Assembly: GCA_015069575.1 (NCBI GenBank)
Contig: SVIH01000007.1
Location: 13,925 to 77,924 of the forward strand
DNA from: Clostridiales bacterium
GTDB lineage: Bacteria > Bacillota > Clostridia > Christensenellales > QALW01
Direction: 5' to 3'
DNA length: 64,000 bases
Part shown: positions 1 through 64,000 of the stretch, piece after piece
Layout of the letters: each line of letters begins with the position of its first letter
How positions within the stretch are numbered: the first letter of the stretch is position 1
Made by a program: the position numbers and the translations under genes
The notes under the pieces: model-generated
Told to the model about the DNA's origin: nothing
Database searches by the model: none
Seen by the model: only the letters and a program-made list of their open reading frames with translations

Positions 1-357
1 GGAGATAAAAAGTTCAATGCATACAATGTAGAAAATGGCACAGACATTCAGTTAATGATTTATATGGATGCGCTTTTATCTCATTTTAAAAACAGTAAGC
101 CTGCATCGGCACAATATATGCTTATTGCAAAAGATAATGAATTATCAGGTCCTGTTAACAATGCTGTATGCGACGATAAGAAAGCTTTAAGCGAAGATGT
201 GTTCTATGAACTTATTGACACATCAAAAAAGACCGCAGTTAAACTTGCCCAAGACATACTTTCAGGCAATATAATGCCCGCAGAATGTGATAATTGTGCC
301 TATTGTGATTATAATGGCATTTGCGGTATAAAAAATATTGATAAGGAGGAAAATTAG
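1..357 (+). CDS. addB: AddB (RexB) C-terminal nuclease region, 5' partial
   Basis: Frame 1 is open from base 1 (GDKKFNAYNVENGTDIQLMIY...). It has a QLxxY nuclease motif and a C-terminal Cys cluster CDNCAYCDYNGIC (Fe-S staple), and abuts addA. Confidence 0.8.
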   Translation, partial: GDKKFNAYNVENGTDIQLMIYMDALLSHFKNSKPASAQYMLIAKDNELSGPVNNAVCDDKKALSEDVFYELIDTSKKTAVKLAQDILSGNIMPAECDNCAYCDYNGICGIKNIDKEEN

Positions 358-3300
358 ATGCCTGTTTGGACTAAAAATCAACAAGAAGTTATTGAACATA
401 AAGGCAAAAACCTCCTTGTTTCTGCAGCAGCAGGAAGCGGAAAAACTGCTGTTATGATTGAACATATTTACACTCAAATTGTTAATCACAACGCAACACT
501 CGAAAGAATGCTTGTTGCCACATACACTAATGCAGCAGCTGCTTCAATGAAAGAAAAACTAATTAACAAACTTGATTACGCATATCAGGAAAACCCCGAA
601 AATATCCGTATTTTAAAAGAAAAACAGGCTGTTGATCGTGCGGATATCTCCACATTACACTCTTACTGTATAAAAACCTTAAAAAAATACTATTTTTATA
701 CTCCTTTACCTGCTGATTTCAGAATTTTTCAAGGTGCACAACTTAAAATGCTTTCAAATTCTGCACTAGAGCAGATAATTGAGGAAGGCGCAAAAAGATA
801 TAATGATGGCTTGTTTGATGAGTACAAAGATGTTTTAGAACAATTTTCCGGTGCTAAAAGTGATAAATCATTAGAATCACTTATTCTTACATTACATTCA
901 TCATTAGCACCATTACCGCACCCTGAACAATTCAAAGAAAATGTTTTAAATTTATATAGTGATCCTAGCGGAAAAGTTTTTACTGATTATATAATTTCTT
1001 ATTGTAAAAGCCTTTTAAGTTCTGCAATTGACCTTTGCTATAAAATCAAAGAAAAATATTTTAGCACCGATATAAGTGAAAAATGCAACACATATATTGA
1101 TAAAATATTGATTATGTTTGAAAACGCATTAAATAAAAATTCTTTTGAGGAAATTTTAAATGAAATAACAGTTAAATTCCCATCTATCAATAAAACAGAC
1201 AGCGCTTACAAAAAGCCTTTAATGGATAATATTTTGGTTATAAAAAACACAAGGGAAACTGTTAAAAAATTATGCCTTTCAATAAATCGCACCAACTTAA
1301 CATTTTTACTTCCTGCAATTAAAGGCTTGTTTGCGTTACACGAAGATTATGCAAAACGCCTTGATGAACTTATGTTAAATGAAGGCGGTACAAATTTTGA
1401 TGGTGTTTTAAGATACATGGTTCAGTTAATTGAAAATAACCCTGATATTTTAGAAGACATACGCCAAAACACCGATTACATATACATAGACGAATATCAA
1501 GATATAAATGCAGTGCAGAACTATATTATACAAACCATTTCAAAAGGCGATAATATGTTTTTTGTTGGTGATATTAAGCAAAGCATTTATGGGTTTAACT
1601 ATGCCCGGCCTGACCTTTTTAAAGAAAAAATGTTTCTTTACAATAGCGGTCACTTGGGAAATCGTATTAATTTAATGAACAATTTCCGATCATATCCACA
1701 AATTCTTGACGGTGTGAATTTTATTTTTAAAAACATTATGTTTGATGAAAACATAAGCGAAATTATTTATGATGCTGACGCTTCTTTATATCCTTCACCT
1801 GACGAAACATTTTTTCAGCATAAAAACTGTTTATATAATGGTGAAACAGGCGAAATTGCAAACGAAATACTTTTTATCGACGGAAACAAAGAAGATGAAG
1901 CAGAGGCTATTGCAAAACGCATTAAGGAATTATTAAACACAAAAATAATTGATCCCCAAACTAATATTATGCGTAATGTAAGATATGGTGATATTGCTAT
2001 TCTTGCGCGGCAAAAGAAATATTCTGCTTTACTTGATAAAGTATTTAAAAAGCACAATATTCCCCTATCTGCACAGCAAGATGATAAAAACAACAATACA
2101 GATAGCATTAACACAATTATTTCCCTTTTAAATCTTTTGATTTTAAGAAGAAGTGATATTGATCTTATAACTGTTTTGTTAAGCAGTATTGGCTCTTTTA
2201 CACCTTCCGAACTTGCATTAATACGAATAAATGACCCAACTTCAAGTTTTTATGATGCATTTGTTCAATACGACCAAAAGCCATCAATAGTAAAAAAGAG
2301 AAATGATTTTATTGATCTGATTAACAGGCTTGAAATTATTCAAAAATCCATGGCTTTAGCCGATTTTATTGAATATGCTTGTAATGAAACAGGATATGTT
2401 TACCATGTTTCATTTTCGCCTGAAGATTCTGGTGAAATACGCGCTTATAATCGTTTATTACAAGAGGCAAGAAACTATTCAAACTTTGCTGATGGTACAC
2501 TTTTGGGCTTTTTAAAATACTATAAAAATGTTTCTCGTGGACTTGAAGAAGTACCTTTTGCTATTGACGAAAATGACGACAGTGTGCATTTTATGACAAT
2601 ACACAAAAGCAAAGGGCTTGAATTCCCGATTGTATTTGTAATTGGTATGACAGAGGCTTCGTTTGGCGGTGATAAATCATTTTATTTTAACGAACATTTA
2701 GGCTTTGGATTTAATTATAAACTTGTTGATGAACAAGGAAAAAGGACAGAAGAAACTTCCATTGTAAAAACTGCAATTCAGCTTGCAAAAAAGAAACTTG
2801 AATGTGCAGAAGATATGCGTGTTTTTTATGTTGCACTTACAAGGGCAAAAAACAAACTTATACTCTCCTGCCCGATTTTAAAAGAAAAATTAAGCCAGTA
2901 CAATATTATTCCGCACAAACTGAATTTTAAAAACTTTTCAAAATATGCTGAACTTGTTTTGCCGTTAATTTTTAACCACAAAGACGGTTATTTACTTAAA
3001 AATATAATACGCGATGTTGATTATTCTACAGAATTTGAACATGTTTTTGATCAAAGCGTATGGACAATCAAAATCTTTGATAGTTTGAATGATGATGAAG
3101 TAAACGAGAACATAAAATTATCAGTTTATGATTGTTTTGATAGTGAAGAATACATAAATAAAGCAAAGAACGCTTTTGAATACAAATATCCTTATACTGC
3201 CGCAACTACAGCACGCACAAAACAATCGCCAAGTAAAAGCAACTTGCGATCAAAAACTCCTTTAAGAAAACCTACTTTTGAAGATAAAGAATATAAAGGC

Positions 3301-3777
3301 GCACAAAAAGGAACAATTGTTCACTTTTTTATGGAGCATATTGATTTTTACAGCACAAAAACCGTTAAAGAACAAGCTGAAAGTATGCTTGAAACAGGCA
3401 TTTTAAACAACGAAGAATTTGATGCCCTACCAATAGAAAGTATTGAAAAATTTATTAATTCCCCCTTTGGCAAAAGACTTTCATCAAGTAAAGAAATCGC
3501 AAGAGAAAGGTCTTTTTGCCAGATAATTCCTTTTGACGAAACCGGCGACGAAGCGTTAGTTCAAGGTATTATTGACTGTTATTTTTTTGAAGGCGAAGAT
3601 ATTATTCTGCTTGATTATAAAACGGATATCATTCGCAATAATCTGAACGACCACGTTTTACACCATACGCCCCAGTTAAAAATGTATAAATATGCGTTAG
3701 AACAACTTTACCCCGGTAAAACAGTTACGCCGTATATTCACTTTTTTGATATTGATGAAACGGTAGAGATAAAATAA
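358..3777 (+). CDS. addA: ATP-dependent helicase/nuclease subunit A
   Basis: Walker A AAAGSGKT, DEYQD, VGDIKQSIY, MTIHKSKGLEF, YVALTRAK, and C-terminal nuclease QGIID...DYKTD. RBS aaggagg. Confidence 0.93.
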   Translation: MPVWTKNQQEVIEHKGKNLLVSAAAGSGKTAVMIEHIYTQIVNHNATLERMLVATYTNAAAASMKEKLINKLDYAYQENPENIRILKEKQAVDRADISTLHSYCIKTLKKYYFYTPLPADFRIFQGAQLKMLSNSALEQIIEEGAKRYNDGLFDEYKDVLEQFSGAKSDKSLESLILTLHSSLAPLPHPEQFKENVLNLYSDPSGKVFTDYIISYCKSLLSSAIDLCYKIKEKYFSTDISEKCNTYIDKILIMFENALNKNSFEEILNEITVKFPSINKTDSAYKKPLMDNILVIKNTRETVKKLCLSINRTNLTFLLPAIKGLFALHEDYAKRLDELMLNEGGTNFDGVLRYMVQLIENNPDILEDIRQNTDYIYIDEYQDINAVQNYIIQTISKGDNMFFVGDIKQSIYGFNYARPDLFKEKMFLYNSGHLGNRINLMNNFRSYPQILDGVNFIFKNIMFDENISEIIYDADASLYPSPDETFFQHKNCLYNGETGEIANEILFIDGNKEDEAEAIAKRIKELLNTKIIDPQTNIMRNVRYGDIAILARQKKYSALLDKVFKKHNIPLSAQQDDKNNNTDSINTIISLLNLLILRRSDIDLITVLLSSIGSFTPSELALIRINDPTSSFYDAFVQYDQKPSIVKKRNDFIDLINRLEIIQKSMALADFIEYACNETGYVYHVSFSPEDSGEIRAYNRLLQEARNYSNFADGTLLGFLKYYKNVSRGLEEVPFAIDENDDSVHFMTIHKSKGLEFPIVFVIGMTEASFGGDKSFYFNEHLGFGFNYKLVDEQGKRTEETSIVKTAIQLAKKKLECAEDMRVFYVALTRAKNKLILSCPILKEKLSQYNIIPHKLNFKNFSKYAELVLPLIFNHKDGYLLKNIIRDVDYSTEFEHVFDQSVWTIKIFDSLNDDEVNENIKLSVYDCFDSEEYINKAKNAFEYKYPYTAATTARTKQSPSKSNLRSKTPLRKPTFEDKEYKGAQKGTIVHFFMEHIDFYSTKTVKEQAESMLETGILNNEEFDALPIESIEKFINSPFGKRLSSSKEIARERSFCQIIPFDETGDEALVQGIIDCYFFEGEDIILLDYKTDIIRNNLNDHVLHHTPQLKMYKYALEQLYPGKTVTPYIHFFDIDETVEIK

Positions 3778-3802
3778 AAAGAGCAGAAATTCTGCTCTTT
3801 TT
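3776..3802. terminator. bidirectional intrinsic terminator
   Basis: Hairpin aaaaagagcaga-aat-tctgctcttttt between convergent genes. Confidence 0.8.
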
Positions 3803-3817
3803 GTTATATTGTCTTTT

Positions 3818-4918
3818 TTAAATTATAAGTTTTAAGGCTTCCATTAACTGCTTATGTTCATCTTCTTTGGTGCCTGCCATCGCGGAAGAAGCAAGCATTT
3901 TTTCGTAGAGTTTATTAAGGTTTTCTTCTGTGTGTTCAATGCCCATTTCATTAAGGGAAATAACCATATTTCTTTCTTTCATTTTTTGTGCAAATTTTTG
4001 GGCATTTTCTGCTTCACCGTTATAATAAAGCTGTGAAATGAGGCCTACTGCAACCACTTCACCGTGAAGGTATTTGCTTGCTTGTTCAGGGAAAAGCGCC
4101 CTTGCAGACTCATATATTTTATGGGCAATAGCCGTTTGGTTTGAACCACGCGCCAAGCCACTTACAACACCAGTAACTGCGATTGCAAGATAAACGCAAT
4201 CAAAAACTGCTTTGGTGTTCTGCTTGTTTTCAATGTCAACACAGGCTTTATCAAAATCTTCGTTAAGGCGATCATAAAGGAACCTGCTTAACTCAAACGA
4301 AGAACGAAGACCAATATCGATTTCATCTTCATTTTTGCCGATAATTCTTTGTTTTGTTTCCATAAACTTTGCCAAGGAATCGTAAACACCTGATTTAAAA
4401 AGACGAACAGGCTGTTTTGACAAAATATCCATATCACAAAGAACACAATTTACTTCCCTGTTATGATGCTTTGTGCCCAAAGGTTGACCAATATTATTAT
4501 ATGTAACACTTAAAGGCGCATAGGAAGCGCATGTTGCACTTGATGTAGGAATTAAGATAACGGGTTTATCACCTAAAACAGCGCATAATTTTGATGCGTC
4601 CATTAAAATTCCGCCACCAACACCGATAACTATATCGGCATTTTTAAATTCATCGCTTTCAACAATTTTTTGGCAGTGTTCAGGCACACAAAATCCTTTA
4701 AATTCATAAAAACATCCTGTGAAACCTTTATTGTTAAAGCTTTCTTCAATATCATTCTTTGTTATTGAAAGTGCGCATGTACCCCCCATAACAAAAGGTT
4801 TTTTACATTTTAAAAGTTCAACCTCATCCGCAACCGTTTTAATACAGCCCGTTTCCTGAACAAATCTACCTGCACCGATACGAAATGATTTTTCAACTAC
4901 TTTTGATTTTGTTGCCAT
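3818..4918 (-). CDS. glycerol dehydrogenase-like family III metal-dependent alcohol/polyol dehydrogenase
   Basis: GVGGGILMDASK, IPTSSATCA, and metal-ligand motifs IAHK and LHGEVV. Confidence 0.8.
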   Translation of the reverse strand: MATKSKVVEKSFRIGAGRFVQETGCIKTVADEVELLKCKKPFVMGGTCALSITKNDIEESFNNKGFTGCFYEFKGFCVPEHCQKIVESDEFKNADIVIGVGGGILMDASKLCAVLGDKPVILIPTSSATCASYAPLSVTYNNIGQPLGTKHHNREVNCVLCDMDILSKQPVRLFKSGVYDSLAKFMETKQRIIGKNEDEIDIGLRSSFELSRFLYDRLNEDFDKACVDIENKQNTKAVFDCVYLAIAVTGVVSGLARGSNQTAIAHKIYESARALFPEQASKYLHGEVVAVGLISQLYYNGEAENAQKFAQKMKERNMVISLNEMGIEHTEENLNKLYEKMLASSAMAGTKEDEHKQLMEALKLII

Positions 4919-5044
4919 TTTATTTTGCCCCCTGTTCTTTTTCTAAATTATATCAAAAATCCTATAACAAAACAACCTAAAAAGCAAGATAAATCCACCA
5001 AAAATCACTGATTTAAAATTTTTATCGGTTTTTACAAAAAATGC

Positions 5045-5074
5045 TTGCCAACTACATACATTATATGGTATTAT
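5045..5074 (+). promoter_or_regulatory. sigma-A promoter of the rpsF operon
   Basis: TTGCCA-18 nt-TATTAT with an extended TG. Confidence 0.6.
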
Positions 5075-5090
5075 ATTTCGGCAGATATAT

Positions 5091-5135
5091 TTCCTTGTTC
5101 CTTATTTTAGGGACCCAAGACCATAAGGAGGTGAA
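5091..5135 (+). ncRNA. rpsF leader (S6:S18 autoregulatory RNA)
   Basis: TTCCTTG-hairpin-ACCC...TAAGGAGGTG. The outer stem sequesters the SD and a CCC motif follows the inner hairpin, matching the Firmicute rpsF leader layout. Confidence 0.7.
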
Positions 5136-5142
5136 TTGAAGT

Positions 5143-5430
5143 ATGAATAAGTACGAAACACTTTATATCATCAACCCAAAACTTGATGGTGAAGCAACAA
5201 AGGCTTTAATCGAAAAGTTTTCTAAACTTGTAACCGATAACAATGGTACTGTTGATGGTATTGAAGAACAAGGCGTAAAGAAACTTGCATACGAAATCAA
5301 TTACATTAGTGAAGGTTTCTATGTTCTTATGAACTTTACTGCTGATGCTACTTTCCCCGCAGAACTTGAAAGAAATTTCAAAATCAACGAGGATATTATG
5401 CGCTTCATCGTTATTAAAAAAGAAGCTTAA
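5143..5430 (+). CDS. rpsF: 30S ribosomal protein S6
   Basis: MNKYETLYII...KKLAYEI...GFYVLMNF; rpsF-ssb-rpsR order. Confidence 0.97.
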   Translation: MNKYETLYIINPKLDGEATKALIEKFSKLVTDNNGTVDGIEEQGVKKLAYEINYISEGFYVLMNFTADATFPAELERNFKINEDIMRFIVIKKEA

Positions 5431-5454
5431 TTACTTTTTTAGGGAGTTAGAATT

Positions 5455-5877
5455 ATGAATAGAGCAATGCTTATTGGTAGACTTACCAAAGATCCTGATT
5501 TAAGAGCAACCGGTAGCGGTATTTCAGTGTGCACTTTTACTGTTGCAGTTGACCGCCGTTTTCAAAACCGTGATACTCAAACAAGGGAAGCTGATTTTAT
5601 TCCTGTTGTTGTTTGGAGAGGACAGGCTGAAAACTGTGCTAAATATCTGCAAAAAGGCAGCCAGGTAGCCATTAGTGGTTCAATACAGACACGCACATAT
5701 GATGCTCCCGATGGATCTAAACGTTATATTACTGAAGTGGTGGCTGATGAGGTTCAGTTCCTTTCACGCCCCAATTCAAGTGACAACAATGATGATGCTG
5801 CCCGTGCAGCAAGTTTAGGAAATTCCCCCTTCGGCAACAATATGCAGGCTGTTGAAGATGAGGATATTCCGTTCTGA
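5455..5877 (+). CDS. ssb: single-stranded DNA-binding protein
   Basis: MNRAMLIGRLTKDPDLR, ADFIPVVVW, acidic tail EDIPF. Confidence 0.97.
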   Translation: MNRAMLIGRLTKDPDLRATGSGISVCTFTVAVDRRFQNRDTQTREADFIPVVVWRGQAENCAKYLQKGSQVAISGSIQTRTYDAPDGSKRYITEVVADEVQFLSRPNSSDNNDDAARAASLGNSPFGNNMQAVEDEDIPF

Positions 5878-5902
5878 TTATTAAATTAGGAGGATAACTA
5901 CA

Positions 5903-6151
5903 ATGTCCGAAAAGGATTTTAAAAAGATTCGTTCAAACCGTAGGCCCAGAAGAAAGGTTTGTCAGTTCTGCGCAGATAAAGTTGAAGCAATTGATTATAA
6001 AGATGTTGCAAAGCTTCGCAAGTTTATCAGCGAACGCGGTAAAATTCAACCCCGTAGAATGACAGGTACTTGTGCAAAACACCAGAGAGAGCTTGCAACA
6101 GCTATCAAGCGTGCACGCACAGTTGCACTTCTTCCCTATAGCGTAGATTAA
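5903..6151 (+). CDS. rpsR: 30S ribosomal protein S18 (Zn-binding type)
   Basis: [25 protein letters not shown]. Confidence 0.97.
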
Positions 6152-6158
6152 TAAATTT

Positions 6159-6190
6159 AAGCGAAAGTTTTACTTTCGCTTTTATTTTTT
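6159..6190 (+). terminator. intrinsic terminator after rpsR
   Basis: aagcgaaagt-ttt-actttcgctt followed by a T tract. Confidence 0.8.
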
Positions 6191-6281
6191 CAATTGTTTA
6201 TCATTGTTTTTTCATAAAAATGTATTATAATATAAATGTAATATGATACTAATTTAAACGGTTTTTTTAAAAGGAGTATTT

Positions 6282-7655
6282 ATGGGCGAAAACAAATTTG
6301 AAAATTCAACTAATAATCAGCAGCACACAAACGATAATATTTATTCGGATATACGTTACACTTATAACCCTAACGGTTCTAATGAAGATAACACATATAA
6401 TACAAATATATCAAAAAACAAAAAGAAGAACCTTAATTTAGGCGGAAACGGCTGTTTTATAACATTAATTGCTGTGCTTTTATGTATAACTGTTGCTGCA
6501 GCCGCAATTAGTTTGTTTTCAATTTTTAATAATGGTGAGAAAAACAATGATCCATCATCTACGGCAGATGCAAATATTTTATCAACACCTACACCAGAAT
6601 TGCAGGGTTCAAGTGATAAAGGCTTTGCTTTTGGTTCTGTAGTAACTGTTAAACCAACACCTACCCCTCAACTTATTGATGGTGAAATTTTAACACCTCA
6701 ACAAGCTGCTGAAAAAGTTATTCCAAGTGTAGTTTGCATACAGTGCTATACTACTAACAATTATTTTGGTGGTACTTCTTCATCTTCCTTATATAGTGAA
6801 GGAAGCGGAATAATTTCAAGAAGTGACGGTTATATAATAACAAATGCCCATGTTATCGATAACGCTAGTTCTGTACAAGTAGTGCTTTATAACGGCATTA
6901 CTTTAGATGCCCAAATTATAGGTTCTGATTCAATTACTGACCTTGCTCTTTTAAAAATAAACCCTGGAAATTATAATCTTCAGGCAGCAACTTTTAGTTC
7001 TGCAACAAATTGCAACATTGCGGATAATGTTCTTGCAGTAGGAAATCCCGGCGGATTAGAATTTTCTTCTTCTGTTACAAGCGGTATAATAAGTGCACTT
7101 AACCGCGCTGTACAAGATGAAAAAACCGGATATGTTATGCATTGTATTCAGACTGATACTGCAATTAACCCCGGCAATAGCGGTGGTCCGTTAATCGATC
7201 TTTATGGTAATGTTATAGGAATTACATCATCAAAAATCGTTGCTGAAGGTTATGAAAATATGGGTTTTGCCATAACTTACGATGAAGCTGCACCTATAAT
7301 TAACGATTTGTTAAATTATGGGCATGTTAAAAACCGCGCCGCAATAAACATTACCTTAGCATTACCTTCCAATGTTTTCAGGGTAACAGGATGGAATTCA
7401 ATCCCCAAAGGTCTTTGTGTAACCGCAATTTCAGGTAAAAATGAAGAAGATGCAGGTTTAAAACAATACGATATTATTTACGCTATTGACGATAAACAAA
7501 TCAGTACTATGTCTGACTATTCTTCCTATCTTTTAACTAAAAAGCCCGGTGAAAAAGTTAAACTTACCGTTTATAGAGCAACAATTTCAGGATGGTCAGT
7601 AGAATATTCGCAAAAACCGATTACTATTGAAATTGTTCTTTCTGAAGCAACTTAA
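6282..7655 (+). CDS. htrA: membrane-anchored HtrA/DegP serine protease with PDZ domain
   Basis: One TM helix, catalytic triad TNAHV / TDLALLK / GNSGGPL, and a C-terminal PDZ domain. Confidence 0.9.
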   Translation: MGENKFENSTNNQQHTNDNIYSDIRYTYNPNGSNEDNTYNTNISKNKKKNLNLGGNGCFITLIAVLLCITVAAAAISLFSIFNNGEKNNDPSSTADANILSTPTPELQGSSDKGFAFGSVVTVKPTPTPQLIDGEILTPQQAAEKVIPSVVCIQCYTTNNYFGGTSSSSLYSEGSGIISRSDGYIITNAHVIDNASSVQVVLYNGITLDAQIIGSDSITDLALLKINPGNYNLQAATFSSATNCNIADNVLAVGNPGGLEFSSSVTSGIISALNRAVQDEKTGYVMHCIQTDTAINPGNSGGPLIDLYGNVIGITSSKIVAEGYENMGFAITYDEAAPIINDLLNYGHVKNRAAINITLALPSNVFRVTGWNSIPKGLCVTAISGKNEEDAGLKQYDIIYAIDDKQISTMSDYSSYLLTKKPGEKVKLTVYRATISGWSVEYSQKPITIEIVLSEAT

Positions 7656-7658
7656 TAT

Positions 7659-7686
7659 TAAGGCTGAATTTGTTTTCAGCCTTTTT
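7659..7686 (+). terminator. intrinsic terminator after htrA
   Basis: aaggctgaa-tttgtt-ttcagcctt followed by T residues. Confidence 0.7.
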
Positions 7687-7754
7687 AAATATTTAAGTAA
7701 ATTTTAATAGCATTTTTTTTAATTATTTGGTATAATATGTTTTGGTGATTATTT

Positions 7755-8216
7755 ATGAATTTATTAGATAATGAATTTATTACAAAAACAAAAAAACAAC
7801 GCAACATAAATCTCATTTTGTTTTTTTTGCTTTTAACTTTATTTTTTATTTGTTATATTTTTAGCTTTTACACTAATAACCTGATTATTTCACTGATAGT
7901 TGGAATTGTTGGTATTATTGCTCTTGTGCTTTTTTACTATGGATTGATTTTTGATAAAAGCAAATTATTAAAACTACATAAAAATATCAATAATGGTATT
8001 TTTCAAGAAGATACTTATATTTTTAAAAGATACGATGATGAAACAGAACATGATGGTGTTTGTCTTTTAAGAGTTATTTGTTCTTTTACTGATGAAAATG
8101 AAGAATTTGAACGCACTCTTTACTTTCTAAAGGCAGTTTCACACCCTGATTTAACTGAAGGTCAAAAAATTAAAGTAAAAACATATCAAAATATTATTTT
8201 ATATATAGAGGACTGA
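7755..8216 (+). CDS. hypothetical protein with two TM helices
   Basis: Two hydrophobic segments followed by a soluble domain; first gene of a tightly spaced run. Confidence 0.65.
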   Translation: MNLLDNEFITKTKKQRNINLILFFLLLTLFFICYIFSFYTNNLIISLIVGIVGIIALVLFYYGLIFDKSKLLKLHKNINNGIFQEDTYIFKRYDDETEHDGVCLLRVICSFTDENEEFERTLYFLKAVSHPDLTEGQKIKVKTYQNIILYIED

Positions 8217-8221
8217 TTTAT

Positions 8222-8614
8222 TTGAAAAACATTATGGTTTGTGTTACTTTGCAGAACACCTGTCATAATCTTATTAAATACGCTTCCCAGATCAAAGATA
8301 TTGACGATAAACTTTTTGTTTTGCATGTTGCAAAAAACGGGCAATCATTTATGAATGCCGCTGATGAAGCTACAACCCTTGAGTTTTTATATACTGTTTC
8401 GCATCAAGCAAATGCTGATATGACAGTTTTGCATTCTGACAATGTTGTAAACGCTATATATACTTTTATAAAGGATAATAATATACATACCGTTATACTT
8501 GGTACACCAAATATAAATTCAAAAGACGATAGTCTTATTACCCAATTACAATCTAAACTTAACGATTCAGCAAACATTATACTTTTAGATAAAAAAGGAG
8601 AGATTTTCCAGTGA
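8222..8614 (+). CDS. universal stress protein (UspA-like)
   Basis: KNIMVCVT...LFVLHV...HTVILGTP pattern; TTG start with RBS gagg. Confidence 0.7.
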   Translation: MKNIMVCVTLQNTCHNLIKYASQIKDIDDKLFVLHVAKNGQSFMNAADEATTLEFLYTVSHQANADMTVLHSDNVVNAIYTFIKDNNIHTVILGTPNINSKDDSLITQLQSKLNDSANIILLDKKGEIFQ

Positions 8615-8874
8615 AAGCATTTTTAACAGTTATCGGACACGACCGCGTAGGCATTATTGCTGATGTAAGCGCAAAATTAGCAAAAAACAAAGTAAACATT
8701 CTTGACATTACACAAACAATTATGCATGACTATTTTACAATGGTTATGTTTTTAAGTTTAGAACAAAGTGATTTGGATATTGCGGGACTTCAAAAAGAAT
8801 TTGCAGATTTTGATGAAAATCTTGAGGTAAGAATTCAAAGCGAAGAAATATTTAATAGTATGCACCGTCTTTAA
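8611..8874 (+). CDS. ACT domain protein (UPF0237)
   Basis: [15 protein letters not shown]...NILDITQTI...IFNSMHRL; usual partner of DUF711. Confidence 0.88.
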
Positions 8875-8885
8875 TGGAGAGAAAA

Positions 8886-10244
8886 ATGATAAATTTTAAC
8901 GAAGTAAATGAAACTATACAAATGCTTGATAACCAGCATCTTGATGTTCGTACAGTTACAATGGGCATTTCTCTTTATGACTGTGCTGACAGTGACAAAA
9001 ATAAAGCTTGTACGCAAATTTATGATAAAATTTGTTCTAAAGCAGAACATCTTGTAACTGAATGTGAAAAAATTGAAAAAAATCTTGGTATTCCAATTGT
9101 AAATAAAAGAATTTCAGTTACACCAATTGCCCATATTGCTTCTGCTGCAAGAGTTAACGATGCAGTTTGTTTTGCAAAAACTCTTGAAAAGGCAGCACAA
9201 AATGTAGGCGTTAACTTTTTAGGCGGATTTTCGGCACTTGTACACAAAGGAATTACACCCGGTGATATGGCATTAATTAACAGTATTCCTGAAGCAATGG
9301 CTGTAACAGACCATATTTGCTCATCAGTTAATATTGGTTCAACAAGAGCCGGTATTAATATGGATGCTGTTTTAAAAATGGGTCAGATCATTCGTCAAAC
9401 TGCCGAAATGACTACAGATAACAGCAGTATTGGTTGTGCAAAACTTGTTGTTTTTTGTAATGCAGTTGAAGATAATCCATTTATGGCAGGTGCATTTTTA
9501 GGCTGTGGCGAAGGCGACTGTGTTATAAATGTTGGCGTAAGCGGACCGGGCGTTGTTAAGTGTGCGCTTGAAAAGATGCCCGATGCTTCTTTAGGCGAAT
9601 TAGCAGAAGAAATTAAGAAAACTGCTTTTAAAATTACAAGAATGGGTCAATTAGTTGCAACCCGCGCTGCTGAAAGTTTAAATGCGCAATTTGGTATTGT
9701 TGACCTTTCACTTGCCCCAACACCAACAATGGGTGATTCTGTTGCACACATATTAGAAGAAATGGGACTTTCTTCAACAGGCGGTCCCGGCACGACTGCT
9801 GCACTTGCAATGCTTAACGACGCTGTTAAAAAAGGCGGAGTTATGGCATCAAGCCATGTGGGCGGTCTTTCAGGTGCATTTATACCTGTTAGTGAAGATA
9901 TTGGTATGATTAACGCTGCAAAAGCAGGCACACTTACATTAGAAAAACTTGAGGCAATGACCTGTGTTTGTTCTGTTGGTCTTGATATGATAGCAATTCC
10001 GGGAGACACAAGCGCTGCAACAATTTCAGGCATTATCGCTGATGAAGCAGCAATCGGTATGGTAAATTCAAAAACAACTGCAGTTAGAGTTATTCCTGTT
10101 ATTAATAAGGGCGTTGGCGAAATGGTAAGCTTTGGCGGCCTTTTAGGCGAAGCACCCATTATGCCTGTTAATAGCGCAAATTGTGAAAAATTCATATCCC
10201 GTGCAGGAAGAATTCCTGCGCCGCTGCAGAGCCTTAAAAACTAA
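8886..10244 (+). CDS. DUF711/UPF0210 PFL-like family protein
   Basis: [35 protein letters not shown]; start moved to 8886 because of RBS ggag. Confidence 0.9.
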
Positions 10245-10519
10245 TGAAAACAGCAAAAAACATTTTATGGATTTGTTTTCCCATATCCGTTGTAATTTGG
10301 TATTTTTTATTAAAAACGGGGATTATAAACACTCTTTTAATATCTAATATTTCAGTTGCTTGCATTTTTGCCATACCTGTGACCGCTATGCTTTTGCAAA
10401 CCATAATGAACAAGGAAAAAAATTTAAATAAGAACTATTTTATTTTAAAAATGGCTTTCGTTTTATATTTGTACCTGATGATTATATTTATGTTTGCAAC
10501 AGTTTTGATTTCCCAGTAA
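10244..10519 (+). CDS. small hydrophobic membrane protein
   Basis: Three hydrophobic segments; start overlaps the previous stop. Confidence 0.5.
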   Translation: MKTAKNILWICFPISVVIWYFLLKTGIINTLLISNISVACIFAIPVTAMLLQTIMNKEKNLNKNYFILKMAFVLYLYLMIIFMFATVLISQ

Positions 10520-10528
10520 AATAATTTG

Positions 10529-10560
10529 TCCCGAGCATTAAAATGCTTGGGATTTTTATT
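10529..10560 (+). terminator. intrinsic terminator
   Basis: tcccgagcat-taaa-atgcttggga followed by a T tract. Confidence 0.7.
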
Positions 10561-10682
10561 TTTTATTTAGCCTTTGCTTGACTTTTAGTTTGCTATAATG
10601 TATAATATTAAAAATATTCTTATATAATATATAATTTATTAATAATATATTTATTCGATTACATTTTGAGAGGAGAAGAAGC

Positions 10683-11594
10683 ATGTTCAGATATATTATC
10701 AAACGCGTACTGTTAGCAATATTAACAGTTTTTATAATCTGCACAATAACATTCTTTACCATGCACGCTGTTCCCGGTGGTCCTTTTAACAGGGAAAAAG
10801 CATTGAGTGAGGCTACAATTCAAGCATTAAACGAAAGATACCATCTTGATGAACCTCTTTTAACTCAATTTGGCTTATATATGAAAGGTTTACTACAAGG
10901 TGATTTTGGCGTTTCACTTAAAAACGGCAGAGAAATTTCAAATATTATTGGTGAATCCTTCCCCATTTCTGCGAAATTAGGTTTGATGGCAATGGGTCTT
11001 GCGCTTTTATTAGGTACTGTGTTTGGAAGCGTTGCTGCACTAAAAAGAAATAAATTTATTGATAGAGTTATCGTTTTCTTGTCCACCCTTTTCACTGCTG
11101 TACCAAGCTTTATTCTTGCAACCCTGTTGCTTTACATATTCTGTAACAAATTAGGTTGGTTCCCTGTTTGGAGTGTAGATAAACCAAGTTACGTTTTACC
11201 CGTTATTGCTCTTTCAGCATATCCAATGGCTTACGTTACAAGATTATCAAAAACAAGTATGCTTGATGCATTAAGCCAGGATTACATTCGCACCGCAAAA
11301 GCAAAAGGCGTTTCAAAATGGTTGATTATTTTTAAACATGCTTTAAGAAATTCACTTATTCCCGTAATAACATATGCAGGACCACAGATTGCATACATTA
11401 TTACAGGTTCAATGGTTATCGAAACTATATTTACTGTTGGCGGTATCGGTAGCAAGTTTGTTACTGCTATTAATGACCGTGACTATCCTTTAATTATGGC
11501 AACAACAGTTTTCCTTGCAACGATTATGGTTATTGCAAACCTTATCTGCGATCTTCTTTATAAAGCTGTAGATCCCAGAATTAAATATGAGTAA
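10683..11594 (+). CDS. oppB: oligopeptide ABC permease
   Basis: RYIIKR...VPGGPF, DYIRTAKAKG (EAA loop), HALRNSLIP, RDYPLI. Confidence 0.92.
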   Translation: MFRYIIKRVLLAILTVFIICTITFFTMHAVPGGPFNREKALSEATIQALNERYHLDEPLLTQFGLYMKGLLQGDFGVSLKNGREISNIIGESFPISAKLGLMAMGLALLLGTVFGSVAALKRNKFIDRVIVFLSTLFTAVPSFILATLLLYIFCNKLGWFPVWSVDKPSYVLPVIALSAYPMAYVTRLSKTSMLDALSQDYIRTAKAKGVSKWLIIFKHALRNSLIPVITYAGPQIAYIITGSMVIETIFTVGGIGSKFVTAINDRDYPLIMATTVFLATIMVIANLICDLLYKAVDPRIKYE

Positions 11595-11610
11595 CAGGAG
11601 GTAGCAGATT

Positions 11611-12678
11611 ATGGATGACAAATTTCCCAAAAAGAATATATTAAGCACACAGATCGATCTTTCAAAATTTGAGCCTGCTACTGACGATGAGAAAAGACAA
11701 CAGGATGTTATGAGTGAAAGCACCACCTTTTTTAAAGATGGTATGCGCAGGCTTATGAAAAACCCCCTTGCAGTTTTAAGTATTATTATTCTTGGTATTA
11801 TATTACTTACCATTGTTTTTGCACCTATGTTTGTTCCATACGATTATGATGAAATGATAAAGGTTAACGGTAAAAAAGACAAATCCTGTAATAACCTTGC
11901 TCCTTTTACATATAGTGAAAACGAAATGGCTTATATGGAAAAAACAGGCGAAAAGCTTTTCCCCCATATTTTTGGAACTGATGAACTTGGCAGAGATTAT
12001 TTTGTTCGTGTTATATATGGAACAAGAATTTCATTATTAGTTGGTGTTTTTGCTAGTATTATCGTTCTTATAATCGGTATGCTTTACGGAAGTATTTCAG
12101 GATATTTTGGTGGAAAAGTGGATTTGATAATGATGCGTATAGTTGATATTATCTATTCTTTACCTGATATGCTTATAATTATTTTGCTTTCGGTTGTTCT
12201 TAACCAGATAATAACATTTAAGCCCGGTTCCCTTTTATCTGAATTGGGTACAAATATGATTTCAATATTTATTGTGTTTGGTATGCTTTATTGGGTTAGT
12301 ATGGCAAGACTTATCCGTGGGCAAATACTTTCTATTAAAGAAAACGAATACATACTTGCTGCCCGTTCTATCGGCGCTAAACCAGGAAGAATTATCGGTA
12401 AACACATTTTACCTAACTGCCTTTCAGTTATAATTATTTCAACTGCGCTTCAAGTTCCCTCTGCAATTTTTACTGAAAGTTATTTAAGCTTTATTGGTTT
12501 AGGTGTTAAGGCTCCCATGCCTTCACTTGGCTCACTTGCAAACGCTGCAAGAAATGGTTTGGAATTCTATCCTTACAAACTTATATTCCCCGCTATTGTT
12601 ATATGTCTTATTGTTTTAAGCCTTAACCTTTTAGGCGATGGCTTGCGCGATGCATTTGACCCCAAATTAAAGAGGTGA
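11611..12678 (+). CDS. oppC: oligopeptide ABC permease
   Basis: HIFGTDELGRD, EYILAARSIGA, NLLGDGLRDAFDPK. Confidence 0.92.
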   Translation: MDDKFPKKNILSTQIDLSKFEPATDDEKRQQDVMSESTTFFKDGMRRLMKNPLAVLSIIILGIILLTIVFAPMFVPYDYDEMIKVNGKKDKSCNNLAPFTYSENEMAYMEKTGEKLFPHIFGTDELGRDYFVRVIYGTRISLLVGVFASIIVLIIGMLYGSISGYFGGKVDLIMMRIVDIIYSLPDMLIIILLSVVLNQIITFKPGSLLSELGTNMISIFIVFGMLYWVSMARLIRGQILSIKENEYILAARSIGAKPGRIIGKHILPNCLSVIIISTALQVPSAIFTESYLSFIGLGVKAPMPSLGSLANAARNGLEFYPYKLIFPAIVICLIVLSLNLLGDGLRDAFDPKLKR

Positions 12679-12683
12679 TTAAA

Positions 12684-13688
12684 ATGAGTGAACATCTTTT
12701 AAGCGTACAAGATCTGCACACTTCATTTTTTACCGACAAGGGTGAAGTGCAGGCAGTTAACGGTGTAACCTTCAATCTTGACAGAGGTGAAACCCTTGGT
12801 ATTGTTGGCGAATCCGGATCAGGAAAAAGTGTTACTGCATATTCAATTATGCAGATTCTTGCTGATACAGGAAAAATTGTTGGCGGTAAAATTTTATATA
12901 ACGGCAATGACCTTTCCACTTGGAACGAAAAACAAATGCGTTCTTTCAGAGGTAAATGTTGTTCAATAATTTTCCAGGATCCTATGACAAGCCTTAACCC
13001 TGTTTTTACTATTGGCAGTCAGTTAAAAGAAGCAATTACTTTACATACTGATAAAAAGGGCAAACAGGCAAAATTGAGGGCTATTGAGCTTTTAGAACTT
13101 GTTGGTATTAACGAACCTGCAAAACGATTAAAGCAATATCCGTTTGAACTTTCAGGCGGTATGCGTCAAAGAGTTATGATTGCAATGGCACTTGCATGCG
13201 AGCCTGATATTTTAATTGCTGATGAACCTACAACTGCACTTGATGTTACTATTCAGGCACAGATTCTTGAACTTATGCAGGAATTACAAAAGAAACTTGG
13301 AATGGCTGTTATTCTTGTTACCCATGACCTTGGCGTTATTGCTGACCTTTGTGATAATATCGTGGTTATGTACGGTGGAAAAATTTGTGAACGCGGAACT
13401 GCTAAAGAAATTTTTTATAACCCAAAACATGAATACACAAAAGGTCTTTTAAAATCAATTCCTAACATAAACAAAATGAAGGAAAAATTAATTCCTATTG
13501 CCGGCACACCTATTAACATGCTTAATTTACCTAAAGGCTGTTCATTTTGTGCCCGTTGCGATAATGCAATGAAAATTTGTTTAACCGAGCAACCTGAAGA
13601 ACTTGTTATAAACGAAAATCACAAGGCTTCATGCTGGATGAATGTTAAAAACGCACTTAAAAACGAAGGAAGTGAAGCAAATGAGTGA
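12684..13688 (+). CDS. oppD: oligopeptide ABC ATPase
   Basis: [25 protein letters not shown], and a C-terminal Cys cluster. Confidence 0.92.
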
Positions 13689-14637
13689 TATTTTATTAGA
13701 AGTAAAAAACTTAAAGCAATACTTCCCTGTTCGTTCTAATGGTAAAAAAGTTCCTTTAAAGGCGGTTGATGATGTTTCATTTACCATTAATAAGGGTGAA
13801 ACATTGGGCCTTGTTGGTGAATCCGGTTGTGGCAAAACAACTGTTGGAAGATCTATCCTTCAATTATACAAGCCCACCGCTGGTGAAGTTTATTTTGATG
13901 GTGAACTTGTTACAGATAAAAATATTAACCAAATGCGTAAAAAAATGCAGATGGTTTTTCAGGATCCATATTCTTCATTAGACCCAAGAATGACTGTTGA
14001 AGATATTATTGGCGAGCCATTAGATGTACATAAACTGTATTCAAACAAGAAAGAGCGCCGCGAAAAAATTCTTGAACTTATGAATTATGTTGGCCTTAAT
14101 GCTGAACATGCAACACGTTATGCACATGAATTTTCAGGTGGTCAGCGTCAACGTATAGGTATTGCGCGTGCATTAGCTGTTGATCCGCAATTTATTGTTT
14201 GCGATGAACCTGTTTCTGCGCTTGACGTTTCTATACAGGCACAGGTTATCAATATGTTTGAGGATCTTCAAAAGAAACTTGGCGTTGCATATCTTTTTAT
14301 TGCCCACGATTTATTAGTTGTTCACCACATTTCAAAACGAATTGCGGTTATGTATTTAGGAAAAATAGTTGAAATTGCTGAAGCTGATGATTTGAACGAA
14401 AATCCACAGCACCCCTACACACAATCATTACTTTCTGCAGTACCTATTCCCGATCCTGATATTACAAGAAGCCGCAAACGTATTATTCTTGAAGGTGATG
14501 TTCCAAGTCCCCTTAATACTCCATCAGGTTGTGCTTTCCGCACAAGATGTAAGTATGCTACTGAAAAATGTGCTATGGAATGTCCTTCCCTTACCGATCG
14601 CGGTAACGGTCACTTTGTTGCTTGTTGGAACAAATAA
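13681..14637 (+). CDS. oppF: oligopeptide ABC ATPase
   Basis: [25 protein letters not shown]; start set at MSDILL. Confidence 0.92.
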
Positions 14638-14736
14638 AGAAATCACTTTTTATACTTTGTAACAAATGTGGTTGTTGTTTGTTAATTTAGTATAAAAGGA
14701 TTTTATAAAAAATATTTTCTTAGGAGGAAAAGAAAA

Positions 14737-16497
14737 ATGAAAAAACTGTTCGCAATTCTTCTTGCACTTGTTACTGTTTTCTCATTCTGTGCTTGCAACC
14801 CCAATGATGGACCAGGCGTTGGCGGCGACGTTGATGCAGAAAGCCTTTTAAGTGATGCATTTATTGATCCCGTTAACGGATGGAAGGTTTATGATGATCT
14901 TATTGCACAGATCAAAGCAGAAACTGACTATGCAAAACGTGCTGAACTTATGCATAAGGCTGAAGACATCCTTATGTCAAACGGTTGCGTTATTCCCCTT
15001 TACTACTACAATGATATCTACATGCAGAAATCATATGTAGAAAATGTTTATTGCAACCTTTTCGGTTATAAGTTCTTCCACAATGTTAACATGACAAATG
15101 GTGAAAAAACACTTCGTGTTAACCTTGCAAGTGAACCTGATTTCCTTGATCCTGCACTTAACTCATCAGTAGACGGCGCATGCCTTGCAGTTAACTCATT
15201 CGCAGGTCTTTACACCTACGATAAAGATGGAAAAACTGTTCCTGATCTTGCAACAGGATACACAGTTTCAGAACCTGCTGAAGATGGCTCTGTTACATTT
15301 ACTGTAACACTTAAAGATGGTCTTAAATGGTCAGATGGTTCAGCTCTTACTGCAAAAGACTTTGAATATTCATGGAAGCGCGCTGCTAGTGAAAAAACAG
15401 CTTCTGACTATGGATATATGTTCTCAACATTTGTTGGATATCCAAATGATCTTAGCGTTAGTGCAACAAACGATACAACTCTTGTTTTTGCTTTAACTGC
15501 TCCTTGCGCTTACATCGAAGGACTTATGGCATTCCCCACATTCTTCCCTGTTAAGCAGACAGCTGTTGAAAGTTACGATGATTGGCAGACTTCACCTGGC
15601 GGATGGTGCCAAGAAGCTGGCTTCATTTCAAACGGACCTTTCATCTGCACAGGTTGGACACATGATCAGTCAATGATTTATGAAAAGAACCCCTACTATC
15701 ATAATGCAGATAAGGTAACAATCGACAAGCTTACATTTATGCTTTCAGCTGATGATACAGCTATTTACAATGCATACAAAGCAAACAACGTTGATTTTAT
15801 TGACAGTGTTCCCACTGATGCTATTAAGGAACTTAAAAATAATCCTGAATTCAAGATTATTGATAACCTTGGTACATATTATGTAGCATTCAATGCTAAC
15901 AGTGATCTTTTCAAAGGCAAAACTGCTGCTGAAGCTGCTTGCATGCGTCTTGCATTCAACATCCTTATCGACCGTGATTATATCTGTGAAAGCGTTGGTC
16001 AGACAGGCCAGATCGCCGCTAACTCATATATTCCTGTTGGTATGAAAGATGGTAACGGTGGTATCTTCAAACCCACTGCTGCAGACAATGCATACTTTGA
16101 TGATAAAGCTATCAATGAAAAGCCCGAAGAAACTCTTGACCTTGCACGTAAATATCTTATGGCTGCAGGCTTCAAGTTTGATGCAGAAGGTAAACTTTCA
16201 AGCGAAACACCTATCGTTATTGAATACCTTACAAACGACGGTACAGGCCACGTTGCTGCTGCACAGTCAATGCAGACCGACTTTAAAGAAATCGGTATTG
16301 AAATGACAATTCAGCAGGTTGAATGGAATACATTCCTTCAGGAACGTAAACAGGGTAACTTTGATATTGCCCGTGAAGGTTGGCTTGCTGACTTTGATGA
16401 CCCCATCAACATGCTTGAAATGTTCACAACTGATTCTGGTAACAACGACTGCCAGTTTGGTCGTAACCAGGCTTGGAAAGATGCTCAGGCAAAATAA
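14737..16497 (+). CDS. oppA: oligopeptide-binding lipoprotein (SBP family 5), apparently circularly permuted
   Basis: Lipobox FCAC; LASEPDFLDPA, LKWSDG, AKDFEYSW, NGPF, GWLADFDDP. Confidence 0.9.
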   Translation: MKKLFAILLALVTVFSFCACNPNDGPGVGGDVDAESLLSDAFIDPVNGWKVYDDLIAQIKAETDYAKRAELMHKAEDILMSNGCVIPLYYYNDIYMQKSYVENVYCNLFGYKFFHNVNMTNGEKTLRVNLASEPDFLDPALNSSVDGACLAVNSFAGLYTYDKDGKTVPDLATGYTVSEPAEDGSVTFTVTLKDGLKWSDGSALTAKDFEYSWKRAASEKTASDYGYMFSTFVGYPNDLSVSATNDTTLVFALTAPCAYIEGLMAFPTFFPVKQTAVESYDDWQTSPGGWCQEAGFISNGPFICTGWTHDQSMIYEKNPYYHNADKVTIDKLTFMLSADDTAIYNAYKANNVDFIDSVPTDAIKELKNNPEFKIIDNLGTYYVAFNANSDLFKGKTAAEAACMRLAFNILIDRDYICESVGQTGQIAANSYIPVGMKDGNGGIFKPTAADNAYFDDKAINEKPEETLDLARKYLMAAGFKFDAEGKLSSETPIVIEYLTNDGTGHVAAAQSMQTDFKEIGIEMTIQQVEWNTFLQERKQGNFDIAREGWLADFDDPINMLEMFTTDSGNNDCQFGRNQAWKDAQAK

Positions 16498-16518
16498 TAA
16501 ATTATTTATTTAACAACC

Positions 16519-16552
16519 AAAAAGACACTTCAAAATTTGAAGTGTCTTTTTT
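16519..16552 (+). terminator. opp operon terminator
   Basis: aaaagacacttcaa...ttgaagtgtctttt hairpin. Confidence 0.8.
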
Positions 16553-16558
16553 AACTAT

Positions 16559-16589
16559 AAAAAAACAGGATTTAAAAATCCTGTTTTTG
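16559..16589 (-). terminator. terminator of the oxidoreductase operon
   Basis: aaaaacaggattt-aa-aaatcctgttttt hairpin. Confidence 0.75.
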
Positions 16590-16591
16590 AT

Positions 16592-17128
16592 TTAATCTTT
16601 ATAATTATATCCTGCTTCAAGTGCAAGCATATTTTTTTCAACAAGTTCTTGTTTTTTAGCAGGAACAAGTTTTTTAACAGTATCGATCATATCGTCAAAT
16701 GAAAAGATGCCTGTTTCTTTAATCATTTTACCAATTAAAATCATATTTGCTAAGGTTGGAACGCCTGCATCTATTGCCATCTGCGTTGCAGGAATATAAA
16801 ACGCCTTAACATCATCACGGTTTACTTTTCTTGAAACAAGAGTGCTATCAACAAAAATACTTCCGCCACTAACGGTATCATTTTCATATCTGTCTAACGA
16901 TGGAAGATTCATTGCAATTAAAACATCAGGATTAGAAACGATTGGTGAGCCAACAGGTTCATCACTTAAAATAACCCCGCAACTTGCTGTACCACCACGC
17001 ATTTCAGGACCGTATGAAGGCAACCAACTAACTTCTTTATCTTCAACGAGACCTTTAAATGCCAAGAATTTACCTGCAAACAAAACACCTTGTCCGCCAA
17101 ATCCTGAAATAAGAGTTTGTGTTGTCAT
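16592..17128 (-). CDS. 2-oxoacid:ferredoxin oxidoreductase gamma subunit
   Basis: [21 protein letters not shown]; start set at MTTQTL. Confidence 0.9.
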
Positions 17129-17132
17129 TTTA

Positions 17133-17882
17133 TTAGTCCTCCTTTTTAGCGCTTCTATCCTTATAAACACCTAAGGGATAATAAGGAATCATATTTTCTT
17201 CAAGCCATTTAAGTGCGTTAGAAGGCGTCATACCCCAGTTTGTTGGGCAGGAAGAAACAACTTCAATTAATGAGAAGCCTTTGCCTTCAACCTGATTCTT
17301 GAATGCCTTTAAGATGGCTTTTTTAGCGTTACGAACGTTTTTAACATTATTAACTGCAACGCGTTCAATATATTCAGGACCATCAAGAGATGAAAGCAGT
17401 TCGCTTACCTTAATTGGAAATCCCTGATTATTAATATCGCGTCCGTATGGTGATGTTTGTGTTACCTGACCGGGCAACGATGTAGGTGCCATCTGACCGC
17501 CTGTCATACCGTAAATTGCGTTATTAACAAAAATTATAGTAATATTTTCATTTCTTGTAGCTGCATGAACTGTTTCTGCCATACCGATAGAAGCAAGGTC
17601 ACCATCGCCCTGATATGTAAAGATAATATTCTCGGGCATTGAACGCTTAAGGCCTGTTGCAATAGCAGGTGCTCTGCCGTGGGCTGCTTCAACCATATCA
17701 CAAGCAAAGTAATCATATGCCATAACTGCACAACCAACAGGTGCAACACCGATTGTTTTGCCTTCAATCTGAAGTTCATCAATAGCTTCAGCAACAAGAC
17801 GGTGAATTATACCATGAGTACAGCCCGGGCAATAATGAAAAGGTGCATCTGTAAGTGCATGTGGTTTATCAAATACTTTCAT
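17133..17882 (-). CDS. 2-oxoacid:ferredoxin oxidoreductase beta (TPP-binding) subunit
   Basis: [18 protein letters not shown]...[18 protein letters not shown]. Confidence 0.92.
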
Positions 17883-18943
17883 TATTTATTCTCCTTTGCA
17901 AGATTTTTAATGGATTCAAGCACCTGTTCAGGTGTTGGAATCATACCGCCTGAACGGTTACAAAGTGTAACAGGTTTTTTGCACTTTGTAGCAAGTTTAA
18001 CATCTTCAATCATCTGACCCATTGAAAGTTCAACAGAAACAAAACCTTTAACCTTATCAGCGGCTTTATCAAGAACTTCTGTTGGGAAGGGCCAAAGTGT
18101 AATAGGTCTGATCAAACCAACCTTAATGCCCTCTTTTCTTGCTGCAACTACTGCGTTTTTAGCAACACGGGCAGCAATACCGAATGCAACAACACAATAT
18201 TCTGCGTCGTCCATCATATATTCTTCATACATAACTTCATTTTCTTCAATGGTCTTATATCTTTCATAACGTTCAAAGTTAACCTTTTCAAGAACGTCAG
18301 GTTTAAGATAAAGTGAATTGATGATGTTATGCTTTCTTTCCATTTTTGTTCCGCGAACTGCCCATGGTTTTTCAACCTGAACGGGTTCAACATCAGGAAG
18401 AGCAACAGGCTCCATCATCTGACCCATTGTTCCATCTGCAAGAAGCATCGCGGGAACTCTGTATTTATCAGAAAGGTCAAAAGCCTTAATAGTAAGATCA
18501 GCCATTTCCTGAACAGAAGCAGGAGCGAGAACGATTAAACGGTAGTCACCATGTCCGCCGCCCTTTGTAGCCTGGAAATAATCTGACTGTGAAGGCTGAA
18601 TTCCGCCTAAACCGGGACCGCCACGCTGAACATTAACAATTAATGCAGGAAGATCTGCACCTGCAATATATGAGATACCTTCTTGTTTAAGGGAAATTCC
18701 AGGGCTTGAAGAAGACGTCATAACTCTAAAGCCTGCGCCTGCAACGCCATAAACCATATTGATGGCTGAAACTTCACTTTCTGCCTGAAGGAAAACACCG
18801 TCAACCTTTGGCATACGCTTTGCCATATATGCGGCAATTTCTGTTTGGGGGGTAATGGGATAACCGAAATAATGACGGCATCCTGCCTTGATAGCGGCTT
18901 CAGCGATCGCTTCATTACCTTTCATTAAAACTTTTTCTGCCAT
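17882..18943 (-). CDS. 2-oxoacid:ferredoxin oxidoreductase alpha subunit (3-methyl-2-oxobutanoate dehydrogenase VorB-like)
   Basis: KGNEAIAEAA, FGYPITPQTE, QAESE, TSSSSPGISL, QRGGPGLG. Confidence 0.9.
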   Translation of the reverse strand: MAEKVLMKGNEAIAEAAIKAGCRHYFGYPITPQTEIAAYMAKRMPKVDGVFLQAESEVSAINMVYGVAGAGFRVMTSSSSPGISLKQEGISYIAGADLPALIVNVQRGGPGLGGIQPSQSDYFQATKGGGHGDYRLIVLAPASVQEMADLTIKAFDLSDKYRVPAMLLADGTMGQMMEPVALPDVEPVQVEKPWAVRGTKMERKHNIINSLYLKPDVLEKVNFERYERYKTIEENEVMYEEYMMDDAEYCVVAFGIAARVAKNAVVAARKEGIKVGLIRPITLWPFPTEVLDKAADKVKGFVSVELSMGQMIEDVKLATKCKKPVTLCNRSGGMIPTPEQVLESIKNLAKENK

Positions 18944-18954
18944 TTTTATTCACC

Positions 18955-19161
18955 TCATTTTTCAACGGTAATTACACAGTCAGGGCACATTGTTGCACAA
19001 AAAGCGCAAGCAATACAACTATCCTGATCAGTAATTTCTGCCGGAGAATGTCCTTTCGCATTTAATTTGTCTTTTGCTAAAGCAATGATTTTTTTAGGAC
19101 ACGCATCAACACAAAGACCACAACCTTTGCAAGCGTCCGTTTTAAAAGTAACTTTTGCCAT
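18955..19161 (-). CDS. 2[4Fe-4S] ferredoxin (delta subunit)
   Basis: CKGCGLCVDACP and CIACAFCATMCP. Confidence 0.92.
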   Translation of the reverse strand: MAKVTFKTDACKGCGLCVDACPKKIIALAKDKLNAKGHSPAEITDQDSCIACAFCATMCPDCVITVEK

Positions 19162-19163
19162 TA

Positions 19164-19832
19164 TTAACTCTCCTTTATATCAAAGTACTTTTCCTGTAAT
19201 TTTAAAGTAAGTTTATTATCAAGGGAAACATCAATATCTTCACGAATCGTTGTATATATAACAGGTAACCCTGTTAATTTAGAAAGCCTTTCAGTTTCTT
19301 TTTGTGAAGATAAAATAATTTCAGCATCCGTATCGTTACCGATATTTGAGTTGTTGATTATTGCCGTAAATGGTATTTTACAGGCAAATTCAATCTCCTT
19401 CATAACTTCCAAGGCTTCTTCTGCCGTTCGTGTTAATGGGCGGTAACAGTTAAAAACAAAGCACATTTCGTAATTATTTTCTTCTTTTATATAAGGCGCA
19501 TATCTGCCTAAAGCATACGCACCCCTATCATCGCCGCCAACATCAAGCACTGCATAAAAATCCTTTTGTTGAACAAGGCTGTACGCTTCCTGTGGGAGCG
19601 CAGGTAAATCAACATTTGTATTCGCAAAAGCAGGTGAAATCAACTGAATATCTGCTTCTGTTAATTCCTTTAAACTATCCTTTGTTCTGAAATACGGATT
19701 AACTATATCAAGATCAGCAATTTTTACATTATAGCCATCTTGTTTTATTTTTAGTGCAAGGTTTACGGCAACATTTGTTTTTCCGCTACCGTAATGACCT
19801 GCTAAAATATAAACTCTTTTATACTTAGCCAT
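19164..19832 (-). CDS. MinD/ParA/CobQ-like P-loop ATPase of unknown function
   Basis: GHYGSGKT, ADLDIVNPYFR, LDVGGD. Confidence 0.75.
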   Translation of the reverse strand: MAKYKRVYILAGHYGSGKTNVAVNLALKIKQDGYNVKIADLDIVNPYFRTKDSLKELTEADIQLISPAFANTNVDLPALPQEAYSLVQQKDFYAVLDVGGDDRGAYALGRYAPYIKEENNYEMCFVFNCYRPLTRTAEEALEVMKEIEFACKIPFTAIINNSNIGNDTDAEIILSSQKETERLSKLTGLPVIYTTIREDIDVSLDNKLTLKLQEKYFDIKES

Positions 19833-20904
19833 TGCAAACCTTAACTATCCAATTATGTTCGTCTTTAATCTTACCCCACTGAATTCCTGTAAGGTTATCA
19901 TAAAGTTTTTGTGTAACCTCACCAATAAGGTTGTTTGAAACGGTATATGCTTCGCCTTCATAGAAAAGCTGACCGATAGGTGAAACAACTGCAGCTGTGC
20001 CTGTTCCCCATGCTTCTTCTAATTTGCCATTCTTTGCTGCTTCAAAAAGTTCCTGAACTGAGAAAAGACGTTCTTCAACTTCATATCCCCACTCTTTTAA
20101 AAGTGCGATACATGATCTTCTTGTTACACCGGGAAGAACTGAACCTGTAAGTTCGGGGGTGATGATCTTGCCATCAACCTTAAACATAACATTCATACTG
20201 CCAACTTCTTCAATATACTTTCTATGAACACCATCAAGCCAAAGCACCTGTGTGTAGCCTGCCAATTCAGCCTTTTGACCTGCACGAAGGCTTGCCGCAT
20301 AGTTACCACCGCATTTAGCGTAACCTGTTCCGCCTTTAACGGCACGAACATCAGTAGACTCAATAGCAATCTTAACAGGGTTAATGCCCTCTGCATAATA
20401 AGCGCCAACAGGTGAGCAGATTACAACGAAAGTTGCATTATGAACTGCGTGAACACCAAGGTGAGGATCGTTACCAAACATATATGGACGAAGATAAAGT
20501 GATGTACCTTCTGCTTTTGGTACCCAGTCCTTTTCAATTTCAACGATTGTTTTTAAAATATCAAGACATCCTTCTTCATCTAAAAGAGGAAGACAAAGGC
20601 GTTCTGCTGAATCATTAAGACGGCGGATGTTATCCATGGGTCTGAAAAGGCAGATTTCGTTATCAACTGTGCGATATGCCTTCATACCTTCAAAAATTTC
20701 TGCACCGTAGTGAAGAACTGTTGATGCAGGATGGATAGGCATTGGTCCGAAGGGAACGATTCTGCCATCGTGCCAGCCCTGTTCATCGTTATAATCCATA
20801 ATGAACATATGGTCAGTAAAAACTTTACCAAAGCCAAGTTTTGATTCATCCTGTGGCTTATTTTTTGGTTCTGTTGTTTTTGTTATTTTAATATCATACT
20901 TCAT
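19825..20904 (-). CDS. ilvE: branched-chain amino acid aminotransferase
   Basis: LGFGKVFTDHM, LHYGAEIFEGMKAY, YLRP, AKCGGNY, EEVGSMN, LPGVTR, GTAAV. Confidence 0.95.
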   Translation of the reverse strand: MKYDIKITKTTEPKNKPQDESKLGFGKVFTDHMFIMDYNDEQGWHDGRIVPFGPMPIHPASTVLHYGAEIFEGMKAYRTVDNEICLFRPMDNIRRLNDSAERLCLPLLDEEGCLDILKTIVEIEKDWVPKAEGTSLYLRPYMFGNDPHLGVHAVHNATFVVICSPVGAYYAEGINPVKIAIESTDVRAVKGGTGYAKCGGNYAASLRAGQKAELAGYTQVLWLDGVHRKYIEEVGSMNVMFKVDGKIITPELTGSVLPGVTRRSCIALLKEWGYEVEERLFSVQELFEAAKNGKLEEAWGTGTAAVVSPIGQLFYEGEAYTVSNNLIGEVTQKLYDNLTGIQWGKIKDEHNWIVKVCNG

Positions 20905-20919
20905 AATAACACACTCCGA

Positions 20920-23220
20920 TTATAATTTATTTCTTTGTATTTTACCGCTTGTTGTTTTGGGAAGTTCATCTCTGAACACAACTATGCGGGGATATTTATA
21001 CGGTGCGGTACGCTGTTTTACGTATTCCTGAATTTCTTTCTTTAATTCTTCAGTAGCTTTTGTACCTTTAACAAGCACAATACTTGCTTTAACTACCTGA
21101 CCGCGAACCTCATCAGGCTCAGGTGAAACACCACATTCAAGAACGTAAGGAAGTTCCATAATAACGTTTTCAATTTCAAAAGGACCGATGCGGTAGCCTG
21201 ATGATTTAATAACATCATCAACCCTGCCAACATACCAGAAATAACCGTCTTCATCACGCCATGCAGTATCACCTGTGTGATAGAAGCCATCATGCATACA
21301 TTCGTTTGTTTTTTCAATATCGGTATAGTAACCATTAAACAAACCGCAAGGTACGCCGTTTGAAATATTAATACATATTTCACCAACTTCACCAACGGCA
21401 ACCGGCTGATCATCACTATCAAGAAGCTGAATATCGTAAAGCGGAACGGGTTTTCCCATTGAACCTAACCTTGCTTTTGTACCTGCAAGGTTTGCTAAAG
21501 CAACTGTTGTTTCCGTCTGCCCAAAGCCTTCCATAATCTGAAGACCTGTAGCTTTTTCAAACTGCCTGAAAACTTCGGGGTTTAAGGCTTCACCTGCTGT
21601 TGACATATGTTCTATAGTAGAAAGATCAAACTTGGAAAGATCTTGTTTGATCATCATTCTTAAGATTGTGGGCGGAGCACAGAATGTTGTAATGCCATAT
21701 TTTTTGAACATTGGCATAATATCGTTTGCATCAAAACGATCAAAATCATAAACGAAAATTCCTGCTTCGCAAAGCCACTGACCGTAAAGTTTGCCCCATG
21801 CAGCTTTAGCCCAACCGGTATCAGCAACTGTAAGATGTAAGCCATCTGAATTTACACAATGCCAATATTTTGCAGTAATAAAATGACCTAAAGGATATTT
21901 ATAATTGTGCATTGCAATTTTGGGATTGCCTGTTGTACCTGATGTAAAGTACATAAGCATTGGATCACTACCACAAGGTGTTTCTTCTGTTCTATCAAAT
22001 TTACCTGTATAAAGGCTGTATTCTTCATCAAAATTATGCCAGCCTTGGCGTGCTTCACCAACAATAATCTTGGTTTCAACACAGGGGCTTAATTCTGCTG
22101 CTTTATCAACCTCATCAGCAACGATACCGTCAGAAGTACAAATTATCATTTTTACATCTGCTTTATTGAAGCGGTATGTAATATCGTGTTCCTTTAACTG
22201 ATTTGTTGCAGGAATTGCTATTGCACCAATTTTATGAAGTGCAATCATACTGAACCAGAACTGATAATGGCGTTTTAAAATAAGCATTACCTTATCGCCT
22301 TTTTTAATGCCAAGCGATTTAAAATAGTTGGCAGTTTGTGAACTTGCGCGTTTAAGCTCGCCAAAGGTGAATTTACGCTCTTGTTTATCTTCAGCAATAT
22401 GAACCATAGCAATTTTATCTGCCTGTTCCCTGCCTAAGCGGTCAATAACATCGAAAGCAAAGTTGAATTTTTCTTCGTTTTTAAAGGATATTGCCTGTAA
22501 GATACCTGCTTCATCCTCAGTTGGAATAATAAAATCTTCCCAAACACGATTTTTCTTTACGCCATCCTTTTTCTTTTTAGGCGCAAAAACGAAATCTTTT
22601 GTACCGCCATGAACAAGCTGATGTGGTGATTCATTTGATGAATTAAGTACAAATGCATAGAAAATACAATCATCGTTTTCTACAGCTATCATTCCGTGAG
22701 GCTTTGATGAATCGTAATAAATACTATCGCCTTCGTGAAGAATTTCAACATGGTCACCGACCTGAACCTTTAAGGCGCCTTTAATTACGATATCACATTC
22801 CTGACCTTCGTGAGTTGTAAGTTCAATATCCTTATTTTGTGCGTTTTCATCATAATGGAAAACAACGTAAAGAGGCTCAGCAATACGGTTTTTAAAGCTT
22901 GATGCAAGGTTATAATAAGTCATACCGTGCGCTTTTTGAATTTCCTGTCCTTCACCCTTACGTGTTAAGGTGTATCCTGCAAGACGAGGACTTGTACCAT
23001 CAATAATATCCGTAACATCAACATTAAGGGCTAATGCGCACTTATACAAAAATGCAAAGTTAAGGTCATCCTGACCCATTTCACAGGCAATATATTCTTC
23101 TGTGCTTACACCTGTTTTCTGCGCCATTTCTTCAATAGATAAGCCAACGATTTCCCTTAACGTTTTGATTCGCTGTGCCATTTCCTGAATTTTAAATTCA
23201 AGACCTGTTGCAGTTTTCAT
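20920..23220 (-). CDS. XRE-HTH/cupin fused to acyl-CoA synthetase (copy under the Val T-box)
   Basis: N-terminal HTH (RIKTLREIVGLSIEEMA), cupin (HEGQE...GDSIYYDS..PHGM), and AMP-binding motifs YFTSGTTGNPK, GFGQTET, GRVDDVIKSSGYRI. Confidence 0.88.
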   Translation of the reverse strand: MKTATGLEFKIQEMAQRIKTLREIVGLSIEEMAQKTGVSTEEYIACEMGQDDLNFAFLYKCALALNVDVTDIIDGTSPRLAGYTLTRKGEGQEIQKAHGMTYYNLASSFKNRIAEPLYVVFHYDENAQNKDIELTTHEGQECDIVIKGALKVQVGDHVEILHEGDSIYYDSSKPHGMIAVENDDCIFYAFVLNSSNESPHQLVHGGTKDFVFAPKKKKDGVKKNRVWEDFIIPTEDEAGILQAISFKNEEKFNFAFDVIDRLGREQADKIAMVHIAEDKQERKFTFGELKRASSQTANYFKSLGIKKGDKVMLILKRHYQFWFSMIALHKIGAIAIPATNQLKEHDITYRFNKADVKMIICTSDGIVADEVDKAAELSPCVETKIIVGEARQGWHNFDEEYSLYTGKFDRTEETPCGSDPMLMYFTSGTTGNPKIAMHNYKYPLGHFITAKYWHCVNSDGLHLTVADTGWAKAAWGKLYGQWLCEAGIFVYDFDRFDANDIMPMFKKYGITTFCAPPTILRMMIKQDLSKFDLSTIEHMSTAGEALNPEVFRQFEKATGLQIMEGFGQTETTVALANLAGTKARLGSMGKPVPLYDIQLLDSDDQPVAVGEVGEICINISNGVPCGLFNGYYTDIEKTNECMHDGFYHTGDTAWRDEDGYFWYVGRVDDVIKSSGYRIGPFEIENVIMELPYVLECGVSPEPDEVRGQVVKASIVLVKGTKATEELKKEIQEYVKQRTAPYKYPRIVVFRDELPKTTSGKIQRNKL

Positions 23221-23249
23221 TTATTTTCCTCCGTTTTTTTGAGGTGAAC

Positions 23250-23520
23250 AATAAAAGCCCGCCTCAAAGATATGATTACTTTGAGACGAGCTAAAAATAC
23301 ACCCGCGGTACCACTCAAATTGCATAGTATATAACTACGCCCCTCAGGCTCAAACAAGCCTTATGCTTTTACGCAGCAATCACGGAAAGGTTCTACTAAA
23401 ACAAAATGTTTTTTCTTCCTTCCAGCTCAGAAGCTACAAACAAAATCATCGTTGTAATGGCTTACACCAACCGCCATCTCTCTAAACCTTTAACAACTTT
23501 GCCCTCTTCGTCAAAGCCTT
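23250..23520 (-). ncRNA. T-box riboswitch, specifier GUA (Val)
   Basis: Minus strand: GA motif CTTTGACGAAG/CTTCTGAG, AGAGAG, GGTGTAA, codon GTA (23437-23435) before g-CTTC, AGTA in stem II, T-box AATTTGAGTGGTACCGCG, and terminator gctcgtctcaaag...ctttgaggcgggc-tttt. Confidence 0.9.
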
Positions 23521-23535
23521 TTATAATATGGTCAA

Positions 23536-23565
23536 ATTATATCATATCCCATAAAAAATTGTCAA
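23536..23565 (-). promoter_or_regulatory. sigma-A promoter for the Val T-box unit
   Basis: TTGACA-18 nt-TATAAT with TGn. Confidence 0.75.
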
Positions 23566-23573
23566 CTGATTTT

Positions 23574-25841
23574 TTAAAGTTTATTGCGCATTATCTTACC
23601 GCTGATTGTCTTAGGAAGTTCATCACAGAACACAACAATTCTTGGGTATTTATAAGGTGCGGTATGGGATTTAACATATTCCTGAATTTCTTTCTTTAAG
23701 GCTTCTGTTTTCTCTGTTCCTTTAGTTAAAACTATGCTTGCTTTAACTACCTGACCCCTGATTTCATCAGGAGCAGCAGAAACACCACATTCAAGAACAT
23801 AAGGAAGTTCCATAATAACGCTTTCTATTTCAAAAGGCCCTATGCGGTAACCTGAAGACTTAATAACATCATCAATACGGGAAACGTACCAGAAATAGCC
23901 ATCTTCATCACGCCAGGCAGTATCCCCTGTGTGATATAAGCCATCATGCCAGGCATCTGTGGTTTTTTCATTATCAAGATAGTATTCTTTAAATAATCCA
24001 CAAGGTACATTTTTATCTGTATGAATTACGATTTCGCCTGTTTCACCGTTAGGTAACGAATTGCCATCAGGATCAACAATATCAACATCATACTGTGGTG
24101 AAGCCTTACCCATTGAGCCAATTTTGGGCGCTGTACCTCTTAAATTGCAGATGGTAAGGGTGGTTTCGGTTTGACCGAAGCCTTCCATAATCTCTAATCC
24201 CGTTGCCTTTTTAAATTGTTTATAAACCTCAGGATTAAGTGCTTCTCCTGCAGTAGTCAAATGATGAATTGAAGATAAATCGTATTTTGAAAGGTCTTCT
24301 TTAATAAGCATACGAAGCATCGTAGGTGGTGCACAGAAAGTTGTTATTTGATATTTTGCAAACATTGGTAAAATATCTGCAGCATCAAAACGATCAAAAT
24401 CATAAACAAAAACTGCACCTTCGCAGAGCCATTGACCGTAAAGTTTACCCCAAAGTGATTTACCCCAACCTGTATCAGAAATGGTAAGATGCAAGCCATC
24501 TCTTTCACAACAATGCCAATATTTTGCAGTAACAAAATGGCCTAAAGCATAAGTGTGTTTATGGCAAGCCATTTTGGGATTACCTGTTGTACCTGATGTA
24601 AAGAACATTAACGCTGCTTCATCACCTGAAGAAGTATCTTCACTTCTTTCAAACTTACCTGAAAAACGAACATATTCGCTGTTAAAATCATGCCAGCCCT
24701 CTTTTTGATCGCCAACAATGATTTTTGTTTCAACTTGCGGGCAATTTTTAGCGGCATTTTGGGCAATATTAGAAACATCACCATCAGAAGTACACACGAT
24801 AGCCTTTACGCCTGCGGCATTATAGCGGTATTCAAAATCGTGTTCCTTTAACTGATTTGTTGCAGGAATTGCTACTGCGCCTAACTTATGAAGGGCAACC
24901 ATAGAGAACCAGAACTGATAATGGCGTTTTAAAACAAGCATAACCTTATCGCCTTTTTTAATACCCAGTGAGGCAAAATAATTCGCAGTCTGATTTGATG
25001 CGCGCTTTATATCCTTAAAGGTAAAGCGTTTTTCGTTGTGATTTTTATCAACATAAAGCATTGCAAGTTTATCAGGATATTTATTTGCGATTTCATCAAC
25101 AACATCAAAACCAAAATTAAAGGAATCAGTATTTGTAAACTCTATATTCTCTAAAACGCCGTTTTCGTTTTCGTGACATTTAACGAATTTTTCGCAGATA
25201 AGAGATTCTGTTTTTTTAGTTGATGCAATACTTTCTCTTACAATCTCTTCCTTGGTGCTTTCACCAGGTAAAACTACTGCGCAGAAAACACATTCCTTGC
25301 CATCAACCGCAATCATACCGTGAGGCGTTGAAGAATCGTAATAAATACTATCGCCTTCGTGAAGAATTTCAACATTTTCACCAATTTGTACTTTAAGTGA
25401 GCCTGATAAAATCAAGTCGAATTCTTGGCCCGAATGCTTTGTTAAATGGATAGGTTTATCCTGTTGCAAAGGTGAATATTCATAACGAACCATATAAGGT
25501 TCGGCAATTTTATCGCGGAACTTTGGCGCAAGATTTTTAATATCAATGCCCTCTTCCTTTGCAGTAACCTGGCCCTGACCTTTTCTTGTTACGGTATAGC
25601 CTGAAAGGTGTGCGCCCTTGCCTTCAAGAAGCTCAGAAAGTTCAACATCAAAAACAAGTGCACATTTATGTATAAATGAGAAAGGAATATCTGCCTGACC
25701 GCCTTCATACTTGGTGTAAGCTTCAACTGTTACTTCGGTTTTTTGTGCCATTTCTTCAATAGAAAAACCCATAATATCACGCATTTCTTTAATTCGTGAT
25801 GCTATCTCCAAAAGTCGTGTCAAGGTTGTGTTAGTTTCCAT
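23574..25841 (-). CDS. XRE-HTH/cupin fused to acyl-CoA synthetase (copy under the Ile T-box)
   Basis: Paralog of 20920-23220; FFTSGTTGNPK, GFGQTET; start METNTT with RBS aaggag. Confidence 0.88.
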   Translation of the reverse strand: METNTTLTRLLEIASRIKEMRDIMGFSIEEMAQKTEVTVEAYTKYEGGQADIPFSFIHKCALVFDVELSELLEGKGAHLSGYTVTRKGQGQVTAKEEGIDIKNLAPKFRDKIAEPYMVRYEYSPLQQDKPIHLTKHSGQEFDLILSGSLKVQIGENVEILHEGDSIYYDSSTPHGMIAVDGKECVFCAVVLPGESTKEEIVRESIASTKKTESLICEKFVKCHENENGVLENIEFTNTDSFNFGFDVVDEIANKYPDKLAMLYVDKNHNEKRFTFKDIKRASNQTANYFASLGIKKGDKVMLVLKRHYQFWFSMVALHKLGAVAIPATNQLKEHDFEYRYNAAGVKAIVCTSDGDVSNIAQNAAKNCPQVETKIIVGDQKEGWHDFNSEYVRFSGKFERSEDTSSGDEAALMFFTSGTTGNPKMACHKHTYALGHFVTAKYWHCCERDGLHLTISDTGWGKSLWGKLYGQWLCEGAVFVYDFDRFDAADILPMFAKYQITTFCAPPTMLRMLIKEDLSKYDLSSIHHLTTAGEALNPEVYKQFKKATGLEIMEGFGQTETTLTICNLRGTAPKIGSMGKASPQYDVDIVDPDGNSLPNGETGEIVIHTDKNVPCGLFKEYYLDNEKTTDAWHDGLYHTGDTAWRDEDGYFWYVSRIDDVIKSSGYRIGPFEIESVIMELPYVLECGVSAAPDEIRGQVVKASIVLTKGTEKTEALKKEIQEYVKSHTAPYKYPRIVVFCDELPKTISGKIMRNKL

Positions 25842-25864
25842 TTTAATCTCTCCTTTTTTAAAAA

Positions 25865-26130
25865 ATAAAACCCGTCTCAAAAATTACTTTGAGACGAGTT
25901 TTGAATAACAAATACCCGCGGTACCACTCAATTTGCACAAAGTTTGTGCCACTTAAGGCTCAATTAAGCCCGATGCTTTTACGCAGCAATCACGGAAGAC
26001 GCCTACTGATAAAAATACTTTCGGATCTCCAGCTCAGAAGTGATAGGAATTATAATCTTTGTTTATCGGCTTTCACCAAATGCCGACTCTCTGAAAAACG
26101 TAAATTAAATCCGTCTTCGTCACAGCTTTT
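25865..26130 (-). ncRNA. T-box riboswitch, specifier AUC (Ile)
   Basis: GCTGTGACGAAG/CTTCTGAGC, CAGAGAG, GGTGAAA, codon ATC (26044-26042) before a-CTTC, T-box AATTGAGTGGTACCGCG, and terminator ctcgtctcaaag...ttgagacggg-tttt. Confidence 0.92.
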
Positions 26131-26148
26131 ATATTAAATTATGTGTAA

Positions 26149-26177
26149 ATATTAGCACACATTTTTTATGTTGTCAA
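26149..26177 (-). promoter_or_regulatory. sigma-A promoter for the Ile T-box unit
   Basis: TTGACA-17 nt-TAATAT with TGn. Confidence 0.7.
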
Positions 26178-26187
26178 CTGTTTTTTG

Positions 26188-28644
26188 CTATTTTTTGATA
26201 CCAAGAATTTTAATAGATTCATCGCGCATTTTGTACTTTAAAATCTTACCTGCCGCGTTCATTGGAAATTCCTTTGTAAAGATAAAATATCTTGGAACTT
26301 TATGTTTTGCCATATGGCTATTACCATATTCACGCATTTCGTCTTCAGAAGATTCTACCCCATCTTTAAGGATAATCCAAGCGCACGCTTCTTCACCGTA
26401 ACGTTGATCAGGAACACCAACAACCTGAACATCACGAACTTTATCGTTTGTTAAATAAAATTCTTCAATTTCCCTTGGATAAAGGTTTTCACCACCACGG
26501 ATTATCATGTCTTTTAAGCGGCCTGTAACCTTAAAGTAACCATCAGGTGTTCTGCAACAAATATCCCCTGAATGAAGCCAACCTTCAGCATCAATAGTCT
26601 GTTCCGTTGCTTTGGGCATCTTATAATAGCCTTTCATAATATTATAGCCCCTTGCAACGAATTCACCGTTTTCGCCATCAGGTAATTCTTCACCTGTTTC
26701 AGGATCGATTATCTTACATTCTACGCCCGGAAATGCGCTGCCAACAGTTTCAACACGATGATCAATATCTTCGTTAACTTCACCCATAGTACAGCCCGGT
26801 GAAGCCTCTGTCTGACCGTAAACTGAAATGATTTCTTTCATATTCATTTCATCGGCCGCTTTACGCATAAGTTCAGGGGGGCAGTTCGCACCTGCCATAA
26901 TACCTGTACGGATATATGAAAAATCTGTTTTTGCAAAATCTTCGTGATTAAACATCGCGATAAACATTGTGGGAACACCGTTAAAACAGGTGATTTTTTC
27001 ATTATTGATACAGGCAAGTGATGACTTTGGTGAGAAATATGGCATCGGGCAGATTGTTCCGCCATGTGTCATAAGATTTGTCATAGAAAGCACCATTCCA
27101 AAACAATGGAACATTGGCACTTGAATCATCATTCTGTCCGCAGTGGAAATATCCATACGGTCACCTATTATTTTACCGTTATTGATAATGTTATTATGGG
27201 TAAGCATAACGCCTTTGGGGAAGCCTGTTGTACCTGATGTGTATTGCATATTACAAACATCATCACTTTTAACAAGCTTTGCACGGCGGCGAACTTCTTC
27301 ATTGGGCACAAGCTCACTACGCTTAACAAAATCATCCCATTCCAAGCAACCATCCATATTAAAACCAACCGTTACAACATTGCGCAAGAACGGAAGAGTT
27401 TTTGAATAAAGAGGTGTGCCCGGCTGAATATCCTTTAATTCAGGGCAAAGTTCTTCAATAATTGCCTTATAATCAGAATCCTTGCAAGAATCTATCATAA
27501 CAAGGGTATGAGTATCGGACTGCCTTAAAAGGTATTCGGCTTCGTGAATCTTATATGCAGTATTAACAGTTACAAGAACTGCACCGATTTTAACTGTTGC
27601 CCAGAAGGTAAGGAACCACTCAGGTACATTTGTTGCCCAAATTGCAACATGATGACCGGGTTTAACGCCTAAGGAAATAAGTGCTGCGGCAACTTTATCA
27701 ACATCATCCCTGAACTGAGAATAAGTTCTTGTATAATCAAGTGTAGTATATTTAAATGCAAGTTGATCAGGATAACGCTCAACCATTTCATCGAGAACTT
27801 CAGAAAATGTTATATCAAGAACATCATATTTTGGCCATGGAAAAGTTCCTGTTTTTGAACGGTTATAATAAATTTCTTTTTGTTTAGTTGTGCCAAATTC
27901 GTTATTTGACATAAAGCTTACAAAATGTGTAAGAACAATATCGGGATCAGTTATTTCGTCGTTCCACAGTGCACAAACATATCCGTCATAATTAAGGCTT
28001 TTTAAAGCGTTTACAAAATCTTTAACGGGCAAATCGCCTTCACCAATCAATACATTTGTTTTGCCTGATTTATCACCAATTCGGACATATTGAATATATG
28101 CGCCAAGAGTTTGAATTGTGTTATCAGCTGATTCGTTGTTATTAAAATATGTTTCGCGAATATTCCAACTTACACCAATACAAGCTGTGCCAAACAAGTT
28201 AATTACATCAAGAACCTTTTTAGTATCTGATAAAGGCCCTTCTGTCTCAAGCAAAATTGAAATATCATATTTTTCAGCAGATTGAATTGCTAAAGAAAAT
28301 ACTTCCTTTAATTTTTCATCTGTTGGAATAGTTGAAAATTTTACTGTAACAGCAGAAACACCTGCATTTACTGCCATTTCAACGCATTGTTTAATATCTT
28401 CGCCGTTTGTATTTTCATCAATATATTCATTAAACGAGATAACGCTGATATTAATATGACGATTTACAAGTTTGCGTCTTGATGATGATTGATAGGAAGA
28501 ATGAAAAATACTATCACTGTGTTGCTTTTTTTCTTCTTTTGCATCAACAATTTCGAATCCCGCAAATCCATATTCACTTGTTAAATTGCAAAGTTCAAGA
28601 AATGAGCTTGCTTGAACATTATCGTTTGAAAACGCAAGTTTCAT
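26188..28644 (-). CDS. xylose-isomerase-like TIM barrel fused to acyl-CoA synthetase (under the Leu T-box)
   Basis: The N-terminal ~245 aa resemble a sugar-phosphate isomerase barrel (MKLAFS, YGFAGFEI, ILLET, IGEGDLP, YDGYV). The C-terminal part has MQYTSGTTGFPKG, VYGQTE, GRLKDMIIRGGEN. Confidence 0.82.
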   Translation of the reverse strand: MKLAFSNDNVQASSFLELCNLTSEYGFAGFEIVDAKEEKKQHSDSIFHSSYQSSSRRKLVNRHINISVISFNEYIDENTNGEDIKQCVEMAVNAGVSAVTVKFSTIPTDEKLKEVFSLAIQSAEKYDISILLETEGPLSDTKKVLDVINLFGTACIGVSWNIRETYFNNNESADNTIQTLGAYIQYVRIGDKSGKTNVLIGEGDLPVKDFVNALKSLNYDGYVCALWNDEITDPDIVLTHFVSFMSNNEFGTTKQKEIYYNRSKTGTFPWPKYDVLDITFSEVLDEMVERYPDQLAFKYTTLDYTRTYSQFRDDVDKVAAALISLGVKPGHHVAIWATNVPEWFLTFWATVKIGAVLVTVNTAYKIHEAEYLLRQSDTHTLVMIDSCKDSDYKAIIEELCPELKDIQPGTPLYSKTLPFLRNVVTVGFNMDGCLEWDDFVKRSELVPNEEVRRRAKLVKSDDVCNMQYTSGTTGFPKGVMLTHNNIINNGKIIGDRMDISTADRMMIQVPMFHCFGMVLSMTNLMTHGGTICPMPYFSPKSSLACINNEKITCFNGVPTMFIAMFNHEDFAKTDFSYIRTGIMAGANCPPELMRKAADEMNMKEIISVYGQTEASPGCTMGEVNEDIDHRVETVGSAFPGVECKIIDPETGEELPDGENGEFVARGYNIMKGYYKMPKATEQTIDAEGWLHSGDICCRTPDGYFKVTGRLKDMIIRGGENLYPREIEEFYLTNDKVRDVQVVGVPDQRYGEEACAWIILKDGVESSEDEMREYGNSHMAKHKVPRYFIFTKEFPMNAAGKILKYKMRDESIKILGIKK

Positions 28645-28646
28645 AA

Positions 28647-30017
28647 TTAATTTTCCTCATAAACAATTTTGTTAAGAGCATTCACATATGCGCGAATACA
28701 AGCGCCTACTATATCTGTTGAAACACCATTACCTGAATAAAGTTTGCCGTTTGCACGAAGGCGAATAAGTGATGAACCGACCGCTTCCCTGCCCTTTGTA
28801 ATTGACTGTACCTGAAAATCATCTAATTCATAATGATGACCTACAATCTGTTCAATAGCGTGGAATGCAGCATCAATAGGACCATCGCCTGTTGAAACAC
28901 CACTTAATTTTTCACCGTTCTTTTCTAAAGTGATGCTTGCTGTAGCAGTAATAATATTACCGTTGTTTACAACATAATTTACAAGATGGAATGTAGAGGG
29001 AACTTGCATTGCACTTGTTGCAATTATTGCTTCAAGTTCAGGGGCACCAATAACGCCTTTTTTTGCAATAACACGCTTGAATTCTTCAAAAACTTTACCG
29101 TTATCTTCACTTGTTAATTCATAACCAAGTGTTTTTGTAGCATTTGCAATATCGTTGATTGTAGCGTTTTCATCAAGACCTGAAAGGTTGATATTCTGAA
29201 CAGTCTGTTCAGTTTCAGCCTGTTTTTTACTTAAAATATCTTGAACAATTTTATGTATTTTTGTACTGTCAAGATTACATTCTGCCTGCATATCAAAAGA
29301 TTTTACTTTAAACACATCAGAAAGCGCGTCAATCGTAAGATAATTCTTATTTTCGGCACATTTAACACCATCTGCACCTGCTTTTATTGCTTCTAATGCT
29401 GAAGCTGCCGCCATATGTAATTTTTCATTTGGCTGAACAAAAACTAAAATATCTGTTTCGTTTTTAATTTCTGAAACTGCATTTTTAAAATCTTCAGGAA
29501 AATAAACGCCTGCATCATCGCAAATGGTAATTGACTGCACGCCGATTTCATTTAAAATTTTTGCAATTTCCTTAACAAAGCCATCTTCAGCCCTTGATGC
29601 ATCGCGTGCAACAAAGTGAATATTATTTGTTTTTTCCTTTGCTTTTAAACAGATTGCCTTGATTTTATCAAGCATTTTTGCACTTTTTAAGTGATACTGA
29701 TATTCCATCTGCACGGTTGAAACAGGTAAAACAACCTTAATACCCCACTGTTTTGCATCACAAATGGAAGCATATGCGCTATCAATAGCATCAATATTAT
29801 CAACTGAAACCAAAACACTTGCATTCTGTAATGAATTTGCAATAGTTCTGTAAACAACAGCATTTTCCTTTTCATTTAGTAATACGGGAAGTTCAATATA
29901 ATCAACACCGCTACCATCTAATAAAGTTGCGATATTTAATTTTTCCCTGAAAGTAAGGGGCTGTTTTTCTTCCTGTAAAACTGAAAGTGAAACGTCAGAA
30001 ACTGTAATTTTTTTCAT
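28647..30017 (-). CDS. 2-isopropylmalate synthase-like protein with a degenerate catalytic domain and intact C-terminal regulatory domain
   Basis: LeuA-like EKLNIA...GVDYIE, DASRA, and C-terminal GDGPIDA...STDIVGACIRAYVNALN. The RDGEQ and HxHND motifs are missing. Confidence 0.8.
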   Translation of the reverse strand: MKKITVSDVSLSVLQEEKQPLTFREKLNIATLLDGSGVDYIELPVLLNEKENAVVYRTIANSLQNASVLVSVDNIDAIDSAYASICDAKQWGIKVVLPVSTVQMEYQYHLKSAKMLDKIKAICLKAKEKTNNIHFVARDASRAEDGFVKEIAKILNEIGVQSITICDDAGVYFPEDFKNAVSEIKNETDILVFVQPNEKLHMAAASALEAIKAGADGVKCAENKNYLTIDALSDVFKVKSFDMQAECNLDSTKIHKIVQDILSKKQAETEQTVQNINLSGLDENATINDIANATKTLGYELTSEDNGKVFEEFKRVIAKKGVIGAPELEAIIATSAMQVPSTFHLVNYVVNNGNIITATASITLEKNGEKLSGVSTGDGPIDAAFHAIEQIVGHHYELDDFQVQSITKGREAVGSSLIRLRANGKLYSGNGVSTDIVGACIRAYVNALNKIVYEEN

Positions 30018-30037
30018 AAAATAGACTCCTTTAAAAA

Positions 30038-30300
30038 AATAAACCCGCAAAGATATTACTATCTATGCGGGATGATCAACATTTTTTTGACCACGGTACC
30101 ACCCGTTTTGCCCTTAATTTAAGGACCGCTTAATAGGTTCAGACAAACCTTTGTTCTGTTACGGGAACACCCGAAGTTTCTTACTTAAACTTCCGAAACC
30201 CTGCTCCAATACGAGACAATTTTAATTATGCCTATCGTTTTGCACCAAACAACGACTCTCTGAAAGCGCAAAAAATTAAAATTTAATATTTTCACCGCAT
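30038..30300 (-). ncRNA. T-box riboswitch, specifier CUC (Leu)
   Basis: GCGGTGAAAATA/TATTGGAGC, CAGAGAG, GGTGCAA, codon CTC (30215-30213) before g-TATT, T-box AAACGGGTGGTACCGTG, and terminator cccgcatagat...atctttgcggg-ttt. Confidence 0.88.
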
Positions 30301-30320
30301 TTAATATTTAAGTTTTTTAT

Positions 30321-30349
30321 ATGATATATCAAATTAATTATTCTGTCAA
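30321..30349 (-). promoter_or_regulatory. sigma-A promoter for the Leu T-box unit
   Basis: TTGACA-17 nt-TATCAT. Confidence 0.7.
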
Positions 30350-30357
30350 ACAGTTTT

Positions 30358-31152
30358 TTAGTTATCTTCTAATAATAAAAGCGCGTTTTTATAGGCAATT
30401 TTCTCTTTTTGGTCATAAGGAATATCTAGGTTTAATAAATACTCTGCTTCCTTAATAGGATCCCACAGGGGAAAATCACTGCCAAAGAGCACTCTATCCG
30501 CACCGTAACCGTTTATGTATTTTTTTATTAACCCTTCAGGCATAAACATATGGCTTGAACACATATCAACAAAACAAGAGGTGTTTTTTAAAAGTTCAAG
30601 CGCTTCATCAAAGAGCATCCATCCCCCTAAATGCGCGCCTATTACAGTTAATTTAGGAAAATTATCAAGAACACGCTTTAATCTTTTAGGATGTGAAAAA
30701 TCGTACCTGGGGTCGCCACAATGTATCATCATCGGCAATTTGCCCTGAAGATAATCATACATTGGAAAAAGGCGCTGATCATCAATATTAAACTGTTGGG
30801 TATCGGGGTGAATTTTTACGCCTTTTAAACCAGACTCCTGAATAAATTCAACCTCGCCTAAAATATCATCCATACTAGCGTGAACCGTACCAAAGCCGTA
30901 CAATTCTTTATGATTATTTACTTCATAAAGTGCCGCCTGATTTACATGGCGTACTGTATTAGGTTTTAATGCAACCGGCAGAATTACGAATTTTTCAATA
31001 TTTGCTTGTTTTCCACATTCAATTAAAACCTTACTTGTACCGCATTTATCCCCTAAACCTTCTTTTAAATCGTAAAAATTTATTACATTTTCAGTTGCTT
31101 TTTGGGCTATGCTTTCCGGATAAACATGGGTATGAAAATCTATAAGTTTCAT
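30358..31152 (-). CDS. amidohydrolase family protein (Amidohydro_2)
   Basis: IDFHTH, GVKIHP, IHCG, AHLGG, LFGSDFP. Confidence 0.85.
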   Translation of the reverse strand: MKLIDFHTHVYPESIAQKATENVINFYDLKEGLGDKCGTSKVLIECGKQANIEKFVILPVALKPNTVRHVNQAALYEVNNHKELYGFGTVHASMDDILGEVEFIQESGLKGVKIHPDTQQFNIDDQRLFPMYDYLQGKLPMMIHCGDPRYDFSHPKRLKRVLDNFPKLTVIGAHLGGWMLFDEALELLKNTSCFVDMCSSHMFMPEGLIKKYINGYGADRVLFGSDFPLWDPIKEAEYLLNLDIPYDQKEKIAYKNALLLLEDN

Positions 31153-31155
31153 AAA

Positions 31156-31962
31156 TTAAAAATCTACTTCCTTAATGCCTTGTTCAGTTATAATGCATCT
31201 TTTTGCAAAGCCGACATCCTTGGCTAATTGTTCTGCCAAAGAGAATCCATAATCAAGGTAATCTTTATTATGGCAATCACTTGTAAAAATAATCTTACCG
31301 CCTTTTTCCTTGATATATTTAAGTATATTTTTTGATGGATACGGGCTTGTGCGATATCCCCTTGACATAGCACCTGTATTTATTTCAAAGGGAATGTTAT
31401 AAGGAATTAATGCATCTACTGCTTCTTTTGCTAAAAAAAGATATTCTTCCGTTTGTAAAACATTGCATCTTTCAAAATTTTTGCTTATTAAATCAAAATG
31501 CCCTATAATCTGGCAGTTTGTTTTTTCAACTACCGTTTTAACGTTTTCAAAGTAATCTTTAGCAAAATCAATAAAATTACCGTTATAAACGCTATTAACA
31601 AGGTGTTTAAATTCTTCTATACTTCCATCAACATTATATAATTTGTTATCTTTTTCAATATAATGGGTTGAGCCGATAACATAATCAAAATTACTTATAT
31701 CATCTGTTGAAATTATATCCTGTTCAATACCTAATAAAATAAGAATTTTATCCTTGTATTCTTCCTTTAAAGCATTGATATCCTGTATGTATTTTTCAGT
31801 GTTTTCTATATTCATACAGTAAGAGCCATCCCTATCAGTATGCCCGTGCCCTGAAAATCCAAGAATATCAAAGTTTAATTCTACGGCTTTTTCAACCATT
31901 TCCTTTGGAGAATTTTTACCATCACAAAAATAAGTGTGGGTGTGAAAATTTTCTTTTATCAT
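31156..31962 (-). CDS. hisJ: histidinol-phosphatase, PHP family (HisJ/HisK type)
   Basis: [35 protein letters not shown]; located in the his operon. Confidence 0.85.
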
Positions 31963-32609
31963 TTTGTCATTTTTTCCTGTTTAACCTTATGGTCAATAAT
32001 ATGACGGCTTGCAAGTTCTTTTTGAATATCCTTAACAGAAATACCCATATCAACCATTAATACCATTAAGTGATATGCTAAATCGGCAATTTCATAAACG
32101 GTTTCGTTCTTATCATTTGCTTTGCCACCGATAATAACCTCAGTACTTTCTTCGCCAACCTTTTTAAGAATCTTATCTCTGCCTTTTGAAAAAAGATAAG
32201 TGGTATAAGAGCCTTCGGGCATATCGTTTTTTCTACCCTGCAATAAATCGTATAAGCCTTCTAAAGAAAACTCTTCCAATTCTTCATTTTGATAAACCTC
32301 ATTAAAGAAGCAGGAATCGTTTCCTGTATGGCAAGCAGGACCATCCTTTTCAACCACAACTACAAGTGCATCATTATCGCAATCAGCGTGTATAGAAACG
32401 ATATGCTGATAGTTACCGCTTGTTTCCCCCTTTAACCAGAGTTCCTGACGGCTTCTTGAATAAAAACAAGTTAAGCCTTTTTCCATTGAAATTTTAAGGC
32501 TTTCCTTATTCATATAAGCAAGAGTAAGCACTTTTTTTGAATAAGCATCAACAACTATCGCAGGAATTAAACCTTTTTCATCAAATTTTAATGCATTAAT
32601 ATCTATCAT
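31959..32609 (-). CDS. hisIE: phosphoribosyl-AMP cyclohydrolase / phosphoribosyl-ATP pyrophosphatase
   Basis: [31 protein letters not shown]. Confidence 0.95.
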
Positions 32610-32613
32610 TTTA

Positions 32614-33372
32614 TTATAGCCTCACTTCAATATTATTTTGTTTAAGTTCTTTTTTAAGGTCGTTAATTTTAATCTCACCAAAGTGAAAAACAGAAGCCGC
32701 AAGACCTGCGCTTATCTTTGGCACTTTATTAAATAAATCAATAAAATGTTGCGTTGACCCTGCACCACCTGACGCAATAACGGGTACTGTTACAAGTTCA
32801 GTTATTTTTTCAAGCAATTCAATATCAAAACCGCCCTTAACGCCATCGGTATCAATGGAATTAACAACGATTTCCCCTGCGCCCATATCAACGCCTTGTT
32901 TAATCCAAGTTAGTGCTTCTAATCCTGTGTTTTCCCTACCGCCTTTTGCAAAGACCCTGAAAGAGCCATCAACCCTTTTAATATCACAAGAAAGCACTAC
33001 ACATTGGCTACCGTAACGCTTTGCGCCCTGTTCAATGAGTTTTGGGTTTTTAATTGCGCCTGAATTAACACTTACTTTATCCGCACCGCATTTTAAAACA
33101 CGGTCAAAATCTTCTAAAGTATTGATTCCGCCACCAACGGTTAAGGGAATAAAAATATTTTTTGCACATTCAGTTAAAATATCGGTAAAAAGTTTTCTGC
33201 CTTCGCTTGATGCGGTTATATCGTAAAACACAAGTTCATCAGCACCGCAGGAAGAATAAAATTTGCCAAGTTCTACCGGCGAAGAAACATCAGAAAGCGA
33301 TTTGAAGTTTACGCCTTTTACTACTCTACCGTCTTTAACATCAAGGCAAGGAATAATTCGTTTTGTTAGCAT
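32614..33372 (-). CDS. hisF: imidazole glycerol phosphate synthase cyclase subunit
   Basis: [32 protein letters not shown]. Confidence 0.96.
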
Positions 33373-34082
33373 CCTGTCACCTCTATCGCTTCTTTAATGT
33401 TAATTACACCAAGATAATATGCTTTGCCGATAATTGCGCCGTAAAGGTTCATTTCCTTTAATGCTTTAATATCTTCAATGGAATTTACACCGCCTGAAGC
33501 AACAATATCTATTTTATATTTTTCTGATAGTTCTTTATACATCTGACGGTTTGTGCCTTGCATTGTACCATCCTTTGTTATATCGGTGCAAATAACAGTT
33601 TTAACGCCAATATTAACAAGATCCTTAAAGAAATCATCCATTGTTATATCGGAGGTTTCAGTCCAGCCTTTTATAGCAACATTGCCATTTAATATATCTG
33701 CGCCAACTGCAACCTTTTCACCATATTTTTTAACTGCACTAACTAAAAATTCTCTATCTTTAACTGCGGCAGTACCTAAAATAACACGCATAACCCCTGC
33801 CTGAATGTACTTTTCAACGGTTTCCATATTACGAACACCGCCACCAACCTCTGCTTTTAAGCCCGAAACATCAATAATCTTTCTGATGGTTTCAATATTA
33901 GGGGTTGTGCCATCTTTTGCGCCTTCAAGGTCAACAATATGGATATATTCTGCCCCACTGTTTTTAAAATCAAGGGCAATCTCCCAGGGTTTATCACTAT
34001 AAACAGTCATTTCGTTATAATCGCCTTTATAAAGGCGTACTGCTTTACCTTCAAAAAGGTCTATTGCAGGAAAAATCTTCAT
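33366..34082 (-). CDS. hisA: ProFAR isomerase
   Basis: [26 protein letters not shown]. Confidence 0.95.
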
Positions 34083-34096
34083 ACTTTTTGCCTTTC

Positions 34097-34708
34097 TTAT
34101 TCTGCTTCACAGAATCCTTTTAAAATCTTTAATCCTGTTTCACCGCTTTTTTCAGGGTGGAACTGACAACCAAAAACGTTTTCATTCTGAACGGCTGCAG
34201 TAAATTCCATACCGTAATCAGATGTTGCGATAATATTCTTTTTATTACATTCAGCGTAATAGGAATGAACGAAATACACATAATCCCCATCTTTAAGATA
34301 CTTAAAAATAGGACTGTTATTATACAGTTTTAACGAGTTCCACCCAATGTGTGGAATACGATATTCTTTATCAATTCTGCCTTCAAAACCAACGATTTTG
34401 CCATTTATAAGACTTAATCCCTGATGCACGCCAAATTCGTAACTTTCATCAAACAACAGTTGCATACCAAGGCATATGCCCATAACTGTTTTTCCTTTTT
34501 TGCATTCAGAAAGCAAAACATCTTTCATACCGCTTTCTTTTAATTTTTTTGTGGCATCTTCGAAGGCGCCAACGCCGGGAAGAATTATCTTTTTAGCGTC
34601 CTTAATTGTTTGAACATTATTTGTTATAATAGCGTCTTCACCTATTGCATTAAAGGATGACTTTAACGAAAACAGGTTGCCTACGCCATAATCAATAATT
34701 GCAATCAT
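34097..34708 (-). CDS. hisH: imidazole glycerol phosphate synthase glutaminase subunit
   Basis: IIDYGVGN, LPGVGAF, GICLGMQ, PHIGWN, QFHPEKS; start set at MIAIID. Confidence 0.95.
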   Translation of the reverse strand: MIAIIDYGVGNLFSLKSSFNAIGEDAIITNNVQTIKDAKKIILPGVGAFEDATKKLKESGMKDVLLSECKKGKTVMGICLGMQLLFDESYEFGVHQGLSLINGKIVGFEGRIDKEYRIPHIGWNSLKLYNNSPIFKYLKDGDYVYFVHSYYAECNKKNIIATSDYGMEFTAAVQNENVFGCQFHPEKSGETGLKILKGFCEAE

Positions 34709-34718
34709 ATTTTCCCCC

Positions 34719-35306
34719 TTACAAAACGCCTTTTGTGGAAGGAATTTCATCCTTATATTTTTCATTAATCTTAACTGCGTGCGCCATTGTACGAGCAAAT
34801 GATTTAAAAATTCCTTCAATAATGTGATGGGTGTTTGTGCCATCCATACGCACGATATGTAAAGTTATATTAGCATTGCGTGTAAAAGCGTAGAAAAATT
34901 CCTGAACAAGTTCAGTATCAAAATCCCCCACCCTTTTTGCAGGCATTTTTACTTTAAAGGAAAGATATGCTCTGCCTGAAATATCAACAGCAGTTAAAAT
35001 TAAGGCTTCATCCATAGGAATAACTGTGTGGCCGTAGCGATAGATACCTTTCATATCGCCTAAAGCCTTATTAAAAGCTAAACCTAAACAAATACCAATA
35101 TCTTCAACTGTGTGGTGATAATCAACAAAAGTATCGCCTATGCATTTTACAGTTAAATCAAATCTGCCGTGCTTTGCAAAAAGTGTAAGCATATGATCTA
35201 AAAAACCACAGCCTGTATTTATTTCATTTTTGCCACTGCCATCAAGATTAAGGGTAAGTTCAATATCGGTTTCCTTTGTTTTACGCTTTATATTAACTTC
35301 TCTCAT
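34719..35306 (-). CDS. hisB: imidazoleglycerol-phosphate dehydratase
   Basis: RKTKET, FLDHML, DYHHTVED, NTHHIIE, PSTKGVL. Confidence 0.96.
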   Translation of the reverse strand: MREVNIKRKTKETDIELTLNLDGSGKNEINTGCGFLDHMLTLFAKHGRFDLTVKCIGDTFVDYHHTVEDIGICLGLAFNKALGDMKGIYRYGHTVIPMDEALILTAVDISGRAYLSFKVKMPAKRVGDFDTELVQEFFYAFTRNANITLHIVRMDGTNTHHIIEGIFKSFARTMAHAVKINEKYKDEIPSTKGVL

Positions 35307-36364
35307 ATTTCCTCCAAAATTTCTTTTATAGCAAGTATTAAAGAGTGCATTTCTTCTAACGTGCCGATAGTTATCCTGTTAAAATCTTTTATTCGCTCTT
35401 GCGTAAAATGCCTTATAAGAATTCCTTTATCCTTTAATTTAAGATAAAGATCTTCACCTTGTATATCAGGGTGCTTTACAAAGATAAAGTTAGCATCACT
35501 TGGTAAAACAAAAAAGCCTAATTTTTTAAGTTCTTTAACAGTGCTTTCCCTGTTAATCATTATATCATTACAGTTATTTTCGTAGTATTCATTATCCATT
35601 AATGATGCTATTCCTGCAATTTGGGTAAGCCTATTTACGTTATATGGGTTTGTGGAATATTTAATCTTTTCTAAATCAGCAATAATTTCTTTATTACCAA
35701 ATGCGTAGCCAAGCCTTGCCCCTGCCATTGAACGAGATTTTGAATAAGTTCTTACAATAAGCAAGTTATCGTACTTATTTATTAAGTTTAACGCACTTGT
35801 ACCACCAAAATCAACATAGGCTTCATCAATGACAACAACATTTTGGGGATTACTTTTTATGATTTCCTCAATTTCATTAAGTTTTAAGGAAATTCCTGTT
35901 GGTGCGTTTGGGTTTGCAATTACTATCATTTTATTAAGGTTTATATAATCCTTATAATCAATAGTAAAATCTTCTTTTAATGGAATAATTTTAGTTTGAA
36001 CATTGTAAAGTTCTGCAAAAACTTTATAAAAACCGTATGTAATATCTGAAAATGCTACACCCTGTTCCCTTGCATAAGCCATAAAAGCAAAATTCAATAT
36101 TTCATCAGAGCCATTGGATACAAACACATTCTCTTTTAATACATCATAGGCTTTTGCAAGTTCTTCTTTTAAAACCTTGCTTTCAGGATCAGAATAAAGT
36201 TTTAAATTTTTAACCGCTTCACTGTTTACACATTCAATAACAACCGGTGATGGCGGAAACGGTGATTCATTAGTATTTAGTTTTATATATTTTTTATCCT
36301 GTGGTTGTTCGCCGGGAACATATTCTTTTAATGAATTATATAATGGTGTTATAAATTTACTCAT
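35303..36364 (-). CDS. hisC: histidinol-phosphate aminotransferase
   Basis: KLNTNESP, NGSDE, NPNAPTG, DEAY, RTYSK...GARLG. Confidence 0.95.
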   Translation of the reverse strand: MSKFITPLYNSLKEYVPGEQPQDKKYIKLNTNESPFPPSPVVIECVNSEAVKNLKLYSDPESKVLKEELAKAYDVLKENVFVSNGSDEILNFAFMAYAREQGVAFSDITYGFYKVFAELYNVQTKIIPLKEDFTIDYKDYINLNKMIVIANPNAPTGISLKLNEIEEIIKSNPQNVVVIDEAYVDFGGTSALNLINKYDNLLIVRTYSKSRSMAGARLGYAFGNKEIIADLEKIKYSTNPYNVNRLTQIAGIASLMDNEYYENNCNDIMINRESTVKELKKLGFFVLPSDANFIFVKHPDIQGEDLYLKLKDKGILIRHFTQERIKDFNRITIGTLEEMHSLILAIKEILEEI

Positions 36365-37635
36365 TTTTTCATCCTTATCAATGCACTGTTGGCGTGAGCG
36401 TCAAGACCTTCCTTATTGGCAAAATAAGCAACATCTTTTGCAACTTTTTCAAGTGCAGATTGTGTATAATATGAATACTGCATCTTTTTAACGAAATCAT
36501 CTACTGAAAGAGGGCTTGAAAATCTTGCAGTTCCGCTTGTGGGAAGCGTGTGATTAGGTCCTGCAAAATAATCGCCTAATGCTTCGGGACAAAATCTACC
36601 CATAAACACACTACCTGCATTTTTAACGCTATCTAAAATATCAAAGGGATTTTCTACTGCTAGTTCAAGATGTTCGGGTGCAATTTCATTTGCAATATCA
36701 ATAGCATACTTAATATCGGGGGCAACGATAATTTTACCGTTATTATCAATAGATGCCCTTGCAATATCGTATCTTGAAAGATTTTTTAGTTGTTCTTCAA
36801 TGGCACTTTGAACCTGTTTGGCAAGTTCCATAGAATCAGTTACAAGAACTGCACTTGCATTTTTATCGTGTTCTGCCTGTGACAGAAGGTCTGCCGCAAC
36901 AAACTGGGGATTACTGTTTTTATCGGCAACAACTAAAATTTCGCTTGGGCCTGCAATCATATCAATATCAACCATGCCAAACACCTGTCGTTTTGCTTCT
37001 GCAACGAAAGCGTTACCGGGCCCAACAATTTTATCAACCTTTGTAACGGTTTTTGTTCCGTAAGCAAGGGCTGCAACTGCCTGCGCGCCGCCAACTTTAA
37101 AGATTCTATCAACACCTGCAATCTTTGCAGCGGCTAAAATAACAGGATTTACCTTACCGTTTTTAAGTGGCGGTGTTGTTATGCATATTTCCTTGCAACC
37201 TGCAATTTTAGCAGGAATACTATCCATTAAAACTGTTGAAGGATATGCGGCTGTGCCACCGGGAACATAAAGACCTACCTTTTCAATAGGCATAACCTTT
37301 TGCCCTACCACAACGCCTTCCTGATTGTTTATAATAAAACTGTTTTTCTTTTGTGCTAAATGGAATTCCCTGATATTTTCTGCTGCATCCTTTAAGATAC
37401 GGATAAATTCAGGTTCAACAATATTAAAGGCTTCATCAATTTCTTCTTTGGTAACTTCAAGATTATCTAGTGAAGCACCATCAAATTTTAAGGAATATTC
37501 CTTTAAGGCATCGTCACCATTTGTAATAACATTTTCAATTATATCTTTAACTATTAAAGAAACGTCACCTGTTGGGTTATTACGGGCAAAAATTTCTTCG
37601 TTTGATACCTGACCAAATTCAAATATTTTAATCAT
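36361..37635 (-). CDS. hisD: histidinol dehydrogenase
   Basis: GLYVPGG, GPGNAFV, AGPSE, SQAEHD, APEHL, GPNHTLPT. Confidence 0.96.
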   Translation of the reverse strand: MIKIFEFGQVSNEEIFARNNPTGDVSLIVKDIIENVITNGDDALKEYSLKFDGASLDNLEVTKEEIDEAFNIVEPEFIRILKDAAENIREFHLAQKKNSFIINNQEGVVVGQKVMPIEKVGLYVPGGTAAYPSTVLMDSIPAKIAGCKEICITTPPLKNGKVNPVILAAAKIAGVDRIFKVGGAQAVAALAYGTKTVTKVDKIVGPGNAFVAEAKRQVFGMVDIDMIAGPSEILVVADKNSNPQFVAADLLSQAEHDKNASAVLVTDSMELAKQVQSAIEEQLKNLSRYDIARASIDNNGKIIVAPDIKYAIDIANEIAPEHLELAVENPFDILDSVKNAGSVFMGRFCPEALGDYFAGPNHTLPTSGTARFSSPLSVDDFVKKMQYSYYTQSALEKVAKDVAYFANKEGLDAHANSALIRMKK

Positions 37636-38261
37636 TGTTCATTCTCCACAATCTGTTGTAATTTGTTTTTGATTTCGTTAATTTTTTCTGTTTTAAAGCC
37701 AAAAGAAGACTTATTTGCAATTAAGCGGGCACTTATTGAAACAATATCTTCAATAGGCTCTAAACCGTTTTCATAAAGAGTTTTGCCTGTTTCAACAATA
37801 TCAACGATAACATCTGAAAGTTCTAAAATAGGTGCAAGTTCAATGGAACCGTTAAGGTGGATTATATCAATATCCCTTGCCTTCATCTGATAATGCTTTG
37901 CGGCAATATTAGAAAACTTTGTTGCAACCTTTAATGTTGTTGCGGTGTTATCCCTGAAATCTTTTTTTGCGGCAACTGCCATACGACAAGCGCCCATTTT
38001 TAAATCAAGAAGTTCATAAACATCAGGCTCATATTCAAGCAGAATATCTTTGCCTGCCACGCCGATATCTGCGGCACCGCGTTCAACATAAATAGAAACA
38101 TCACTTGGTTTTACCCAAAAGTATCTTATACCTTTTTCCTTATTTTCAAAGGTTAAACGGCGGTTGTTTTCTTTAATGGATTCACATTCGTAGCCTGCTT
38201 TTTCAAAAAGAGCATAAACCTTTTCACCAAGCCTGCCCTTTGGAAGTGCAATATTAAGCAT
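37632..38261 (-). CDS. hisG: ATP phosphoribosyltransferase (short form)
   Basis: IALPKGRL, GKDILLE, GSIELAP, DIVETGKTL. Confidence 0.95.
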   Translation of the reverse strand: MLNIALPKGRLGEKVYALFEKAGYECESIKENNRRLTFENKEKGIRYFWVKPSDVSIYVERGAADIGVAGKDILLEYEPDVYELLDLKMGACRMAVAAKKDFRDNTATTLKVATKFSNIAAKHYQMKARDIDIIHLNGSIELAPILELSDVIVDIVETGKTLYENGLEPIEDIVSISARLIANKSSFGFKTEKINEIKNKLQQIVENEQ

Positions 38262-39351
38262 CAGATAACTCCTTTTTGTTTAATTTTACTGCTTTTTTGT
38301 ATTTTATTTTTTTGGGGATTTCATAAGAAACAAGTACGGTTTCACCATTTTTTGAAAGTTCTTTTTGTGCTGAAAGTACATTTATTGGATCTTCGTTTTT
38401 ATTTACTACTAAAACATAATCCACATCATATTCAGGTAAAGAATTATTTAATCTTTCAAACCCATCAAGATAAACTGCAAAACCTATGGCGCTTGAATTC
38501 TTTTTTAATTTGCGCATTAACGCATCGTACTGACCGCCTGAAAGCACCCCTGTTGGTATGCCTTTTACATAGCCCTTAAAAACGATACCACTATAATAGC
38601 GCATATTGTTTGAAAGGGAAAAGTTAATGGTAATATTTTTTGAAAAACCACATTCGTTTAATGCATTTATAACTGTTTTAAATTCATTAAAAGCGTTTTT
38701 ACCTTCATCAGATTTTAGCATTAAATCGTTTTCAAGTTTATTAATATCAGTATAATTATTAATTAACAGGCATGCTTTTTCGGCTTGGTCTTCTGTAATT
38801 TTAGATTCAAGCACCATCTGATTTATTGCGCCTTCATTTTTTAAAGAGATATATTCGTTTACGGTTTTTATATTTTCTTCGTTTAAACCACTTTCCTTTA
38901 AATATGCTAATACGATGCCTGCGTGGGAAAGTTCAAGCATATACTGAGAACTTATGGCTTTAAGGCTTTCACAGGCTAAAGATGTAACTTCACAAATTTC
39001 ATAAACACCGATATTGCCAACACATTCAAGACCTGTTTGCATAATTTCCTTAAAACGCTTTGATTCACCTGAAACTCGGTAAACATTTTCGTTATAATAA
39101 AGTTTCTGAACGCTGTTTTCATTACCAAGGTGATTAATTATTGAAAGTGTAACGTCAGGCTTTAATGCAAGAAGTTTACCGTTAGTATCGGTAAAGGTAA
39201 TTACCCTATCGGAAATTAAAAAATCCTTATTACGAACATATAGATCGTATTCCTCAAAGGTGCTCATTTTATACTGAGTATATCCGTATTTTGAATAAAG
39301 TGAGCGTAATTTAAATACTGCAAGCTCTTCGTTTTTTAAAATTGTTTCCAT
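38254..39351 (-). CDS. hisZ: ATP phosphoribosyltransferase regulatory subunit
   Basis: HisRS-like LKPDVT, YYSGIVFKG, GGQYD; adjacent to the short hisG. Confidence 0.9.
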   Translation of the reverse strand: METILKNEELAVFKLRSLYSKYGYTQYKMSTFEEYDLYVRNKDFLISDRVITFTDTNGKLLALKPDVTLSIINHLGNENSVQKLYYNENVYRVSGESKRFKEIMQTGLECVGNIGVYEICEVTSLACESLKAISSQYMLELSHAGIVLAYLKESGLNEENIKTVNEYISLKNEGAINQMVLESKITEDQAEKACLLINNYTDINKLENDLMLKSDEGKNAFNEFKTVINALNECGFSKNITINFSLSNNMRYYSGIVFKGYVKGIPTGVLSGGQYDALMRKLKKNSSAIGFAVYLDGFERLNNSLPEYDVDYVLVVNKNEDPINVLSAQKELSKNGETVLVSYEIPKKIKYKKAVKLNKKELSDA

Positions 39352-39355
39352 AATC

Positions 39356-39646
39356 TTATTTTTCCTTATTTATTCTATCAAGAACAGTTTTGTATCCGCC
39401 ATTACCATATTTAATACAACGGTTTACCCTGCATACTGTTGCGGTGCTTGCGCCTGTTTCCTTACTGATTTCAGTATATACTTTACCTTCAATAAGCTGT
39501 TTGGCAACATCAAGCCTTTGCGCAATAGCTTCAAGCTCCTGAATAGTGCAGATATCGTTAAAGAAATTATCACATTCTTCTTTTGTTTCAAGAAGCAATA
39601 TTGCTTCAAACAAATTATTAAGGGATTCTTTATCAAACTTTTTCAT
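39356..39646 (-). CDS. TrpR-like YerC/YecD regulator (HisR)
   Basis: FFNDICTIQEL...QRLDVA...TGASTATVCRVNR...YGNGGY; first gene of the his operon. Confidence 0.88.
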   Translation of the reverse strand: MKKFDKESLNNLFEAILLLETKEECDNFFNDICTIQELEAIAQRLDVAKQLIEGKVYTEISKETGASTATVCRVNRCIKYGNGGYKTVLDRINKEK

Positions 39647-39677
39647 TTAAAAACCGTCCGTTTCGTTTATTTTTTCG

Positions 39678-39707
39678 TATTTTAACACGCTAAAGTGATA
39701 AAGTCAA
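39678..39707 (-). promoter_or_regulatory. his promoter with overlapping HisR-type operator
   Basis: TTGACT-17 nt-TAAAAT. The imperfect palindrome CACTTTAGCGTGTTAAAATA (39678-39697) overlaps the spacer and -10. Confidence 0.72.
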
Positions 39708-39739
39708 ATGATTTCGTATACTTTTTTAAAAAAAATTGA

Positions 39740-39764
39740 AAAAACGCAGTAAAAACTGCGTTTA
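39740..39764 (-). terminator. terminator after metA
   Basis: aaacgcagt-aaaa-actgcgttt hairpin. Confidence 0.7.
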
Positions 39765-39769
39765 AATGT

Positions 39770-40687
39770 TTATTCATCTGCCTTTATTTCATAAGGTGTT
39801 ACTTGGTAAACGTAGTAGTTAAGCCAGTTTGAATATATTAAATTTGCGTGACTGCGCCATGAAACAACAGGCTCGCGAGTATCATCATCGTTTGGAAAAT
39901 AATTTTTTGGCACTTTTATTTCCAAACCAAGATTTTTATCCCTGAAATACTCTTTTTTAAGTGTATCGGCATCGTATTCTGAATGGCCTGTAATAAATAT
40001 TTGCTTGCCTGAATCAGTTGCTAAAGCATATATACCTGCTTCTTGGCTTGTTGCAATAATACGAAGCTCAGGAACTTTTTCAATATCTTCCCTTTTAACT
40101 TCTGTATGCCTTGAATGTGGTGCCATAAAAACATCATCAGCGCCCCTGAAAAGCATTGATGAACGCCTTTCAACCTTATGAGGAAAAACACCGAACATTT
40201 TTTCTTTTAACGGATATTTGTTTATACCAAAGTGGTAATAAAGCCCTGCCTGAGCACCCCAACAAATATGAAAAGTACTTGTAACGTGGGTTTTAGTCCA
40301 CTCCATAATCTCGCAAAGTTCATCCCAATATTCAACTTGTTCAAAATCCATTTTTTCTACCGGTGCGCCTGTTATAATCATACCGTCAAAATGTTTATGT
40401 TTAACATCATTAAATGTTTTATAAAAGGCTAAAAGATGTTCTTTTGAAACATTTTTTGATTGATGGGTGCTTGTATGGATAAGTTCAAGTTCAACCTGAA
40501 GCGGTGTATTACCTAAAAGGCGGGCAAGCTGTGTTTCAGTTTCCACCTTTGTGGGCATCAGGTTCAATAAAAGTATTTTTAATGGCCTGATATCCTGCGA
40601 AAGCGCACGGGTTTCGGTCATTACAAATATATTTTCACTAAGCAAAGTTTCCGTTGCAGGAAGCGCATTAGGAATCTTAATGGGCAT
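39770..40687 (-). CDS. metA: homoserine O-acyltransferase (MetA family, likely acetyltransferase)
   Basis: MPIKIP, LNLMP, ITGAPVE (Glu at the acetyl/succinyl specificity position), [19 protein letters not shown]. Confidence 0.93.
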
Positions 40688-40699
40688 TTAGTATTCTCC

Positions 40700-41986
40700 T
40701 TATTTTAAAGTATTAAGCGCCTGATCAAGATCACAAATTAAATCATCAACATTTTCAATACCCACTGATAATCTTATAAGATCAGGTGAAACGCCTGCAG
40801 CAACAAGTTCATCATCAGACATCTGACGGTGTGTTGCACTTGCAGGGTGTAAACAACATGTTTTTGCATCAGCAACGTGAGTTTCAACAGAAGCAAGTTT
40901 TAATTGTTTCATAAATGCTTCAGCGGCTTTTCTTCCGCCCTTAACGCCAAAACTTACTACACCGCACTGACCTTTGGGAAGATATTTCATAGCTAAATCA
41001 TAGTCCTTATCACCTTTAAGGCCTGAATATTTAACCCAAGAAACAAGAGGGTGATTTGAAAGGAACGTTGCAATTTTTAAAGCATTTTCGCTATGGCGTT
41101 CCATACGAACATGAAGGCTTTCCAAGCCTAAATTAAGTAAATATGCGTTTTGTGGTGACTGAATTGAACCAAAATCACGCATAAGTTGCGCAGTTGCTTT
41201 TGTAATGAATGCGCCTTCCAAGCCAAAGCGTTCTGTATATGTTACACCGTGATAGCTTTCATCCGGTGTTGTAAGACCTGGGAATTTATCAGCATACTTA
41301 TTCCAATCAAACTTACCACTATCAACAATACATCCGCCAACGCCTGAACCGTGACCATCCATATACTTTGTTGTTGAATGTGTTACAATATCTGCGCCAA
41401 ATTCAAAGGGACGGCACAAAAATGGTGTTGCAAAAGTGTTATCAATAATTAACGGAACGCCGTGGTTGTGTGCTGCTTTTGCAAAGCGCTCTATATCTAA
41501 AACTATAAGTGCGGGGTTTGCAATAGTTTCGCCAAACACAGCCTTGGTGTTAGGTTTAAACGCTTGTTCAAGTTCTTCATCGGAGCAATATGGTGAAACA
41601 AATGTAAATTCAATACCCATTCTTTTCATAGTAACAGAGAAAAGGTTGAATGTGCCACCATAAACAGCAGAAGCGCAAACAATATGATCACCGCAGGATG
41701 CAATATTGAAAATTGAATAAAAGTTTGCAGCCTGTCCTGAAGAGGTAAGCATTGCGGCAGTACCACCTTCTAATGCTGCTATTTTTGAAGCTACAAAATC
41801 GTTGGTGGGATTTTGTAATCTTGTATAAAAATATCCACTTGCCTCAAGATCAAAAAGCTTGCCCATATCTTCGCTTGTATCGTATTTAAATGTTGTACTT
41901 TGAATAATGGGAATCTGCCTTGGCTCACCGTTTCCGGGAACATAGCCTGCCTGAATGCATTTGGTTTCAATATTTAATTCTTTCAT
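40700..41986 (-). CDS. metY: O-acetylhomoserine aminocarboxypropyltransferase (sulfhydrylase)
   Basis: YTRLQNPT, SSGQAA, DNTFATP, HSTTKY, HPASATH, IRLSVGIE. Confidence 0.9.
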   Translation of the reverse strand: MKELNIETKCIQAGYVPGNGEPRQIPIIQSTTFKYDTSEDMGKLFDLEASGYFYTRLQNPTNDFVASKIAALEGGTAAMLTSSGQAANFYSIFNIASCGDHIVCASAVYGGTFNLFSVTMKRMGIEFTFVSPYCSDEELEQAFKPNTKAVFGETIANPALIVLDIERFAKAAHNHGVPLIIDNTFATPFLCRPFEFGADIVTHSTTKYMDGHGSGVGGCIVDSGKFDWNKYADKFPGLTTPDESYHGVTYTERFGLEGAFITKATAQLMRDFGSIQSPQNAYLLNLGLESLHVRMERHSENALKIATFLSNHPLVSWVKYSGLKGDKDYDLAMKYLPKGQCGVVSFGVKGGRKAAEAFMKQLKLASVETHVADAKTCCLHPASATHRQMSDDELVAAGVSPDLIRLSVGIENVDDLICDLDQALNTLK

Positions 41987-42010
41987 AACTTTTCTCCTTA
42001 AAACGAAAGT

Positions 42011-42056
42011 ATCCTATTTTGTATAGAATTATAACACTTAATATTTATATTGTCAA
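42011..42056 (-). promoter_or_regulatory. met promoter with a palindromic operator at the start site
   Basis: TTGACA-17 nt-TATAAT; imperfect inverted repeat ATCCTAT-tttgt-ATAGAAT at 42011-42029. Confidence 0.6.
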
Positions 42057-42088
42057 AATAATTTAGAAAGTAATATTTACTATAAAAA

Positions 42089-42123
42089 ATCTCCTGTGAT
42101 ATTAATATTACCACAGGAGATTA
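42089..42123 (-). terminator. terminator after the large glycoside hydrolase gene
   Basis: atctcctgtg...cacaggagat hairpin with a U tract on the minus strand. Confidence 0.75.
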
Positions 42124-42126
42124 TTA

Positions 42127-45100
42127 TTAATTATAAACATAAAGTACCATATCACAGGTTTGCTTACTGCCAATACTCCACGAACCCCAGGGGGTAGAAG
42201 TAAAAGTACCTTGTGAAACAATCTTACCTGTTCTTGGATTATACCACATATAATTATATTCGGTACTCTTCTGAAGGTTACTAAGCATTCCTGTTGCAGT
42301 ACCTGCACTTCCTGTTGCGTTGGGTGTTTGTGCAATTGAAGTATCTGAGAAGTTAAGGAAATAGGCAACTATCTTGCTATTATCCTCATTTGATGCAATA
42401 ACTGCCTGTGCTCCTGTTGTACGAGCAAGATAGCTTGTATCATCAAAGCGTGGAATAAGCGTATGCCAATCTTTAACGGTATTTTCAAAGAAATCGCGCA
42501 TATATCCCATTTGGTCAGCACTCTTAAGATTTAACGCTTTTTTCCAATCGTTAGCTGCTTTACGCTCTTCAAGGGTTAATGTATCAACCCCATCGGTTTG
42601 GTCGTCCCGATCATAAGTATAATTACCTTCATACTGCCAGGTACCCTGACCACCCCAGCCGTAACCGAACATACCGCTTAAATAAGCAAGCCAGCCTTGT
42701 GCACGGGCACCAAATTCCTTAGTTTGAAGCATATCGTAGTAGCCTTCGTAGTTTACAACTACCTCATCGGTATTTTCCCAATAGTTTTTAGGCGCTATGT
42801 GCATTTTTGTAAGACCTTCTGCACTAAATGTAATCTTCCACTGTGATGCATACCAAGTGTGTACTTTCGCACCATCAGGTGTTTTCACATCATTAAACAC
42901 ATCCCAGAAATTACCGTTTCTGGAATTATTGTCAGAATAATCCTGATAGCGCGCAGCACCTTCCTGATGTGCAGTTAAAGCACTCTTATAAGGATCGTGT
43001 TTGCCGATGTACTGAGCAACAAGCTTATATGGGTTGTTTGCCTTACCCCACATAGGATGGCTAAATCCGCTGGTAACTCTATCCATATCGTCGCCAAAGA
43101 AATAGTCGTTATCAACTTCCTGACCTAAAGTCCACATTACAGGATATGATGAATATCTTGCAACCCAGTACCTTGAAAGGAGTTCAAGTTCTTGTTTAAC
43201 ATCATCTGTAAAATCATAAAGATTTACGGTGAAATCTTTTTCAGCTCTCGAACCATCTTCATCAGTATAAGAATAATACATTGCCTGGGTGCCCATTATT
43301 TTATCTTCATCAACACCGTAAAGTACTATGGGCTGTCCCTTTTCATCTACGTCTTGCGTATCTGCATCATCTTTGGGATGAACTAAAACATTTCCGTTTT
43401 CATCAGTAAGTGTAACACCCTGATTATTATAAAGCTTACCAAAGTAAGTAATAAAATCATCCATCTGATCCGGGAAGAAGAACTGCGAATTAGCGTGCAC
43501 CAGACCGTTTTGCGCAATATACTTAAACTTTTCATCAAACCTATTAAACGAAACAAGATCTGTTACATCAACGCTATTATTAAGTTTGTTTGAGAAATTA
43601 CATTGGGTCTGCATTACTGTAAAGCCCTGTTCTTTACGCTTGTTTACAACACTTTGAACAACATTTAAGGGTTCTTCGGTAAATTTCCAATGTGTATCGC
43701 CTAAATAGAAGAACGGTGTTCCGTCTGCATAGGTAAAGTGTTTTTGCCTTGTAGTATCGTTGCCATCAAGATTTGCAGTTACAAAGCCGTGCTTATAAAT
43801 ATCAAGATCACCAAGATATTTCTGGCACTCTATCCTGCCTGTTTGATTATGAAGCCCGATATTTTGGGCATCATCGCACACGGTCGTATAGGTCCAAACA
43901 CCATCAGTTGGGCAAACAAAGCGGGCGCGCCATATTTTACCGCCATCCCAGAAGCAAGGAATAGTATATGTAACATTACCGTTAGTTAAAATAAGATCCA
44001 TTTTTACTTCACGATAGGCATCATTATACCACTTATCACTTACAAATATTGCTTCGTTTGAAACCCAAGTTTCAGCATTTTTAACGGGCTGTGCAAGTTC
44101 AGAAAAATCAACGTGTGTTAAAGTGAAATCATCAATGAAAAGAGTTTGTACATTTTCGTTGATACTTTGCAAGCAATAATCCCATTTACCTGCTGTACCA
44201 ATATCAGTATTCCTTACATCTAAGGTTACAGTATAGGTTTCCCACACGCCATTTCCCACGGCTAAAGCACTGTTTAAGCTATAACGATACTGACCGTCAC
44301 TTTGCTCTTTTATAAATGAGTTTTCTTCTTTTTTGCCTGCGCGGATAACGGTGCTGAAGGGATTGGTACTGCAATCACCGGTTATCTTATATTTAAAGCT
44401 GATAGTATACTGACCTTCTTTTTTAATGTACTGTGAAAGGTCAATAGCAAGGCTCTGCCAAGAGCCTACTTTATCAAAATAAATACATTGGCCGCCGTTA
44501 TCATCAGAAACTAGACCGTACGTTTTAAGCGAGCTTCCGTAATTCTTCCAAGCTGTGTTGCTTAAAGCAGTTGCCTTATCAAAATCAGAGCTGATTGAAG
44601 GGATAAGATTTTCTATTGTTGTGCCTGAAGTACCACCGCTTAAAAGATCATCTTCATCTTCAAGATCATAATCATCGCTATAATTACCGTTTAACATATC
44701 TTTGTATTTGTTTGCAGAAACACCGTAATTATTAAGTGACTGTACAATTTCGCCAACTGAAGAACTTGAATATTTTGACTGAATATAGGCATTTACATTG
44801 TATTTAACAGTAGTAATTACTACACCATCTTTTATAAGTTCCAATGTAAATACTTTATTGAATTCAGTGGCTAAAATACCATCAGTATAGAAAATATATG
44901 TACCATCATTTTGCTTAATAAGTTCTTCTTTGTTGATTTCTTGATTATTTAATTTTATTACAACATTTTCATCATTTAAAACAAGGCGGAAATAAATTTT
45001 ATTTACATTTGCCATGTTAAGACTTGCTGATTTAACATAGTTTTCAGCATCACTATTCCCTTCAATAGTTTTAACACCATTAGGTGAAGTGAATGATGTT

Positions 45101-48100
45101 TTATAGCTCTTTATCCATGATGAAGCATCAGCAGGGTCATCAAGTTTATACTGCTGCCTTACCTGAGCAGCTTTACCATAAACAAGAGTATCAGCAAGCA
45201 ACGCCCTTAAAATGTGTACATTGATTTTACTGTTAAGTTCGCTTGAATCCTTTTGCACCATTGAATCACAGTATGCTTTTACACTATATTCTTCTTTTTT
45301 ATCTAAAACAGTTTCACCATCTAAAAGAAGTTCTGCTTTAATTAAATCAGTCATACACTGTGGGTTAATACCCGTATATGTAAACTTATATAATTGATAC
45401 GCACTATCATAAACGCCATCAACTGTTTTTACAGCGCCGTTTTCATTGGTAAAACGCATTGTAACACGAGATGGGTCTGCTTCAAAATAAGCATAATAAT
45501 CAATATTAAGGCTTGAGCCAATATTAAGGGTTGCACCTTCAATACTGCTATGTTTATAAGTTATATTAGTTGCTATGTTTCCGTTATTTTCTCTTATTGT
45601 AACATTATTATTAAAGTAAGTTTCAGAACCTATATATTGAATGTTATACACATTATCACATTGATGGAATGTGAAAGGTTTAATTTCAGTAACTTCTTTT
45701 GGAATTATAATATTACCTGAAAGAAGGGTATCACCACAAAAAGCATGAGCGCCAATTGAAGTAACAGTTTTAGGCATAACAACTGTTTTAAGGTTTATAC
45801 ATTTTTCAAATGCAAAATCACCAATGGTTTGCAACTTGTTTGGCAAAGTAACCTTAGTTAATTTTGCACGGTATTTAAATGCGCTGTCACCTATTTCAGT
45901 TACGGGTAGGTTATTAATTGTGTTTGGAATTGTAATTTCCCCGTGAATATCCATTTTACTGCCTGTAATTTTTACTTTACCATCATTAACTTCATAATCA
46001 AGGTAATTTATAACTGAGTTCTGTGGAATAGCAGTAGGTTCGGGTGTTATCACCGGCACCTGTACAAATGGTGTTGGTGTTGGATATGGTTTTGAATAAG
46101 TTGAGTTATCAGCACTATATTCAATGGTAAGTTCATCAATGAAATATTCATATGAGCCGTTTGCAAAACCGCCACTTGAACCGTTAAGACGAAGAACAAG
46201 ATCATAAGCATTTTTATAATAAGCGTGTTTAGTTAGTTCTGTTCCATCTGCGCCTATGCCCGTTCTTAATTCTTTAAGCATATTAAGATAATCTTCAGTA
46301 ATATTCATAGTAACAGTAAATTTCTGCCACGCATTTGTTAAAGTAATACTTCCAAAAGATCTATAAGAATTAAGTTTGTAGTCTTTACTTAAATATGGCT
46401 CTAACGCAGTGCTGTCATAATGAACGTTTTTTACGGTTGTGCCAACAGAGAAAGTTCCTCCATTTCCTGACTTTGCATAGAAACTAACCTTGTAATAACC
46501 TGCACCACAGCCTGTAAGATTATAATCAGCATCATTTATAATTGCAGGCGCAATATTAAATGAAACAGATTCGTGTTGGCTAGTGCTTGCTACATTACCT
46601 GATGGAATAAATCTAATAGCGTTTTCTGTGCCGTTAGCACCGGGCTGAACGTAACCAATGCTACCGCCATGGAATTTATCCCAGTTAACAGCGCCACTTT
46701 CAGCATCGCCGTTATAAACAGTTTTTATTGCATCAGGATCTGCGGTAGGTTTTGTAACATAGTTTTGCTTACGAATTGCATCAAGAGTTTGTTTTAATGC
46801 ATCTAATCTTTCTGTATTAACAGGATCATTTTTTAATAAATTGCCTTCTTCATCGCAGTTAAGCGTTGGGCAAAGCCATCCGCCTTCATCATGTTCGTTC
46901 CATGCGTATGAGAAAACAAGATTAGGCTGTGTTTTTTCAGTGTATTGCTGTGTAAGATTATATACGTTTGCAAAATGCTCCTTGAACGCAGATAAATCCA
47001 ATTCAGTAGTATATTTGTTACCAAACGGTTTGCCTGCATCAGTTGTTGCATCAGGATCGCCACTAATCCATGAAACCTTCTTTTCAATTCTTGGTCTTGC
47101 ATCAAAGCCTGTTGAGAAGAACGGTACAACCTGATGATTGCCGTTAGGATCAGCATCAAGCATAACTTTTAATTTATTTTCAAGCCTTAAAGTATAATCG
47201 CTATATGGTTCGCCCTGCATATTTGCAGTGAAGGAATATAACGTAACTGCATCCATATCCCTATCATAAATTTTTGCATCAAAATCATCGTAATCGGTGT
47301 TCATACCGATAATGTAAAGGGATTCAGAAATGCCTGCGCGATATGCCATTTGGCGAACTTCTTTAACTTGCTGGGCAGTCCAATTTGTTGCATTTACATT
47401 ATAAAGGAATAAAACAGGTCTTCCGCTTACCCTTAACCAGCAGGGATCTTTCATAGCGGTAAAAAGTTCAAACATTGCCGGTGCCAAACGAATTTTTTCA
47501 AGAATACCCGACATCTTAATAAGGTTTTTCTTTTCACTTTGGAGATGAAGTTTACGGGCTGTGCTCATATTAGAATCGGAATCGTACCAAAGATATGAGA
47601 AATAATCTAATCCTGCTTCATGGGCATAAAGTGCTTCCTGTTCCCAGGTTTCCATAGTATATTCAGGGAAAGCAATTTTGCCTTCTGCTGTTATATCAGC
47701 AAAGAAAGGAGCACGATAGTGATATTTTGCAGGTGAAAGTACACTTGCAACCTGTGAAGAAGACGCATAATTGCCAAGTTCACTATCTGCTACGCTATCA
47801 GGAATTACTGCTGATTTTACAAAAGCATCCCAACGAACAGTACCAACCTGAGTATAGTTACCCCTTACGATTTCTGTTTTTTCTGCAACGTTATGATCGG
47901 AATAGTATGCCCCAACGTTATCTATATAAATAATGTCATCAGCGCCAAGTGTTGCATTTAAACCATCAAAACAAAGCATCCAAGCACCGTCAGTGTTATC
48001 AATATCTTCCTGTGTTATATCAATAACGTACTCAAATCTTTGCCACGTGCCACTTGTTGCATTAACAGCATTTGATTTATCACTTTTGTTGTTTATATAA

Positions 48101-48543
48101 TCGTTACTTGAGAAAAGAGAGCCCCTTGTTCCATCATGCTGTGTGCAAGCTGAAAGAATATTTGCCGTATCGGTGCGCACACAATATGAAGCCTGAATAT
48201 TTTTTACAGGTGAGTAAAGATCAAAAGATATGTATATTCTGCCCGGCTTTGTAACATAAGGTCTTAAATTAAACGCAGGTGACTGATATGAGTTTTCACC
48301 TGTATGTGTATATTTAATTACCTTGCCTTCACCTTTTGGGTTTTCAACGACCTTTATATCCCCTTTTGAAACAACTGTCCAAGAGGTTTCATCGTTCTCA
48401 AAGGTAGAAGTTTTTTCGTCAAGTAAATTTTCGTCCAAATCGCTATTCGTTACATTTTGGCTTGCGCTTACAAATGAAATACCTAAGTTAAAGCACCCTA
48501 AAACAAATGTAATTGTAAGCACTAAGCATAAAAGTTTTTTCAT
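42127..48543 (-). CDS. secreted 2138-aa multimodular carbohydrate-active protein: CBM-like x3, GH99/WbsX-like domain, BspA-type LRR, DUF5060/DUF4038 (apiosidase-like) domain
   Basis: Signal peptide; VRWDA...YAWNEHDEGGWLCPT; PTPTP linker; LRR_5 repeats (VTEIGDSAF, LQTIGDFAF, VTSIGAHAF); CFWDGGKIWRARF, ADGTPFFYLGDTHW, WTLGQE, NYEGYY, WYNPRTG. Confidence 0.72.
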   Translation of the reverse strand: MKKLLCLVLTITFVLGCFNLGISFVSASQNVTNSDLDENLLDEKTSTFENDETSWTVVSKGDIKVVENPKGEGKVIKYTHTGENSYQSPAFNLRPYVTKPGRIYISFDLYSPVKNIQASYCVRTDTANILSACTQHDGTRGSLFSSNDYINNKSDKSNAVNATSGTWQRFEYVIDITQEDIDNTDGAWMLCFDGLNATLGADDIIYIDNVGAYYSDHNVAEKTEIVRGNYTQVGTVRWDAFVKSAVIPDSVADSELGNYASSSQVASVLSPAKYHYRAPFFADITAEGKIAFPEYTMETWEQEALYAHEAGLDYFSYLWYDSDSNMSTARKLHLQSEKKNLIKMSGILEKIRLAPAMFELFTAMKDPCWLRVSGRPVLFLYNVNATNWTAQQVKEVRQMAYRAGISESLYIIGMNTDYDDFDAKIYDRDMDAVTLYSFTANMQGEPYSDYTLRLENKLKVMLDADPNGNHQVVPFFSTGFDARPRIEKKVSWISGDPDATTDAGKPFGNKYTTELDLSAFKEHFANVYNLTQQYTEKTQPNLVFSYAWNEHDEGGWLCPTLNCDEEGNLLKNDPVNTERLDALKQTLDAIRKQNYVTKPTADPDAIKTVYNGDAESGAVNWDKFHGGSIGYVQPGANGTENAIRFIPSGNVASTSQHESVSFNIAPAIINDADYNLTGCGAGYYKVSFYAKSGNGGTFSVGTTVKNVHYDSTALEPYLSKDYKLNSYRSFGSITLTNAWQKFTVTMNITEDYLNMLKELRTGIGADGTELTKHAYYKNAYDLVLRLNGSSGGFANGSYEYFIDELTIEYSADNSTYSKPYPTPTPFVQVPVITPEPTAIPQNSVINYLDYEVNDGKVKITGSKMDIHGEITIPNTINNLPVTEIGDSAFKYRAKLTKVTLPNKLQTIGDFAFEKCINLKTVVMPKTVTSIGAHAFCGDTLLSGNIIIPKEVTEIKPFTFHQCDNVYNIQYIGSETYFNNNVTIRENNGNIATNITYKHSSIEGATLNIGSSLNIDYYAYFEADPSRVTMRFTNENGAVKTVDGVYDSAYQLYKFTYTGINPQCMTDLIKAELLLDGETVLDKKEEYSVKAYCDSMVQKDSSELNSKINVHILRALLADTLVYGKAAQVRQQYKLDDPADASSWIKSYKTSFTSPNGVKTIEGNSDAENYVKSASLNMANVNKIYFRLVLNDENVVIKLNNQEINKEELIKQNDGTYIFYTDGILATEFNKVFTLELIKDGVVITTVKYNVNAYIQSKYSSSSVGEIVQSLNNYGVSANKYKDMLNGNYSDDYDLEDEDDLLSGGTSGTTIENLIPSISSDFDKATALSNTAWKNYGSSLKTYGLVSDDNGGQCIYFDKVGSWQSLAIDLSQYIKKEGQYTISFKYKITGDCSTNPFSTVIRAGKKEENSFIKEQSDGQYRYSLNSALAVGNGVWETYTVTLDVRNTDIGTAGKWDYCLQSINENVQTLFIDDFTLTHVDFSELAQPVKNAETWVSNEAIFVSDKWYNDAYREVKMDLILTNGNVTYTIPCFWDGGKIWRARFVCPTDGVWTYTTVCDDAQNIGLHNQTGRIECQKYLGDLDIYKHGFVTANLDGNDTTRQKHFTYADGTPFFYLGDTHWKFTEEPLNVVQSVVNKRKEQGFTVMQTQCNFSNKLNNSVDVTDLVSFNRFDEKFKYIAQNGLVHANSQFFFPDQMDDFITYFGKLYNNQGVTLTDENGNVLVHPKDDADTQDVDEKGQPIVLYGVDEDKIMGTQAMYYSYTDEDGSRAEKDFTVNLYDFTDDVKQELELLSRYWVARYSSYPVMWTLGQEVDNDYFFGDDMDRVTSGFSHPMWGKANNPYKLVAQYIGKHDPYKSALTAHQEGAARYQDYSDNNSRNGNFWDVFNDVKTPDGAKVHTWYASQWKITFSAEGLTKMHIAPKNYWENTDEVVVNYEGYYDMLQTKEFGARAQGWLAYLSGMFGYGWGGQGTWQYEGNYTYDRDDQTDGVDTLTLEERKAANDWKKALNLKSADQMGYMRDFFENTVKDWHTLIPRFDDTSYLARTTGAQAVIASNEDNSKIVAYFLNFSDTSIAQTPNATGSAGTATGMLSNLQKSTEYNYMWYNPRTGKIVSQGTFTSTPWGSWSIGSKQTCDMVLYVYN

Positions 48544-48725
48544 TAAATCTTTTCCTCTCTAATATGCCAATTCTATAATATATTAATAATACCATATATA
48601 AAATGAAAAGTCAAAAAATTTTTTGTCGATTAATTGTTTACATAAATTTAATCAAGCAGTATTGAAATACATTGTGACATATGTTATACTATATAAAAAA
48701 ATTTATTATAAGGAGGGATACAGAT

Positions 48726-50255
48726 TTGAATCCAAAATTACGGGAAAAAACAATGGAATCACTTTCTGCAGTTCTTCCTATAACTACTATAGTTTTGCTT
48801 ATCAGTATTTTTCTTGTACCGTTAGAACTTGGAAGTATTACGCTGTTTACTGTTGGTGCAGTTATGCTTATATTTGGAATGGGCTTTTTCCAGTTAGGTG
48901 CTGAAATTGCTATGACCCCTATCGGTGAAGGTCTTGGCGTACAGATTTCTAAAACTAAAAAACTTTTTATGGTACTTTTAATTGGCTTTATTATGGGCGC
49001 AATTATTACCATATCAGAGCCTGATTTACAGGTTTTGGCTGAACAGGTGCCATCGGTGCCTAATCTTATTCTTATTTTGACTGTTGCCGTAGGCGTAGGC
49101 ATTTTTCTTGCAGTGGCAATAATAAGAATAAAATATAAAATCAGTTTATCGGTTATTCTTATTATTTTATATACATTGTTGTTGATAGGTTCATTTTTTG
49201 TTCCAAAGGATTTTTTAGCAGTTGCTTTTGATTCGGGCGGAGTTACTACAGGTCCTATGACCGTTCCTTTTATTATGGCGTTGGGTGTTGGGCTTGCTTC
49301 AATGCGTAACGACAAAGATGCGGCAAGTGATAGTTTCGGTCTTGTTGCACTTTCAAGTATTGGCCCCATTCTTGCAGTGTTGATTCTTGGTTGCTTTTTT
49401 AATCCTGCCGATATAGATGGCGTTATTATAAATATTGAAAATGTTGTAACCACAAGAGATGTGGCATACGTTTTTGCAAAAAATATTCCCCATTATTTAG
49501 AAGAAGTTTTTATTTCGTTATTCCCCATCGCGTTAGTTTTTATAATCTTTCAAATTTCAACACACCGTTATCATAAAAGACAAGTTTTAAGAATTTCATT
49601 TGGTCTTGTTTACACATACATCGGTCTTGTTTTGTTTTTGTGCGGTGTTAATGTTGGTTTTGCACCTGTTGGCTCTTTTATCGGTGAAAAGGTTGCAGGG
49701 CTTAATTATAACTGGATTCTTATTCCTATCGGCATGCTTATCGGTTACTTTATTGTTAAAGCCGAGCCTGCTATACAGATTCTTAACCATCAGGTTGAAA
49801 CAGTTACTGAAGGTGCAGTTTCAGTTAAAATGATGGACCGCTGTATGTCTTTAGGTGTTGCAATAAGCGTTGGACTTGCGATGTTAAGAGTTTTAGTTGG
49901 AATTTCAATTATCTGGATAATCGTTCCCGGTTACATTATTGCTTTATTGCTTTCGTTATTTGTACCTAAAATATTCGTTGGTATTGCTTTTGACTCCGGT
50001 GGTGTTGCCAGCGGACCGATGACTTCAACCTTTTTATTGCCCTTAAGTATTGGCGTTTGCAAGGCACTTGGCGGCAACTTAATGACTGATGCTTTCGGCG
50101 TTGTTGCCTTGGTTGCGCTTACACCGTTAATTGCAATTCAGCTTATGGGTCTTGTATATCAGATTAAGACAAGAAAACAAGAGAAGATATTAATAGAAAC
50201 TACTGTGCTTCCTGACGACAGTGATATTATTGTTGATCTTGAGGAGGATGTATAA
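48726..50255 (+). CDS. DUF1538 membrane protein (two repeats fused)
   Basis: Internal repeats ISEPDL/KAEPAI and AFDSGGVTTGPMT/AFDSGGVASGPMT; TTG start after aggagg. Confidence 0.88.
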   Translation: MNPKLREKTMESLSAVLPITTIVLLISIFLVPLELGSITLFTVGAVMLIFGMGFFQLGAEIAMTPIGEGLGVQISKTKKLFMVLLIGFIMGAIITISEPDLQVLAEQVPSVPNLILILTVAVGVGIFLAVAIIRIKYKISLSVILIILYTLLLIGSFFVPKDFLAVAFDSGGVTTGPMTVPFIMALGVGLASMRNDKDAASDSFGLVALSSIGPILAVLILGCFFNPADIDGVIINIENVVTTRDVAYVFAKNIPHYLEEVFISLFPIALVFIIFQISTHRYHKRQVLRISFGLVYTYIGLVLFLCGVNVGFAPVGSFIGEKVAGLNYNWILIPIGMLIGYFIVKAEPAIQILNHQVETVTEGAVSVKMMDRCMSLGVAISVGLAMLRVLVGISIIWIIVPGYIIALLLSLFVPKIFVGIAFDSGGVASGPMTSTFLLPLSIGVCKALGGNLMTDAFGVVALVALTPLIAIQLMGLVYQIKTRKQEKILIETTVLPDDSDIIVDLEEDV

Positions 50256-50945
50256 ATGGAAAACAAACAAACGAAATCTTTTAGTTTAATGTTTTTAATA
50301 ACGACACCTAAACTTGAAGAAAAGGCTGAACATATTTTTAAAGAATTTCAGATTCCCCTACTTTATCGCTTTAACGCTGAAGGTACTGCTTCAAGCGAAA
50401 TTATGGATATGCTTGGGCTTGGCAGCATTGATAAATGTATATTTTTAAGTATGTTTGCAACGGAGCTTACAGGGCCCGTATTTGAAAAGCTTAAAGACGA
50501 TATGCCCCTTTACACAGTAAATAGCGGTATTGCTTTTACAATCCAATTAAACGGTGCAAACAATCTTACACTTAAAATGCTTACAAAAAATGCTGAAGAT
50601 AATGAATCAAAAACCGAAAGAAAGGTTGATTATGATATGACTGAACACAAACATGTTTTGATTACCGCAGTGGTTGACAGAGGCTTTAGTGGTGATGTTA
50701 TGGAAGCCGCAAAAGGCGCAGGTGCAAAAGGCGGAACGGTTATTTTAAGCCGCCGCATTGAAAACGATGAAGCAGTTGGCTTCTGGGGGCTTAGTGTGCA
50801 GGAAGAAAAAGAAATCGTTATGATTATCGCAAAAAGCGAAGATAAATTACCGATTATGCAAAGCATTTCTGACAAATGCGGTATGCACAGTGAAGCGAAA
50901 GGTTTGGTTATGTCATCACCTATTGATGCGGTTGTTGGTATGTAA
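50256..50945 (+). CDS. tandem P-II-like regulatory protein
   Basis: AEGTASSEIMDMLGLG...GIAFTI; VDRGFSGDVMEAAKGAGAKGGT; usual DUF1538 partner. Confidence 0.8.
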   Translation: MENKQTKSFSLMFLITTPKLEEKAEHIFKEFQIPLLYRFNAEGTASSEIMDMLGLGSIDKCIFLSMFATELTGPVFEKLKDDMPLYTVNSGIAFTIQLNGANNLTLKMLTKNAEDNESKTERKVDYDMTEHKHVLITAVVDRGFSGDVMEAAKGAGAKGGTVILSRRIENDEAVGFWGLSVQEEKEIVMIIAKSEDKLPIMQSISDKCGMHSEAKGLVMSSPIDAVVGM

Positions 50946-50960
50946 AATTTATATAAAAAT

Positions 50961-50989
50961 AAAGAGCCTAAGTTTTAGGCTCTTTTTTT
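50961..50989. terminator. bidirectional terminator
   Basis: aaagagcctaa-gtt-ttaggctcttt hairpin. Confidence 0.8.
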
Positions 50990-51006
50990 GTTGTTATTTT
51001 TGTTTA

Positions 51007-51042
51007 TTAGCCCTTCATTGCAACTTCACAAGCAACTGCAAC
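51007..51042. repeat. 36-bp direct repeat, left copy (att-like)
   Basis: ttagcccttcattgcaacttcacaagcaactgcaac, identical to 52872-52907. Confidence 0.95.
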
Positions 51043-51051
51043 AAATAAACG

Positions 51052-51330
51052 TTATTTATTGCGAATATCGTCAACGATTGATTGAATATGCGATTTTTGT
51101 TTTTCGGTCAAATTTGAAACGTCAATCGTTGAACGCTTATCAAGACCTAAAAGATAATCGGCACTAACTGAAAAAATAGTTGCTATTTTAACAAGCATAT
51201 CAATAGACGGCTGAATATTTCCATTTTCCCAATTACTAACACTTTGCTTGGTTACACTAAGTTTTTTTGCAAAATCTACCTGATTTAATCCTGTAGAAAT
51301 TCTTAATTCCTTTATTCTGCTCGAAAACAT
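51052..51330 (-). CDS. XRE family HTH regulator
   Basis: RIKELRISTGLNQVDFAKKLSVTKQSVSNWENG...VSADYLLG. Confidence 0.9.
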   Translation of the reverse strand: MFSSRIKELRISTGLNQVDFAKKLSVTKQSVSNWENGNIQPSIDMLVKIATIFSVSADYLLGLDKRSTIDVSNLTEKQKSHIQSIVDDIRNK

Positions 51331-51471
51331 TATCACTCACCGCCAATACAAATATTACAATACTATTGTATAAATATAGTTGACGAAATCAAAATACTAT
51401 AGTATATTATTATTTGACAATAATTTTAAATTATTATCACATTTTTTAAAAAATGAAAGGAGACACAAAAA

Positions 51472-51612
51472 ATGGAAACAAAAAAATGTGATTATTGTGG
51501 AAAGGAGTATGATATAAGTCTTTTTGAAACATTAGATAATGGTTCAGAAGCTTGCGCTAACTGTGTGCACGAGGAAGAAAAATGTAGAGAGAAGAAAACT
51601 ACGGAGAATTAA
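51472..51612 (+). CDS. 46-aa zinc-finger-like small protein (below the ORF-track cutoff)
   Basis: RBS aaggag; METKKCDYCGKEYDISLFETLDNGSEACANCVHEEEKCREKKTTEN with two CxxC motifs. Confidence 0.65.
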   Translation: METKKCDYCGKEYDISLFETLDNGSEACANCVHEEEKCREKKTTEN

Positions 51613-51662
51613 ATTTACGCAAAGTAAGTTTAAATAAATTTCAATTAACGGAGGAAAATAAA

Positions 51663-51896
51663 GTGAAAAAATTTTTTTGTGTGTTGTTTATCTTCGCCTT
51701 GCTTGGCTGTTTTGCCGCGTGCAGTGATTATGACGATGACTATAATTGTGGCAAAAGTGGAAACCAGTCTAGTTGTGGACACGTATCTTGTGCACAAAAT
51801 GGACCATTCTATTGTATGGGAAAAGATAATACCTGCCCAAATAGGACGTATTGTGCCTACGACATATATTGTGATGAATGTGATAAATATAATTAA
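51663..51896 (+). CDS. small Cys-rich putative lipoprotein
   Basis: RBS ggagg, GTG start, signal peptide with lipobox FAAC, then 8 further Cys. Confidence 0.65.
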   Translation: MKKFFCVLFIFALLGCFAACSDYDDDYNCGKSGNQSSCGHVSCAQNGPFYCMGKDNTCPNRTYCAYDIYCDECDKYN

Positions 51897-51946
51897 CTTT
51901 TATATTATTGATAAAGCTGACGAGCTAAAACGTAGAAAGGCAAAAT

Positions 51947-52768
51947 ATGAAAAACAAAATAATTGCAATCACAAGTATTCTCATTATTATGCTAGTAATA
52001 CTTTTTGTAAGTTATTCCTCTGCGGAAACTTCAAAAAAGTATGACTCAGCATGTCAATTAGCAAATAGTGGCTCCTATGATGAAGCTATTGCACTTTTCA
52101 AAGAATTAAATAATTACAGTGACTCTTCAATATACTTAAATGTTTTAATCTCAAGAAATAACGGAATTAACCAACGTGAAAGTGGCAGTTACGAAGCAGC
52201 AATTGAAACATTCAATTCAATTCTGGATTATTATGATGTTGATAAACAGTTACAGCAAACTTATTATGAGTATGCCGTAAAATTAGAAAACAACGGACAA
52301 TATATAGAAGCTAGCAAAAAATATAAACTGGCAAATGGTTATAAAGATAGTTCACAAAAATCAGCAGAATTGAATGCTTTGTATTCTTGGAAAGCTTCTA
52401 TAATTTTTTATCACGATGATGACGATACAAGAGATGAATACAACCATAGTGAGCTAAACATTTATGGACCTGTGTGGTACAAAGCAACTATTACAGGAGG
52501 AGAGCCTAACGCTTCAGTTAAAATTACACAAAAAATCTCGTTCCCCGATGGAGATGTGGATACAAAAGAAATAGGAACATATAAGAAAGGAAGCGTTATA
52601 AATAGAGGCTGGAGTTCTGGCATATACTTTAAACAAATTCTCACAGATGCAATGAATGGCAAAAACTCAAACATTAAAACAGGTCCGCTAACAATAACCT
52701 TAATGGACGAAAATGGCAACATCTTAGCCGAAGCTTCTGTACAATTAACAAAGAACGATAATCATTAA
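51947..52768 (+). CDS. membrane-anchored TPR-like protein
   Basis: N-terminal TM; repeats GSYDEAIALF..NYSDS, GSYEAAIETF, GQYIEASKKY..GYKDS. Confidence 0.65.
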   Translation: MKNKIIAITSILIIMLVILFVSYSSAETSKKYDSACQLANSGSYDEAIALFKELNNYSDSSIYLNVLISRNNGINQRESGSYEAAIETFNSILDYYDVDKQLQQTYYEYAVKLENNGQYIEASKKYKLANGYKDSSQKSAELNALYSWKASIIFYHDDDDTRDEYNHSELNIYGPVWYKATITGGEPNASVKITQKISFPDGDVDTKEIGTYKKGSVINRGWSSGIYFKQILTDAMNGKNSNIKTGPLTITLMDENGNILAEASVQLTKNDNH

Positions 52769-52813
52769 AGAAACAAATATTTCAGCAAAGTGTATAACTA
52801 TTTTTATTGAGTA

Positions 52814-52848
52814 TAAAAAAATCTCTCACTAAAAAGTGAGAGATTTTT
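52814..52848. terminator. bidirectional terminator
   Basis: aaaaatctctcact-aaaa-agtgagagattttt hairpin. Confidence 0.8.
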
Positions 52849-52871
52849 ATATTGTTGTTTGCAATAATATC

Positions 52872-52907
52872 TTAGCCCTTCATTGCAACTTCACAAGCAA
52901 CTGCAAC
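52872..52907. repeat. 36-bp direct repeat, right copy (last 11 codons plus stop of the GGGtGRT gene)
   Basis: Identical to 51007-51042. Confidence 0.95.
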
Positions 52908-53873
52908 TGCAACGGACATACCAACCATGGGGTTGTTACCTGCGCCGATTAAGCCCATCATCTCAACGTGAGCAGGAACTGAAGATGAACCTGCAAACTG
53001 AGCGTCACCGTGCATACGGCCCATAGTATCTGTCATACCATAGGATGCAGGACCTGCTGCAGCGTTATCGGGATGAAGTGTTCTACCTGTACCACCGCCT
53101 GAAGCAACGGAGAAATATTTTACGCCGTTTTCAATAGCCCACTTTTTGTATGTTCCTGCAACAGGATGCTGGAAGCGGGTGGGGTTAGTTGAGTTACCGG
53201 TAATGGAAACGCCAACTTTTTCTTTTCTCATAATAGCAACGCCTTCAGAAACGTCATTAGCACCATAGCACTTAACCTTTGCTCTATCGCCCTCAGAGAA
53301 AGCTTTCTCGTATACTGTTTCAAGCTCGCCTGTATAGTAATCGTACTTGGTTTCAACATAAGTAAAGCCGTTGATACGTGAAATGATATAAGCGGCATCC
53401 TTACCTAAACCGTTAAGAATAACGCGAAGGGGGTTCTTACGAACCTTGTTTGCATTAAGAGCAATTTTAATTGCGCCTTCAGCAGCTGCGAAACTTTCGT
53501 GACCTGCAAGGAAGCAGAAACATTCAGTTTCTTCTGATAAAAGCATTGATGCAAGATTACCGTGACCTAATCCAACTTTTCTTTGGTCAGCAACTGAACC
53601 AGGAATACAGAATGCCTGAAGTGCTACACCGATTTCTTTTGCAGCTTCAGCAGCTGTTTTGCAACCTTTTTTAAGTGCAAGAGCAGCACCTAAGGTGTAT
53701 GCCCAGCAAGCATTTTCAAAAGCGATAGGCTGAGTTTCTCTAACGATAGTTTCAGCGTCAACGCCCTTTGAAAGTGCAAAATCCTTTGCTTCGTCAAGAT
53801 CCTTAAATCCATATTCTTTAAGGACAACGTTAATCTGATCAATTCTTCTTGAATAACTTTCAAAATTTGCCAT
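52872..53873 (-). CDS. GGGtGRT protein
   Basis: Signature VASGGGTGRTLHPDN; AGHESFAAAEGA. Confidence 0.93.
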   Translation of the reverse strand: MANFESYSRRIDQINVVLKEYGFKDLDEAKDFALSKGVDAETIVRETQPIAFENACWAYTLGAALALKKGCKTAAEAAKEIGVALQAFCIPGSVADQRKVGLGHGNLASMLLSEETECFCFLAGHESFAAAEGAIKIALNANKVRKNPLRVILNGLGKDAAYIISRINGFTYVETKYDYYTGELETVYEKAFSEGDRAKVKCYGANDVSEGVAIMRKEKVGVSITGNSTNPTRFQHPVAGTYKKWAIENGVKYFSVASGGGTGRTLHPDNAAAGPASYGMTDTMGRMHGDAQFAGSSSVPAHVEMMGLIGAGNNPMVGMSVAVAVACEVAMKG

Positions 53874-53887
53874 ATTCTTCGTCCTCC

Positions 53888-54580
53888 TTATTTCTTTCTT
53901 GGATCTATAACAGTCTTTGCTTCAGCAAAACGACCGTATGTGCCGATATTCTTTTCGTAAGCTTCTTTAGGGTCAACACCCTTTTTGATAGCTTCCATCA
54001 TCTTGCCAAGGTGAACGAACTTATAACCGATAACTTCGCCATTCTCATCAAGACCCTGTTCTAAAATATAGCCTTCTGCCATTTCAAGATATCTTACGCC
54101 CTTTGCAGCGGTTGAATACATTGTACCAACCTGTGAACGAAGACCTTTACCTAAGTCCTCCATACCTGCGCCGATGGGAAGACCGCCTTCTGAGAAAGCC
54201 GTCTGTGTTCTGCCGTAAGCAATCTGAAGGAAAAGCTCACGCATTGCAACATTGATAGCATCACATACAAGGTCAGTATTAAGTGCTTCAAGAACGGTTT
54301 TACCGGGAAGAACTTCTGCTGCCATAGCTGCAGAGTGAGTCATACCTGAACAGCCAATTGTTTCAACAAGTGCTTCCTGAATGATACCTTCTTTAACGTT
54401 AAGAGTTAGCTTGCATGTGCCCTGCTGAGGTGCGCACCAACCGATACCATGTGTAAGACCGGAAATATCCTTAACTTCCTTTGAGGCAACCCAAGCGCCT
54501 TCTTCAGGAATAGGAGCGGGATCGTGCTTTGCACCTTTTGCAACACAAATCATTTCTTCAACTTCATGTGAGTATTGCAT
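53888..54580 (-). CDS. NifU/IscU-like Fe-S scaffold-type protein (GGGtGRT partner)
   Basis: GWCAPQQGTCKLTL, ETIGCSGMTHSA, LVCDAIN. Confidence 0.85.
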   Translation of the reverse strand: MQYSHEVEEMICVAKGAKHDPAPIPEEGAWVASKEVKDISGLTHGIGWCAPQQGTCKLTLNVKEGIIQEALVETIGCSGMTHSAAMAAEVLPGKTVLEALNTDLVCDAINVAMRELFLQIAYGRTQTAFSEGGLPIGAGMEDLGKGLRSQVGTMYSTAAKGVRYLEMAEGYILEQGLDENGEVIGYKFVHLGKMMEAIKKGVDPKEAYEKNIGTYGRFAEAKTVIDPRKK

Positions 54581-54755
54581 AAAATATATCCTCCTATATA
54601 TTATTTTCCCTAATATTATACAACATTTTGAAAAAATGGCAACAGGTTTGTACTATTTTTTGTTCTATTTGCATACAATTTTTTATAAAAAAATTTTTTT
54701 AGACATTTTATTAATATTATGGTATACTTTATGTAACTTTGTTGGAGGTGTTTTT

Positions 54756-55559
54756 ATGGAAATTTCATGGTGGAAATCCATTATTTTAGGTATAATTCAG
54801 GGGCTTGCAGAATTTTTACCTATTTCATCAAGCGGACATCTTGAACTTTTCGAACATATTCTTGGTGTTGAAGAAGTTCCCCGTTTGTTTGATGTTTGCT
54901 TACATATCGGAACGCTTTTAGCAGTTTTTATAATTTTTTGGAAAGATATCTGGTCTATTATTAAGCAACCTAAACAAAAATTAACATACATGATTATTGC
55001 GGCAACAATTCCTACTGTAATTATCGCTGTTTTATTGGAGGCACTTTTACCTGATACTTTTTCTTCTGCATTTTTAGGTTACGGTTTTATGATAACAGGT
55101 ATCCTGCTTTATACAATGGAACTTATATCTAAAAACTATGCAAAGAAAAATCTTGATGATATTTCATGGAAAGACGCTTCCCTTGTTGGTTGTGTTCAAG
55201 GTATTGCTACAATTTCAGGCATTTCACGCTCAGGCTCAACTATTGCCGGCGGCGTTTTCTTTGGAATGGACAGAAAGTTTTTAGCAAGGTTCTCTTTTTT
55301 GATGAGTATTCCTGCTATACTTGGCGCTTTCTGTTGGGATGTTTTAAAACTTATTTTAAAAGGTAATGATTCACAAGTTTCAATTTCATGGTTTTCAATT
55401 TTATTAGGAATGTTTGCAGCATTTGCTGTTGGTTTTTTAGCCATTAAATATATGCTTCATCTTATAAAGAACAAATCCTTTAAACCCTTTGCAATTTATA
55501 CATTTATTTTAGGATTTTTAGTTTGCCTTGATAAATTTGTTACCCACATAATTTTTTAA
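54756..55559 (+). CDS. uppP: undecaprenyl-diphosphate phosphatase
   Basis: GIIQGLAEFLPISSSGHL, GISRSGSTI, FSFLMSIPA. Confidence 0.95.
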   Translation: MEISWWKSIILGIIQGLAEFLPISSSGHLELFEHILGVEEVPRLFDVCLHIGTLLAVFIIFWKDIWSIIKQPKQKLTYMIIAATIPTVIIAVLLEALLPDTFSSAFLGYGFMITGILLYTMELISKNYAKKNLDDISWKDASLVGCVQGIATISGISRSGSTIAGGVFFGMDRKFLARFSFLMSIPAILGAFCWDVLKLILKGNDSQVSISWFSILLGMFAAFAVGFLAIKYMLHLIKNKSFKPFAIYTFILGFLVCLDKFVTHIIF

Positions 55560-55564
55560 TTGAA

Positions 55565-55594
55565 ATAAACCCGTTTTTTGCGGGTTTATTTTTT
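55565..55594 (+). terminator. terminator after uppP
   Basis: ataaacccg-ttttttg-cgggtttat followed by a T tract. Confidence 0.75.
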
Positions 55595-55746
55595 TATATT
55601 TTGTAAAAAATAAGTATTATACTATGTATTTTCTGACAAAATCAGTTGCCAAATTATGTTTTTTATTATATAATTCTATTGTGAAATTAAATTGGCGAGG
55701 TTTTGACTTTTGCCTTTGTTTAAATATTTTAAGGAGGTCACTAATA

Positions 55747-57522
55747 ATGACAAAAAATGTCAAGCTTTTAAGCTGGGTTGATGAAATGGCAGCCCTTACA
55801 AAACCAGAAAACATAATGTGGATTGATGGTAGCCACGAACAACTTGAAGCATTACGCAAAGAAGCTCTTGCAACAGGCGAACTTATTAAACTTAATGAAG
55901 AAAAACTTCCCGGATGTTATCTTCACCGTTCTGCACTTAATGACGTTGCTCGTGTTGAACAGCGTACTTTTATATGCACTTCAACTGAAGAAGGCGCAGG
56001 ACCTACAAATAACTGGATGGCTCCTTCTGAAGCATATGCTAAATTAGGCAGCCTTTTTGATGGTGCTATGAAGGGCCGTACAATGTACGTTATTCCCTAT
56101 TCAATGGGACCTGTTGGTTCAGAATTTTCAAAGATCGGTATTGAACTTACTGACTCTATTTACGTTGTAGTTTCAATGGCTATTATGACACGTATGGGTA
56201 AAGCCGTTCTTGATCAGCTTGGCGATGGTGACTTTGTTAAGGGTCTTCATTCAAAAGCACAACTTTCAGAAGAAGACAGATATATCTGCCATTTTCCTGA
56301 AGATAATGCTATCTGGTCAATTAACTCAGGCTACGGCGGAAACGTTCTTTTAGGTAAAAAGTGCTTTGCACTTCGTATTGCTTCCTACCTTGCAAACAAG
56401 GAAGGCTGGATGGCAGAACATATGCTTATTCTTGGTATTGAAAATCCCAAAGGTGAAGTTAAGTATATCGCTGCTGCATTCCCCTCTGCTTGCGGAAAAA
56501 CAAACCTTGCTATGCTTATTCCGCCTGAACTTTATAAGAAAGAAGGCTATAAGGTTTGGTGCGTAGGTGATGATATCGCATGGCTTCGTCAGGGTCCTGA
56601 TGGAAGACTTTGGGCTATTAACCCTGAAAATGGTTTCTTTGGCGTTGCACCCGGAACAAACGCACATTCAAACTTCAACGCTCTTGCAAGCACAACAAAG
56701 AATGCAATCTTTACAAATGTTGCACTTAATACTAATGATAATACAGTTTGGTGGGAAGGTATGACAGACGAAAAGCCTGAACACGCTATTGATTGGAAGG
56801 GTAACGAGTGGACTCCTGATATGTTTGATAAGAAGGATAAATCCACATATGCTGCACATCCAAATAGCCGTTTTACTGCTCCTGCTGAAAACTGCCCTTG
56901 CATTTCTTCTGAATTTAATTCAGGCGCAGGCGTTCCGATTTCCGCTATTATCTTTGGCGGACGCAGAGCAAAGACTGCCCCATTAGTATATCAATCAAGA
57001 GATTGGCAGCACGGTGTATTCGTAGGTTCAACAATGGCTAGTGAAACAACTGCCGCAGCTGCAGGTGCTGTTGGTGTTGTTCGCCGCGATCCTATGGCTA
57101 TGCTTCCCTTTATCGGCTATAATGCAAACGATTACTTTGCACATTGGCTTAACATGGGCAAGAAGCTTGGCGATAAGGCACCTAAGATCTTTAACGTAAA
57201 CTGGTTCAGAACTGATGATGAAGGTCATTTCATCTGGCCCGGATTTGGCGATAATATGCGTGTTCTTATGTGGATTCTTGGCCGTTGCGACGGTACTATG
57301 GATGCAGAAGAGACTGCTATCGGTTTCGTTCCTAAGGCAGAAGACATTAATATTGAAGGTCTTGACATTACACTTGATACTGTTAAGGATCTTTTAAATG
57401 TTGATACTCAGCTTTGGAAAGAAGAAACCGTTGGTATTGACGAATTCTATAATAAGCTTGGCAGAGTTCCTGAAGAACTTCAGGGTGAACTTAAAACTCT
57501 TAAAGCAAATCTTAACAAATAA
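55747..57522 (+). CDS. pckG: phosphoenolpyruvate carboxykinase (GTP)
   Basis: DVARVE, SGYGGNVLLGKKCFALR, FPSACGKTNLAM, VGDDIAW, AHPNSRF, VNWFR. Confidence 0.95.
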   Translation: MTKNVKLLSWVDEMAALTKPENIMWIDGSHEQLEALRKEALATGELIKLNEEKLPGCYLHRSALNDVARVEQRTFICTSTEEGAGPTNNWMAPSEAYAKLGSLFDGAMKGRTMYVIPYSMGPVGSEFSKIGIELTDSIYVVVSMAIMTRMGKAVLDQLGDGDFVKGLHSKAQLSEEDRYICHFPEDNAIWSINSGYGGNVLLGKKCFALRIASYLANKEGWMAEHMLILGIENPKGEVKYIAAAFPSACGKTNLAMLIPPELYKKEGYKVWCVGDDIAWLRQGPDGRLWAINPENGFFGVAPGTNAHSNFNALASTTKNAIFTNVALNTNDNTVWWEGMTDEKPEHAIDWKGNEWTPDMFDKKDKSTYAAHPNSRFTAPAENCPCISSEFNSGAGVPISAIIFGGRRAKTAPLVYQSRDWQHGVFVGSTMASETTAAAAGAVGVVRRDPMAMLPFIGYNANDYFAHWLNMGKKLGDKAPKIFNVNWFRTDDEGHFIWPGFGDNMRVLMWILGRCDGTMDAEETAIGFVPKAEDINIEGLDITLDTVKDLLNVDTQLWKEETVGIDEFYNKLGRVPEELQGELKTLKANLNK

Positions 57523-57535
57523 GATTCAGTAAAAT

Positions 57536-57572
57536 TAAAATCCCTTATTCAAAACGAATAAGGGATTTTTTT
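57536..57572. terminator. bidirectional terminator between pckG and sigH
   Basis: aaaatcccttattc-aaaac-gaataagggatttt hairpin. Confidence 0.8.
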
Positions 57573-58164
57573 ATTTGATATTTAGTTTAGATACTTTGAT
57601 GCGAATACGTTGCATAGCATTATTAACGCTTTTTTTGCTGATATTAAGTTTTTGTGCAATTTCATCGTAAGATTTATTCTGTAGAAACTCAGCCAAAATA
57701 CTTTTTTCTTTTTCAGAAAGTGCATCTACTATGTTTTTACTATCGTTTCGAATCTTTTCTGAAACAATAACTATTTTTTCAGGATCAGAAGAAAAATCTT
57801 CTATTGTTTCACCTAACGTTCTGCCTTCTTCATTGACAGGTTTGTTTAAAGAGACTGAAGTATTTAAAGGAATATTTTTTTTACGGTTTGCAGATTTTAC
57901 TGCCGAAAGAACGCGCCTTTTAATACACATTGATGCAAAGGCGGAAAAACTATCGTTCTTTTCACTGTTAAAATTCATTATTGCCCGATAAAGCCCTATC
58001 ATACCTTCCTGAATAATATCGTCCTTTGTACTTCCTATCATAAAAAACTTATTACAGATATTTTTAACAAGGAACTTATATTTATTTAAGAGAAGTTCTG
58101 ATGCACGCTTATCACCCATTTGTGATAAAAGGGCAAGTTGTTCATCAGTTACATTTATCTTCAA
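57571..58164 (-). CDS. sigH: RNA polymerase sigma-H-like factor
   Basis: DIIQEGMIGLYRAI, FASMCIKR, RKKNIPLN, KSVNNAMQRIR; lies after rlmB. Confidence 0.85.
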   Translation of the reverse strand: MKINVTDEQLALLSQMGDKRASELLLNKYKFLVKNICNKFFMIGSTKDDIIQEGMIGLYRAIMNFNSEKNDSFSAFASMCIKRRVLSAVKSANRKKNIPLNTSVSLNKPVNEEGRTLGETIEDFSSDPEKIVIVSEKIRNDSKNIVDALSEKEKSILAEFLQNKSYDEIAQKLNISKKSVNNAMQRIRIKVSKLNIK

Positions 58165-59045
58165 TTTTTTTCACCTTTTTGCCTTAAGCAATCGTAAATT
58201 AAGATACCTGCGGCAACAGAAGCATTTAAAGAATCAATTTTGCCAAGTTGTTGCATTGATATCAAACAATCACAATTACGCTTAACAAGTTGAGATAAAC
58301 CTTCCCCTTCAGCACCGATTACAAGAGCACAAGGGCCTGTCATATTAACACGCGCATAGTTTTTTCCTTCCATTGAAGCGCCATAGACCCAAATACCCTC
58401 TTTTTTAAGTTTTTCAATAACTTGCGAAATATTTGTAACGCGGGAAATTCGCATATATTCTATAGCGCCGGCTGAACATTTTGCAACAACAGGTGTAAGC
58501 CCTACTGCGCGGCGTTGCGGAATTATTACACCATGAACACCTGCACATTCGCATGTTCTTATTATAGCACCTAAATTTTGAGGATCGCATATGCCGTCAA
58601 GTATAACTATAAACGGATCTTCTTCTTTTTCTTTTGCATAATCAAGAATATCTTCAACTGTAACATATTCTTTAACTGCAACATAGGCAATTATTCCTTG
58701 ATGTGCACCTGTAATACTGATTCTGTCAAGGCGAGTTCGTTCTACTTCCTGAATTATTGCGCCGTTTGCTTTTGCATCATAAACGATTTCTTTTACAGAA
58801 CCTTGAATTTCTCCCTGTGCAACAAGTAATTTTTCAATGTGTCTGCCCGCTTTTAATGCTTCACGGATAGGATTTCTACCTTCAAGAATGTTTTCTGCGT
58901 TTTCATCTTTTTCTGCATCTTCGCGGTTTTCAAATCGTTTAACAGGTTTTTCATTCTGCGGCTTATTAAAACGCTTTTCCCCTTGCTTTTTAAAATTTGT
59001 GTTTTTTGGTTTATTGTATGTTTTTTTATCATCAAATCTTTTCAT
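58161..59045 (-). CDS. rlmB: 23S rRNA (Gm2251) methyltransferase, TrmH family
   Basis: EGRNPIREAL, HQGII, DPQNLGAIIR, GAEGEG, SLNASVA. Confidence 0.92.
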   Translation of the reverse strand: MKRFDDKKTYNKPKNTNFKKQGEKRFNKPQNEKPVKRFENREDAEKDENAENILEGRNPIREALKAGRHIEKLLVAQGEIQGSVKEIVYDAKANGAIIQEVERTRLDRISITGAHQGIIAYVAVKEYVTVEDILDYAKEKEEDPFIVILDGICDPQNLGAIIRTCECAGVHGVIIPQRRAVGLTPVVAKCSAGAIEYMRISRVTNISQVIEKLKKEGIWVYGASMEGKNYARVNMTGPCALVIGAEGEGLSQLVKRNCDCLISMQQLGKIDSLNASVAAGILIYDCLRQKGEKN

Positions 59046-59475
59046 TATCATTCTCCAATATAACTGCTATAAGTTCGTTTATTCTATGGTGTTTATTTAA
59101 AATATAAAGATATCCAAACAAGGCTTCCAATGCTGTTGCTATACGGTAATCATGAATATCTGCATTTTTGGGAACAGTGCCAGGATGTGAATTTCTGCCA
59201 CGCTTTGCTATATATTTTTCTTCTTCAGTAAGCATATCTTCAATTAAATAATAGGCTTTTCTTTGAGCCGAAGCACAAACGAGTTTTGCACTGTAAATAT
59301 GAAGCATATGTGGGCTTAAATCATGTGTTGCTACTATATGAGCGCGGATGTTAAGGCTATATGCTGCATCGCCAACAGAAGCCAATATCAATGGATTAAG
59401 TTGCCTGACTGCGTTTTCATTCTGCCCGAATTTTTTAAAAAGTTCACTTTCAACAAAGTTTTCTATATTTATCAT
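59032..59475 (-). CDS. mrnC: mini-ribonuclease III
   Basis: LASVGDA, KRGRNS, YRIATALEALFGYLY. Confidence 0.88.
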   Translation of the reverse strand: MINIENFVESELFKKFGQNENAVRQLNPLILASVGDAAYSLNIRAHIVATHDLSPHMLHIYSAKLVCASAQRKAYYLIEDMLTEEEKYIAKRGRNSHPGTVPKNADIHDYRIATALEALFGYLYILNKHHRINELIAVILENDNEKI

Positions 59476-59491
59476 TCCTTTATTTGTATGA

Positions 59492-60019
59492 TTATCTTTT
59501 ATATATATCGTTACCTGAAGTATCGATAGCAACAGTTAACGGCATATTTTCAACTTTTAAAAGATGAATGGCTTCGGATAAAAGTTCAGGGAAAGCAATT
59601 ACTTTACATTCTTTAACTGACTGCGCCATCAATGCACCTGCACCGCCTGCTGCTGCAAGATACACTGCACCATATTTTTTGCAAGCATCAATAACATTCT
59701 GATCCCGTTCACCTTTACCTATCATAACAGCTTGTCCTAACTGAATTAAAGTGGGTGCATATGCATCCATTCTGCCACTTGTGGTTGGCCCACATGAGCC
59801 TATAGGCATATTTTCTTTTTTAGGACAGGGGCCCGTATAATAAATAGCAATATCTTTTAAATCTATTGGCAAAGGTTTATTTTCATTAATTAAATTTATA
59901 AGTTTTTTGTGCGCCGCATCACGCGCCGTATATATAGTGCCTGACAAAAGCACTGTATCCCCTGTTTTAAGTGTTTTTAAAACATCTCTGTCATTAAGCG
60001 GAAATTCAATTTTTATCAT
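59492..60019 (-). CDS. class I fumarate hydratase/tartrate dehydratase beta subunit
   Basis: TARDAAHK, GPTTSGRMD, IGKG. Confidence 0.9.
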   Translation of the reverse strand: MIKIEFPLNDRDVLKTLKTGDTVLLSGTIYTARDAAHKKLINLINENKPLPIDLKDIAIYYTGPCPKKENMPIGSCGPTTSGRMDAYAPTLIQLGQAVMIGKGERDQNVIDACKKYGAVYLAAAGGAGALMAQSVKECKVIAFPELLSEAIHLLKVENMPLTVAIDTSGNDIYKR

Positions 60020-60843
60020 ATTTCCACCTCGCCATGCCTTGCACAGTGGCACTGAATATTTACTGCAACAGGCAACCCTGCAATATGTGTTGGGTAGGTT
60101 TCAATAAAAACATTAAGGCAAGTACATCTGCCACCCATTCCCTGAGGACCGATGCCCAGATCATTTATTTTATCTAACAGTTCCTGTTCAAGATTATAAA
60201 TTTGATCATCTTCTGAACGCTTTGAAACTGCCAAAGAATGCTTAGCCATCAAAGCTGCTTTTTCCATTGTGCCGCCGATACCAACGCCAACAATAACAGG
60301 TGGGCATGGGTTTGAGCCTGCCTTTTTAACGGTTTTAATAATAAAATCTTTAACGCCTTCTACACTTTCAGAGGGTTTTAGCATTTTTAAAGCACTCATA
60401 TTTTCGCTGCCAAATCCTTTTGGTGCAACTGTTAATTTTACTTTATCGCCTTCAACAAGTGAAACATGGATAACAGCAGGGGTGTTATCACCTGTGTTTA
60501 CCCTATCAAGCGGTGAAAGAACGCTTTTACGAAATGGAATATATGCTTTTCTTACGCCGTTATTTATCGCATCAGTAAAACTGCCACCAGTAAAATGTAC
60601 ATCCTGCCCTATTGAAGCAAAAACAGTAACCATTCCCGTATCCTGACAAATGGGAATCTGCATTTCTTTAGCAATCTTTGCATTATCTAACGCAATTTTT
60701 AAATTATTTTTGCCATGTTCAGTAACCTCGTTATTTAATGCATTCTCAAGTAACATTAAAGTGTCCGCCGGCATATTAATGCAAAGATCACTGCAAAGTT
60801 CATATATTGCATTTTCAACTAATTTGATATCAATCTGACGCAT
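60016..60843 (-). CDS. class I fumarate hydratase/tartrate dehydratase alpha subunit
   Basis: PICQDTG, PKGFGSEN, NPCPP, HIAGLPVAVNIQCHCARH. Confidence 0.9.
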   Translation of the reverse strand: MRQIDIKLVENAIYELCSDLCINMPADTLMLLENALNNEVTEHGKNNLKIALDNAKIAKEMQIPICQDTGMVTVFASIGQDVHFTGGSFTDAINNGVRKAYIPFRKSVLSPLDRVNTGDNTPAVIHVSLVEGDKVKLTVAPKGFGSENMSALKMLKPSESVEGVKDFIIKTVKKAGSNPCPPVIVGVGIGGTMEKAALMAKHSLAVSKRSEDDQIYNLEQELLDKINDLGIGPQGMGGRCTCLNVFIETYPTHIAGLPVAVNIQCHCARHGEVEI

Positions 60844-60903
60844 ATAACATTCCTATACATAAAAATATAGAATAATTATATTACATTTATCTAAAAAAAG
60901 CAA

Positions 60904-61629
60904 TTACATATTAATAGGCTGCCGAATTTTAGATATATATTTACTTGTTCCATCAAAAACACTGTATGCTATTTTATCCTGATAAGATTCATCTAGTAAA
61001 TTTTTTTCTTCATCAGGACAAGATAAAAATCCACATTCAATCATTACATTTGTAGAATTACCATTTCGCAACATAAAAAAATCTTCTTCTTTGATTTCTC
61101 GGTTATTTTCAGCATCTACATACTGCTTTATACTTGTTTGAATACATTCGGCAAGCATTTTTCCTGTAACAGAATCGGGATAATAAAACATTTGAGCACC
61201 GTGCACATTCTTACTTTGCGGAAAACTATTGCAATGTACACTTATTACGATATAAGGTTTGTTTTTTTCAATTATCATTGCGCGGTTTGACATATCTTCC
61301 ATCTTATTAAATCCATTTTTGCACAATGCATCATCATTTGACCGTGTTAAAATAACTGTTGCACCAACGCTTTGAAACAACCTGCCTATCTTTTTTACAA
61401 TTGATAAATTAATTTCTTTTTCCCTGACAAGAGTACTTATTCCAATAGCGCCACCATCTTCACCACCGTGACCTGCATCAAGCACTATAACATAATCATT
61501 AAGGGGATAATCCAAAGAACATTCCTTATAAAGATTATCATTTTTATAAAAATAAGACAGCAAAATATTTAAAATTAAAACTGCCACTAATATAATCTTA
61601 ATTTTACGAAAACCCATAAAATTCTCCAT
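60904..61629 (-). CDS. N-acetylmuramoyl-L-alanine amidase (CwlD-like)
   Basis: N-terminal TM; LDAGHGGEDGGA, EKEINL, SVHCN, IECGFLS. Confidence 0.82.
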   Translation of the reverse strand: MENFMGFRKIKIILVAVLILNILLSYFYKNDNLYKECSLDYPLNDYVIVLDAGHGGEDGGAIGISTLVREKEINLSIVKKIGRLFQSVGATVILTRSNDDALCKNGFNKMEDMSNRAMIIEKNKPYIVISVHCNSFPQSKNVHGAQMFYYPDSVTGKMLAECIQTSIKQYVDAENNREIKEEDFFMLRNGNSTNVMIECGFLSCPDEEKNLLDESYQDKIAYSVFDGTSKYISKIRQPINM

Positions 61630-61724
61630 TCATAATAATGAATATTATATGCATAATCATTTTTTGCATTTTTTATTTAGAATAAGCAAAAAACACCGTT
61701 TTTGTAATACAATTTTAACAAATA

Positions 61725-61895
61725 TGTGAAAAAAAGTAATCCACACCCTAAACACCGCATTTTTGGGCTTTTTGACAGTTACCTGTGAATAACTACCTTT
61801 TTTTTCAAAAAGTTATCCACAATTAAAAATGCGATTTTACTGTACATATGAATTTATCCACAAATGAAAAGTGAGTTATCCACACCTGTTGATAA
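61725..61895. promoter_or_regulatory. DnaA-box cluster
   Basis: Perfect TTATCCACA at 61813, 61854 and 61876. Near matches: TGTGAAAAA 61725, TAATCCACA 61737, TGTGAATAA 61784, TGTTGATAA 61887. Confidence 0.85.
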
Positions 61896-61997
61896 CTTTT
61901 TGTCGCTGATTTTTTTCTTAGTTATTTTTGCCTTGTCAAGCGTTTTTTAACATTTTATTTGTAAATTTTTTGAATATTTATACAATATTATGGATAT

Positions 61998-62453
61998 TTA
62001 TTTTCTATATTTTTCCAAAATATCCTTTACCCAATCATTATTTGGACTTTCAATAGTCGATAGCGGAGTTCCTGATGAAAAGGGTGTATCCGTTTTGAAC
62101 ATATATATTTTTATATTACGCTCCTGTTGTTCATTTATTTGAGCAAAAAATAGCGCATAATCATTATAGCCTTCCTTATAGCCTAAAACCGAAAATGTGC
62201 CATAACCTTGTTTTATTGGATAGCGTTGATCAAATATTACAGGAATATCACTTATACTGCATTTGCCCAAAGAATCGGTATAACCTATAAGTTCACCTTC
62301 AGGAACAACGATTTTTACATTTTCAACAGGTAACCCGCTAAAGCCATCAAGTACCGTAAAATTTACACTTCCTGTTGCAGTGTTTTTATTGTTTTTACTG
62401 CACCCTGTAAATATTAAAATCAAACATAAAAGTATTAAAAAAATTTTTTTCAT
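61998..62453 (-). CDS. hypothetical lipoprotein
   Basis: RBS aaggag; MKKIFLILLCLILIFTGC lipobox. Confidence 0.7.
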   Translation of the reverse strand: MKKIFLILLCLILIFTGCSKNNKNTATGSVNFTVLDGFSGLPVENVKIVVPEGELIGYTDSLGKCSISDIPVIFDQRYPIKQGYGTFSVLGYKEGYNDYALFFAQINEQQERNIKIYMFKTDTPFSSGTPLSTIESPNNDWVKDILEKYRK

Positions 62454-62583
62454 AATATTCTCCTTTACAATAATTTGTACTAAAATTATATTGTAAAAAC
62501 CTTTTAAAAATTCCATATTACTATTTACAAAGCAAAAAGAGCTATGATATAATTATATTAATATAGTAATATAAGAGGCTTAT

Positions 62584-64000
62584 ATGAAATTCACCAGATT
62601 AATAAAAAAAGAATCAAAAAACTTTGGCGGACTGCCATTTTGGAGTTGGAACGATAAACTTGAAAAAAAAGAACTGTTAAGGCAGATACACAATATCAAA
62701 GATATCGGCTTTAACGGCTTTTTTATGCACGCAAGAGGCGGGCTGAAAACAGAGTATTGTTCAAAAGAATGGTATGATTGTATAAAGGCTTCTGTAAAAG
62801 AGGCAAAAAAATTAAAGATGGAAGCCTGGGCATATGATGAAAACGGTTGGCCAAGTGGTTTTGCAGGCGGAAAACTTTTAAAAGACGAAAATAATTTTGT
62901 TAAATTTTTAGAACATTCTATTGGCAAATATGATAGCAATGCTTTTGCAGTTTATTCTTTAAAAAACGGTGTTCCCTATCAGATTTTTGAAGATACCAAC
63001 GAAGACGGGCTTATTAACATTTACAAAAAGGCTGATGCTAGCTATGTTGATATAATGGATAAAAACATCGTAAAAAAATATATAGAGGAAACCCACGAAG
63101 AATATAAAAAAGAATTAAAAAACGATTTTGGCAAAAGTATGCCCGGATTCTTTACTGATGAGCCCCAGTACTACAGATACGCTACAGCCTGGTCTGATAC
63201 GTTTTTAACTGAATTTGAAAAAACATATGGTTACAGCGTTTTTGATGTGTTGCCTGCTCTTTTTATTGATTTTGAAGGTGCAAAAGAAAAGCGTTACGAT
63301 TATTGGGCATTGTGCCACAAAAAATATATTGATAATTTTGCTAAACAGATATATTCCTGGTGTGATGAAAACGGTGTTCAATTAACAGGGCACACTATTG
63401 AAGAAACTTCAATAGCATTTCAGATGTGCTGTTGTGGCGGTGTTATGCCTTTTTATGAATATGAGCATATTCCGGGAATAGATCATCTTAGCCGAAATAT
63501 TAATAATGATCTTGCGCCTAAGCAGATAGGTTCAGTTGCAGCACAATTAAACAAGAAAAAAGTTTTAACCGAAAGCTTTGCAACTTGCGGTTGGGCAGTT
63601 TCCCCTGTTGAATTAAAACGCATACTTAACTGGCAATTTGTTGGGGGCGTTAATCTTTTGTGCGCTCACCTTTACCCATACTCTGAACGCGGTGAAAGAA
63701 AATACGATTACCCCGCACATTACAGTGAGCATTTACCCTGGAATTCATATTTATATGTTTTCAATACATATTTTAAAAATCTTGGTGCAACATTAAGCCT
63801 TGCCAAAGACGATGCAAAGGTATTGATTTTACATCCGATGCATTCGTTCTATTTATATTTTAAGCGCGAAGAATGGGAAACATGTGCAAGCCATATCGAA
63901 AATCCTTTCATTCAGATGCTTGATAAATACGGTGAAAACTGCGTGCAGTACCATTTTGGTGATGAATCAATTATTTCACGCCACGGTAAAATTGAAAACG
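62584..64000 (+). CDS. GH106-like (alpha-L-rhamnosidase-related) glycoside hydrolase, 3' partial; absent from the ORF track
   Basis: Open from ATG 62584: PFWSWNDKL, GFFMHARGGL, AYDENGWPSGFAGG, GFFTDEPQY, IPGIDHL. Runs off the window. Confidence 0.72.
   Translation, partial: MKFTRLIKKESKNFGGLPFWSWNDKLEKKELLRQIHNIKDIGFNGFFMHARGGLKTEYCSKEWYDCIKASVKEAKKLKMEAWAYDENGWPSGFAGGKLLKDENNFVKFLEHSIGKYDSNAFAVYSLKNGVPYQIFEDTNEDGLINIYKKADASYVDIMDKNIVKKYIEETHEEYKKELKNDFGKSMPGFFTDEPQYYRYATAWSDTFLTEFEKTYGYSVFDVLPALFIDFEGAKEKRYDYWALCHKKYIDNFAKQIYSWCDENGVQLTGHTIEETSIAFQMCCCGGVMPFYEYEHIPGIDHLSRNINNDLAPKQIGSVAAQLNKKKVLTESFATCGWAVSPVELKRILNWQFVGGVNLLCAHLYPYSERGERKYDYPAHYSEHLPWNSYLYVFNTYFKNLGATLSLAKDDAKVLILHPMHSFYLYFKREEWETCASHIENPFIQMLDKYGENCVQYHFGDESIISRHGKIEN

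Follow-up and report, generated by a model that had tools for sequence, protein, structure and literature searches.

The 64,000 nucleotide stretch of DNA analysed here (the window) contains, at 14737–16497 on the forward strand, an intact open reading frame with an ATG start and 586 codons that encodes a circularly permuted OppA-type (family 5, cluster C) substrate-binding lipoprotein. Sequence comparison confirms this gene as a natural circular permutant of OppA, and a structure model is consistent with that assignment. We consider it highly probable that the product is an intact OppA-type protein whose last ∼74 residues have been moved to the front, that it has the predicted OppA fold and serves as peptide receptor of the adjacent OppBCDF, and that its gene has a history of duplication and trimming. 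An initial annotation had proposed a natural circular permutation on the strength of three peptides quoted from this frame, all of which, like the frame itself, are present in 14737–16497; its interpretation is supported, and is extended here by at least six rotations in the family that were reached more than once.

The protein begins with a predicted lipoprotein signal peptide up to Cys20 (14737–14796; this and the following features lie on the forward strand), which was placed from sequence and homologue alignment, FCAC at Cys20 fitting the lipobox pattern. C20 is near-invariant in a 52-row alignment, and a lipobox-like Cys was matched by a loose pattern in 112/119 homologues, lipidation being predicted from sequence alone. 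The tether (residues 21–48; 14797–14880) begins with a variable stretch and continues with the conserved element AxxLxSxAFIDP, which the AlphaFold2 model shows as ordered, model residues 1–18 falling within blocks of pLDDT 94–97. The moved segment that follows (residues 49–122; 14881–15102) was identified as the normal C-terminus by phmmer, by alignment with the close normal-order relative P0146 and by DSSP of the model; it begins at W49 (14881), as claimed for the segment behind the lipoprotein tether, and ends at residue 122 (15102). It comprises two domain-III helices, the second hinge strand (PLYYY) and the closing domain-I strands, as assigned by DSSP on the model and the domain bounds in PMC6305025, and Y91 of PLYYY aligns with Y485 of Salmonella OppA. 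A two-residue link (15103–15108), placed by the P0146 alignment and bridged by contigs of three runs, joins the old C-terminus (residue 122) to the old first strand (residue 125). The core (residues 125–577; 15109–16467) corresponds to the normal N-terminus through the NN motif of domain III according to Pfam, phmmer, structure alignment and the P0146 alignment, and a new C-terminal tail with a short predicted helix completes the frame together with the stop codon (16468–16497). In 58/119 close homologues the tail after NNDxQFG (16468–16494 in the window) contains a Trp, like the W that opens the moved segment, which is possibly a relic of terminal redundancy.

Annotation by Pfam misses the rearrangement because SBP_bac_5 (PF00496) covers only the unmoved middle: the match (E 8e-74; 249 bits against a gathering threshold of 32.4) spans profile positions 2–367 of 368 and residues 167–570. 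Local alignment to canonical OppA gave the two swapped stretches that had been anticipated. With phmmer, residues 120–573 match 16–451 of the B. subtilis OppA chain 8ARE (i-E 6.9e-56) and residues 51–116 match 456–521 (i-E 1.8e-05), and the order is equally swapped against B. subtilis DppE 8AY0 (112–570 to 10–444; 48–111 to 447–512, i-E 1.4e-08). When the front segment was used as sole query, six PDB sequences matched, each at its own C-terminus (best E 1.5e-10). Against P0146, residues 49–122 correspond to 517–590, the latter being its last residue (54%, E 7e-20), and residues 125–577 correspond to 54–500 (54% identity), so that the usual N-terminal motif follows the moved segment and the protein ends where that segment would normally begin, as originally described. 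These two non-overlapping, swapped segments cover the whole homologue, and their P0146 coordinates indicate that the old ends are joined by two residues. The swapped matches to 8ARE, 8AY0 and P0146, with which the model is consistent, bear out the proposed circular permutation; the window's protein lacks the normal chain order, with start and end in domain I, and the swapped segments make it a variant of substrate-binding protein family 5/cluster C.

The AlphaFold2 model, built from residues 32–586 with 96 sequences, has a mean pLDDT of 95.1, a pTM of 0.92 and no residue below 70, and predicts a closed three-domain, two-lobed fold with a two-strand hinge. Two helices and a long strand make up the moved segment in this model, as they do the normal C-terminus. 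VIA-align ranked 8ARE first (Z 32.1; rmsd 2.3 over 421 residues), in agreement with Foldseek. All 50 VIA-align rows shown start at model residue 85–94 and end at chain residue 397–498, so that none covers the moved segment in order; sequential aligners superpose the core but not the first ∼85 model residues, and we infer the overlay of the moved segment. No solved structure with the permuted order was found among these 50 rows or the top three phmmer alignments, which are not an exhaustive set. The PF00496 cluster C fold is common to the window's protein and to B. subtilis OppA (8ARE/8ARN) and DppE (8AY0) and Salmonella/E. coli OppA (1B05, 1OLA, 3TCF), with Z of 30–32 and rmsd of 2.3–3.6. In contrast to this set, to which it is ∼27–31% identical, the window's chain runs from domain III to the NN motif with the old ends fused, and its oppA is last in the operon.

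Support for the junction and homologues of the same order, both raised by the initial annotation, were each found. Contigs from three of four runs bridge the junction without differences: in X2 (14373–15286), X3 (13814–16168) and X4 (14518–15449) a single contig spans tether and junction with neither gaps nor differing letters, and the fourth run, X7, has no cover at 15024–15150. X2–X4 are all 2018 faeces runs and may represent one campaign. The order is the same in all 119 other best homologues (65–92% identity; P0015 is an N-terminally truncated call) and in 80/80 GTDB loci (79 by strict tally, L050 having a wider envelope), whose records comprise 69 Bacillota, 7 Spirochaetota, 2 Bacteroidota and 2 unplaced, these phylum labels being those of MAGs in which binning errors are possible. 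A dN/dS of 0.03–0.15 against two same-genus orthologues, alike in moved segment and core, shows the gene to be under purifying selection. That the order is an assembly artefact, or the gene a dead rearrangement, is vanishingly improbable: the window does come from a draft genome in 22 contigs and probable chimeras occur in the family (P0316), but the three bridging runs, the 119 homologues and the 80 GTDB loci rule out misassembly, and the intact frame and low dN/dS argue against a dead gene. With the window's protein as query, this is the only full-length OppA match in its own genome (95.6% complete), where the same query found no leftover second copy of the moved segment; no second copy lies downstream in the 80 loci. 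The best of 3502 plasmid records reached 39.7%, none being close, the GC profile over the operon gave no island signal, and the listed RNA runs contain only 0.05–0.08 of the words.

The permuted oppA is the last gene of a run oppB-oppC-oppD-oppF-oppA. The preceding genes, all on the forward strand, encode an oppB-type permease (10683–11594; PF00528, PF19300), an oppC-type permease (11611–12678; PF00528, PF12911), an oppD-type ATPase (12675–13688; PF00005, PF08352) and an oppF-type ATPase (13642–14637; PF00005, PF08352) whose start codon may lie slightly downstream. A sigma-70-like promoter match of 11/12 upstream of oppB (10578–10606, forward strand) is a consensus match only, and a weak one, since 21 such sites were found against 24.3 expected by chance. 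A terminator-like hairpin on both strands (16561–16588) lies between oppA and the convergent por genes, which encode 2-oxoacid:ferredoxin oxidoreductase. An oppF-like gene precedes the permuted gene in 79/80 GTDB loci, the exception, L022, having ∼140 bases upstream; the protein is encoded with OppB, OppC, OppD and OppF, and this arrangement is conserved in related loci.

Alignment of the REGWLAD motif (16372–16392, forward strand) equates R546, G548, W549 and D552 with R413, G415, W416 and D419 of Salmonella OppA, which contact the peptide or bind its termini according to PMC6305025, and which are retained in 76, 77, 85 and 87 of 96 alignment rows, respectively. The window's protein thus has peptide-contact residues as well as partner oppBCDF genes in common with the Bacillus, Salmonella and E. 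coli OppA set. The best NCBIfam model was the OppA equivalog PRK15104 (E 1e-63), and its score of 215.7 bits, far below the cut-off of 947, marks the protein as OppA-type and not the enterobacterial equivalog; family 5 also includes nickel, opine and sugar binders. Judged from its sequence, the protein is likely the peptide receptor of the adjacent OppBCDF, lipid-anchored via the lobe that is normally far from the anchor, with peptide binding and transport as predicted activities. The neighbouring branched-chain-type aminotransferase and 2-oxoacid oxidoreductase genes would fit a role in amino-acid use. Two tandem genes on the reverse strand (20920–23220 and 23574–25880) encode HTH-cupin-AMP-binding (acyl-CoA synthetase-like) fusions and adjoin class IV aminotransferase and 2-oxoacid:ferredoxin oxidoreductase genes. 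Upstream of the opp operon lies a DUF711 gene (8874–10244, forward strand) that is also adjacent in L140, L142 and L143.

Rows from a profile search of 50% representatives, a class-wide genome search and fetched loci were mapped on a profile of 39 normal-order relatives, and cuts were named after profile positions. The 203 classified rows comprise six cut classes (h490, the window's cut, 91 rows; h313, 10; h395, 8; h157, 2; h370, 1; h204, 1), 80 normal-order rows and 10 tandem units, counts that are biased because rows were gathered with the h490 profile; fragments and other architectures are unclassified, and P0002–P0120 entered as 6/119. All six classes have the same fusion of the old ends with a similar link length, and on the model five of the six cuts lie in loops and one at the end of a three-residue helical turn. 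An independent metagenome scan of 80 loci recovered three of the cut classes again, with 27 complete normal, 19 h313, 9 h395, 6 h490 and 6 fused proteins (end unplaced) and 19 partial ORFs. Both segments match between sister proteins that differ in order (P0200/P0219, 64%/74%; L136/L137, 64%/77%). For 76/113 permuted rows the normal-order neighbourhood indicated by one segment is also that indicated by the other; in the other 37 the nearest normal-order protein of one segment is outside the top five of the other.

Within the window's genus a match was present in 12/20 other genomes, and three orders occur beside the same por genes: h490 (L139, L141, L142, L143), h395 (L136) and normal order (L137). 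L136:6842–8620 (h395) and L137:6733–8577 (normal) lie at the locus that holds h490 in the window. The operons that contain them are more divergent, are orthologous to each other (OppC/D/F 73–80% identical) and differ in order. Their OppB is only 54–57% like that of the window, with por genes 78–91% alike, a disparity that suggests operon replacement. In the Spirochaetota records L053, L064, L065, L069, L070, L074 and L075 the h490 gene is 62–65% identical, and OppB 76–78% where present, which suggests transfer between phyla if the unchecked MAG labels hold.

By alignment the cut maps between residues 441 and 445 of Salmonella OppA, in which domain III comprises 270–486 and domain I holds 1–44 and 487–517 (PMC6305025). 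Since the cut lies inside domain III and the normal N-terminus in domain I, the tether at the predicted lipid Cys20 would enter the other lobe, which supports, as a matter of chain topology only, the original suggestion that the permutation moves the membrane tether between lobes. In M. tuberculosis DppABCD, PMC10954201 reports that DppB recognises the lipid-anchored N-terminus and that this is required for assembly, so that the anchor position may not be neutral and the moved tether poses a real question. A window-type OppA tests the proposal derived from that system, that the permease must recognise an anchored N-terminus, because its anchor enters through the other lobe. The rotation could accordingly be adaptive, with anchoring at domain III altering the docking of the receptor on OppBC or its reach and kinetics, but we regard this as unlikely. 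Besides the importance of anchor recognition in DppABCD, the wide distribution, conservation and recurrence of the h490 form at the same loop and the new conserved, ordered element before W49 speak for it. On the other side, cuts occur in both lobes, the closely related L136 and L137 operons differ in order, the domain is also found C-terminal to kinase, SLH and other modules, and tether lengths overlap with no clear difference between classes (10–96 for h490, n = 45; 6–163 for normal order, n = 38; Cys placed by a loose pattern). We favour an anchor position that is apparently near neutral for function, which would have allowed rotations to recur at several loops.

For phylogenetic analysis the segments were restored to normal column order and junction columns were dropped, with LG+G4 as the only model. 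The permuted classes were interleaved with normal-order proteins on the trees. All 91 h490 rows fall within one clade (FastTree 0.993; SH-aLRT 100 on 79 rows), and an 8–33 residue insertion at the h490 site is present in 32/33 normal-order members of this clade and in 0/47 outside it. Normal-order gut Bacillota OppAs from the same clade, P0146 (cluster labelled Anaerofilum), P0149 (Pseudobutyrivibrio) and L083, are 49–69% identical to the window's protein in both segments, and differ from it in that the insertion covers the spot where the window's protein opens; normal-order insertion OppAs also have a similar operon (in L116, oppB 66% and oppC 69%). Some h490 proteins still carry the insertion, located N-terminally in P0169 and P0200 and C-terminally in P0170, P0171 and P0181, which indicates that the loop opened at different points. 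The h157, h204, h313, h370 and h395 rotations share the old-end fusion and operon type with the window's protein but have other opening points, and are scattered over the tree, also outside the insertion clade. A careful 36-row tree contains starred sister groups of differing order (P0200/P0219, P0188/P0215, P0223/P0210 and P0253/P0203), and its starred branches force at least six order changes. AU tests rejected a single clade for 13 h490 rows (p 6e-33) and for all 18 permuted rows (p 1e-37); a single origin was not rejected for the six h490 rows in the subclade to which the window's protein belongs (p 0.21). These trees make it likely that rotations arose repeatedly.

A possible but doubtful alternative is that h490 arose once, at the base of its clade, and that the insertion-bearing normal-order members are back-permutations in which the insertion is the scar of rejoined ends. 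All h490 and all insertion-bearing normal-order rows do lie in one clade, with normal-order P0146 and P0149 nested among h490 rows; the insertion of P0146 (…GSGAQEAGTVPSYAPDW) resembles the end of an h490 tether such as that of P0122 (…YNEAAPDW), and the A-B-A-B fusion P0121 includes a normal-order unit that has a long linker. The second subclade, however, has a long conserved insertion common to normal-order, h313 and h395 proteins, and its h490 members are cut at different points inside that insertion, a pattern that fits insertion first. The six or more changes are forced either way, and change counts cannot give direction. We prefer repeated rotation, for which a surface loop inserted at the domain III NN motif in this clade would have provided a tolerant opening place, and which may at times have run in the opposite direction.

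The termini of oligopeptide-binding proteins are described as ‘in close proximity’, at the domain I sheet, in PMC10924461, a closeness that is a precondition for fusing the old ends; with the normal OppA N- and C-termini side by side in domain I, fusion would come at little cost. Most likely the gene was duplicated in tandem and in frame and then trimmed at both ends, an origin that we infer. Tandem fusions of two to four OppA units (P0121, 1320 aa; P0141; P0193; P0185, 2704 aa; P0268, 2843 aa) make this route feasible, and the two units of P0121, whose cluster of 10 members includes one labelled Anaerolineaceae, are 84% alike. Within each fusion all units have the same order, so that these proteins show that duplication happens, not that it made the window's permutant. 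Of the duplicated intermediates envisaged in the initial annotation, no trustworthy example was found; terminally redundant proteins numbered two among 120 hits, P0316 (724 aa) and P0286 (879 aa), both single-contig singletons that join two alleles. P0316 has the order A-B-A, with residues 1–164 98% identical to an h490 protein, residues 165–724 97–99% identical to a normal-order protein and the allele switch within a shared 11-residue block, and P0286 has an h313 protein fused behind a normal N-part. Both may be recombinants or assembly chimeras and are leads only. No A-B-A order was found among 18 hits of a search for longer proteins, and no terminally redundant intermediate among the 80 metagenome loci.

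It is rather improbable that the rotations spread when operons were replaced and alleles of different order recombined homologously, through a crossover in the conserved block DPALNSSVDGA that gives a terminally redundant protein and subsequent trimming. The make-up of P0316 and P0286, the three orders at one locus in the window's genus, and h490 operons with OppB 71–83% identical in Bacillota and Spirochaetota records, which suggest whole-operon transfer, would all be in keeping with such a process. However, each of the two redundant proteins comes from a single contig, an assembler could switch paths within an identical block of 11 residues, and both segments are concordant in 76 of the 113 permuted rows and in the clear sister pairs. 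We also advance, tentatively, the broader idea that gut Bacillota OppA is a permutation hotspot in which at least seven orders change into one another, again and again and in either direction, between close orthologues at a single locus, the inserted loop being the preferred break and allele recombination giving intermediates of the P0316/P0286 type that spread new orders; if true, either lobe could come to bear the anchor while docking on OppBC stayed intact.

We found no account of a permuted family-5 protein in the open literature, and the main texts of CIRPIN and SeqCP lack the terms sought; the CIRPIN database (845 CATH topologies) may list the family. The PDZ circular permutants, as described in the CIRPIN paper (PMC13552848), likewise present one fold in several natural rotations, with four forms; these are small domains in distant proteins, whereas the case here is a ∼520-residue two-lobed receptor in at least seven orders, some between close orthologues. 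Natural permutations are usually known as isolated distant pairs, in which origin and neutrality are hard to test. One well-studied fold here occurs in the normal order and in six rotations; sister pairs are 55–77% identical, a single locus has three orders within one genus, and such cases allow direct comparison of folding, binding and transport across orders. The natural cut sites also mark opening-tolerant loops that are useful for sensor design. The betaine-binding proteins OpuAC and ProX presumably offer a parallel, as a domain swap with rearranged order in the substrate-binding protein of an ABC importer, but they belong to a different cluster and represent a single swap, unlike the series described here.

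Permuted OppA domains also occur in larger architectures. P0127, P0133, P0134, P0136, P0140, P0158 and P0159 are Ser/Thr protein kinases with a C-terminal h490-permuted OppA domain, and are possibly peptide-sensing receptor kinases by their domain composition. Other OppA-domain fusions involve SLH (P0139), Ig (P0150), zinc ribbon (P0142) and DUF6709 (P0144) modules. P0122–P0132 are h490 lipoproteins with acidic Ala/Glu/Asp-rich stalks of ∼450–750 residues between signal and binding domain, and the giant proteins P0214 (3278 aa), with Big_2 Ig-like repeats, and P0227 (3366 aa) end in an h313-permuted OppA domain.

Follow-up and report, generated by a model that had tools for sequence, protein, structure and literature searches.

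A gene cluster with three T-box leaders predicted to make leucine, isoleucine and valine from branched short-chain fatty acids

Labelling studies have shown since the 1960s that branched short-chain fatty acids (isoacids) can be carboxylated. Allison (1966) and Allison and Peel (1971) reportedly described the route, and Tersteegen and co-workers (1997) are said to have described an anabolic VOR in methanogens. In Bacillus subtilis, the ilv-leu operon is under the control of a Leu T-box. The available portions of two papers describe or cite the formation, by carboxylation, of leucine from isovalerate, valine from isobutyrate and isoleucine from 2-methylbutyrate (PMC7356843, PMC2812497). The steps, from acid to acyl-CoA, 2-oxoacid and amino acid, are those proposed here, and the studies of rumen bacteria and methanogens are, in those portions, physiological or genome-inferential. 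The literature searched assigns to this route neither an operon of its own in bacteria nor separate ligases nor regulation by T-boxes; the chemistry is already known, and the gene architecture is without description in that literature.

MbcS of Staphylococcus aureus and MacsMa of Methanosarcina acetivorans (PDB 3ETC) share a ligase family with two enzymes of the cluster. According to the accessible parts of the sources, MacsMa prefers 2-methylbutyrate (PMC10455477), and MbcS activates 2-methylbutyrate and isobutyrate and handles isovalerate poorly (PMC10026030). The two cluster enzymes differ from MbcS and MacsMa in being fused to an HTH–cupin module and controlled by T-boxes, fall under the MbcS equivalog cut-off, and would feed an oxidoreductase and an aminotransferase rather than FabH.

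A T-box upstream of leuA is described for Geobacter and Pelobacter (PMC2494555, as excerpted). The cluster similarly has a Leu-specific T-box before a leuA-type gene; here, however, that gene lacks metal-binding and catalytic residues, no leuBCD accompanies it, and a ligase gene comes next. The VOR belongs to the same four-subunit family as the oxidative VOR of fermentative anaerobes and archaea, with VorB above the family cut-off. In contrast to those enzymes, it is proposed to run in reverse, and its genes go together with AMP-forming ligases and a T-box and come after a P-loop NTPase gene.

Cluster layout and T-box leaders

Every cluster element lies on the minus strand of the window (the whole 64,000-nucleotide stretch analysed), at the coordinates given in the sequence-only reading, and the elements form three units (Table 1). 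In the Leu unit, a promoter and T-box precede pLeuA and then a TIM-barrel–ligase fusion; in the Ile unit they precede an HTH–cupin ligase; and in the Val unit they precede an HTH–cupin ligase, IlvE, a P-loop NTPase and the VOR genes. The first reading had put each ligase behind its own leader, which is directly so for the Ile and Val ligases, but in the Leu unit the LeuA-like gene comes first and the ligase gene second. It had also listed IlvE, a P-loop ATPase and a four-subunit oxidoreductase; all are present, but IlvE and VOR lie behind the Val leader only, in the window and in related loci alike.

Table 1. Positions of cluster elements in the window, in order of transcription.
Feature	Position	Strand	Evidence
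Leu-unit promoter, TTGACA-17-TATCAT	30321..30349	-	11/12 matches
T-box leader Leu, specifier CUC	30065..30304	-	RF00230, 115.3 bits
Leu-leader terminator, hairpin + U-run	30033..30071	-	sequence + fold, z = -4.2
pLeuA, 456 aa, predicted LeuA-derived pseudoenzyme (dead TIM barrel + LeuA_dimer domain)	28647..30017	-	profile + alignment
Xylose-isomerase-like TIM barrel (residues 1-262) + AMP-forming ligase, predicted isovalerate-CoA ligase	26188..28644	-	
Ile-unit promoter, with TG	26149..26177	-	10/12 matches
T-box leader Ile, specifier AUC	25887..26132	-	RF00230, 101.4 bits
Ile-leader terminator	25867..25902	-	sequence scan + fold, z = -5.5
HTH_3 + Cupin_2 + MacsMa/MbcS-like ligase, predicted 2-methylbutyrate-CoA ligase	23574..25841	-	domain/family matches
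Val-unit promoter, TTGACA-18-TATAAT with TG	23536..23565	-	12/12 matches
T-box leader Val, specifier GUA	23279..23523	-	RF00230, 98.2 bits
Val-leader terminator, hairpin + U-run	23247..23292	-	fold, z = -3.6
HTH_3 + Cupin_2 + MacsMa/MbcS-like ligase, predicted isobutyrate-CoA ligase	20920..23220	-	domain/family matches
IlvE, branched-chain aminotransferase, class IV, type II	19825..20904	-	NF009897, 475.7 bits (cut-off 307)
SIMIBI-class P-loop NTPase, 222 aa	19164..19832	-	domain/family matches
VOR delta subunit, 68 aa, two-cluster ferredoxin, two CxxCxxCxxxCP motifs	18955..19161	-	translation
VOR alpha subunit (VorB)	17882..18943	-	NF005507, 567.2 bits (cut-off 399)
VOR beta subunit, TPP-binding	17133..17882	-	domain/family matches
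VOR gamma subunit	16592..17170	-	domain/family matches
Bidirectional terminator, end of cluster	16561..16588	.	sequence scan

All three leaders pass the RF00230 gathering score of 93, and the specifiers at model positions 91–93 of the alignments are CUC, AUC and GUA, as first read. The antiterminator bulge contains UGGU in each. The promoter and terminator claimed for each leader were recovered as a near-consensus sigma-70-like match and a hairpin with a U-run, and the best three minus-strand sigma-70-like matches lie immediately 5′ of the three leaders. As promoter-like sites in the region are no more numerous than expected by chance (42 against 46), only position and conservation in related loci count as evidence. 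The −35 and −10 elements of Leu-class leaders are kept in an alignment of 32 upstream regions (the window included), and upstream alignments show the Ile-unit promoter kept in 66 loci and the Val-unit promoter in 80. The sigma-70-like scan of the region gave no convincing internal promoter.

Elsewhere in the genome there are only five T-boxes, upstream of proS, valS, pheST, thrS and a trpB-like gene, which indicates that T-boxes here are used for amino-acid supply. The valS leader also has a GUA specifier, and the assembly carries three tRNA-Val(UAC). The search of the assembly found no tRNA-Ile and no tRNA-Leu(GAG), the match for the CUC specifier, its tRNA-Leu being AAG, UAG, UAA, CAA and CAG only. 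T-boxes as a family are ON when the cognate amino acid is scarce, and the three cluster leaders would be expected to respond to uncharged tRNA.

The ligases and their partners

The three acyl-CoA synthetases of the sequence-only reading are all AMP-binding ligases, but it had overlooked that each is a fusion protein. In the Ile and Val ligases, the first 190 residues align with the full length of an XRE–cupin local transcription regulator (e.g. PDB 1y9q), here fused to an enzyme. Of 12 control genomes with ilvC, 9 encode this module as a separate gene 5′ of the ligase, and no operator for it was detected in aligned upstream regions. Tentatively, the fused modules may be former local regulators that have become sensors.

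The closest solved structure to the HTH–cupin ligases is 3etc (MacsMa; 609 bits). Their best NCBIfam match is MbcS, but at 443–459 bits they lie far under the equivalog cut-off of 850, so their substrates are assigned by analogy and from the specifiers. The preference of MacsMa and MbcS for 2-methylbutyrate and isobutyrate, as given in the source portions available, fits the Ile and Val leaders. The MacsMa pocket residue Trp259 is kept in both paralogues, whose ligase domains show one fixed difference only, Gly versus Ala, five residues before Trp259; the Ile type shares its Gly with MacsMa. Four stand-alone MacsMa-like ligases in other families have a T-box, each with the specifier AUC.

pLeuA scores 219 bits, where the cut-off is 532. 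None of 121 homologues has Asp at the place of the LeuA metal-binding Asp, and most have Gln (96) and Ser (107) instead of the two His ligands; the LeuA regulatory domain (LeuA_dimer) of pLeuA is strongly conserved. As judged by alignment, pLeuA is a catalytically dead LeuA homologue that has lost its metal-binding and catalytic residues. The start of the ligase gene that follows shares 4 nt with the pLeuA stop codon, and its product (675 bits against PRK12583, cut-off 832) belongs to a subfamily other than that of the Ile and Val ligases. The ligands of its TIM barrel are lost in this genome, and this degenerate domain has changed more quickly than the ligase domain: identity to the fusion protein of the window averages 40% for the former and 78% for the latter.

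The Leu unit might instead perform other chemistry, with pLeuA and the TIM domain active in making or converting an isovaleryl-CoA precursor and the ligase using a substrate other than isovalerate. Both extra domains adjoin the ligase in all 38 loci showing both genes, and about one third of orthologues still have the canonical ligands of the TIM barrel (position 161 is D in 13/38, position 188 is H in 15/38). This is nevertheless unlikely given the residues replaced throughout the pLeuA homologues, the decay and faster evolution of the TIM domain, and a Leu unit that holds no further pathway genes. In the preferred reading, more speculatively, pLeuA, with its regulatory domain, and the degenerate TIM domain could together provide leucine feedback on the predicted isovalerate ligase.

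Of 29 distant loci, 27 have the P-loop NTPase gene directly 5′ of vorD-vorB. The NTPase accompanies VORs of this type as a conserved partner; possibly, it matures or assists VOR. The cluster VOR is the sole VOR of the genome, which also encodes a PFOR of 1179 aa.

Genomic context and conservation

The host genome (1.59 Mb, 95.6% complete) is that of a small gut or rumen bacterium. The suggested check for absence of ilvBNCD and leuBCD was favourable for ilvC, ilvB and leuB, which gave only weak partial matches of 23–31 bits in this 95.6%-complete genome, and only one aconitase-family gene (739 aa) is present. An ilvD-like orphan gene stands in non-ilv surroundings. No true LeuA, BrnQ or Liv-type ABC transporter was found in the genome. 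Genes for the biosynthesis of methionine and histidine precede the cluster on its strand. It also adjoins an Opp system, so peptides could also supply Leu, Ile and Val.

The names assigned automatically to the genes do suggest degradation, as anticipated. In such a catabolic cluster, IlvE and VOR, both reversible, would break down Leu, Ile and Val to acyl-CoAs by Stickland-type oxidation and the ligases would merely recycle acids; the accessible part of one source (bioRxiv 10.1101/401489) reports that gut clostridia use such oxidoreductases oxidatively. Energy conservation, however, needs ADP-forming synthetases or a Ptb/Buk pair, whereas the ligases here are AMP-forming. T-boxes that are ON at scarcity, in a genome whose others all serve supply, the want of other means of making Leu, Ile and Val, and the position among biosynthetic operons also make catabolism very unlikely.

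Alternatively, the ligases could give branched acyl-CoA primers for branched-chain fatty acids at amino-acid scarcity, as does MbcS, the top NCBIfam match for two of them, which helps to provide primers under limitation for Ile, Leu and Val (PMC13584741, as excerpted). No FabH, FabF/B or ketoacyl-synthase domain was found in this genome, and a FASII condensing enzyme occurs in 0 of 21 genomes of the genus and 2 of 30 of the family. Primer supply would also leave the co-transcription with IlvE and VOR unexplained. A genus devoid of FASII condensing enzymes takes this explanation away, which for the genus is close to refuted and for the cluster extremely improbable.

Among 301 genomes of the order, the cluster marker pLeuA and ilvC are anti-correlated, with ilvC in 2 of 39 pLeuA+ against 121 of 262 pLeuA− genomes (odds ratio 0.063, a statistic that ignores shared ancestry). 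In four genomes of this genus neither a ligase match (E <= 1e-100) nor ilvC occurs, so members of the lineage can do without the cluster.

A survey of 80 related loci, from MAGs of uncultured gut or rumen Oscillospiraceae/Acutalibacteraceae, recovered the same modules and specifier-to-gene pairing. The specifier is AUC before the first HTH–cupin ligase in 66/66 related leaders, GUN before the second in 76/80 (GUA in 72) and CUC before the pLeuA gene in 28/31. P-loop/VOR genes or ilvE lie 3′ of the Val ligase in 74/80 loci. That the units are independent acid-scavenging or detoxification modules with T-box control as a functionless relic has scarcely any likelihood: same-family stand-alone ligases are common, show no ilvC association (odds ratio 1.03) and mostly lack a T-box (16/20 control loci), but specifiers, promoters and terminators are kept across loci at 66–88% ligase identity, which argues for selection on regulation.

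Proposed route

Uncharged tRNA-Leu, tRNA-Ile or tRNA-Val would cause the matching T-box leader to let transcription into its own AMP-forming ligase gene. The ligase would convert ATP to AMP and PPi and capture the branched acid in the form of its CoA thioester, in what may be the committed step specific to each amino acid. The shared VorDBAC, with its P-loop partner, would then turn the acyl-CoA into the 2-oxoacid by reductive carboxylation, with reduced ferredoxin that could come, for instance, from the PFOR of the genome; this direction of flux is the one we favour. IlvE would complete the route by transamination. As IlvE and VOR lie behind the Val leader only, starvation for Leu or Ile alone would need basal read-through or co-limitation.

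The anabolic interpretation is well supported by comparative evidence, and the computational checks suggested in the sequence-only reading were all favourable to it. The cluster probably serves a salvage-type biosynthesis, in which isovalerate would yield Leu, 2-methylbutyrate Ile and isobutyrate Val, each with the addition of CO2.

The T-box leaders and the units behind them

The cluster comprises three units, each opening with a leader that a sequence-only reading of this DNA had assigned to the T-box family with the specifiers CUC, AUC and GUA. That assignment holds: all three leaders score above the gathering score (93) of the Rfam T-box model RF00230, and all three match positions 1–219 of this covariance model. 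In the RF00230 alignments, the specifiers CUC, AUC and GUA occupy model positions 91–93 of the Leu, Ile and Val leaders, respectively, and the antiterminator bulge reads UGGU in every leader, where UGGN is expected for a tRNA acceptor end. A terminator hairpin with a U-run closes each leader (z of −4.2 for Leu, −5.5 for Ile and −3.6 for Val), and in all three cases it overlaps the antiterminator, at the 3′ half of the T-box helix.

Features of the cluster and of other loci discussed in the text
Feature	Position	Strand	Description
Cluster, whole extent	30349-16561	minus
Leu T-box leader	30304-30065	minus	RF00230, 115.3 bits
pLeuA	first gene, Leu unit	minus	456 aa, LeuA-like
TIM-ligase	second gene, Leu unit	minus	818 aa, xylose-isomerase-like TIM barrel + AMP-forming ligase
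Ile T-box leader	26132-25887	minus	RF00230, 101.4 bits
Ile-unit protein	behind Ile leader	minus	755 aa, HTH_3 + Cupin_2 + ligase
Val T-box leader	23523-23279	minus	RF00230, 98.2 bits
Val-unit ligase	behind Val leader	minus	766 aa, HTH_3 + Cupin_2 + ligase
Bidirectional terminator closing the cluster	16588-16561
Biosynthetic run directly upstream of the cluster	window 30358-41986	minus	methionine genes, histidine operon
Probable large surface protein	window 42127-48543	minus	2138 aa
Orphan ilvD/edd-family dehydratase	contig C8:13549-15144 (locus L001:1450-3105)		572 bits, cut-off 618
Homocitrate/IPMS-like synthase	contig C9:36315-37703 (locus L086:12315-13703)		462 aa
Indolepyruvate oxidoreductase and PaaK-like genes	contig C4:8585-12242 (locus L088:585-4242)		outside the window

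The proposal that each ligase unit has its own promoter is also borne out, by a near-consensus match directly upstream of each leader. These three score highest among minus-strand promoter matches in the region (11/12 positions for Leu, 10/12 for Ile and 12/12 for Val). As promoter-like sites are not in excess across the region as a whole (42 found, 46 expected), the evidence for these promoters is their position and their conservation in relatives, in which TTGACAA-17-(TG)-TATAAT is kept upstream of all three leader classes. Conservation upstream of the leaders in related loci is limited to these promoter elements and reveals no operator for the HTH modules, for which a site elsewhere is possible.

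The ligases, IlvE, P-loop protein and 2-oxoisovalerate:ferredoxin oxidoreductase (VOR) named in the sequence-only reading are all present, but that reading missed the first gene of the Leu unit, a LeuA homologue (pLeuA), and the fact that all three ligases are fusion proteins. In the Val unit, the ligase is followed by IlvE, the P-loop protein (a 222-aa NTPase), VOR delta, VorB, TPP beta and gamma, with gaps of no more than 16 nt or short overlaps. IlvE exceeds the equivalog cut-offs of NF009897 (475.7 bits; cut-off 307) and TIGR01123 (387.7 bits; cut-off 250). The VOR subunit set is complete, with VorB (567 bits; cut-off 399), TPP beta, POR gamma and a ferredoxin-type delta subunit of 68 aa that carries two 4Fe-4S motifs.

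The IlvE and VOR genes stand behind the Val leader only, both in the window and in relatives, and the candidate internal promoters for them are 9/12 matches, no better than chance. As no terminator separates the units, transcription started at the Leu or Ile promoter still has to get past the Val leader, and limitation for leucine or isoleucine only would need leaky termination there. Five further T-boxes in the genome precede proS, valS (also with a GUA specifier), pheST, thrS and a trpB-like gene. In the assembly, tRNA-Val(UAC) and tRNA-Leu(AAG) are present; tRNA-Leu(GAG) and tRNA-Ile were not found. A CUC specifier without tRNA-Leu(GAG) but with tRNA-Leu(AAG) hints that inosine at position 34 of tRNA-Leu may let CUC be read. 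In some Firmicutes, tRNA-Leu undergoes A-to-I editing.

Ligase families and conservation of the specifier pairing

All three ligases pass the Pfam cut-offs for AMP-binding and AMP-binding_C (322, 232 and 224 bits), and the core motifs TSGTTG(N/F)PK, YHTGD and a C-terminal GKI are visible in their translations. YHTGD is signature motif III in excerpts of PMC10455477. The top family for the Leu-unit ligase is PRK12583, at 675 bits and below the cut-off of 832. For the HTH-cupin ligases of the other two units, MbcS (equivalog NF047394) is the best NCBIfam model, though its cut-off of 850 is not reached (459 and 443 bits); on these scores, the Ile- and Val-type ligases are relatives of MbcS and not its orthologues. 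Their ligase domain aligns to PDB entry 3etc with 609 bits, the next entry scoring 364. The 3ETC structure is MacsMa of Methanosarcina acetivorans, which prefers 2-methylbutyrate (PMC10455477, excerpts), and MbcS activates 2-methylbutyrate and isobutyrate and is poor on isovalerate (PMC10026030 and PMC13584741, excerpts). These preferences fit the layout of the cluster, in which the Ile and Val leaders each precede one such ligase and the ligase of the Leu unit belongs to another subfamily.

With the YHTGD motif as a ruler, Trp259, a pocket residue of MacsMa (PMC10455477, excerpts), is kept in both the Ile-type and Val-type paralogues. Comparison of 60 Ile-type and 71 Val-type sequences yielded only eight separating columns, defined by a conservation of 95% or more inside each group and a different residue in the other, and seven of these lie in the HTH-cupin module. 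The sole separating column in the ligase domain, five residues before Trp259, holds Gly in the Ile type (as in MacsMa) and Ala in the Val type.

When the Val-unit ligase was scanned against species-representative genomes, 585 relatives were found, and the best 80 loci were analysed. These 80 belong to uncultured gut or rumen Oscillospiraceae, Acutalibacteraceae or 'Clostridia bacterium' MAGs from sheep, goat, deer, yak and humans. The survey recovered the same modules and the same pairing of specifier to gene. The modules [pLeuA–TIM-ligase], [Ile-type ligase], [Val-type ligase], [P-loop–vorDBAC] and [ilvE] occur together in nearly all of these loci, in an order that varies among a few arrangements. 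The pLeuA gene always adjoins that of the TIM-ligase, the fusion of a TIM barrel and an AMP-forming ligase (38 loci; 5–50 nt between tblastn matches). The gene after the Val-type ligase encodes the P-loop protein in 55 loci and IlvE in 19, amounting to 74 of the 80, and three more stop at a contig edge.

Searches with nhmmer found 180 leaders in the best 80 loci, and their specifiers were read from the alignment, anchored on the K-turn GAGC. All 66 leaders before an Ile-type ligase carry AUC. The 80 before a Val-type ligase comprise 72 GUA, three GUC, one GUG, one UUU and three that could not be read, and the 31 before pLeuA comprise 28 CUC, one UCC and two that could not be read. Three leaders have no assigned gene: two CUC at contig ends and one AUG. 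The specifier is thus conserved in 170 of 177 gene-assigned leaders.

Within the window's genome, the Ile leader shares 70% identity with the Val leader, and for every other pair of leaders identity is 44–62%. Together with the 61% identity between the Val- and Ile-unit fusion proteins, this suggests that a leader-plus-ligase unit was duplicated and its specifier then changed. Among 20 control loci with stand-alone ligases, drawn from other families (L119–L138), four have a T-box (L129, L131, L132 and L136), and all four are Ile-specific (AUC).

The missing canonical pathway and alternative roles for the ligases

The genome that holds the window spans 1.59 Mb in 22 contigs and is rated 95.6% complete. 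The proposed check of the genome for ilvC, ilvB and leuB gave only weak partial matches (23.2, 23.9 and 31.4 bits, respectively), while all control genomes were positive. The weak leuB-family match is an open frame of 423 aa. An orphan dehydratase of the ilvD/edd family, which scores just below its cut-off, lies in a non-ilv context, flanked by an acetate-kinase-family gene and a short-chain dehydrogenase, and probably has no part in valine or isoleucine synthesis. Two other proteins were considered as LeuA and rejected. One HMGL-like gene encodes oxaloacetate decarboxylase alpha instead, and the homocitrate/IPMS-like synthase falls far short of every equivalog cut-off and lacks a regulatory-domain match. 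The latter may be a Re-citrate synthase that, with the single aconitase-family gene of the genome (739 aa) and the leuB-like frame, feeds glutamate synthesis.

The transporter BrnQ was not found in this genome, and its only BPD_transp_2 permeases adjoin a sugar/nucleoside-type ATPase; an Opp system adjoins the cluster. The cluster VOR is the sole VOR of the genome, and a 1179-aa PFOR could supply reduced ferredoxin. The run directly upstream of the cluster opens with methionine genes (an O-acetylhomoserine sulfhydrylase type and a homoserine O-acyltransferase), followed by a histidine operon that ends with a PHP-family phosphatase and an amidohydrolase. The protein encoded beyond it combines BspA-type leucine-rich repeats, an apiosidase-like catalytic domain, DUF5060 and a WbsX-like domain, and is probably a large glycan-acting surface protein. 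On contig C4, the alpha (720 bits) and beta subunits of an indolepyruvate:ferredoxin oxidoreductase precede a PaaK-like phenylacetate-CoA ligase. This arrangement follows the same ligase-plus-oxidoreductase logic and could turn aryl acids into aromatic amino acids; a T-box was not found on that contig.

Among the 30 genomes of the family, the ligase (E ≤ 1e-100) is present in 25 and ilvC in two, one of which lacks the ligase; four genomes of the same genus have neither. Across 301 genomes of the order, the bare ligase is not associated with ilvC (odds ratio 1.03) and was rejected as a pathway marker, and pLeuA was therefore taken instead. It occurs in 39 of the 301 genomes, from at least 14 families. 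Two of these 39 have ilvC, compared with 121 of the 262 genomes without pLeuA (odds ratio 0.063, Fisher p = 1.3e-7); pLeuA thus almost excludes ilvC, an association to be read as descriptive because the statistic ignores shared ancestry.

A catabolic role for the cluster, the breakdown of branched-chain amino acids, conflicts with T-box logic, with the AMP-forming type of the ligases and with the missing biosynthetic route in the genome. Supply of fatty-acid primers, the known role of MbcS, fails here: neither FabH nor a ketoacyl-synthase domain was found in the genome, and a condensing enzyme occurs in 0/21 genomes of the genus and 2/30 of the family, while controls were positive for the ketoacyl-synthase domain in 14/14 cases and for FabH in 13/14. 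De novo fatty-acid synthesis appears to be beyond this lineage. Synthesis of leucine, isoleucine and valine from isovalerate, 2-methylbutyrate and isobutyrate plus CO2 is the most likely reading of the cluster.

Putatively domesticated modules, the P-loop protein and implications

pLeuA falls below the LeuA equivalog (best 218.7 bits; cut-off 532). Aligned with Listeria LeuA (3ewb), its RDGEQ is replaced by SVLQE, HCH by QPN and PEDA by ARDA. These replacements affect what we take to be the catalytic set of LeuA, the metal-binding Asp, His-x-His and catalytic Glu of the barrel. None of 121 homologues has Asp at the metal Asp position, and the two His positions are occupied mainly by Gln (96) and Ser (107). 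An active synthase is accordingly rejected, the loss of metal and catalytic positions being family-wide. The C-terminal LeuA_dimer domain (Pfam, 105.9 bits) is much more conserved than the barrel, and the AF2 model (pLDDT 85.6) best matches full-length M. tuberculosis LeuA, including the leucine-bound 3fig (E = 4e-22 to 4e-21, 527–548 aligned columns). Members of this family are annotated 'hypothetical protein' by NCBI and '2-isopropylmalate synthase' by JGI. Given the dead barrel, the retained LeuA_dimer domain and the known arrangement of a T-box upstream of leuA (PMC2494555, main text), pLeuA is read as a domesticated relic of a T-box–leuA unit. Its role, we infer, is most plausibly that of a leucine sensor for the adjacent ligase.

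The TIM domain fused to this ligase exceeds the PF01261 gathering score (47.9 and 51.4 bits; threshold 31.1). In a weak alignment to 3wqo (E = 0.003), the Glu-Asp-His-Glu ligand positions read E, N, R and W in the window's protein, with three of the four canonical residues apparently lost, and they are variable in 38 orthologues. The TIM domain evolves faster than the ligase domain, with mean identities to the window's protein of 40% versus 78%.

The HTH-cupin module aligns to the XRE-cupin regulator 1y9q over the whole of the regulator. In control loci from ilvC-keeping genomes, a separate HTH-cupin gene lies upstream of the ligase in 9/12 cases, and a T-box is present in 1/12. On this evidence, the module appears to be a long-standing partner of the ligase that later became fused to it, and T-box control of the ligase also looks derived.

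The P-loop protein retains Walker A and B motifs. Its fold is that of a generic SIMIBI NTPase, with SRP/FtsY and HypB as best matches (TM 0.54–0.63). None of the invariant or nearly invariant columns among 40 sequences is Cys, and a NifH-like electron-injecting ATPase or an Mrp-type Fe-S carrier was rejected on this ground. Of 251 genomes sampled across the phylum, 166 have a homologue, and the gene directly precedes vorD–vorB in 27 of the 29 distant loci (L090–L118), at 33–58% identity to the window's protein. It is a conserved fifth gene and widespread partner of its VOR type.

The cluster might also act as a control device with three channels, assembled from domesticated parts. The dead LeuA would survive as a leucine-sensing subunit that, with the degenerate TIM domain, throttles the isovalerate ligase, and former XRE-cupin repressors, fused to the other two ligases, would serve as built-in sensors. 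The leader-plus-ligase unit would have been duplicated, with specifier codon and acyl pocket re-tuned together, and the SIMIBI NTPase would be an obligatory fifth component of its VOR class across Bacillota. This reading is possible, though less likely than not.

The chemistry of isoacid carboxylation is itself classical. It has been recognised for some sixty years that many rumen and gut anaerobes need isoacids and convert them to leucine, isoleucine and valine, and isoacids are marketed as feed additives. Our literature searches returned no description of an operon combining T-box, ligase and VOR, of T-box-controlled acyl-CoA ligases or of a dead LeuA, and no assignment of bacterial genes or regulation to the isoacid route. 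The main text of a 2008 T-box census (PMC2494555) mentions neither CoA, ferredoxin nor oxidoreductase; its supplementary tables could list such genes.

The cluster provides concrete candidate genes for every step of the isoacid route, and its practical value is high because an old question becomes testable gene by gene. It also supplies natural examples of other kinds: a riboswitch–enzyme unit that duplicated and took on different specificities, a biosynthetic operon that has kept a pseudoenzyme, and a widespread oxidoreductase with a tightly linked but uncharacterised NTPase. Pathway callers in present use would report such genomes as auxotrophs or label these genes as degradation; the combination of T-box, ligase, VOR and IlvE genes with a dead LeuA offers a simple genomic marker with which to predict reliance on cross-fed isoacids among uncultured Oscillospirales.

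Follow-up and report, generated by a model that had tools for sequence, protein, structure and literature searches.

Leucine, isoleucine and valine T-box leaders head three acyl-CoA ligase units in a Clostridiales genome and suggest a branched-chain amino acid salvage route

Three units on the minus strand of the window (the whole 64,000-nucleotide stretch analysed here) are each headed by a T-box leader, with specifier codons for leucine, isoleucine and valine, and each encode an acyl-CoA ligase (Table 1). Taken with how the genes are ordered, with de novo genes for these amino acids not being found in the genome, and with a covariation between specifier codon and one ligase residue, these observations point to a salvage route which probably rebuilds Leu, Ile and Val from isovalerate, 2-methylbutyrate and isobutyrate. 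The first-pass annotation of this DNA had predicted from the codons that the ligases activate these three acids respectively, and this predicted assignment is supported by every computational check that was run.

The three leaders were identified with cmscan, each scoring above the gathering score of the Rfam T-box model (RF00230; 93 bits) and covering model positions 1–219. In the cmscan alignments the specifiers, read with the next base, are CUC+G (Leu), AUC+A (Ile) and GUA+G (Val). The codon lies in all three one base ahead of a 4-bp stem closing onto the K-turn (GA motif), and a script anchored on the K-turn and this stem returned codons identical to the cmscan reading. The T-box sequence UGGUACC (UGGN for the tRNA 3' end) is common to all three leaders. 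A hairpin followed by a T run was found 3' of it in the Val and Ile leaders, while in the Leu leader the terminator/antiterminator pairing is visible in the cmscan alignment only. Each leader also has its own promoter-like site, the three best minus-strand sites lying 12–17 nt 5' of the three leaders; the total for the whole region (42) was not above that of shuffled sequence (mean 44.7). The first-pass placement of a Leu, an Ile and a Val T-box at the heads of these units is borne out by the RF00230 matches and codons, and the three ligase ORFs lie where it had put them, the frame of the Ile-unit ligase extending to 25880. The Leu leader does share a unit with its ligase, as had been claimed, although a LeuA-like gene intervenes and the two are not directly adjacent.

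Table 1. Features of the three T-box units and a neighbouring gene, in window coordinates.
Feature	Coordinates	Strand	Remarks
Amidohydro_2 protein	30358..31152	-	PF04909; upstream of Leu T-box, behind histidinol-phosphatase gene (hisJ family)
Leu-unit promoter-like site	30321..30349	-	TTGACA-17-TATCAT, 11/12 positions; ends 17 nt 5' of T-box
Leu T-box leader, specifier CUC	30065..30304	-	RF00230, 115.3 bits, E 8.6e-25
Pseudo-IPMS, LeuA-like, 456–467 aa	28647..30017 (or to 30050)	-	HMGL-like and LeuA_dimer domains
Leu-unit ligase, N-terminal TIM barrel and FadD-type acyl-CoA ligase	26188..28644	-	AP_endonuc_2, AMP-binding, AMP-binding_C
Ile-unit promoter-like site	26149..26177	-	TTGACA-17-TAATAT with TG, 10/12 positions
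Ile T-box leader, specifier AUC	25887..26132	-	RF00230, 101.4 bits; terminator-like hairpin 25902..25867
Ile-unit ligase, HTH, cupin and Macs/MbcS-type acyl-CoA ligase	23574..25841	-	Pfam; Gly at switch site, motif W-G-K-S-L-W
Val-unit promoter-like site	23536..23565	-	TTGACA-18-TATAAT with TG, 12/12 positions
Val T-box leader, specifier GUA	23279..23523	-	RF00230, 98.2 bits; terminator hairpin
Val-unit ligase, HTH, cupin and Macs/MbcS-type acyl-CoA ligase	20920..23220	-	Pfam; Ala471, motif W-A-K-A-A-W
IlvE, branched-chain amino acid aminotransferase	19825..20904	-	NF009897 475.7 bits (cut-off 307); TIGR01123 387.7 (cut-off 250)
ParA/CbiA-type P-loop protein	19164..19832	-	Pfam; weak Mrp/ApbC-like matches
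VorD, ferredoxin-like, 68 aa	18955..19161	-	two CxxCxxCxxxCP-type motifs (two-cluster), read from sequence
VorB, alpha subunit of 2-oxoisovalerate:ferredoxin oxidoreductase	17882..18943	-	NF005507 567 bits (cut-off 399)
VorA, TPP-binding beta subunit	17133..17882	-	TPP_enzyme_C; 2-oxoacid:ferredoxin oxidoreductase beta models below cut-off
VorC, gamma subunit	16592..17128	-	TIGR02175/NF006323 below cut-off; terminator-like hairpin 16588..16561 follows

Within the window's own genome, which is 95.6% complete and belongs to a bacterium of the gut or rumen, no ilvB, ilvC, leuB or leuC gene was found. The best matches (24 bits for ilvB, 23 for ilvC, 31 for leuB and 87 for leuC) were all far below cut-off; of 14 genomes, 9 to 14 gave control scores above cut-off. 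An ilvD-like gene with 572 bits against a cut-off of 618 is present and counts against the salvage reading. Eight T-boxes were detected in the genome, and the window holds its only Ile and Leu ones; the other five are specific for Pro, Phe, Trp, Thr and Val, the Val one standing ahead of a gene for a class I tRNA synthetase. It should also be noted, as a second point against, that tRNA-Ile(GAU) and tRNA-Leu(GAG) were not found among the 41 tRNAs of the draft genome; tRNA-Leu(AAG) does occur in it, and tRNA-Val(UAC) is there three times.

All three ligases carry AMP-binding and AMP-binding_C domains above the Pfam cut-offs, identifying them as acyl-CoA ligases of the ANL superfamily. Identity is 62% between the Val and Ile ligases and 24% between the Leu and Val ligases. 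Against the MbcS equivalog model (NF047394, cut-off 850) the Val and Ile ligases reached 443 and 459 bits, which by sequence makes them relatives of MbcS and not equivalogs, and the Leu ligase reached 675 bits against NF009233 (cut-off 832). Their earlier description as orphans is fair, since every NCBIfam match of the three fell below its curated cut-off. The closest PDB relative of the Val ligase is MacsMa (3ETC; E 7.9e-182, residues 249–764). Position 471 of the Val ligase, termed the switch site here, lies four residues ahead of Trp475, the counterpart of MacsMa Trp259 in the alignment; opposite 471 itself MacsMa carries Gly. Val310 of Acs is presumed to be the residue aligned to this position, and the full set of acyl-pocket residues is likewise presumed. 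Trp259 is described as critical for acyl binding in excerpts of the MacsMa study, in which 2-methylbutyrate is the preferred substrate and C3 to C8 acids are adenylated (PMC10455477). For MbcS, excerpts of the corresponding study give KM values below 10 µM for 2-methylbutyrate and isobutyrate and above 500 µM for isovalerate (PMC10026030). The enzymology of these relatives, as far as those excerpts go, lends support to the earlier argument that the two alpha-branched acids belong to the two close paralogues and the beta-branched acid to a different subfamily. Isobutyrate is proposed as the likely substrate of the Val ligase and 2-methylbutyrate as that of the Ile ligase.

The pairing of codon and ligase was followed in a sample of 84 ligase rows from 76 loci and the window, a T-box being sought up to 520 nt upstream of each HTH-cupin ligase. 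A second genome set had no stretch longer than 1 kb at 98% identity or more in common with the first. The T-boxes detected ahead of HTH-cupin ligases in other genomes read AUC (35 in the first set and 7 in the second) or GUA (12 and 11), with no other codon. For the first set plus the window, position 471 was Gly in 36/36 ligases behind an AUC T-box and Ala in 13/13 behind a GUA T-box. The second set gave Gly in 7/7 Ile cases and Ala in 11/11 Val cases (9 called by script and 2 by eye), which brings the other genomes combined to Ala in 23/23 Val-T-box ligases and Gly in 42/42 Ile-T-box ligases. Fourteen Clostridia-labelled ligase rows had no T-box (by script alone), two of them being second genes in an operon. 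An archaeal locus (L086), which has no T-box, combines VorDBAC and a Leu-type ligase with Gly and Ala paralogues in tandem.

Codons were called with the K-turn/stem script and not with a covariance model, because the specifier loops came out misaligned when eight stem I regions were aligned with MAFFT. The script misses leaders whose K-turn has AGA or UA (loci L020, L130 and L131), and their codons were read by eye. Matches of script score 11 with other codons, all of them intragenic or distant from any ligase, were treated as false. Nine script calls (7 loci) were confirmed by Rfam at gathering score and 11/11 (4 loci) in a laxer run; five calls (two in L020 and one each in L021, L024 and L025) were left out of this confirmation.

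Monophyly of the Ala (Val) ligases was rejected by the AU test (p = 0.002), a result weakened by the fact that the Ala group was defined after viewing the tree. As the Ala ligases do not form one clade, the pairing would have been held through repeated origin or gene conversion. The check put forward in the first-pass annotation, whether specifier codon co-varies with ligase clade, came out in favour in that the pairing is without exception among the T-boxes found across genomes; it was too simple in speaking of a clade, since the Val ligases are not monophyletic. Related ligases share labels, and only 2 (starred branches) to 3 phylogenetically independent contrasts are present, for which the sign test gives p 0.5.

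Judged from its residues, the first gene of the Leu unit encodes a catalytically dead paralogue of isopropylmalate synthase (IPMS) and no working IPMS. All IPMS models scored below cut-off, and alignment to 3EWB shows other residues in place of the RDGEQ and HxH metal/substrate motifs. Both HxH histidines are absent and RDGEQ is lost in 34/34 readable homologues of this pseudo-IPMS, although Arg-Asp alone is retained in one; both motifs are present in the control, a genuine LeuA from an archaeon. The allosteric LeuA_dimer domain (PF08502, E 1.9e-30) is intact and is the best-conserved part of the pseudo-IPMS alignment. Among 301 genomes of the order, leuB above cut-off was found in 2/41 genomes with a pseudo-IPMS and in 137/260 without one. 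Condensation of isovaleryl-CoA and glyoxylate to 3-isopropylmalate by the LeuA-like protein was considered and rejected, with the catalytic residues and leuB both missing. The pair of pseudo-IPMS and TIM-barrel ligase is headed by a Leu T-box in 30 of 37 other loci (7/8 in the first set and 23/29 in the second), and all codons ahead of it are CUC or CUG; upstream of the pair in the other seven loci a T-box was looked for and none was found.

The TIM barrel of the Leu ligase is xylose-isomerase-like and spans about amino acids 1–250. Its fold model had a pLDDT of 89, and Foldseek returned only generic sugar epimerase/isomerase neighbours. The fusion of barrel and ligase is kept in 28/29 loci of the second set. 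At the positions presumed to be the metal ligands of this fold, distant homologues keep their residues and several are replaced in the window's own lineage. A complex prediction for the pseudo-IPMS and the TIM-barrel domain scored 0.33, with 0.32 for one control. An amidohydrolase gene lies 3' of the Leu ligase in six loci (L013, L020, L021, L025, L071 and L072) and 5' of the Leu T-box in the window and four others (L092, L093, L095 and L096). The dead LeuA, the TIM barrel and the associated amidohydrolase had all gone without mention in the first-pass annotation. Isovalerate is proposed as the substrate of the Leu-unit ligase from context alone. The Leu arm is the least certain of the three because its unit also encodes the dead IPMS and its ligase carries the N-terminal TIM barrel; with the barrel and the associated amidohydrolase, its chemistry may therefore exceed simple activation.

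Downstream of its ligase the Val unit encodes, in order, IlvE, the P-loop protein, VorD, VorB, VorA and VorC, which make up a four-subunit Vor. Two models above cut-off place the aminotransferase as IlvE, and Vor is recognised from the VorB model above cut-off together with the adjacent delta, beta and gamma subunits. VorD homologues adjoin VorB in related loci, and the P-loop protein adjoins vorD in 18 of these. In tblastn searches IlvE was the only copy in the genome, and VorDBAC is also single-copy. Both are located only behind the Val T-box, where Leu or Ile starvation alone would not obviously raise them, which counts against the salvage reading.

The three units are proposed to act as follows. 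An uncharged branched-chain tRNA would cause its own T-box to let transcription into the matching ligase gene, and the ligase would form the branched acyl-CoA, spending ATP to AMP. The single VorDBAC would carboxylate the acyl-CoA reductively to the 2-oxo acid, which IlvE would transaminate to the amino acid. Within the route, the substrates, the running of Vor towards carboxylation and what the switch residue does are the predicted parts. Gly (Ile) or Ala (Val) beside the acyl-pocket Trp would tell 2-methylbutyrate from isobutyrate by size, as a switch of one methylene, and it is proposed that the Leu ligase is FadD-type because a Macs/MbcS pocket handles a beta-branched acid poorly. Operation of the ligases in reverse for ATP synthesis was rejected, the enzymes being AMP-forming and the T-box logic opposite. 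More tentatively, and with some doubt, each salvage ligase could be under two-level control, of transcription and of enzyme activity, through parts recycled from elsewhere. The T-box codon would have been re-set from AUC to GUA along with Gly to Ala, more than once or held against gene conversion between tandem copies; the dead IPMS, with only its leucine-binding domain kept, would be a feedback subunit of the isovalerate ligase, and the HTH-cupin part a sensor on the Ile and Val ligases.

The residue pairing bears directly on a reading in which the ligases have broad, overlapping specificity, the T-boxes set only the amount of ligase, and Gly/Ala is neutral or serves something else. The acid range of MacsMa and the acceptance of both alpha-branched acids by MbcS, in the excerpts cited above, would fit this, as would the 2–3 independent contrasts. 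It is nevertheless considered quite improbable, since the pairing has zero exceptions in 24 Val and 43 Ile cases while the rest of the protein is unsorted by codon, and the archaeon without a T-box likewise has Gly and Ala paralogues in tandem. That the ligases make branched acyl-CoA primers for membrane fatty acids when the source amino acids run short, amino acid synthesis not being their purpose, is very improbable. Among NCBIfam families, the Ile and Val ligases do match MbcS best, an enzyme which in S. aureus feeds FabH according to excerpts of its study (PMC10026030), but IlvE and VorDBAC are co-transcribed here, searches of the own genome did not find the de novo ilv/leu genes and the Leu module tracks genomes without leuB. 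The lipid and amino acid uses are compatible with each other.

For the Leu unit in particular, the TIM barrel and amidohydrolase could act on another leucine precursor, with the ligase activating the resulting intermediate. The retention of presumed metal ligands in distant homologues, the near-constant fusion of barrel and ligase and the amidohydrolase linkage in 6 first-set and 4 second-set loci speak for such a step. This seems unlikely, however, given the replaced metal positions in the window's lineage, an archaeal Leu-type ligase without TIM barrel, the location of the window's amidohydrolase outside the T-box unit and the fact that ligase, Vor and IlvE already form a complete route.

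Isoacids are used as ruminant feed and are needed by fibre-degrading bacteria, and the labelling chemistry is about 60 years old. If the salvage route holds, a function would be given to thousands of gut and rumen Clostridia proteins labelled only 'AMP-binding protein' (at least 8000 matches), and a one-residue marker would separate isobutyrate from 2-methylbutyrate ligases. Absent ilv/leu genes alone would no longer be enough to call branched-chain amino acid auxotrophy, and the units would show cleanly how the codon of a riboswitch can predict the substrate of an enzyme.

In overall chemistry and habitat the proposed route resembles the reductive carboxylation of rumen anaerobes, in which labelling work of the 1960s followed isovalerate, 2-methylbutyrate and isobutyrate into Leu, Ile and Val; the related loci analysed here come from rumen and gut MAGs. 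To our knowledge no genes were named in that work, and literature searches found no paper describing the present system or giving the route's ligase genes or T-box control. Among solved structures, that of the medium-chain acyl-CoA synthetase MacsMa of Methanosarcina acetivorans comes closest to the Ile and Val ligase domains, and MacsMa shares the W-G-K-x-x-W segment, including pocket Trp259, with the Ile-T-box ligases. It differs in being archaeal and stand-alone, without HTH and cupin, T-box or a known link to amino acid synthesis. MbcS (methylbutyryl-CoA synthetase), the best NCBIfam family, takes 2-methylbutyrate and isobutyrate and barely isovalerate in excerpts of its study (PMC10026030), and is one S. 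aureus enzyme for both acids that leads to lipid primers, whereas the window has two paralogues, predicted to be specialised, one behind an Ile and one behind a Val T-box, with Vor and IlvE alongside. The pseudo-IPMS has the TIM barrel and the well-conserved allosteric leucine-binding domain in common with LeuA (3EWB, 3RMJ), and differs in lacking the RDGEQ and HxH catalytic motifs and in that most genomes carrying it have no leuB. In comparative genomics from about 2008, T-box regulons and transporters were surveyed with the specifier codon used to name the amino acid supplied by the downstream gene. The same logic is followed here, applied to acyl-CoA ligases and joined by a covarying pocket residue.

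The only matches above the Rfam gathering score (93 bits for the T-box) in the 64-kb window were three T-box leaders, all on the minus strand (see table). In the cmscan alignments each specifier lies one position ahead of the 4-bp stem that closes onto the K-turn, and the identical three codons were obtained with a script keyed solely to the K-turn halves, the 4-bp stem and the UGGNACC box. The three top promoter-like sites of the minus strand end 12–17 nt upstream of the respective leaders, the regional total of such sites being not above that of shuffled sequences, and the leaders therefore head three separate tandem transcription units. Together with the gene order, these results bear out the first-pass annotation in placing a T-box at the head of each unit that encodes one of three acyl-CoA ligases (the Leu, Ile and Val ligases, with proposed substrates isovalerate, 2-methylbutyrate and isobutyrate, respectively). 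For the Leu T-box, it is correct that it heads the unit of the Leu ligase, but one intervening LeuA-like gene had been left out.

Features of the T-box-headed units and the neighbouring transporter in the window
Feature	Position	Strand	Details
T-box leader, Leu specifier CUC	30304..30065	-	115.3 bits
LeuA-like gene	28647-30017	-	first after Leu T-box
TIM-barrel::ligase fusion (Leu ligase)	26188-28644	-	second gene of Leu unit
T-box leader, Ile specifier AUC	26132..25887	-	101.4 bits
HTH-cupin-ligase (Ile ligase)	23574-25841	-	after Ile T-box
T-box leader, Val specifier GUA	23523..23279	-	98.2 bits
HTH-cupin-ligase (Val ligase)	20920-23220	-	after Val T-box
IlvE	19825-20904	-	Val unit; 475.7 bits, cut-off 307
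ParA/CbiA-type P-loop protein, 222 aa	19164-19832	-	Val unit, between IlvE and VorD
VorD, VorB, VorA, VorC, terminator		-	end of Val unit, in that order; VorB 567 bits, cut-off 399
Opp-type peptide ABC transporter	10683-16497	+	two permeases, two ATPases with oligo_HPY domains, SBP_bac_5 binding protein

The 2-oxoisovalerate:ferredoxin oxidoreductase (Vor) and IlvE, required by all three arms, are placed behind the Val T-box only, and in relatives with one Ile-type ligase they lie behind the Ile T-box. Both VorDBAC and IlvE are single in the organism's own genome by tblastn. The P-loop protein, which showed weak Mrp/ApbC-like matches alone, adjoins vorD in the window and in 18 related loci, an archaeal one included, mostly between ligase and vorD, and a role in the maturation of Vor is possible. 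It should also be noted that the Opp-type transporter ends beside the oppositely oriented Vor operon; peptides are likely to be the other source of branched-chain amino acids.

Family searches of the entire 1.59-Mb draft genome (completeness 95.6%) did not find ilvC (best score 23 bits), ilvB (24), leuB (31) or leuC (87), while the same searches exceeded their cut-offs in 9–14 of 14 control genomes. An IlvD/Edd-family dehydratase (contig C8:13549-15144) scored 572 bits, slightly short of the 618 set as cut-off for IlvD. Altogether eight T-boxes occur in the genome, the five outside the window being Pro, Val, Phe, Trp and Thr, with this second Val T-box heading a class I tRNA synthetase gene. 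As none of the five carries Ile or Leu, the organism's sole Ile and Leu T-boxes control ligases. Among the 41 tRNAs of the draft there are three tRNA-Val(UAC) and one tRNA-Leu(AAG), with no tRNA-Leu(GAG) or tRNA-Ile(GAU), the latter absence perhaps being an assembly gap. In the draft the CUC specifier thus lacks tRNA-Leu(GAG) as a partner, the CUN-family candidates having only AAG, CAG and UAG anticodons; tRNA-Leu(AAG) could be the partner if its anticodon is taken to carry inosine. A second cluster of acid-to-amino-acid style was observed on contig C4:6932-12241 (locus L120:1433-6742), encoding a FadD-type acyl-CoA ligase, IorA (720 bits, cut-off 651), IorB and a PaaK-like phenylacetate-CoA ligase (523 bits, cut-off 646). 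None of the genome's eight T-boxes lies on this contig, and the cluster may lead from arylacetates to aromatic amino acids or may run in the oxidative direction.

The Ile and Val ligases share 62% identity, while the Leu and Val ligases share 24%. Among solved structures, 3ETC comes nearest to the Ile and Val ligases (E 7.9e-182); this is MacsMa of Methanosarcina acetivorans, which is described as preferring 2-methylbutyrate (PMC10455477). Their top NCBIfam family is MbcS of Staphylococcus aureus, although the scores (443 and 459 bits) are well under the cut-off of 850; its reported KM is <10 uM for both 2-methylbutyrate and isobutyrate, as against 144 uM for butyrate and >500 uM for isovalerate (PMC10026030). 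The assays of these two relatives support the earlier expectation that the alpha-branched pair suits the Val/Ile ligase type and that the beta-branched acid needs a different enzyme. The N-terminal 200 residues of both ligases consist of an XRE-type HTH and a cupin, a module whose nearest structure is the HTH_3-cupin regulator 1Y9Q. The fusion is very common, with at least 8000 protein matches at E <1e-30, those listed being mainly from uncultured Clostridia and annotated just as "AMP-binding protein". In most Clostridia the module is fused to the ligase; Bacteroidales, some Clostridia and an archaeon encode it upstream in an ORF of its own. It could serve in DNA-binding autoregulation, in ligand sensing, or in both.

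To relate codon and ligase, 76 loci from public genomes were collected, comprising Oscillospirales-type and Christensenellaceae MAGs, Victivallales, Bacteroidales and one Methanomethylophilaceae archaeon, many of rumen or gut origin. With the window included, a T-box within 520 nt upstream of the ligase carried AUC in 36 of 84 rows, GUA in 13 and any other codon in none; the script called no T-box in 30 rows and the upstream DNA was too short in five. By script calls, 16 of the 30 were non-Firmicutes, the archaeon or unclassified "uncultured bacterium" and 14 were Clostridia-labelled, two of these being second genes in an operon. In a comparison with Rfam, 11 of 11 script calls at four loci were confirmed (E ≤2.2e-17), and at seven loci nine were among 10 gathering-level matches, the tenth being a Leu leader (L020) which the script had overlooked and whose codon was read by eye; five calls stand on the script. 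At one locus (L028:12521-14117) a Val-type ligase behind a GUA T-box is split into three short ORFs beside an intact Ile ligase and Vor operon, which looks like a decaying Val arm. On the archaeal contig (L086) the entire module is present without T-boxes, and it was probably gained by transfer in the gut: tandem Gly-type and Ala-type ligases (residue 471, see below), a Leu-type ligase preceded by a stand-alone HTH-cupin ORF, VorDBAC and the P-loop protein.

Mutual information between alignment columns and codon label was highest at position 471 (Val-ligase numbering), with Ala in 13/13 GUA ligases and Gly in 36/36 AUC ligases, in segments reading W-A-K-x-x-W and W-G-K-x-x-W, respectively. The residue following the first Trp presumably also belongs to the four that form the acetate pocket in Acs. 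Replacement of Gly by Ala would remove space for roughly one methyl group, as much as would separate isobutyrate from 2-methylbutyrate. The second Trp (position 475) aligns with Trp259 of MacsMa in 3ETC, the numbering offset being fixed by the YHTGD motif (residues 431–435); this Trp is described as corresponding in place to the pocket Trp of Acs and as critical for substrate binding (PMC10455477). MacsMa, with its preference for 2-methylbutyrate, has Gly at the position aligned with 471, as in the Ile-T-box ligases. A second set from same-family genomes, sharing no stretch >1 kb at ≥98% identity with the first, gave Ala in 11/11 Val-T-box ligases (nine leaders by script and two by eye, because their K-turn is UA) and Gly in 7/7 Ile-T-box ligases. 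Two leaderless ligases downstream of an Ile-type ligase were also Ala-type.

The pairing of codon and residue is less independent than these counts imply. In a tree of 60 ligase rows (LG+G4), the Val-labelled ligases formed three or four groups within one well-supported clade of Ile-labelled ligases, leaving two (the starred branches) to three independent contrasts, with which a sign test is unable to reach significance. Forcing the 16 Ala-type Firmicute ligases, a group named after inspection of the tree, to be monophyletic cost 119.7 log-likelihood units (AU p = 0.002). What remains is a repeated origin of the Val type from the Ile type, or gene conversion between tandem copies with position 471 and the codon held. 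In either case the codon follows the residue. The covariation anticipated between specifier and ligase clade was found by mutual information, without exceptions, for residue 471, while the tree and AU test show "ligase clade" to be the wrong unit.

The Leu ligase has a FadD-type ligase domain (NF009233, 675 bits against a cut-off of 832; top PDB match E 1.4e-72) preceded by a xylose-isomerase-like TIM barrel (fold model, pLDDT 89) with generic structural neighbours only. At several positions which we take to be metal ligands of this fold, residues are replaced in the window's lineage and kept in more distant homologues. An Amidohydro_2 gene accompanies the unit, after the ligase in six loci and before the Leu T-box in the window and four relatives. 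With these extra parts the unit may do more than plain activation, and of the three assignments that of isovalerate is therefore the weakest. In an alignment of the LeuA-like protein to the IPMS structure 3EWB, two motifs are replaced, RDGEQ (substrate/metal) and HxH (metal), and the protein is thus not a working LeuA (pseudo-IPMS). Neither His is present in any of the 34 readable sequences among 38 homologues, and RDGEQ is lost throughout, with Arg-Asp retained in one; the true archaeal LeuA of L086, used as control, has both motifs. The C-terminal LeuA allosteric domain is the best-conserved part of the pseudo-IPMS, which in the preferred reading would act as a leucine sensor feeding back on the ATP-consuming ligase.

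The pseudo-IPMS is carried by 41 of 301 genomes of the order. In the new loci the TIM-barrel ligase follows it directly in 28/29, the exception being broken by a contig end, and a Leu T-box lies upstream in 23/29 (CUC 20, CUG 3). The other six comprise one contig end, three directly behind IlvE within a Vor operon, one with none found by script and the cut locus. In the first set, the Leu T-box was present at 7/8 pseudo-IPMS/TIM-ligase pairs. A leuB above cut-off was found in 2/41 genomes with pseudo-IPMS versus 137/260 without, counts which include non-independent kin, and the module thus occurs in the absence of the classical leucine pathway, in keeping with a role in providing leucine from a different precursor, of which isovalerate via Vor and IlvE would be the simplest.

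It is concluded that the codon-predicted substrates of the three ligases are supported, though not proven. A search of the full-text literature, with subscription journals mostly outside, found no paper on this gene set (T-box, ligases, reductive carboxylation and acids), and a search for isovalerate-CoA ligase gave one plant paper. The chemistry by which rumen anaerobes carboxylate isoacids reductively has long been known, and the specifier codon as a pointer to substrate is an established idea. The present analysis brings T-box control and ANL ligases to this long-known salvage route, which had been without assigned genes, and the ligase reading offers a concrete prediction that is testable at one residue, position 471.

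Follow-up and report, generated by a model that had tools for sequence, protein, structure and literature searches.

A LeuA-derived pseudoenzyme under a leucine T-box, paired with an acyl-CoA ligase in a putative branched-chain acid salvage cluster of Clostridia

A two-gene unit behind a leucine T-box and its neighbours

The window (the whole 64,000-nucleotide stretch of DNA that we analysed, from a Clostridiales bacterium) contains at positions 28647–30017, on the reverse strand like all the features whose positions are given below, an ORF of 456 amino acids whose product we call pLeuA, for LeuA-derived pseudoenzyme. The frame is intact from the ATG at 30017, with an AAAGGAG ribosome-binding site 8 nt before it, to the TAA stop at 28647–28649; a 2-nt spacer separates it from the ATG at 28644 of the next gene (26188–28644), in which a xylose-isomerase-like TIM barrel (residues 1 to ~265) is fused to an ANL acyl-CoA ligase (~270–818). 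Upstream of pLeuA we found a T-box leader (30065–30304; RF00230, 115.3 bits against a gathering threshold of 93, E 2.7e-25) with the leucine codon CUC as its specifier, followed by a terminator hairpin (CCCGCA...TGCGGG) with a T-run and then the AAAGGAG site (30033–30072), features that predict binding of tRNA-Leu. The sequence-only reading had described an intact ORF that sits under a Leu T-box and ends 2 bp before a TIM-barrel/ligase gene, and it was right on all three counts.

Two further T-boxes lie downstream, one with the isoleucine specifier AUC (25887–26132; RF00230, 101.4 bits) and one with the valine specifier GUA (23279–23523; RF00230, 98.2 bits), all three specifiers being read from the cmscan alignment. 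Among 74 related loci for which 300 nt or more of upstream sequence was available, a regular-expression survey placed a T-box motif upstream of pLeuA in 72 and CTC in the specifier context in 70, and cmscan reported T-boxes in 8 of 11 related loci and 5 of 7 further ones. Loci L017 and L031 carry Leu and Ile T-boxes in tandem. The genome encodes a tRNA-Val(UAC); a tRNA-Leu(GAG) was not found in the assembly, in which tRNA-Leu species with AAG, CAG, UAG, UAA and CAA anticodons were found, and its absence counts against the reading that we favour below.

Behind the Ile and Val T-boxes lie two genes with the same HTH_XRE-Cupin_2-acyl-CoA synthetase build (Pfam), both MbcS-like: a presumed 2-methylbutyrate-CoA ligase at 23574–25841 (NF047394 MbcS, 459.1 bits, below the cut-off of 850) and a presumed isobutyrate-CoA ligase at 20920–23220 (443.3 bits, again below 850). 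The branched-chain amino acid aminotransferase IlvE at 19825–20904 (NF009897, 475.7 bits, above the cut-off of 307) is the sole Aminotran_4 match in the genome. Next comes a ParA/Mrp-like P-loop protein (19164–19832) with weak Pfam ParA/CbiA matches and no NCBIfam match, whose gene travels with the genes that follow it and lies between IlvE and them in related loci. These, at 16592–19161, encode a 2-oxoisovalerate-type 2-oxoacid:ferredoxin oxidoreductase (VOR, vorDABC; NF005507 'VorB', 567.2 bits, above the cut-off of 399; Pfam POR_N, PFOR_II, TPP_enzyme_C and POR), comprising a 68-amino-acid delta ferredoxin with two CxxCxxCxxxCP motifs (18955–19161), an alpha-type subunit (17882–18943), a beta subunit (17133–17882) and a gamma subunit (16592–17170). 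On the other side of the Leu T-box, an Amidohydro_2 metal hydrolase is encoded at 30358–31152 (Pfam, 1.5e-23). In 38 of 80 loci a homologue of this hydrolase stands no more than 6 kb from the pLeuA–ligase pair, either upstream of it or immediately behind the ligase. The ligase, VOR and aminotransferase types are thus all present and linked, and the linkage is conserved in rearranged forms: within the flanks that were fetched, IlvE and VOR occur after or before the pair, in varied arrangements, in 13 of the 80 loci. A hisZ-like gene and a short hisG also occur in the window.

A LeuA architecture without the LeuA active site

Pfam assigned pLeuA an HMGL-like domain (residues 15–221; 98.1 bits, E 7.6e-28) and a LeuA_dimer domain (PF08502; residues 327–451; 106 bits, E 1.8e-30). 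The protein falls into a degenerate HMGL-like/DRE-TIM barrel that lacks metal and catalytic residues (residues 1–225; 29343–30017), a linker in which HxSGIH is absent and the LGYxL subdomain is retained (residues 226–325; 29043–29342), and a LeuA_dimer regulatory domain with a putative leucine site (residues 326–456 plus the stop codon; 28647–29042), whose topology is beta-beta-beta-alpha, twice. The barrel was modelled with a pLDDT of 92.2, while linker residues 270–277 fell below 50. It matched the LeuA barrel 3ewb with a VIA Z of 35.6 and an rmsd of 1.6 Å over 260 residues, and the full-length fold matched M. tuberculosis LeuA (1sr9 and 3fig), the aldolase-dehydrogenase entries 1nvm and 4jn6 also being among the matches. 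When the regulatory domain alone was searched against the PDB, phmmer returned nothing beyond chance-level NrdI matches, and a profile search reached 3f6g, 1sr9 and 3fig weakly.

The closest known enzyme is LeuA (IPMS; bacterial short-form barrels 3ewb, 3rmj and 3eeg, full-length 1sr9 and 3fig), with which pLeuA shares the succession of barrel, linker with LGYxL subdomain and LeuA_dimer, as well as the regulatory motifs GDGPxDA and STD. It differs from LeuA at the active site. Residues 8–17 read DVSLSVLQEE, whereas 20 of 20 true LeuAs of the same class have D[TV]TLRDGEQ, and in alignments to 3ewb and 3rmj the LeuA HxH falls on Q195-P-N197. The DRE-TIM metal ligands are replaced (D by V13, H by Q195 and H by N197), and so are the catalytic Arg (by S12) and Glu (by R138), which correspond to R80 and E218 of the M. 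tuberculosis enzyme; the part of PMC10464499 available to us reports that the R80A and E218A substitutions abolished activity there. All five residues of RDGEQ are replaced, as are the TSxxH histidine and the Glu of EDA, and in the alignment to LeuAs the blocks ECT.NG..GNA (NGxGERAGN) and SGxHA (HxSGIH) have no counterpart, the conserved columns lost being N, G, G, N and A of the former block and S, G, H and A of the linker.

This loss is general in the family. Both metal motifs are missing in 105 of 107 full-length representatives (read by hand from a table), and the former HxH position is variable, with QPS, ECS, SCS and others. The barrel has 77 conserved columns in LeuA and 14 in pLeuA (at least 90% in 128 sequences), of which 8 are common to both. 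NCBIfam LeuA models give pLeuA 145–219 bits against cut-offs of 517–748; the best is NF002086 with 218.8 bits against 532, and TIGR00973 gives 202.3 against 598.7. The sequence-only reading had DTTLRDGEQ replaced by DVSLSVLQEE, the metal-binding HxHND by QPNEK, and NGIGERAGN and H-x-S-G-I-H absent, each of which the alignments bear out. Where the LeuA reaction is concerned, its term 'non-catalytic' has good support, with the Asp, both His ligands, the Arg and the Glu all replaced: a protein of this sequence should be unable to make isopropylmalate.

The regulatory domain has fared differently. Sixteen of the 18 columns conserved in the LeuA domain are kept in pLeuA and two are not, and at least 90% conservation is seen at 32 columns of the domain in pLeuA versus 18 in LeuA. 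Both motifs that the earlier reading had listed as preserved, GDGPIDA (residues 377–383) and STDIVGACIRAYVNALN (433–449), are present and fall within the best-conserved part of the family. Residues G377, G379, G431 and D435, invariant in 128 pLeuA-family sequences, lie at the N-termini of the two regulatory helices in the AF2 model, and these are the most invariant motifs of the family; in M. tuberculosis LeuA the leucine carboxylate is bound at the N-termini of these two helices, according to the accessible portion of PMC11057210. Of the earlier claim that pLeuA keeps its leucine-binding domain, then, the conservation of the domain is confirmed, and leucine binding itself is predicted from the retained residues. 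Homology and the Leu T-box point to leucine as the ligand, and pLeuA most likely binds it in this domain.

All three parts of the protein are under purifying selection. Across 23 pairs of orthologues, dN/dS was 0.03–0.17 for the barrel and 0.00–0.06 for the regulatory domain, with a single pair at 0.198, and pairs of orthologues gave 0.04–0.29 for the linker; values are far below 1 in every domain, and neutral decay was not seen. None of 72 full-length orthologues has an internal stop, the family comprises 229 clusters at E ≤ 1e-30, and species genomes gave 599 pattern matches, 592 of them encoding a relative, which places pLeuA relatives in at least 592 such genomes. An 88-amino-acid pLeuA fragment beside an intact ligase in genome G057 was considered as a case of decay and rejected, because a contig end cuts the gene. 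With frames intact, dN/dS low in each domain and synteny fixed, the idea that pLeuA is a functionless leuA relic, which the lost catalytic residues and a genome without the rest of the leucine pathway might suggest, has next to nothing left in its favour, and we rejected it.

Median identity to the window's pLeuA is 70% in the regulatory domain and 40% in the barrel. Close relatives do share new motifs at the former active-site positions (PVSTVQMEYxYHLK, DAxRAE, CDDxG and VQPS[DN]). In a quick, unrooted IQ-TREE phylogeny, a branch with SH-aLRT 99 separates pLeuA from 20 true LeuAs. Current annotation calls the family 'hypothetical protein' or, wrongly, 2-isopropylmalate synthase, and its ESM Atlas matches bear only the automatic name '2-isopropylmalate synthase family protein'. 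We found no paper describing the pLeuA protein in a literature search that took in a minority of the subscription journals.

Conserved pairing with the ligase

In 78 of 80 related loci the gene right after pLeuA is that of the ligase, and the remaining two loci stop at a contig edge; the order is also found in three more distant pairs of 33–40% identity. pLeuA here never adjoins leuBCD. The gap between the two genes has a median of 3.5 nt, and in 47 of the 78 loci they overlap or lie no more than 5 nt apart. This synteny and spacing are the basis on which we propose a putative pLeuA–ligase complex. Across paired loci the ligase domain is 67–91% identical. Its Pfam matches are AP_endonuc_2 (1.9e-12), AMP-binding (5.6e-96) and AMP-binding_C, the NCBIfam model that matches it best describes a generic family of fatty-acid CoA ligases (NF009233, 674.9 bits, below the cut-off of 832), and in the PDB its top relatives are fatty-acyl, feruloyl and malonyl-CoA synthetases. 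In an AF2 model of the whole 818-residue protein the TIM domain is confident and the ligase domain poor (mean pLDDT 72.7). The canonical metal residues of the fused TIM barrel are present in distant and stand-alone forms and not in the window's subgroup.

The partnership is not obligatory for the ligase. Among 81 sampled genomes with the fusion ligase, 40 have no pLeuA, a distribution more in keeping with an add-on leucine sensor than with a partner in catalysis; at the eight stand-alone ligase loci that we inspected, none had pLeuA nearby, and the T-box was retained at four and not seen at the other four. By hand count, 38 of 40 genomes with a high-scoring pLeuA have no other LeuA-like match at E ≤ 1e-20, and 21 of 40 ligase-only genomes have a LeuA-like match at E ≤ 1e-50. 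Because two sampled genomes (G075 and G106) carry both the pair and a true LeuA, pLeuA is not simply a LeuA replacement. A mirror-tree comparison of the pLeuA barrel with the TIM domain gave r 0.868, with partial correlations of 0.557 for barrel and TIM domain given the ligase domain and 0.187 for barrel and ligase domain given the TIM domain, all of these values being confounded in that the barrel and the TIM domain are both fast-evolving parts.

Candidate roles of pLeuA in leucine salvage

The source genome (95.6% complete) contains no true LeuA and no KARI (IlvC), and has one Iso_dh and one aconitase. Given the ligases behind Ile and Val T-boxes, IlvE, vorDABC and the lack of LeuA and IlvC, the cluster most likely salvages branched short-chain acids into leucine, isoleucine and valine. 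This wider pathway, which the sequence-only reading had missed, explains the ligase. From the T-box specifier and gene context we infer that the pLeuA-paired ligase is specific for isovalerate and that VOR runs in the carboxylating direction. In S. aureus, MbcS activates 2-methylbutyrate and isobutyrate and acts only poorly on isovalerate, as stated in the part of PMC10026030 that we could consult, which fits the presence of a separate ligase for the leucine arm. A myxobacterial-type HMG-CoA route to isovaleryl-CoA was also considered and dropped, as none of its enzyme families is found in the cluster.

We favour, with somewhat better than even confidence, a model in which pLeuA is a non-catalytic, leucine-sensing partner that throttles the isovalerate ligase of leucine salvage. 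A Leu T-box implies induction on leucine starvation: uncharged tRNA-Leu would open the leader, and pLeuA and the ligase would be co-translated. The ligase would convert scavenged isovalerate to isovaleryl-CoA, which the ferredoxin-dependent VOR would reductively carboxylate to 4-methyl-2-oxopentanoate for transamination to leucine by IlvE, and 2-methylbutyrate and isobutyrate would be treated in the same way, starting with the MbcS-like ligases behind the Ile and Val T-boxes. When leucine is plentiful, leucine-bound pLeuA would throttle the ligase, the first committed step, and the classical feedback sensor of LeuA would thereby have been moved onto the salvage route. The data agree with the earlier suggestion that the ligase has a feedback subunit in pLeuA, leucine binding and ligase contact both being putative. 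A fuller version, to which we give somewhat less than even weight, supposes that these Clostridia lost de novo leucine synthesis and kept LeuA as a dead shell, whose sensor was re-wired onto an unrelated enzyme, the ligase, through the TIM barrel of the latter to give a leucine-gated holoenzyme; the pair would then supply the long-missing genes of the isovalerate-to-leucine route in rumen and gut anaerobes. A simple sensor model leaves some observations unexplained: the barrel is under purifying selection and has motifs shared by its close family (VQPS[DN], for example), the ligase has its fused TIM barrel, and an Amidohydro_2 gene is linked to the pair.

It is possible, if on balance unlikely, that pLeuA senses no leucine and is a structural or assembly partner, stabilizing the ligase or docking it to VOR for the channelling of isovaleryl-CoA, or that its regulatory domain binds another ligand such as isoleucine, valine or 4-methyl-2-oxopentanoate. 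LeuA_dimer domains of citramalate synthases bind isoleucine, two loci have Leu and Ile T-boxes in tandem, and HMGL-like barrels form channelling complexes with CoA-dependent partners, as in the aldolase-dehydrogenases 1nvm and 4jn6; selection on a catalytically dead barrel and linker, and the correlation of barrel with TIM distances, would also follow. That correlation is confounded, however, and the regulatory domain, not the barrel, is the most conserved part of the protein, keeps the LeuA helix-N-terminus motifs and stands behind a CUC specifier context in 70 of 74 loci.

Quite improbable, in our judgement, is a barrel that has gained a new role in catalysis or binding, one that needs no metal (for acyl-CoA or acyl-adenylate, or in proofreading), and works with the fused TIM barrel and the amidohydrolase in an unrecognised reaction. 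The shared motifs at former active-site positions and the low barrel dN/dS are what such a function would leave, and three different TIM-barrel proteins are linked here, the amidohydrolase at nearly half of the 80 loci and, in some lineages, a TIM domain whose metal residues are canonical. But just 14 barrel columns are highly conserved, eight of them common to LeuA, the former HxH position varies, and the ligase exists under T-box control without pLeuA.

We consider it a long shot that the pair supplies leucine from another precursor or a longer branched acid, or that the ligase serves lipid synthesis by providing iso-fatty acid primers. The generic fatty-acid CoA ligase model and PDB relatives of the ligase, and the four of eight stand-alone ligases at which no T-box was seen, leave room for this. 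Induction on leucine starvation, the adjacency of IlvE and VOR to the pair in several arrangements, and the use in the Ile and Val arms of MbcS-like enzymes, whose characterised member is poor on isovalerate (PMC10026030, in the part available), speak against it.

Among known systems, the presumed ligases of the salvage route have a partial counterpart in MbcS, which turns scavenged branched short-chain acids into CoA esters and whose NCBIfam model is the best match of the two neighbouring ligases. MbcS feeds fatty-acid synthesis, as reported in the available part of PMC10026030; the pLeuA-paired ligase belongs to another ANL subfamily and has an N-terminal TIM barrel, and the two MbcS-like genes of the cluster encode HTH-cupin modules and stand behind T-boxes. 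The leader resembles the T-boxes of ilv-leu and leuS genes of Firmicutes (RF00230) in its Leu specifier, its terminator/antiterminator and its gating of leucine-supply genes, but the genes gated here are a dead LeuA and a CoA ligase, with no working leucine-pathway enzyme. HisZ offers an analogy for a dead paralogue: it is an inactive histidyl-tRNA synthetase paralogue that serves as the regulatory subunit of the short-form ATP phosphoribosyltransferase HisG. Like HisZ, pLeuA derives from an enzyme with a binding site for the amino acid of its pathway, has lost the catalytic residues and is under purifying selection, and by this analogy it may likewise be the non-catalytic partner of a first committed enzyme under end-product control, complex and feedback both being putative for pLeuA. 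It differs in that its donor, LeuA, works in de novo synthesis and its presumed client in salvage, and in that this client also occurs without it.

It is long-established knowledge that anaerobes of the gut and rumen make leucine, isoleucine and valine out of isovalerate, 2-methylbutyrate and isobutyrate, and rumen labelling work of the 1960s reportedly traced branched acids into branched-chain amino acids. Methanogens do the same from these three acids, according to the portion of PMC10658910 that was accessible. Our literature search found no paper assigning the activating genes of this route, or their control. The locus offers candidate genes for all three salvage arms, with one T-box per amino acid, and the leucine arm adds a pseudoenzyme that resembles a borrowed feedback sensor. 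Misannotation of pLeuA means that genomes of uncultured gut Clostridia with this gene would be scored as leuA-positive in metabolic reconstruction. If our reading is right, an allosteric domain has outlived the death of its own enzyme to regulate another, and an allosteric sensor would have moved, in the form of a pseudoenzyme subunit of its own, out of a biosynthetic pathway and into a salvage one.

Catalytic and regulatory parts of pLeuA

The gene for pLeuA, a LeuA-derived putative pseudoenzyme of 456 amino acids, is read without a break from 30017 to 28647 on the minus strand, with an AAAGGAG ribosome-binding site 8 nucleotides upstream of its ATG and a TAA stop codon, which is followed after 2 nucleotides by the ATG of the adjoining ligase gene at 28644. 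Both the intact ORF and the 2-bp spacing described in the sequence-only reading therefore held. Pfam assigned residues 15–221 to an HMGL-like barrel (98.1 bits) and residues 327–451 to a LeuA_dimer domain (106 bits). Every NCBIfam LeuA model matched the protein, each far under its own cut-off (218.8 bits against 532 for the top model, NF002086, and 202.3 bits against 598.7 for TIGR00973). When phmmer aligned pLeuA with 3ewb and 3rmj, both LeuA barrels, Q-P-N stood opposite the LeuA HxH. What that reading had said of the pLeuA motifs was correct.

We aligned 38 members of the pLeuA family with 20 true LeuA-like genes sampled from the same class, all 20 of which contained D[TV]TLRDGEQ, and counted a column as conserved at 90% or more within a group. 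The barrel had 77 conserved columns in LeuA and 14 in the pLeuA family, with 8 in common, and the linker had 21 and 4, with 1 in common. In pLeuA, the five residues of RDGEQ were replaced by S12, V13, L14, Q15 and E16, the histidine of the TSxxH block by Q103, the glutamate of EDA by R138, and both histidines of HxH by Q195 and N197. Across the family, the NG..GN block was among the barrel columns that were not retained, and the SGxHA block of the linker was gone. According to passages of one study of the M. tuberculosis isopropylmalate synthase, R80 and E218 mutants are inactive (PMC10464499). The trend was reversed in the regulatory domain, where 18 columns were conserved in LeuA and 32 in the pLeuA family, 11 of them identical; just two LeuA-conserved columns were lost, both to conservative swaps (D to E327 and Y to F401). 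The alignment that had been proposed as a check thus returned lost catalytic blocks and a retained regulatory domain. Among the 150 best cluster representatives, 107 were full-length, and 105 of these lacked both RDG and HxH, as read from the printed table; the exceptions were P0265, with RDG only, and P0266, with both. Judged by sequence, pLeuA falls outside LeuA on every catalytic feature, whereas it retains the LeuA fold and regulatory domain.

Selection, structure and spread of the family

Relatives of pLeuA formed 229 clusters (50% identity) at E ≤ 1e-30, and among the 599 matches listed for a sequence pattern in the species-genome collection, 592 encoded a relative. A quick unrooted IQ-TREE analysis put the 38 family members and the 20 LeuAs on separate sides of a branch with an SH-aLRT of 99. 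Full-length genes were kept from 71 of the 80 related loci, and none of these or the window gene (0 of 72) had an internal stop. For 23 pairs with at least 75% identity, dN/dS (NG86) was 0.03–0.17 in the barrel, 0.04–0.29 in the linker and 0.00–0.06 in the regulatory domain, apart from a single pair at 0.198; median identities to the window protein were 40%, 31% and 70%, respectively. With dN/dS low in every domain and no neutral decay, the pLeuA family is real and under selection.

The AF2 model of pLeuA (pLDDT 92.2) matched LeuA barrels with a Z score of 35.6 and an rmsd of 1.6 Å; its matches also took in full-length structures of M. tuberculosis LeuA, among them 3fig, which has leucine bound. 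Four residues invariant across 128 family sequences (G377, G379, G431 and D435) lay in the model at the N-termini of two regulatory-domain helices. LeuA binds leucine in pockets at its dimer interface, with the carboxylate placed between the N-termini of two helices (PMC11057210). We found no published description of pLeuA in the literature searched, which had most subscription journals outside its coverage.

Gene neighbourhood in the window and at related loci

On the minus strand of the window, cmscan detected three T-boxes one after another, with specifiers read off its alignments: CUC (Leu) at 30065–30304, AUC (Ile) at 25887–26132 and GUA (Val) at 23279–23523. The first is the Leu T-box that had been placed over pLeuA from sequence, and it gates both pLeuA and an 818-amino-acid fusion protein in which a xylose-isomerase-like TIM barrel precedes an ANL acyl-CoA ligase (26188–28644, minus strand). 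The Ile and Val T-boxes each precede one ligase on the same strand (23574–25841 and 20920–23220, respectively), and for both the best NCBIfam model was MbcS (methylbutyryl-CoA synthetase), at 459 and 443 bits, under the cut-off of 850. Both also carry an N-terminal HTH_XRE-Cupin_2 module, which may give each ligase a sensor or regulator of its own, paralleling pLeuA on the Leu arm. The Val-arm ligase is followed on the minus strand by the branched-chain aminotransferase IlvE (475.7 bits, cut-off 307) and a 222-amino-acid ParA/Mrp-like P-loop protein with no NCBIfam match (19164–19832), then by a two-cluster ferredoxin and a 2-oxoisovalerate-type 2-oxoacid:ferredoxin oxidoreductase with alpha-type, beta and gamma subunits (VOR; VorB model, 567.2 bits against 399).

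Aragorn reported 41 tRNAs in the window's own genome, including three tRNA-Val(UAC) and Leu anticodons UAG, UAA, AAG, CAA and CAG. It found no tRNA-Ile in this 95.6%-complete assembly and no tRNA-Leu with the GAG anticodon, so the CUC specifier has no perfectly matching tRNA there.

The fused ligase gene lay directly 3′ of pLeuA in 78 of the 80 related loci, the other two stopping at a contig edge, and also in three remoter pairs (33–40% identity). The gap had a median of 3.5 nucleotides, with 5 nucleotides or fewer, or an overlap, in 47 of the 78. After six loci with less than 300 nucleotides upstream were left out, a regex search found a T-box motif within 700 nucleotides upstream in 72 of 74 loci and CTC in specifier context in 70; at the gathering score, cmscan confirmed a T-box in 8 of 11 loci scanned and in 5 of 7 others. 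Two loci have tandem T-boxes 5′ of pLeuA (L017, 4475–5002; L031, 5408–5939), the distal one CUC (Leu) and the proximal one AUC (Ile), and in both IlvE and VOR directly follow the ligase, with no MbcS-like ligase nearby. The IlvE, ParA-like and VOR genes were present in the fetched flanks of 13 of the 80 loci. They adjoin the pair in at least two ways, coming behind the ligase at 7 loci and ahead of pLeuA at 5 or 6, and the ParA-like gene held the same position between IlvE and VOR in both of these. A gene for an Amidohydro_2 metal hydrolase like that at 30358–31152 (minus strand), closest in the PDB to BB4693, an uncharacterised protein (3irs), accompanied the pair at 38 of the 80 loci, either upstream or immediately 3′ of the ligase (for example, L019, 9841–10668, and L024, 8837–9634).

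The TIM barrel, fused in the window at 27850–28644 (minus strand), keeps the canonical xylose-isomerase-like metal motifs WD.H, HVH.[HK]D and SLEWD in its stand-alone and distant forms (loci L046, L049, L051, L056, L061, L072 and L120–L127). In the window subgroup these are replaced by WNIRE, YVRIGD and ALWN, and this barrel may be on its way to becoming a second pseudo-domain.

A putative leucine sensor in a proposed branched-chain salvage route

The window's own genome (1.59 Mb, 95.6% complete) has only three HMGL-like genes, which are pLeuA, a Re-citrate-synthase-like gene and oadA. Because KARI had no match, no true LeuA was found, and Iso_dh, aconitase (a 739-amino-acid frame) and ILVD_EDD were each present once, a de novo branched-chain amino acid route was not found in this assembly.

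The best-supported reading is a four-step salvage, in which uncharged tRNA-Leu would open the T-box so that pLeuA and the ligase are co-produced, the ligase would activate isovalerate, VOR would reductively carboxylate isovaleryl-CoA, and IlvE would make leucine; we infer this assignment from annotation and conserved linkage. This mechanism does not account for the dead barrel that selection maintains, for the fused TIM barrel or for the amidohydrolase. Classical labelling work in rumen bacteria forms part of the background to such a route. Rumen methanogens use 2-methylbutyrate for isoleucine synthesis and isovalerate for leucine synthesis (PMC10658910). The substrates that purified MbcS from S. 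aureus activates are 2-methylbutyrate and isobutyrate, with isovalerate taken poorly (PMC10026030); this agrees with the Ile and Val arms having MbcS-like enzymes and the Leu arm another ligase.

The pairing of pLeuA with the ligase runs one way. Of 200 scored genomes sampled from the class, 42 carried pLeuA according to its profile (40 of them with at least 553 bits, the other two being G106 and G075), and 81 carried the fused ligase according to the TIM-domain profile. The ligase was present in 41 of the 42 pLeuA carriers, the exception (G169) having pLeuA at a contig edge, whereas pLeuA was missing from 40 of the 81 ligase carriers. In all eight ligase-only loci that we fetched, no pLeuA-like ORF lay beside the ligase, its neighbours being unrelated genes; four of the eight had a T-box directly upstream of the ligase, with CTC among the candidate specifiers. 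Of the 40 genomes in which pLeuA scored high, 38 gave no second LeuA-like match at E ≤ 1e-20, while by our own count 21 of the 40 ligase-only genomes had a LeuA-like match at E ≤ 1e-50; G075 and G106 had the pair and LeuA together. These counts carry no statistic, and related genomes are not independent.

HisZ, a dead paralogue of HisRS, regulates the short form of HisG and is the textbook example of such a regulatory subunit. It is also the closest known case in the way of working proposed here. The window itself has a hisZ-like gene (TIGR00443, 190.2 bits, below the cut-off of 271.65) beside a short-form hisG (196.5 bits against 75.75) at 37632–39351 (minus strand), and these two begin a his operon extending to 31156; a very long ORF of 2138 amino acids lies downstream of the his region (42127–48543, minus strand).

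The pattern across genomes says that pLeuA is not needed for the ligase to work, and that pLeuA occurs mostly where real LeuA is gone. By conservation and by analogy with LeuA and HisZ, pLeuA would be a putative leucine sensor that, with leucine bound, restrains the ligase.
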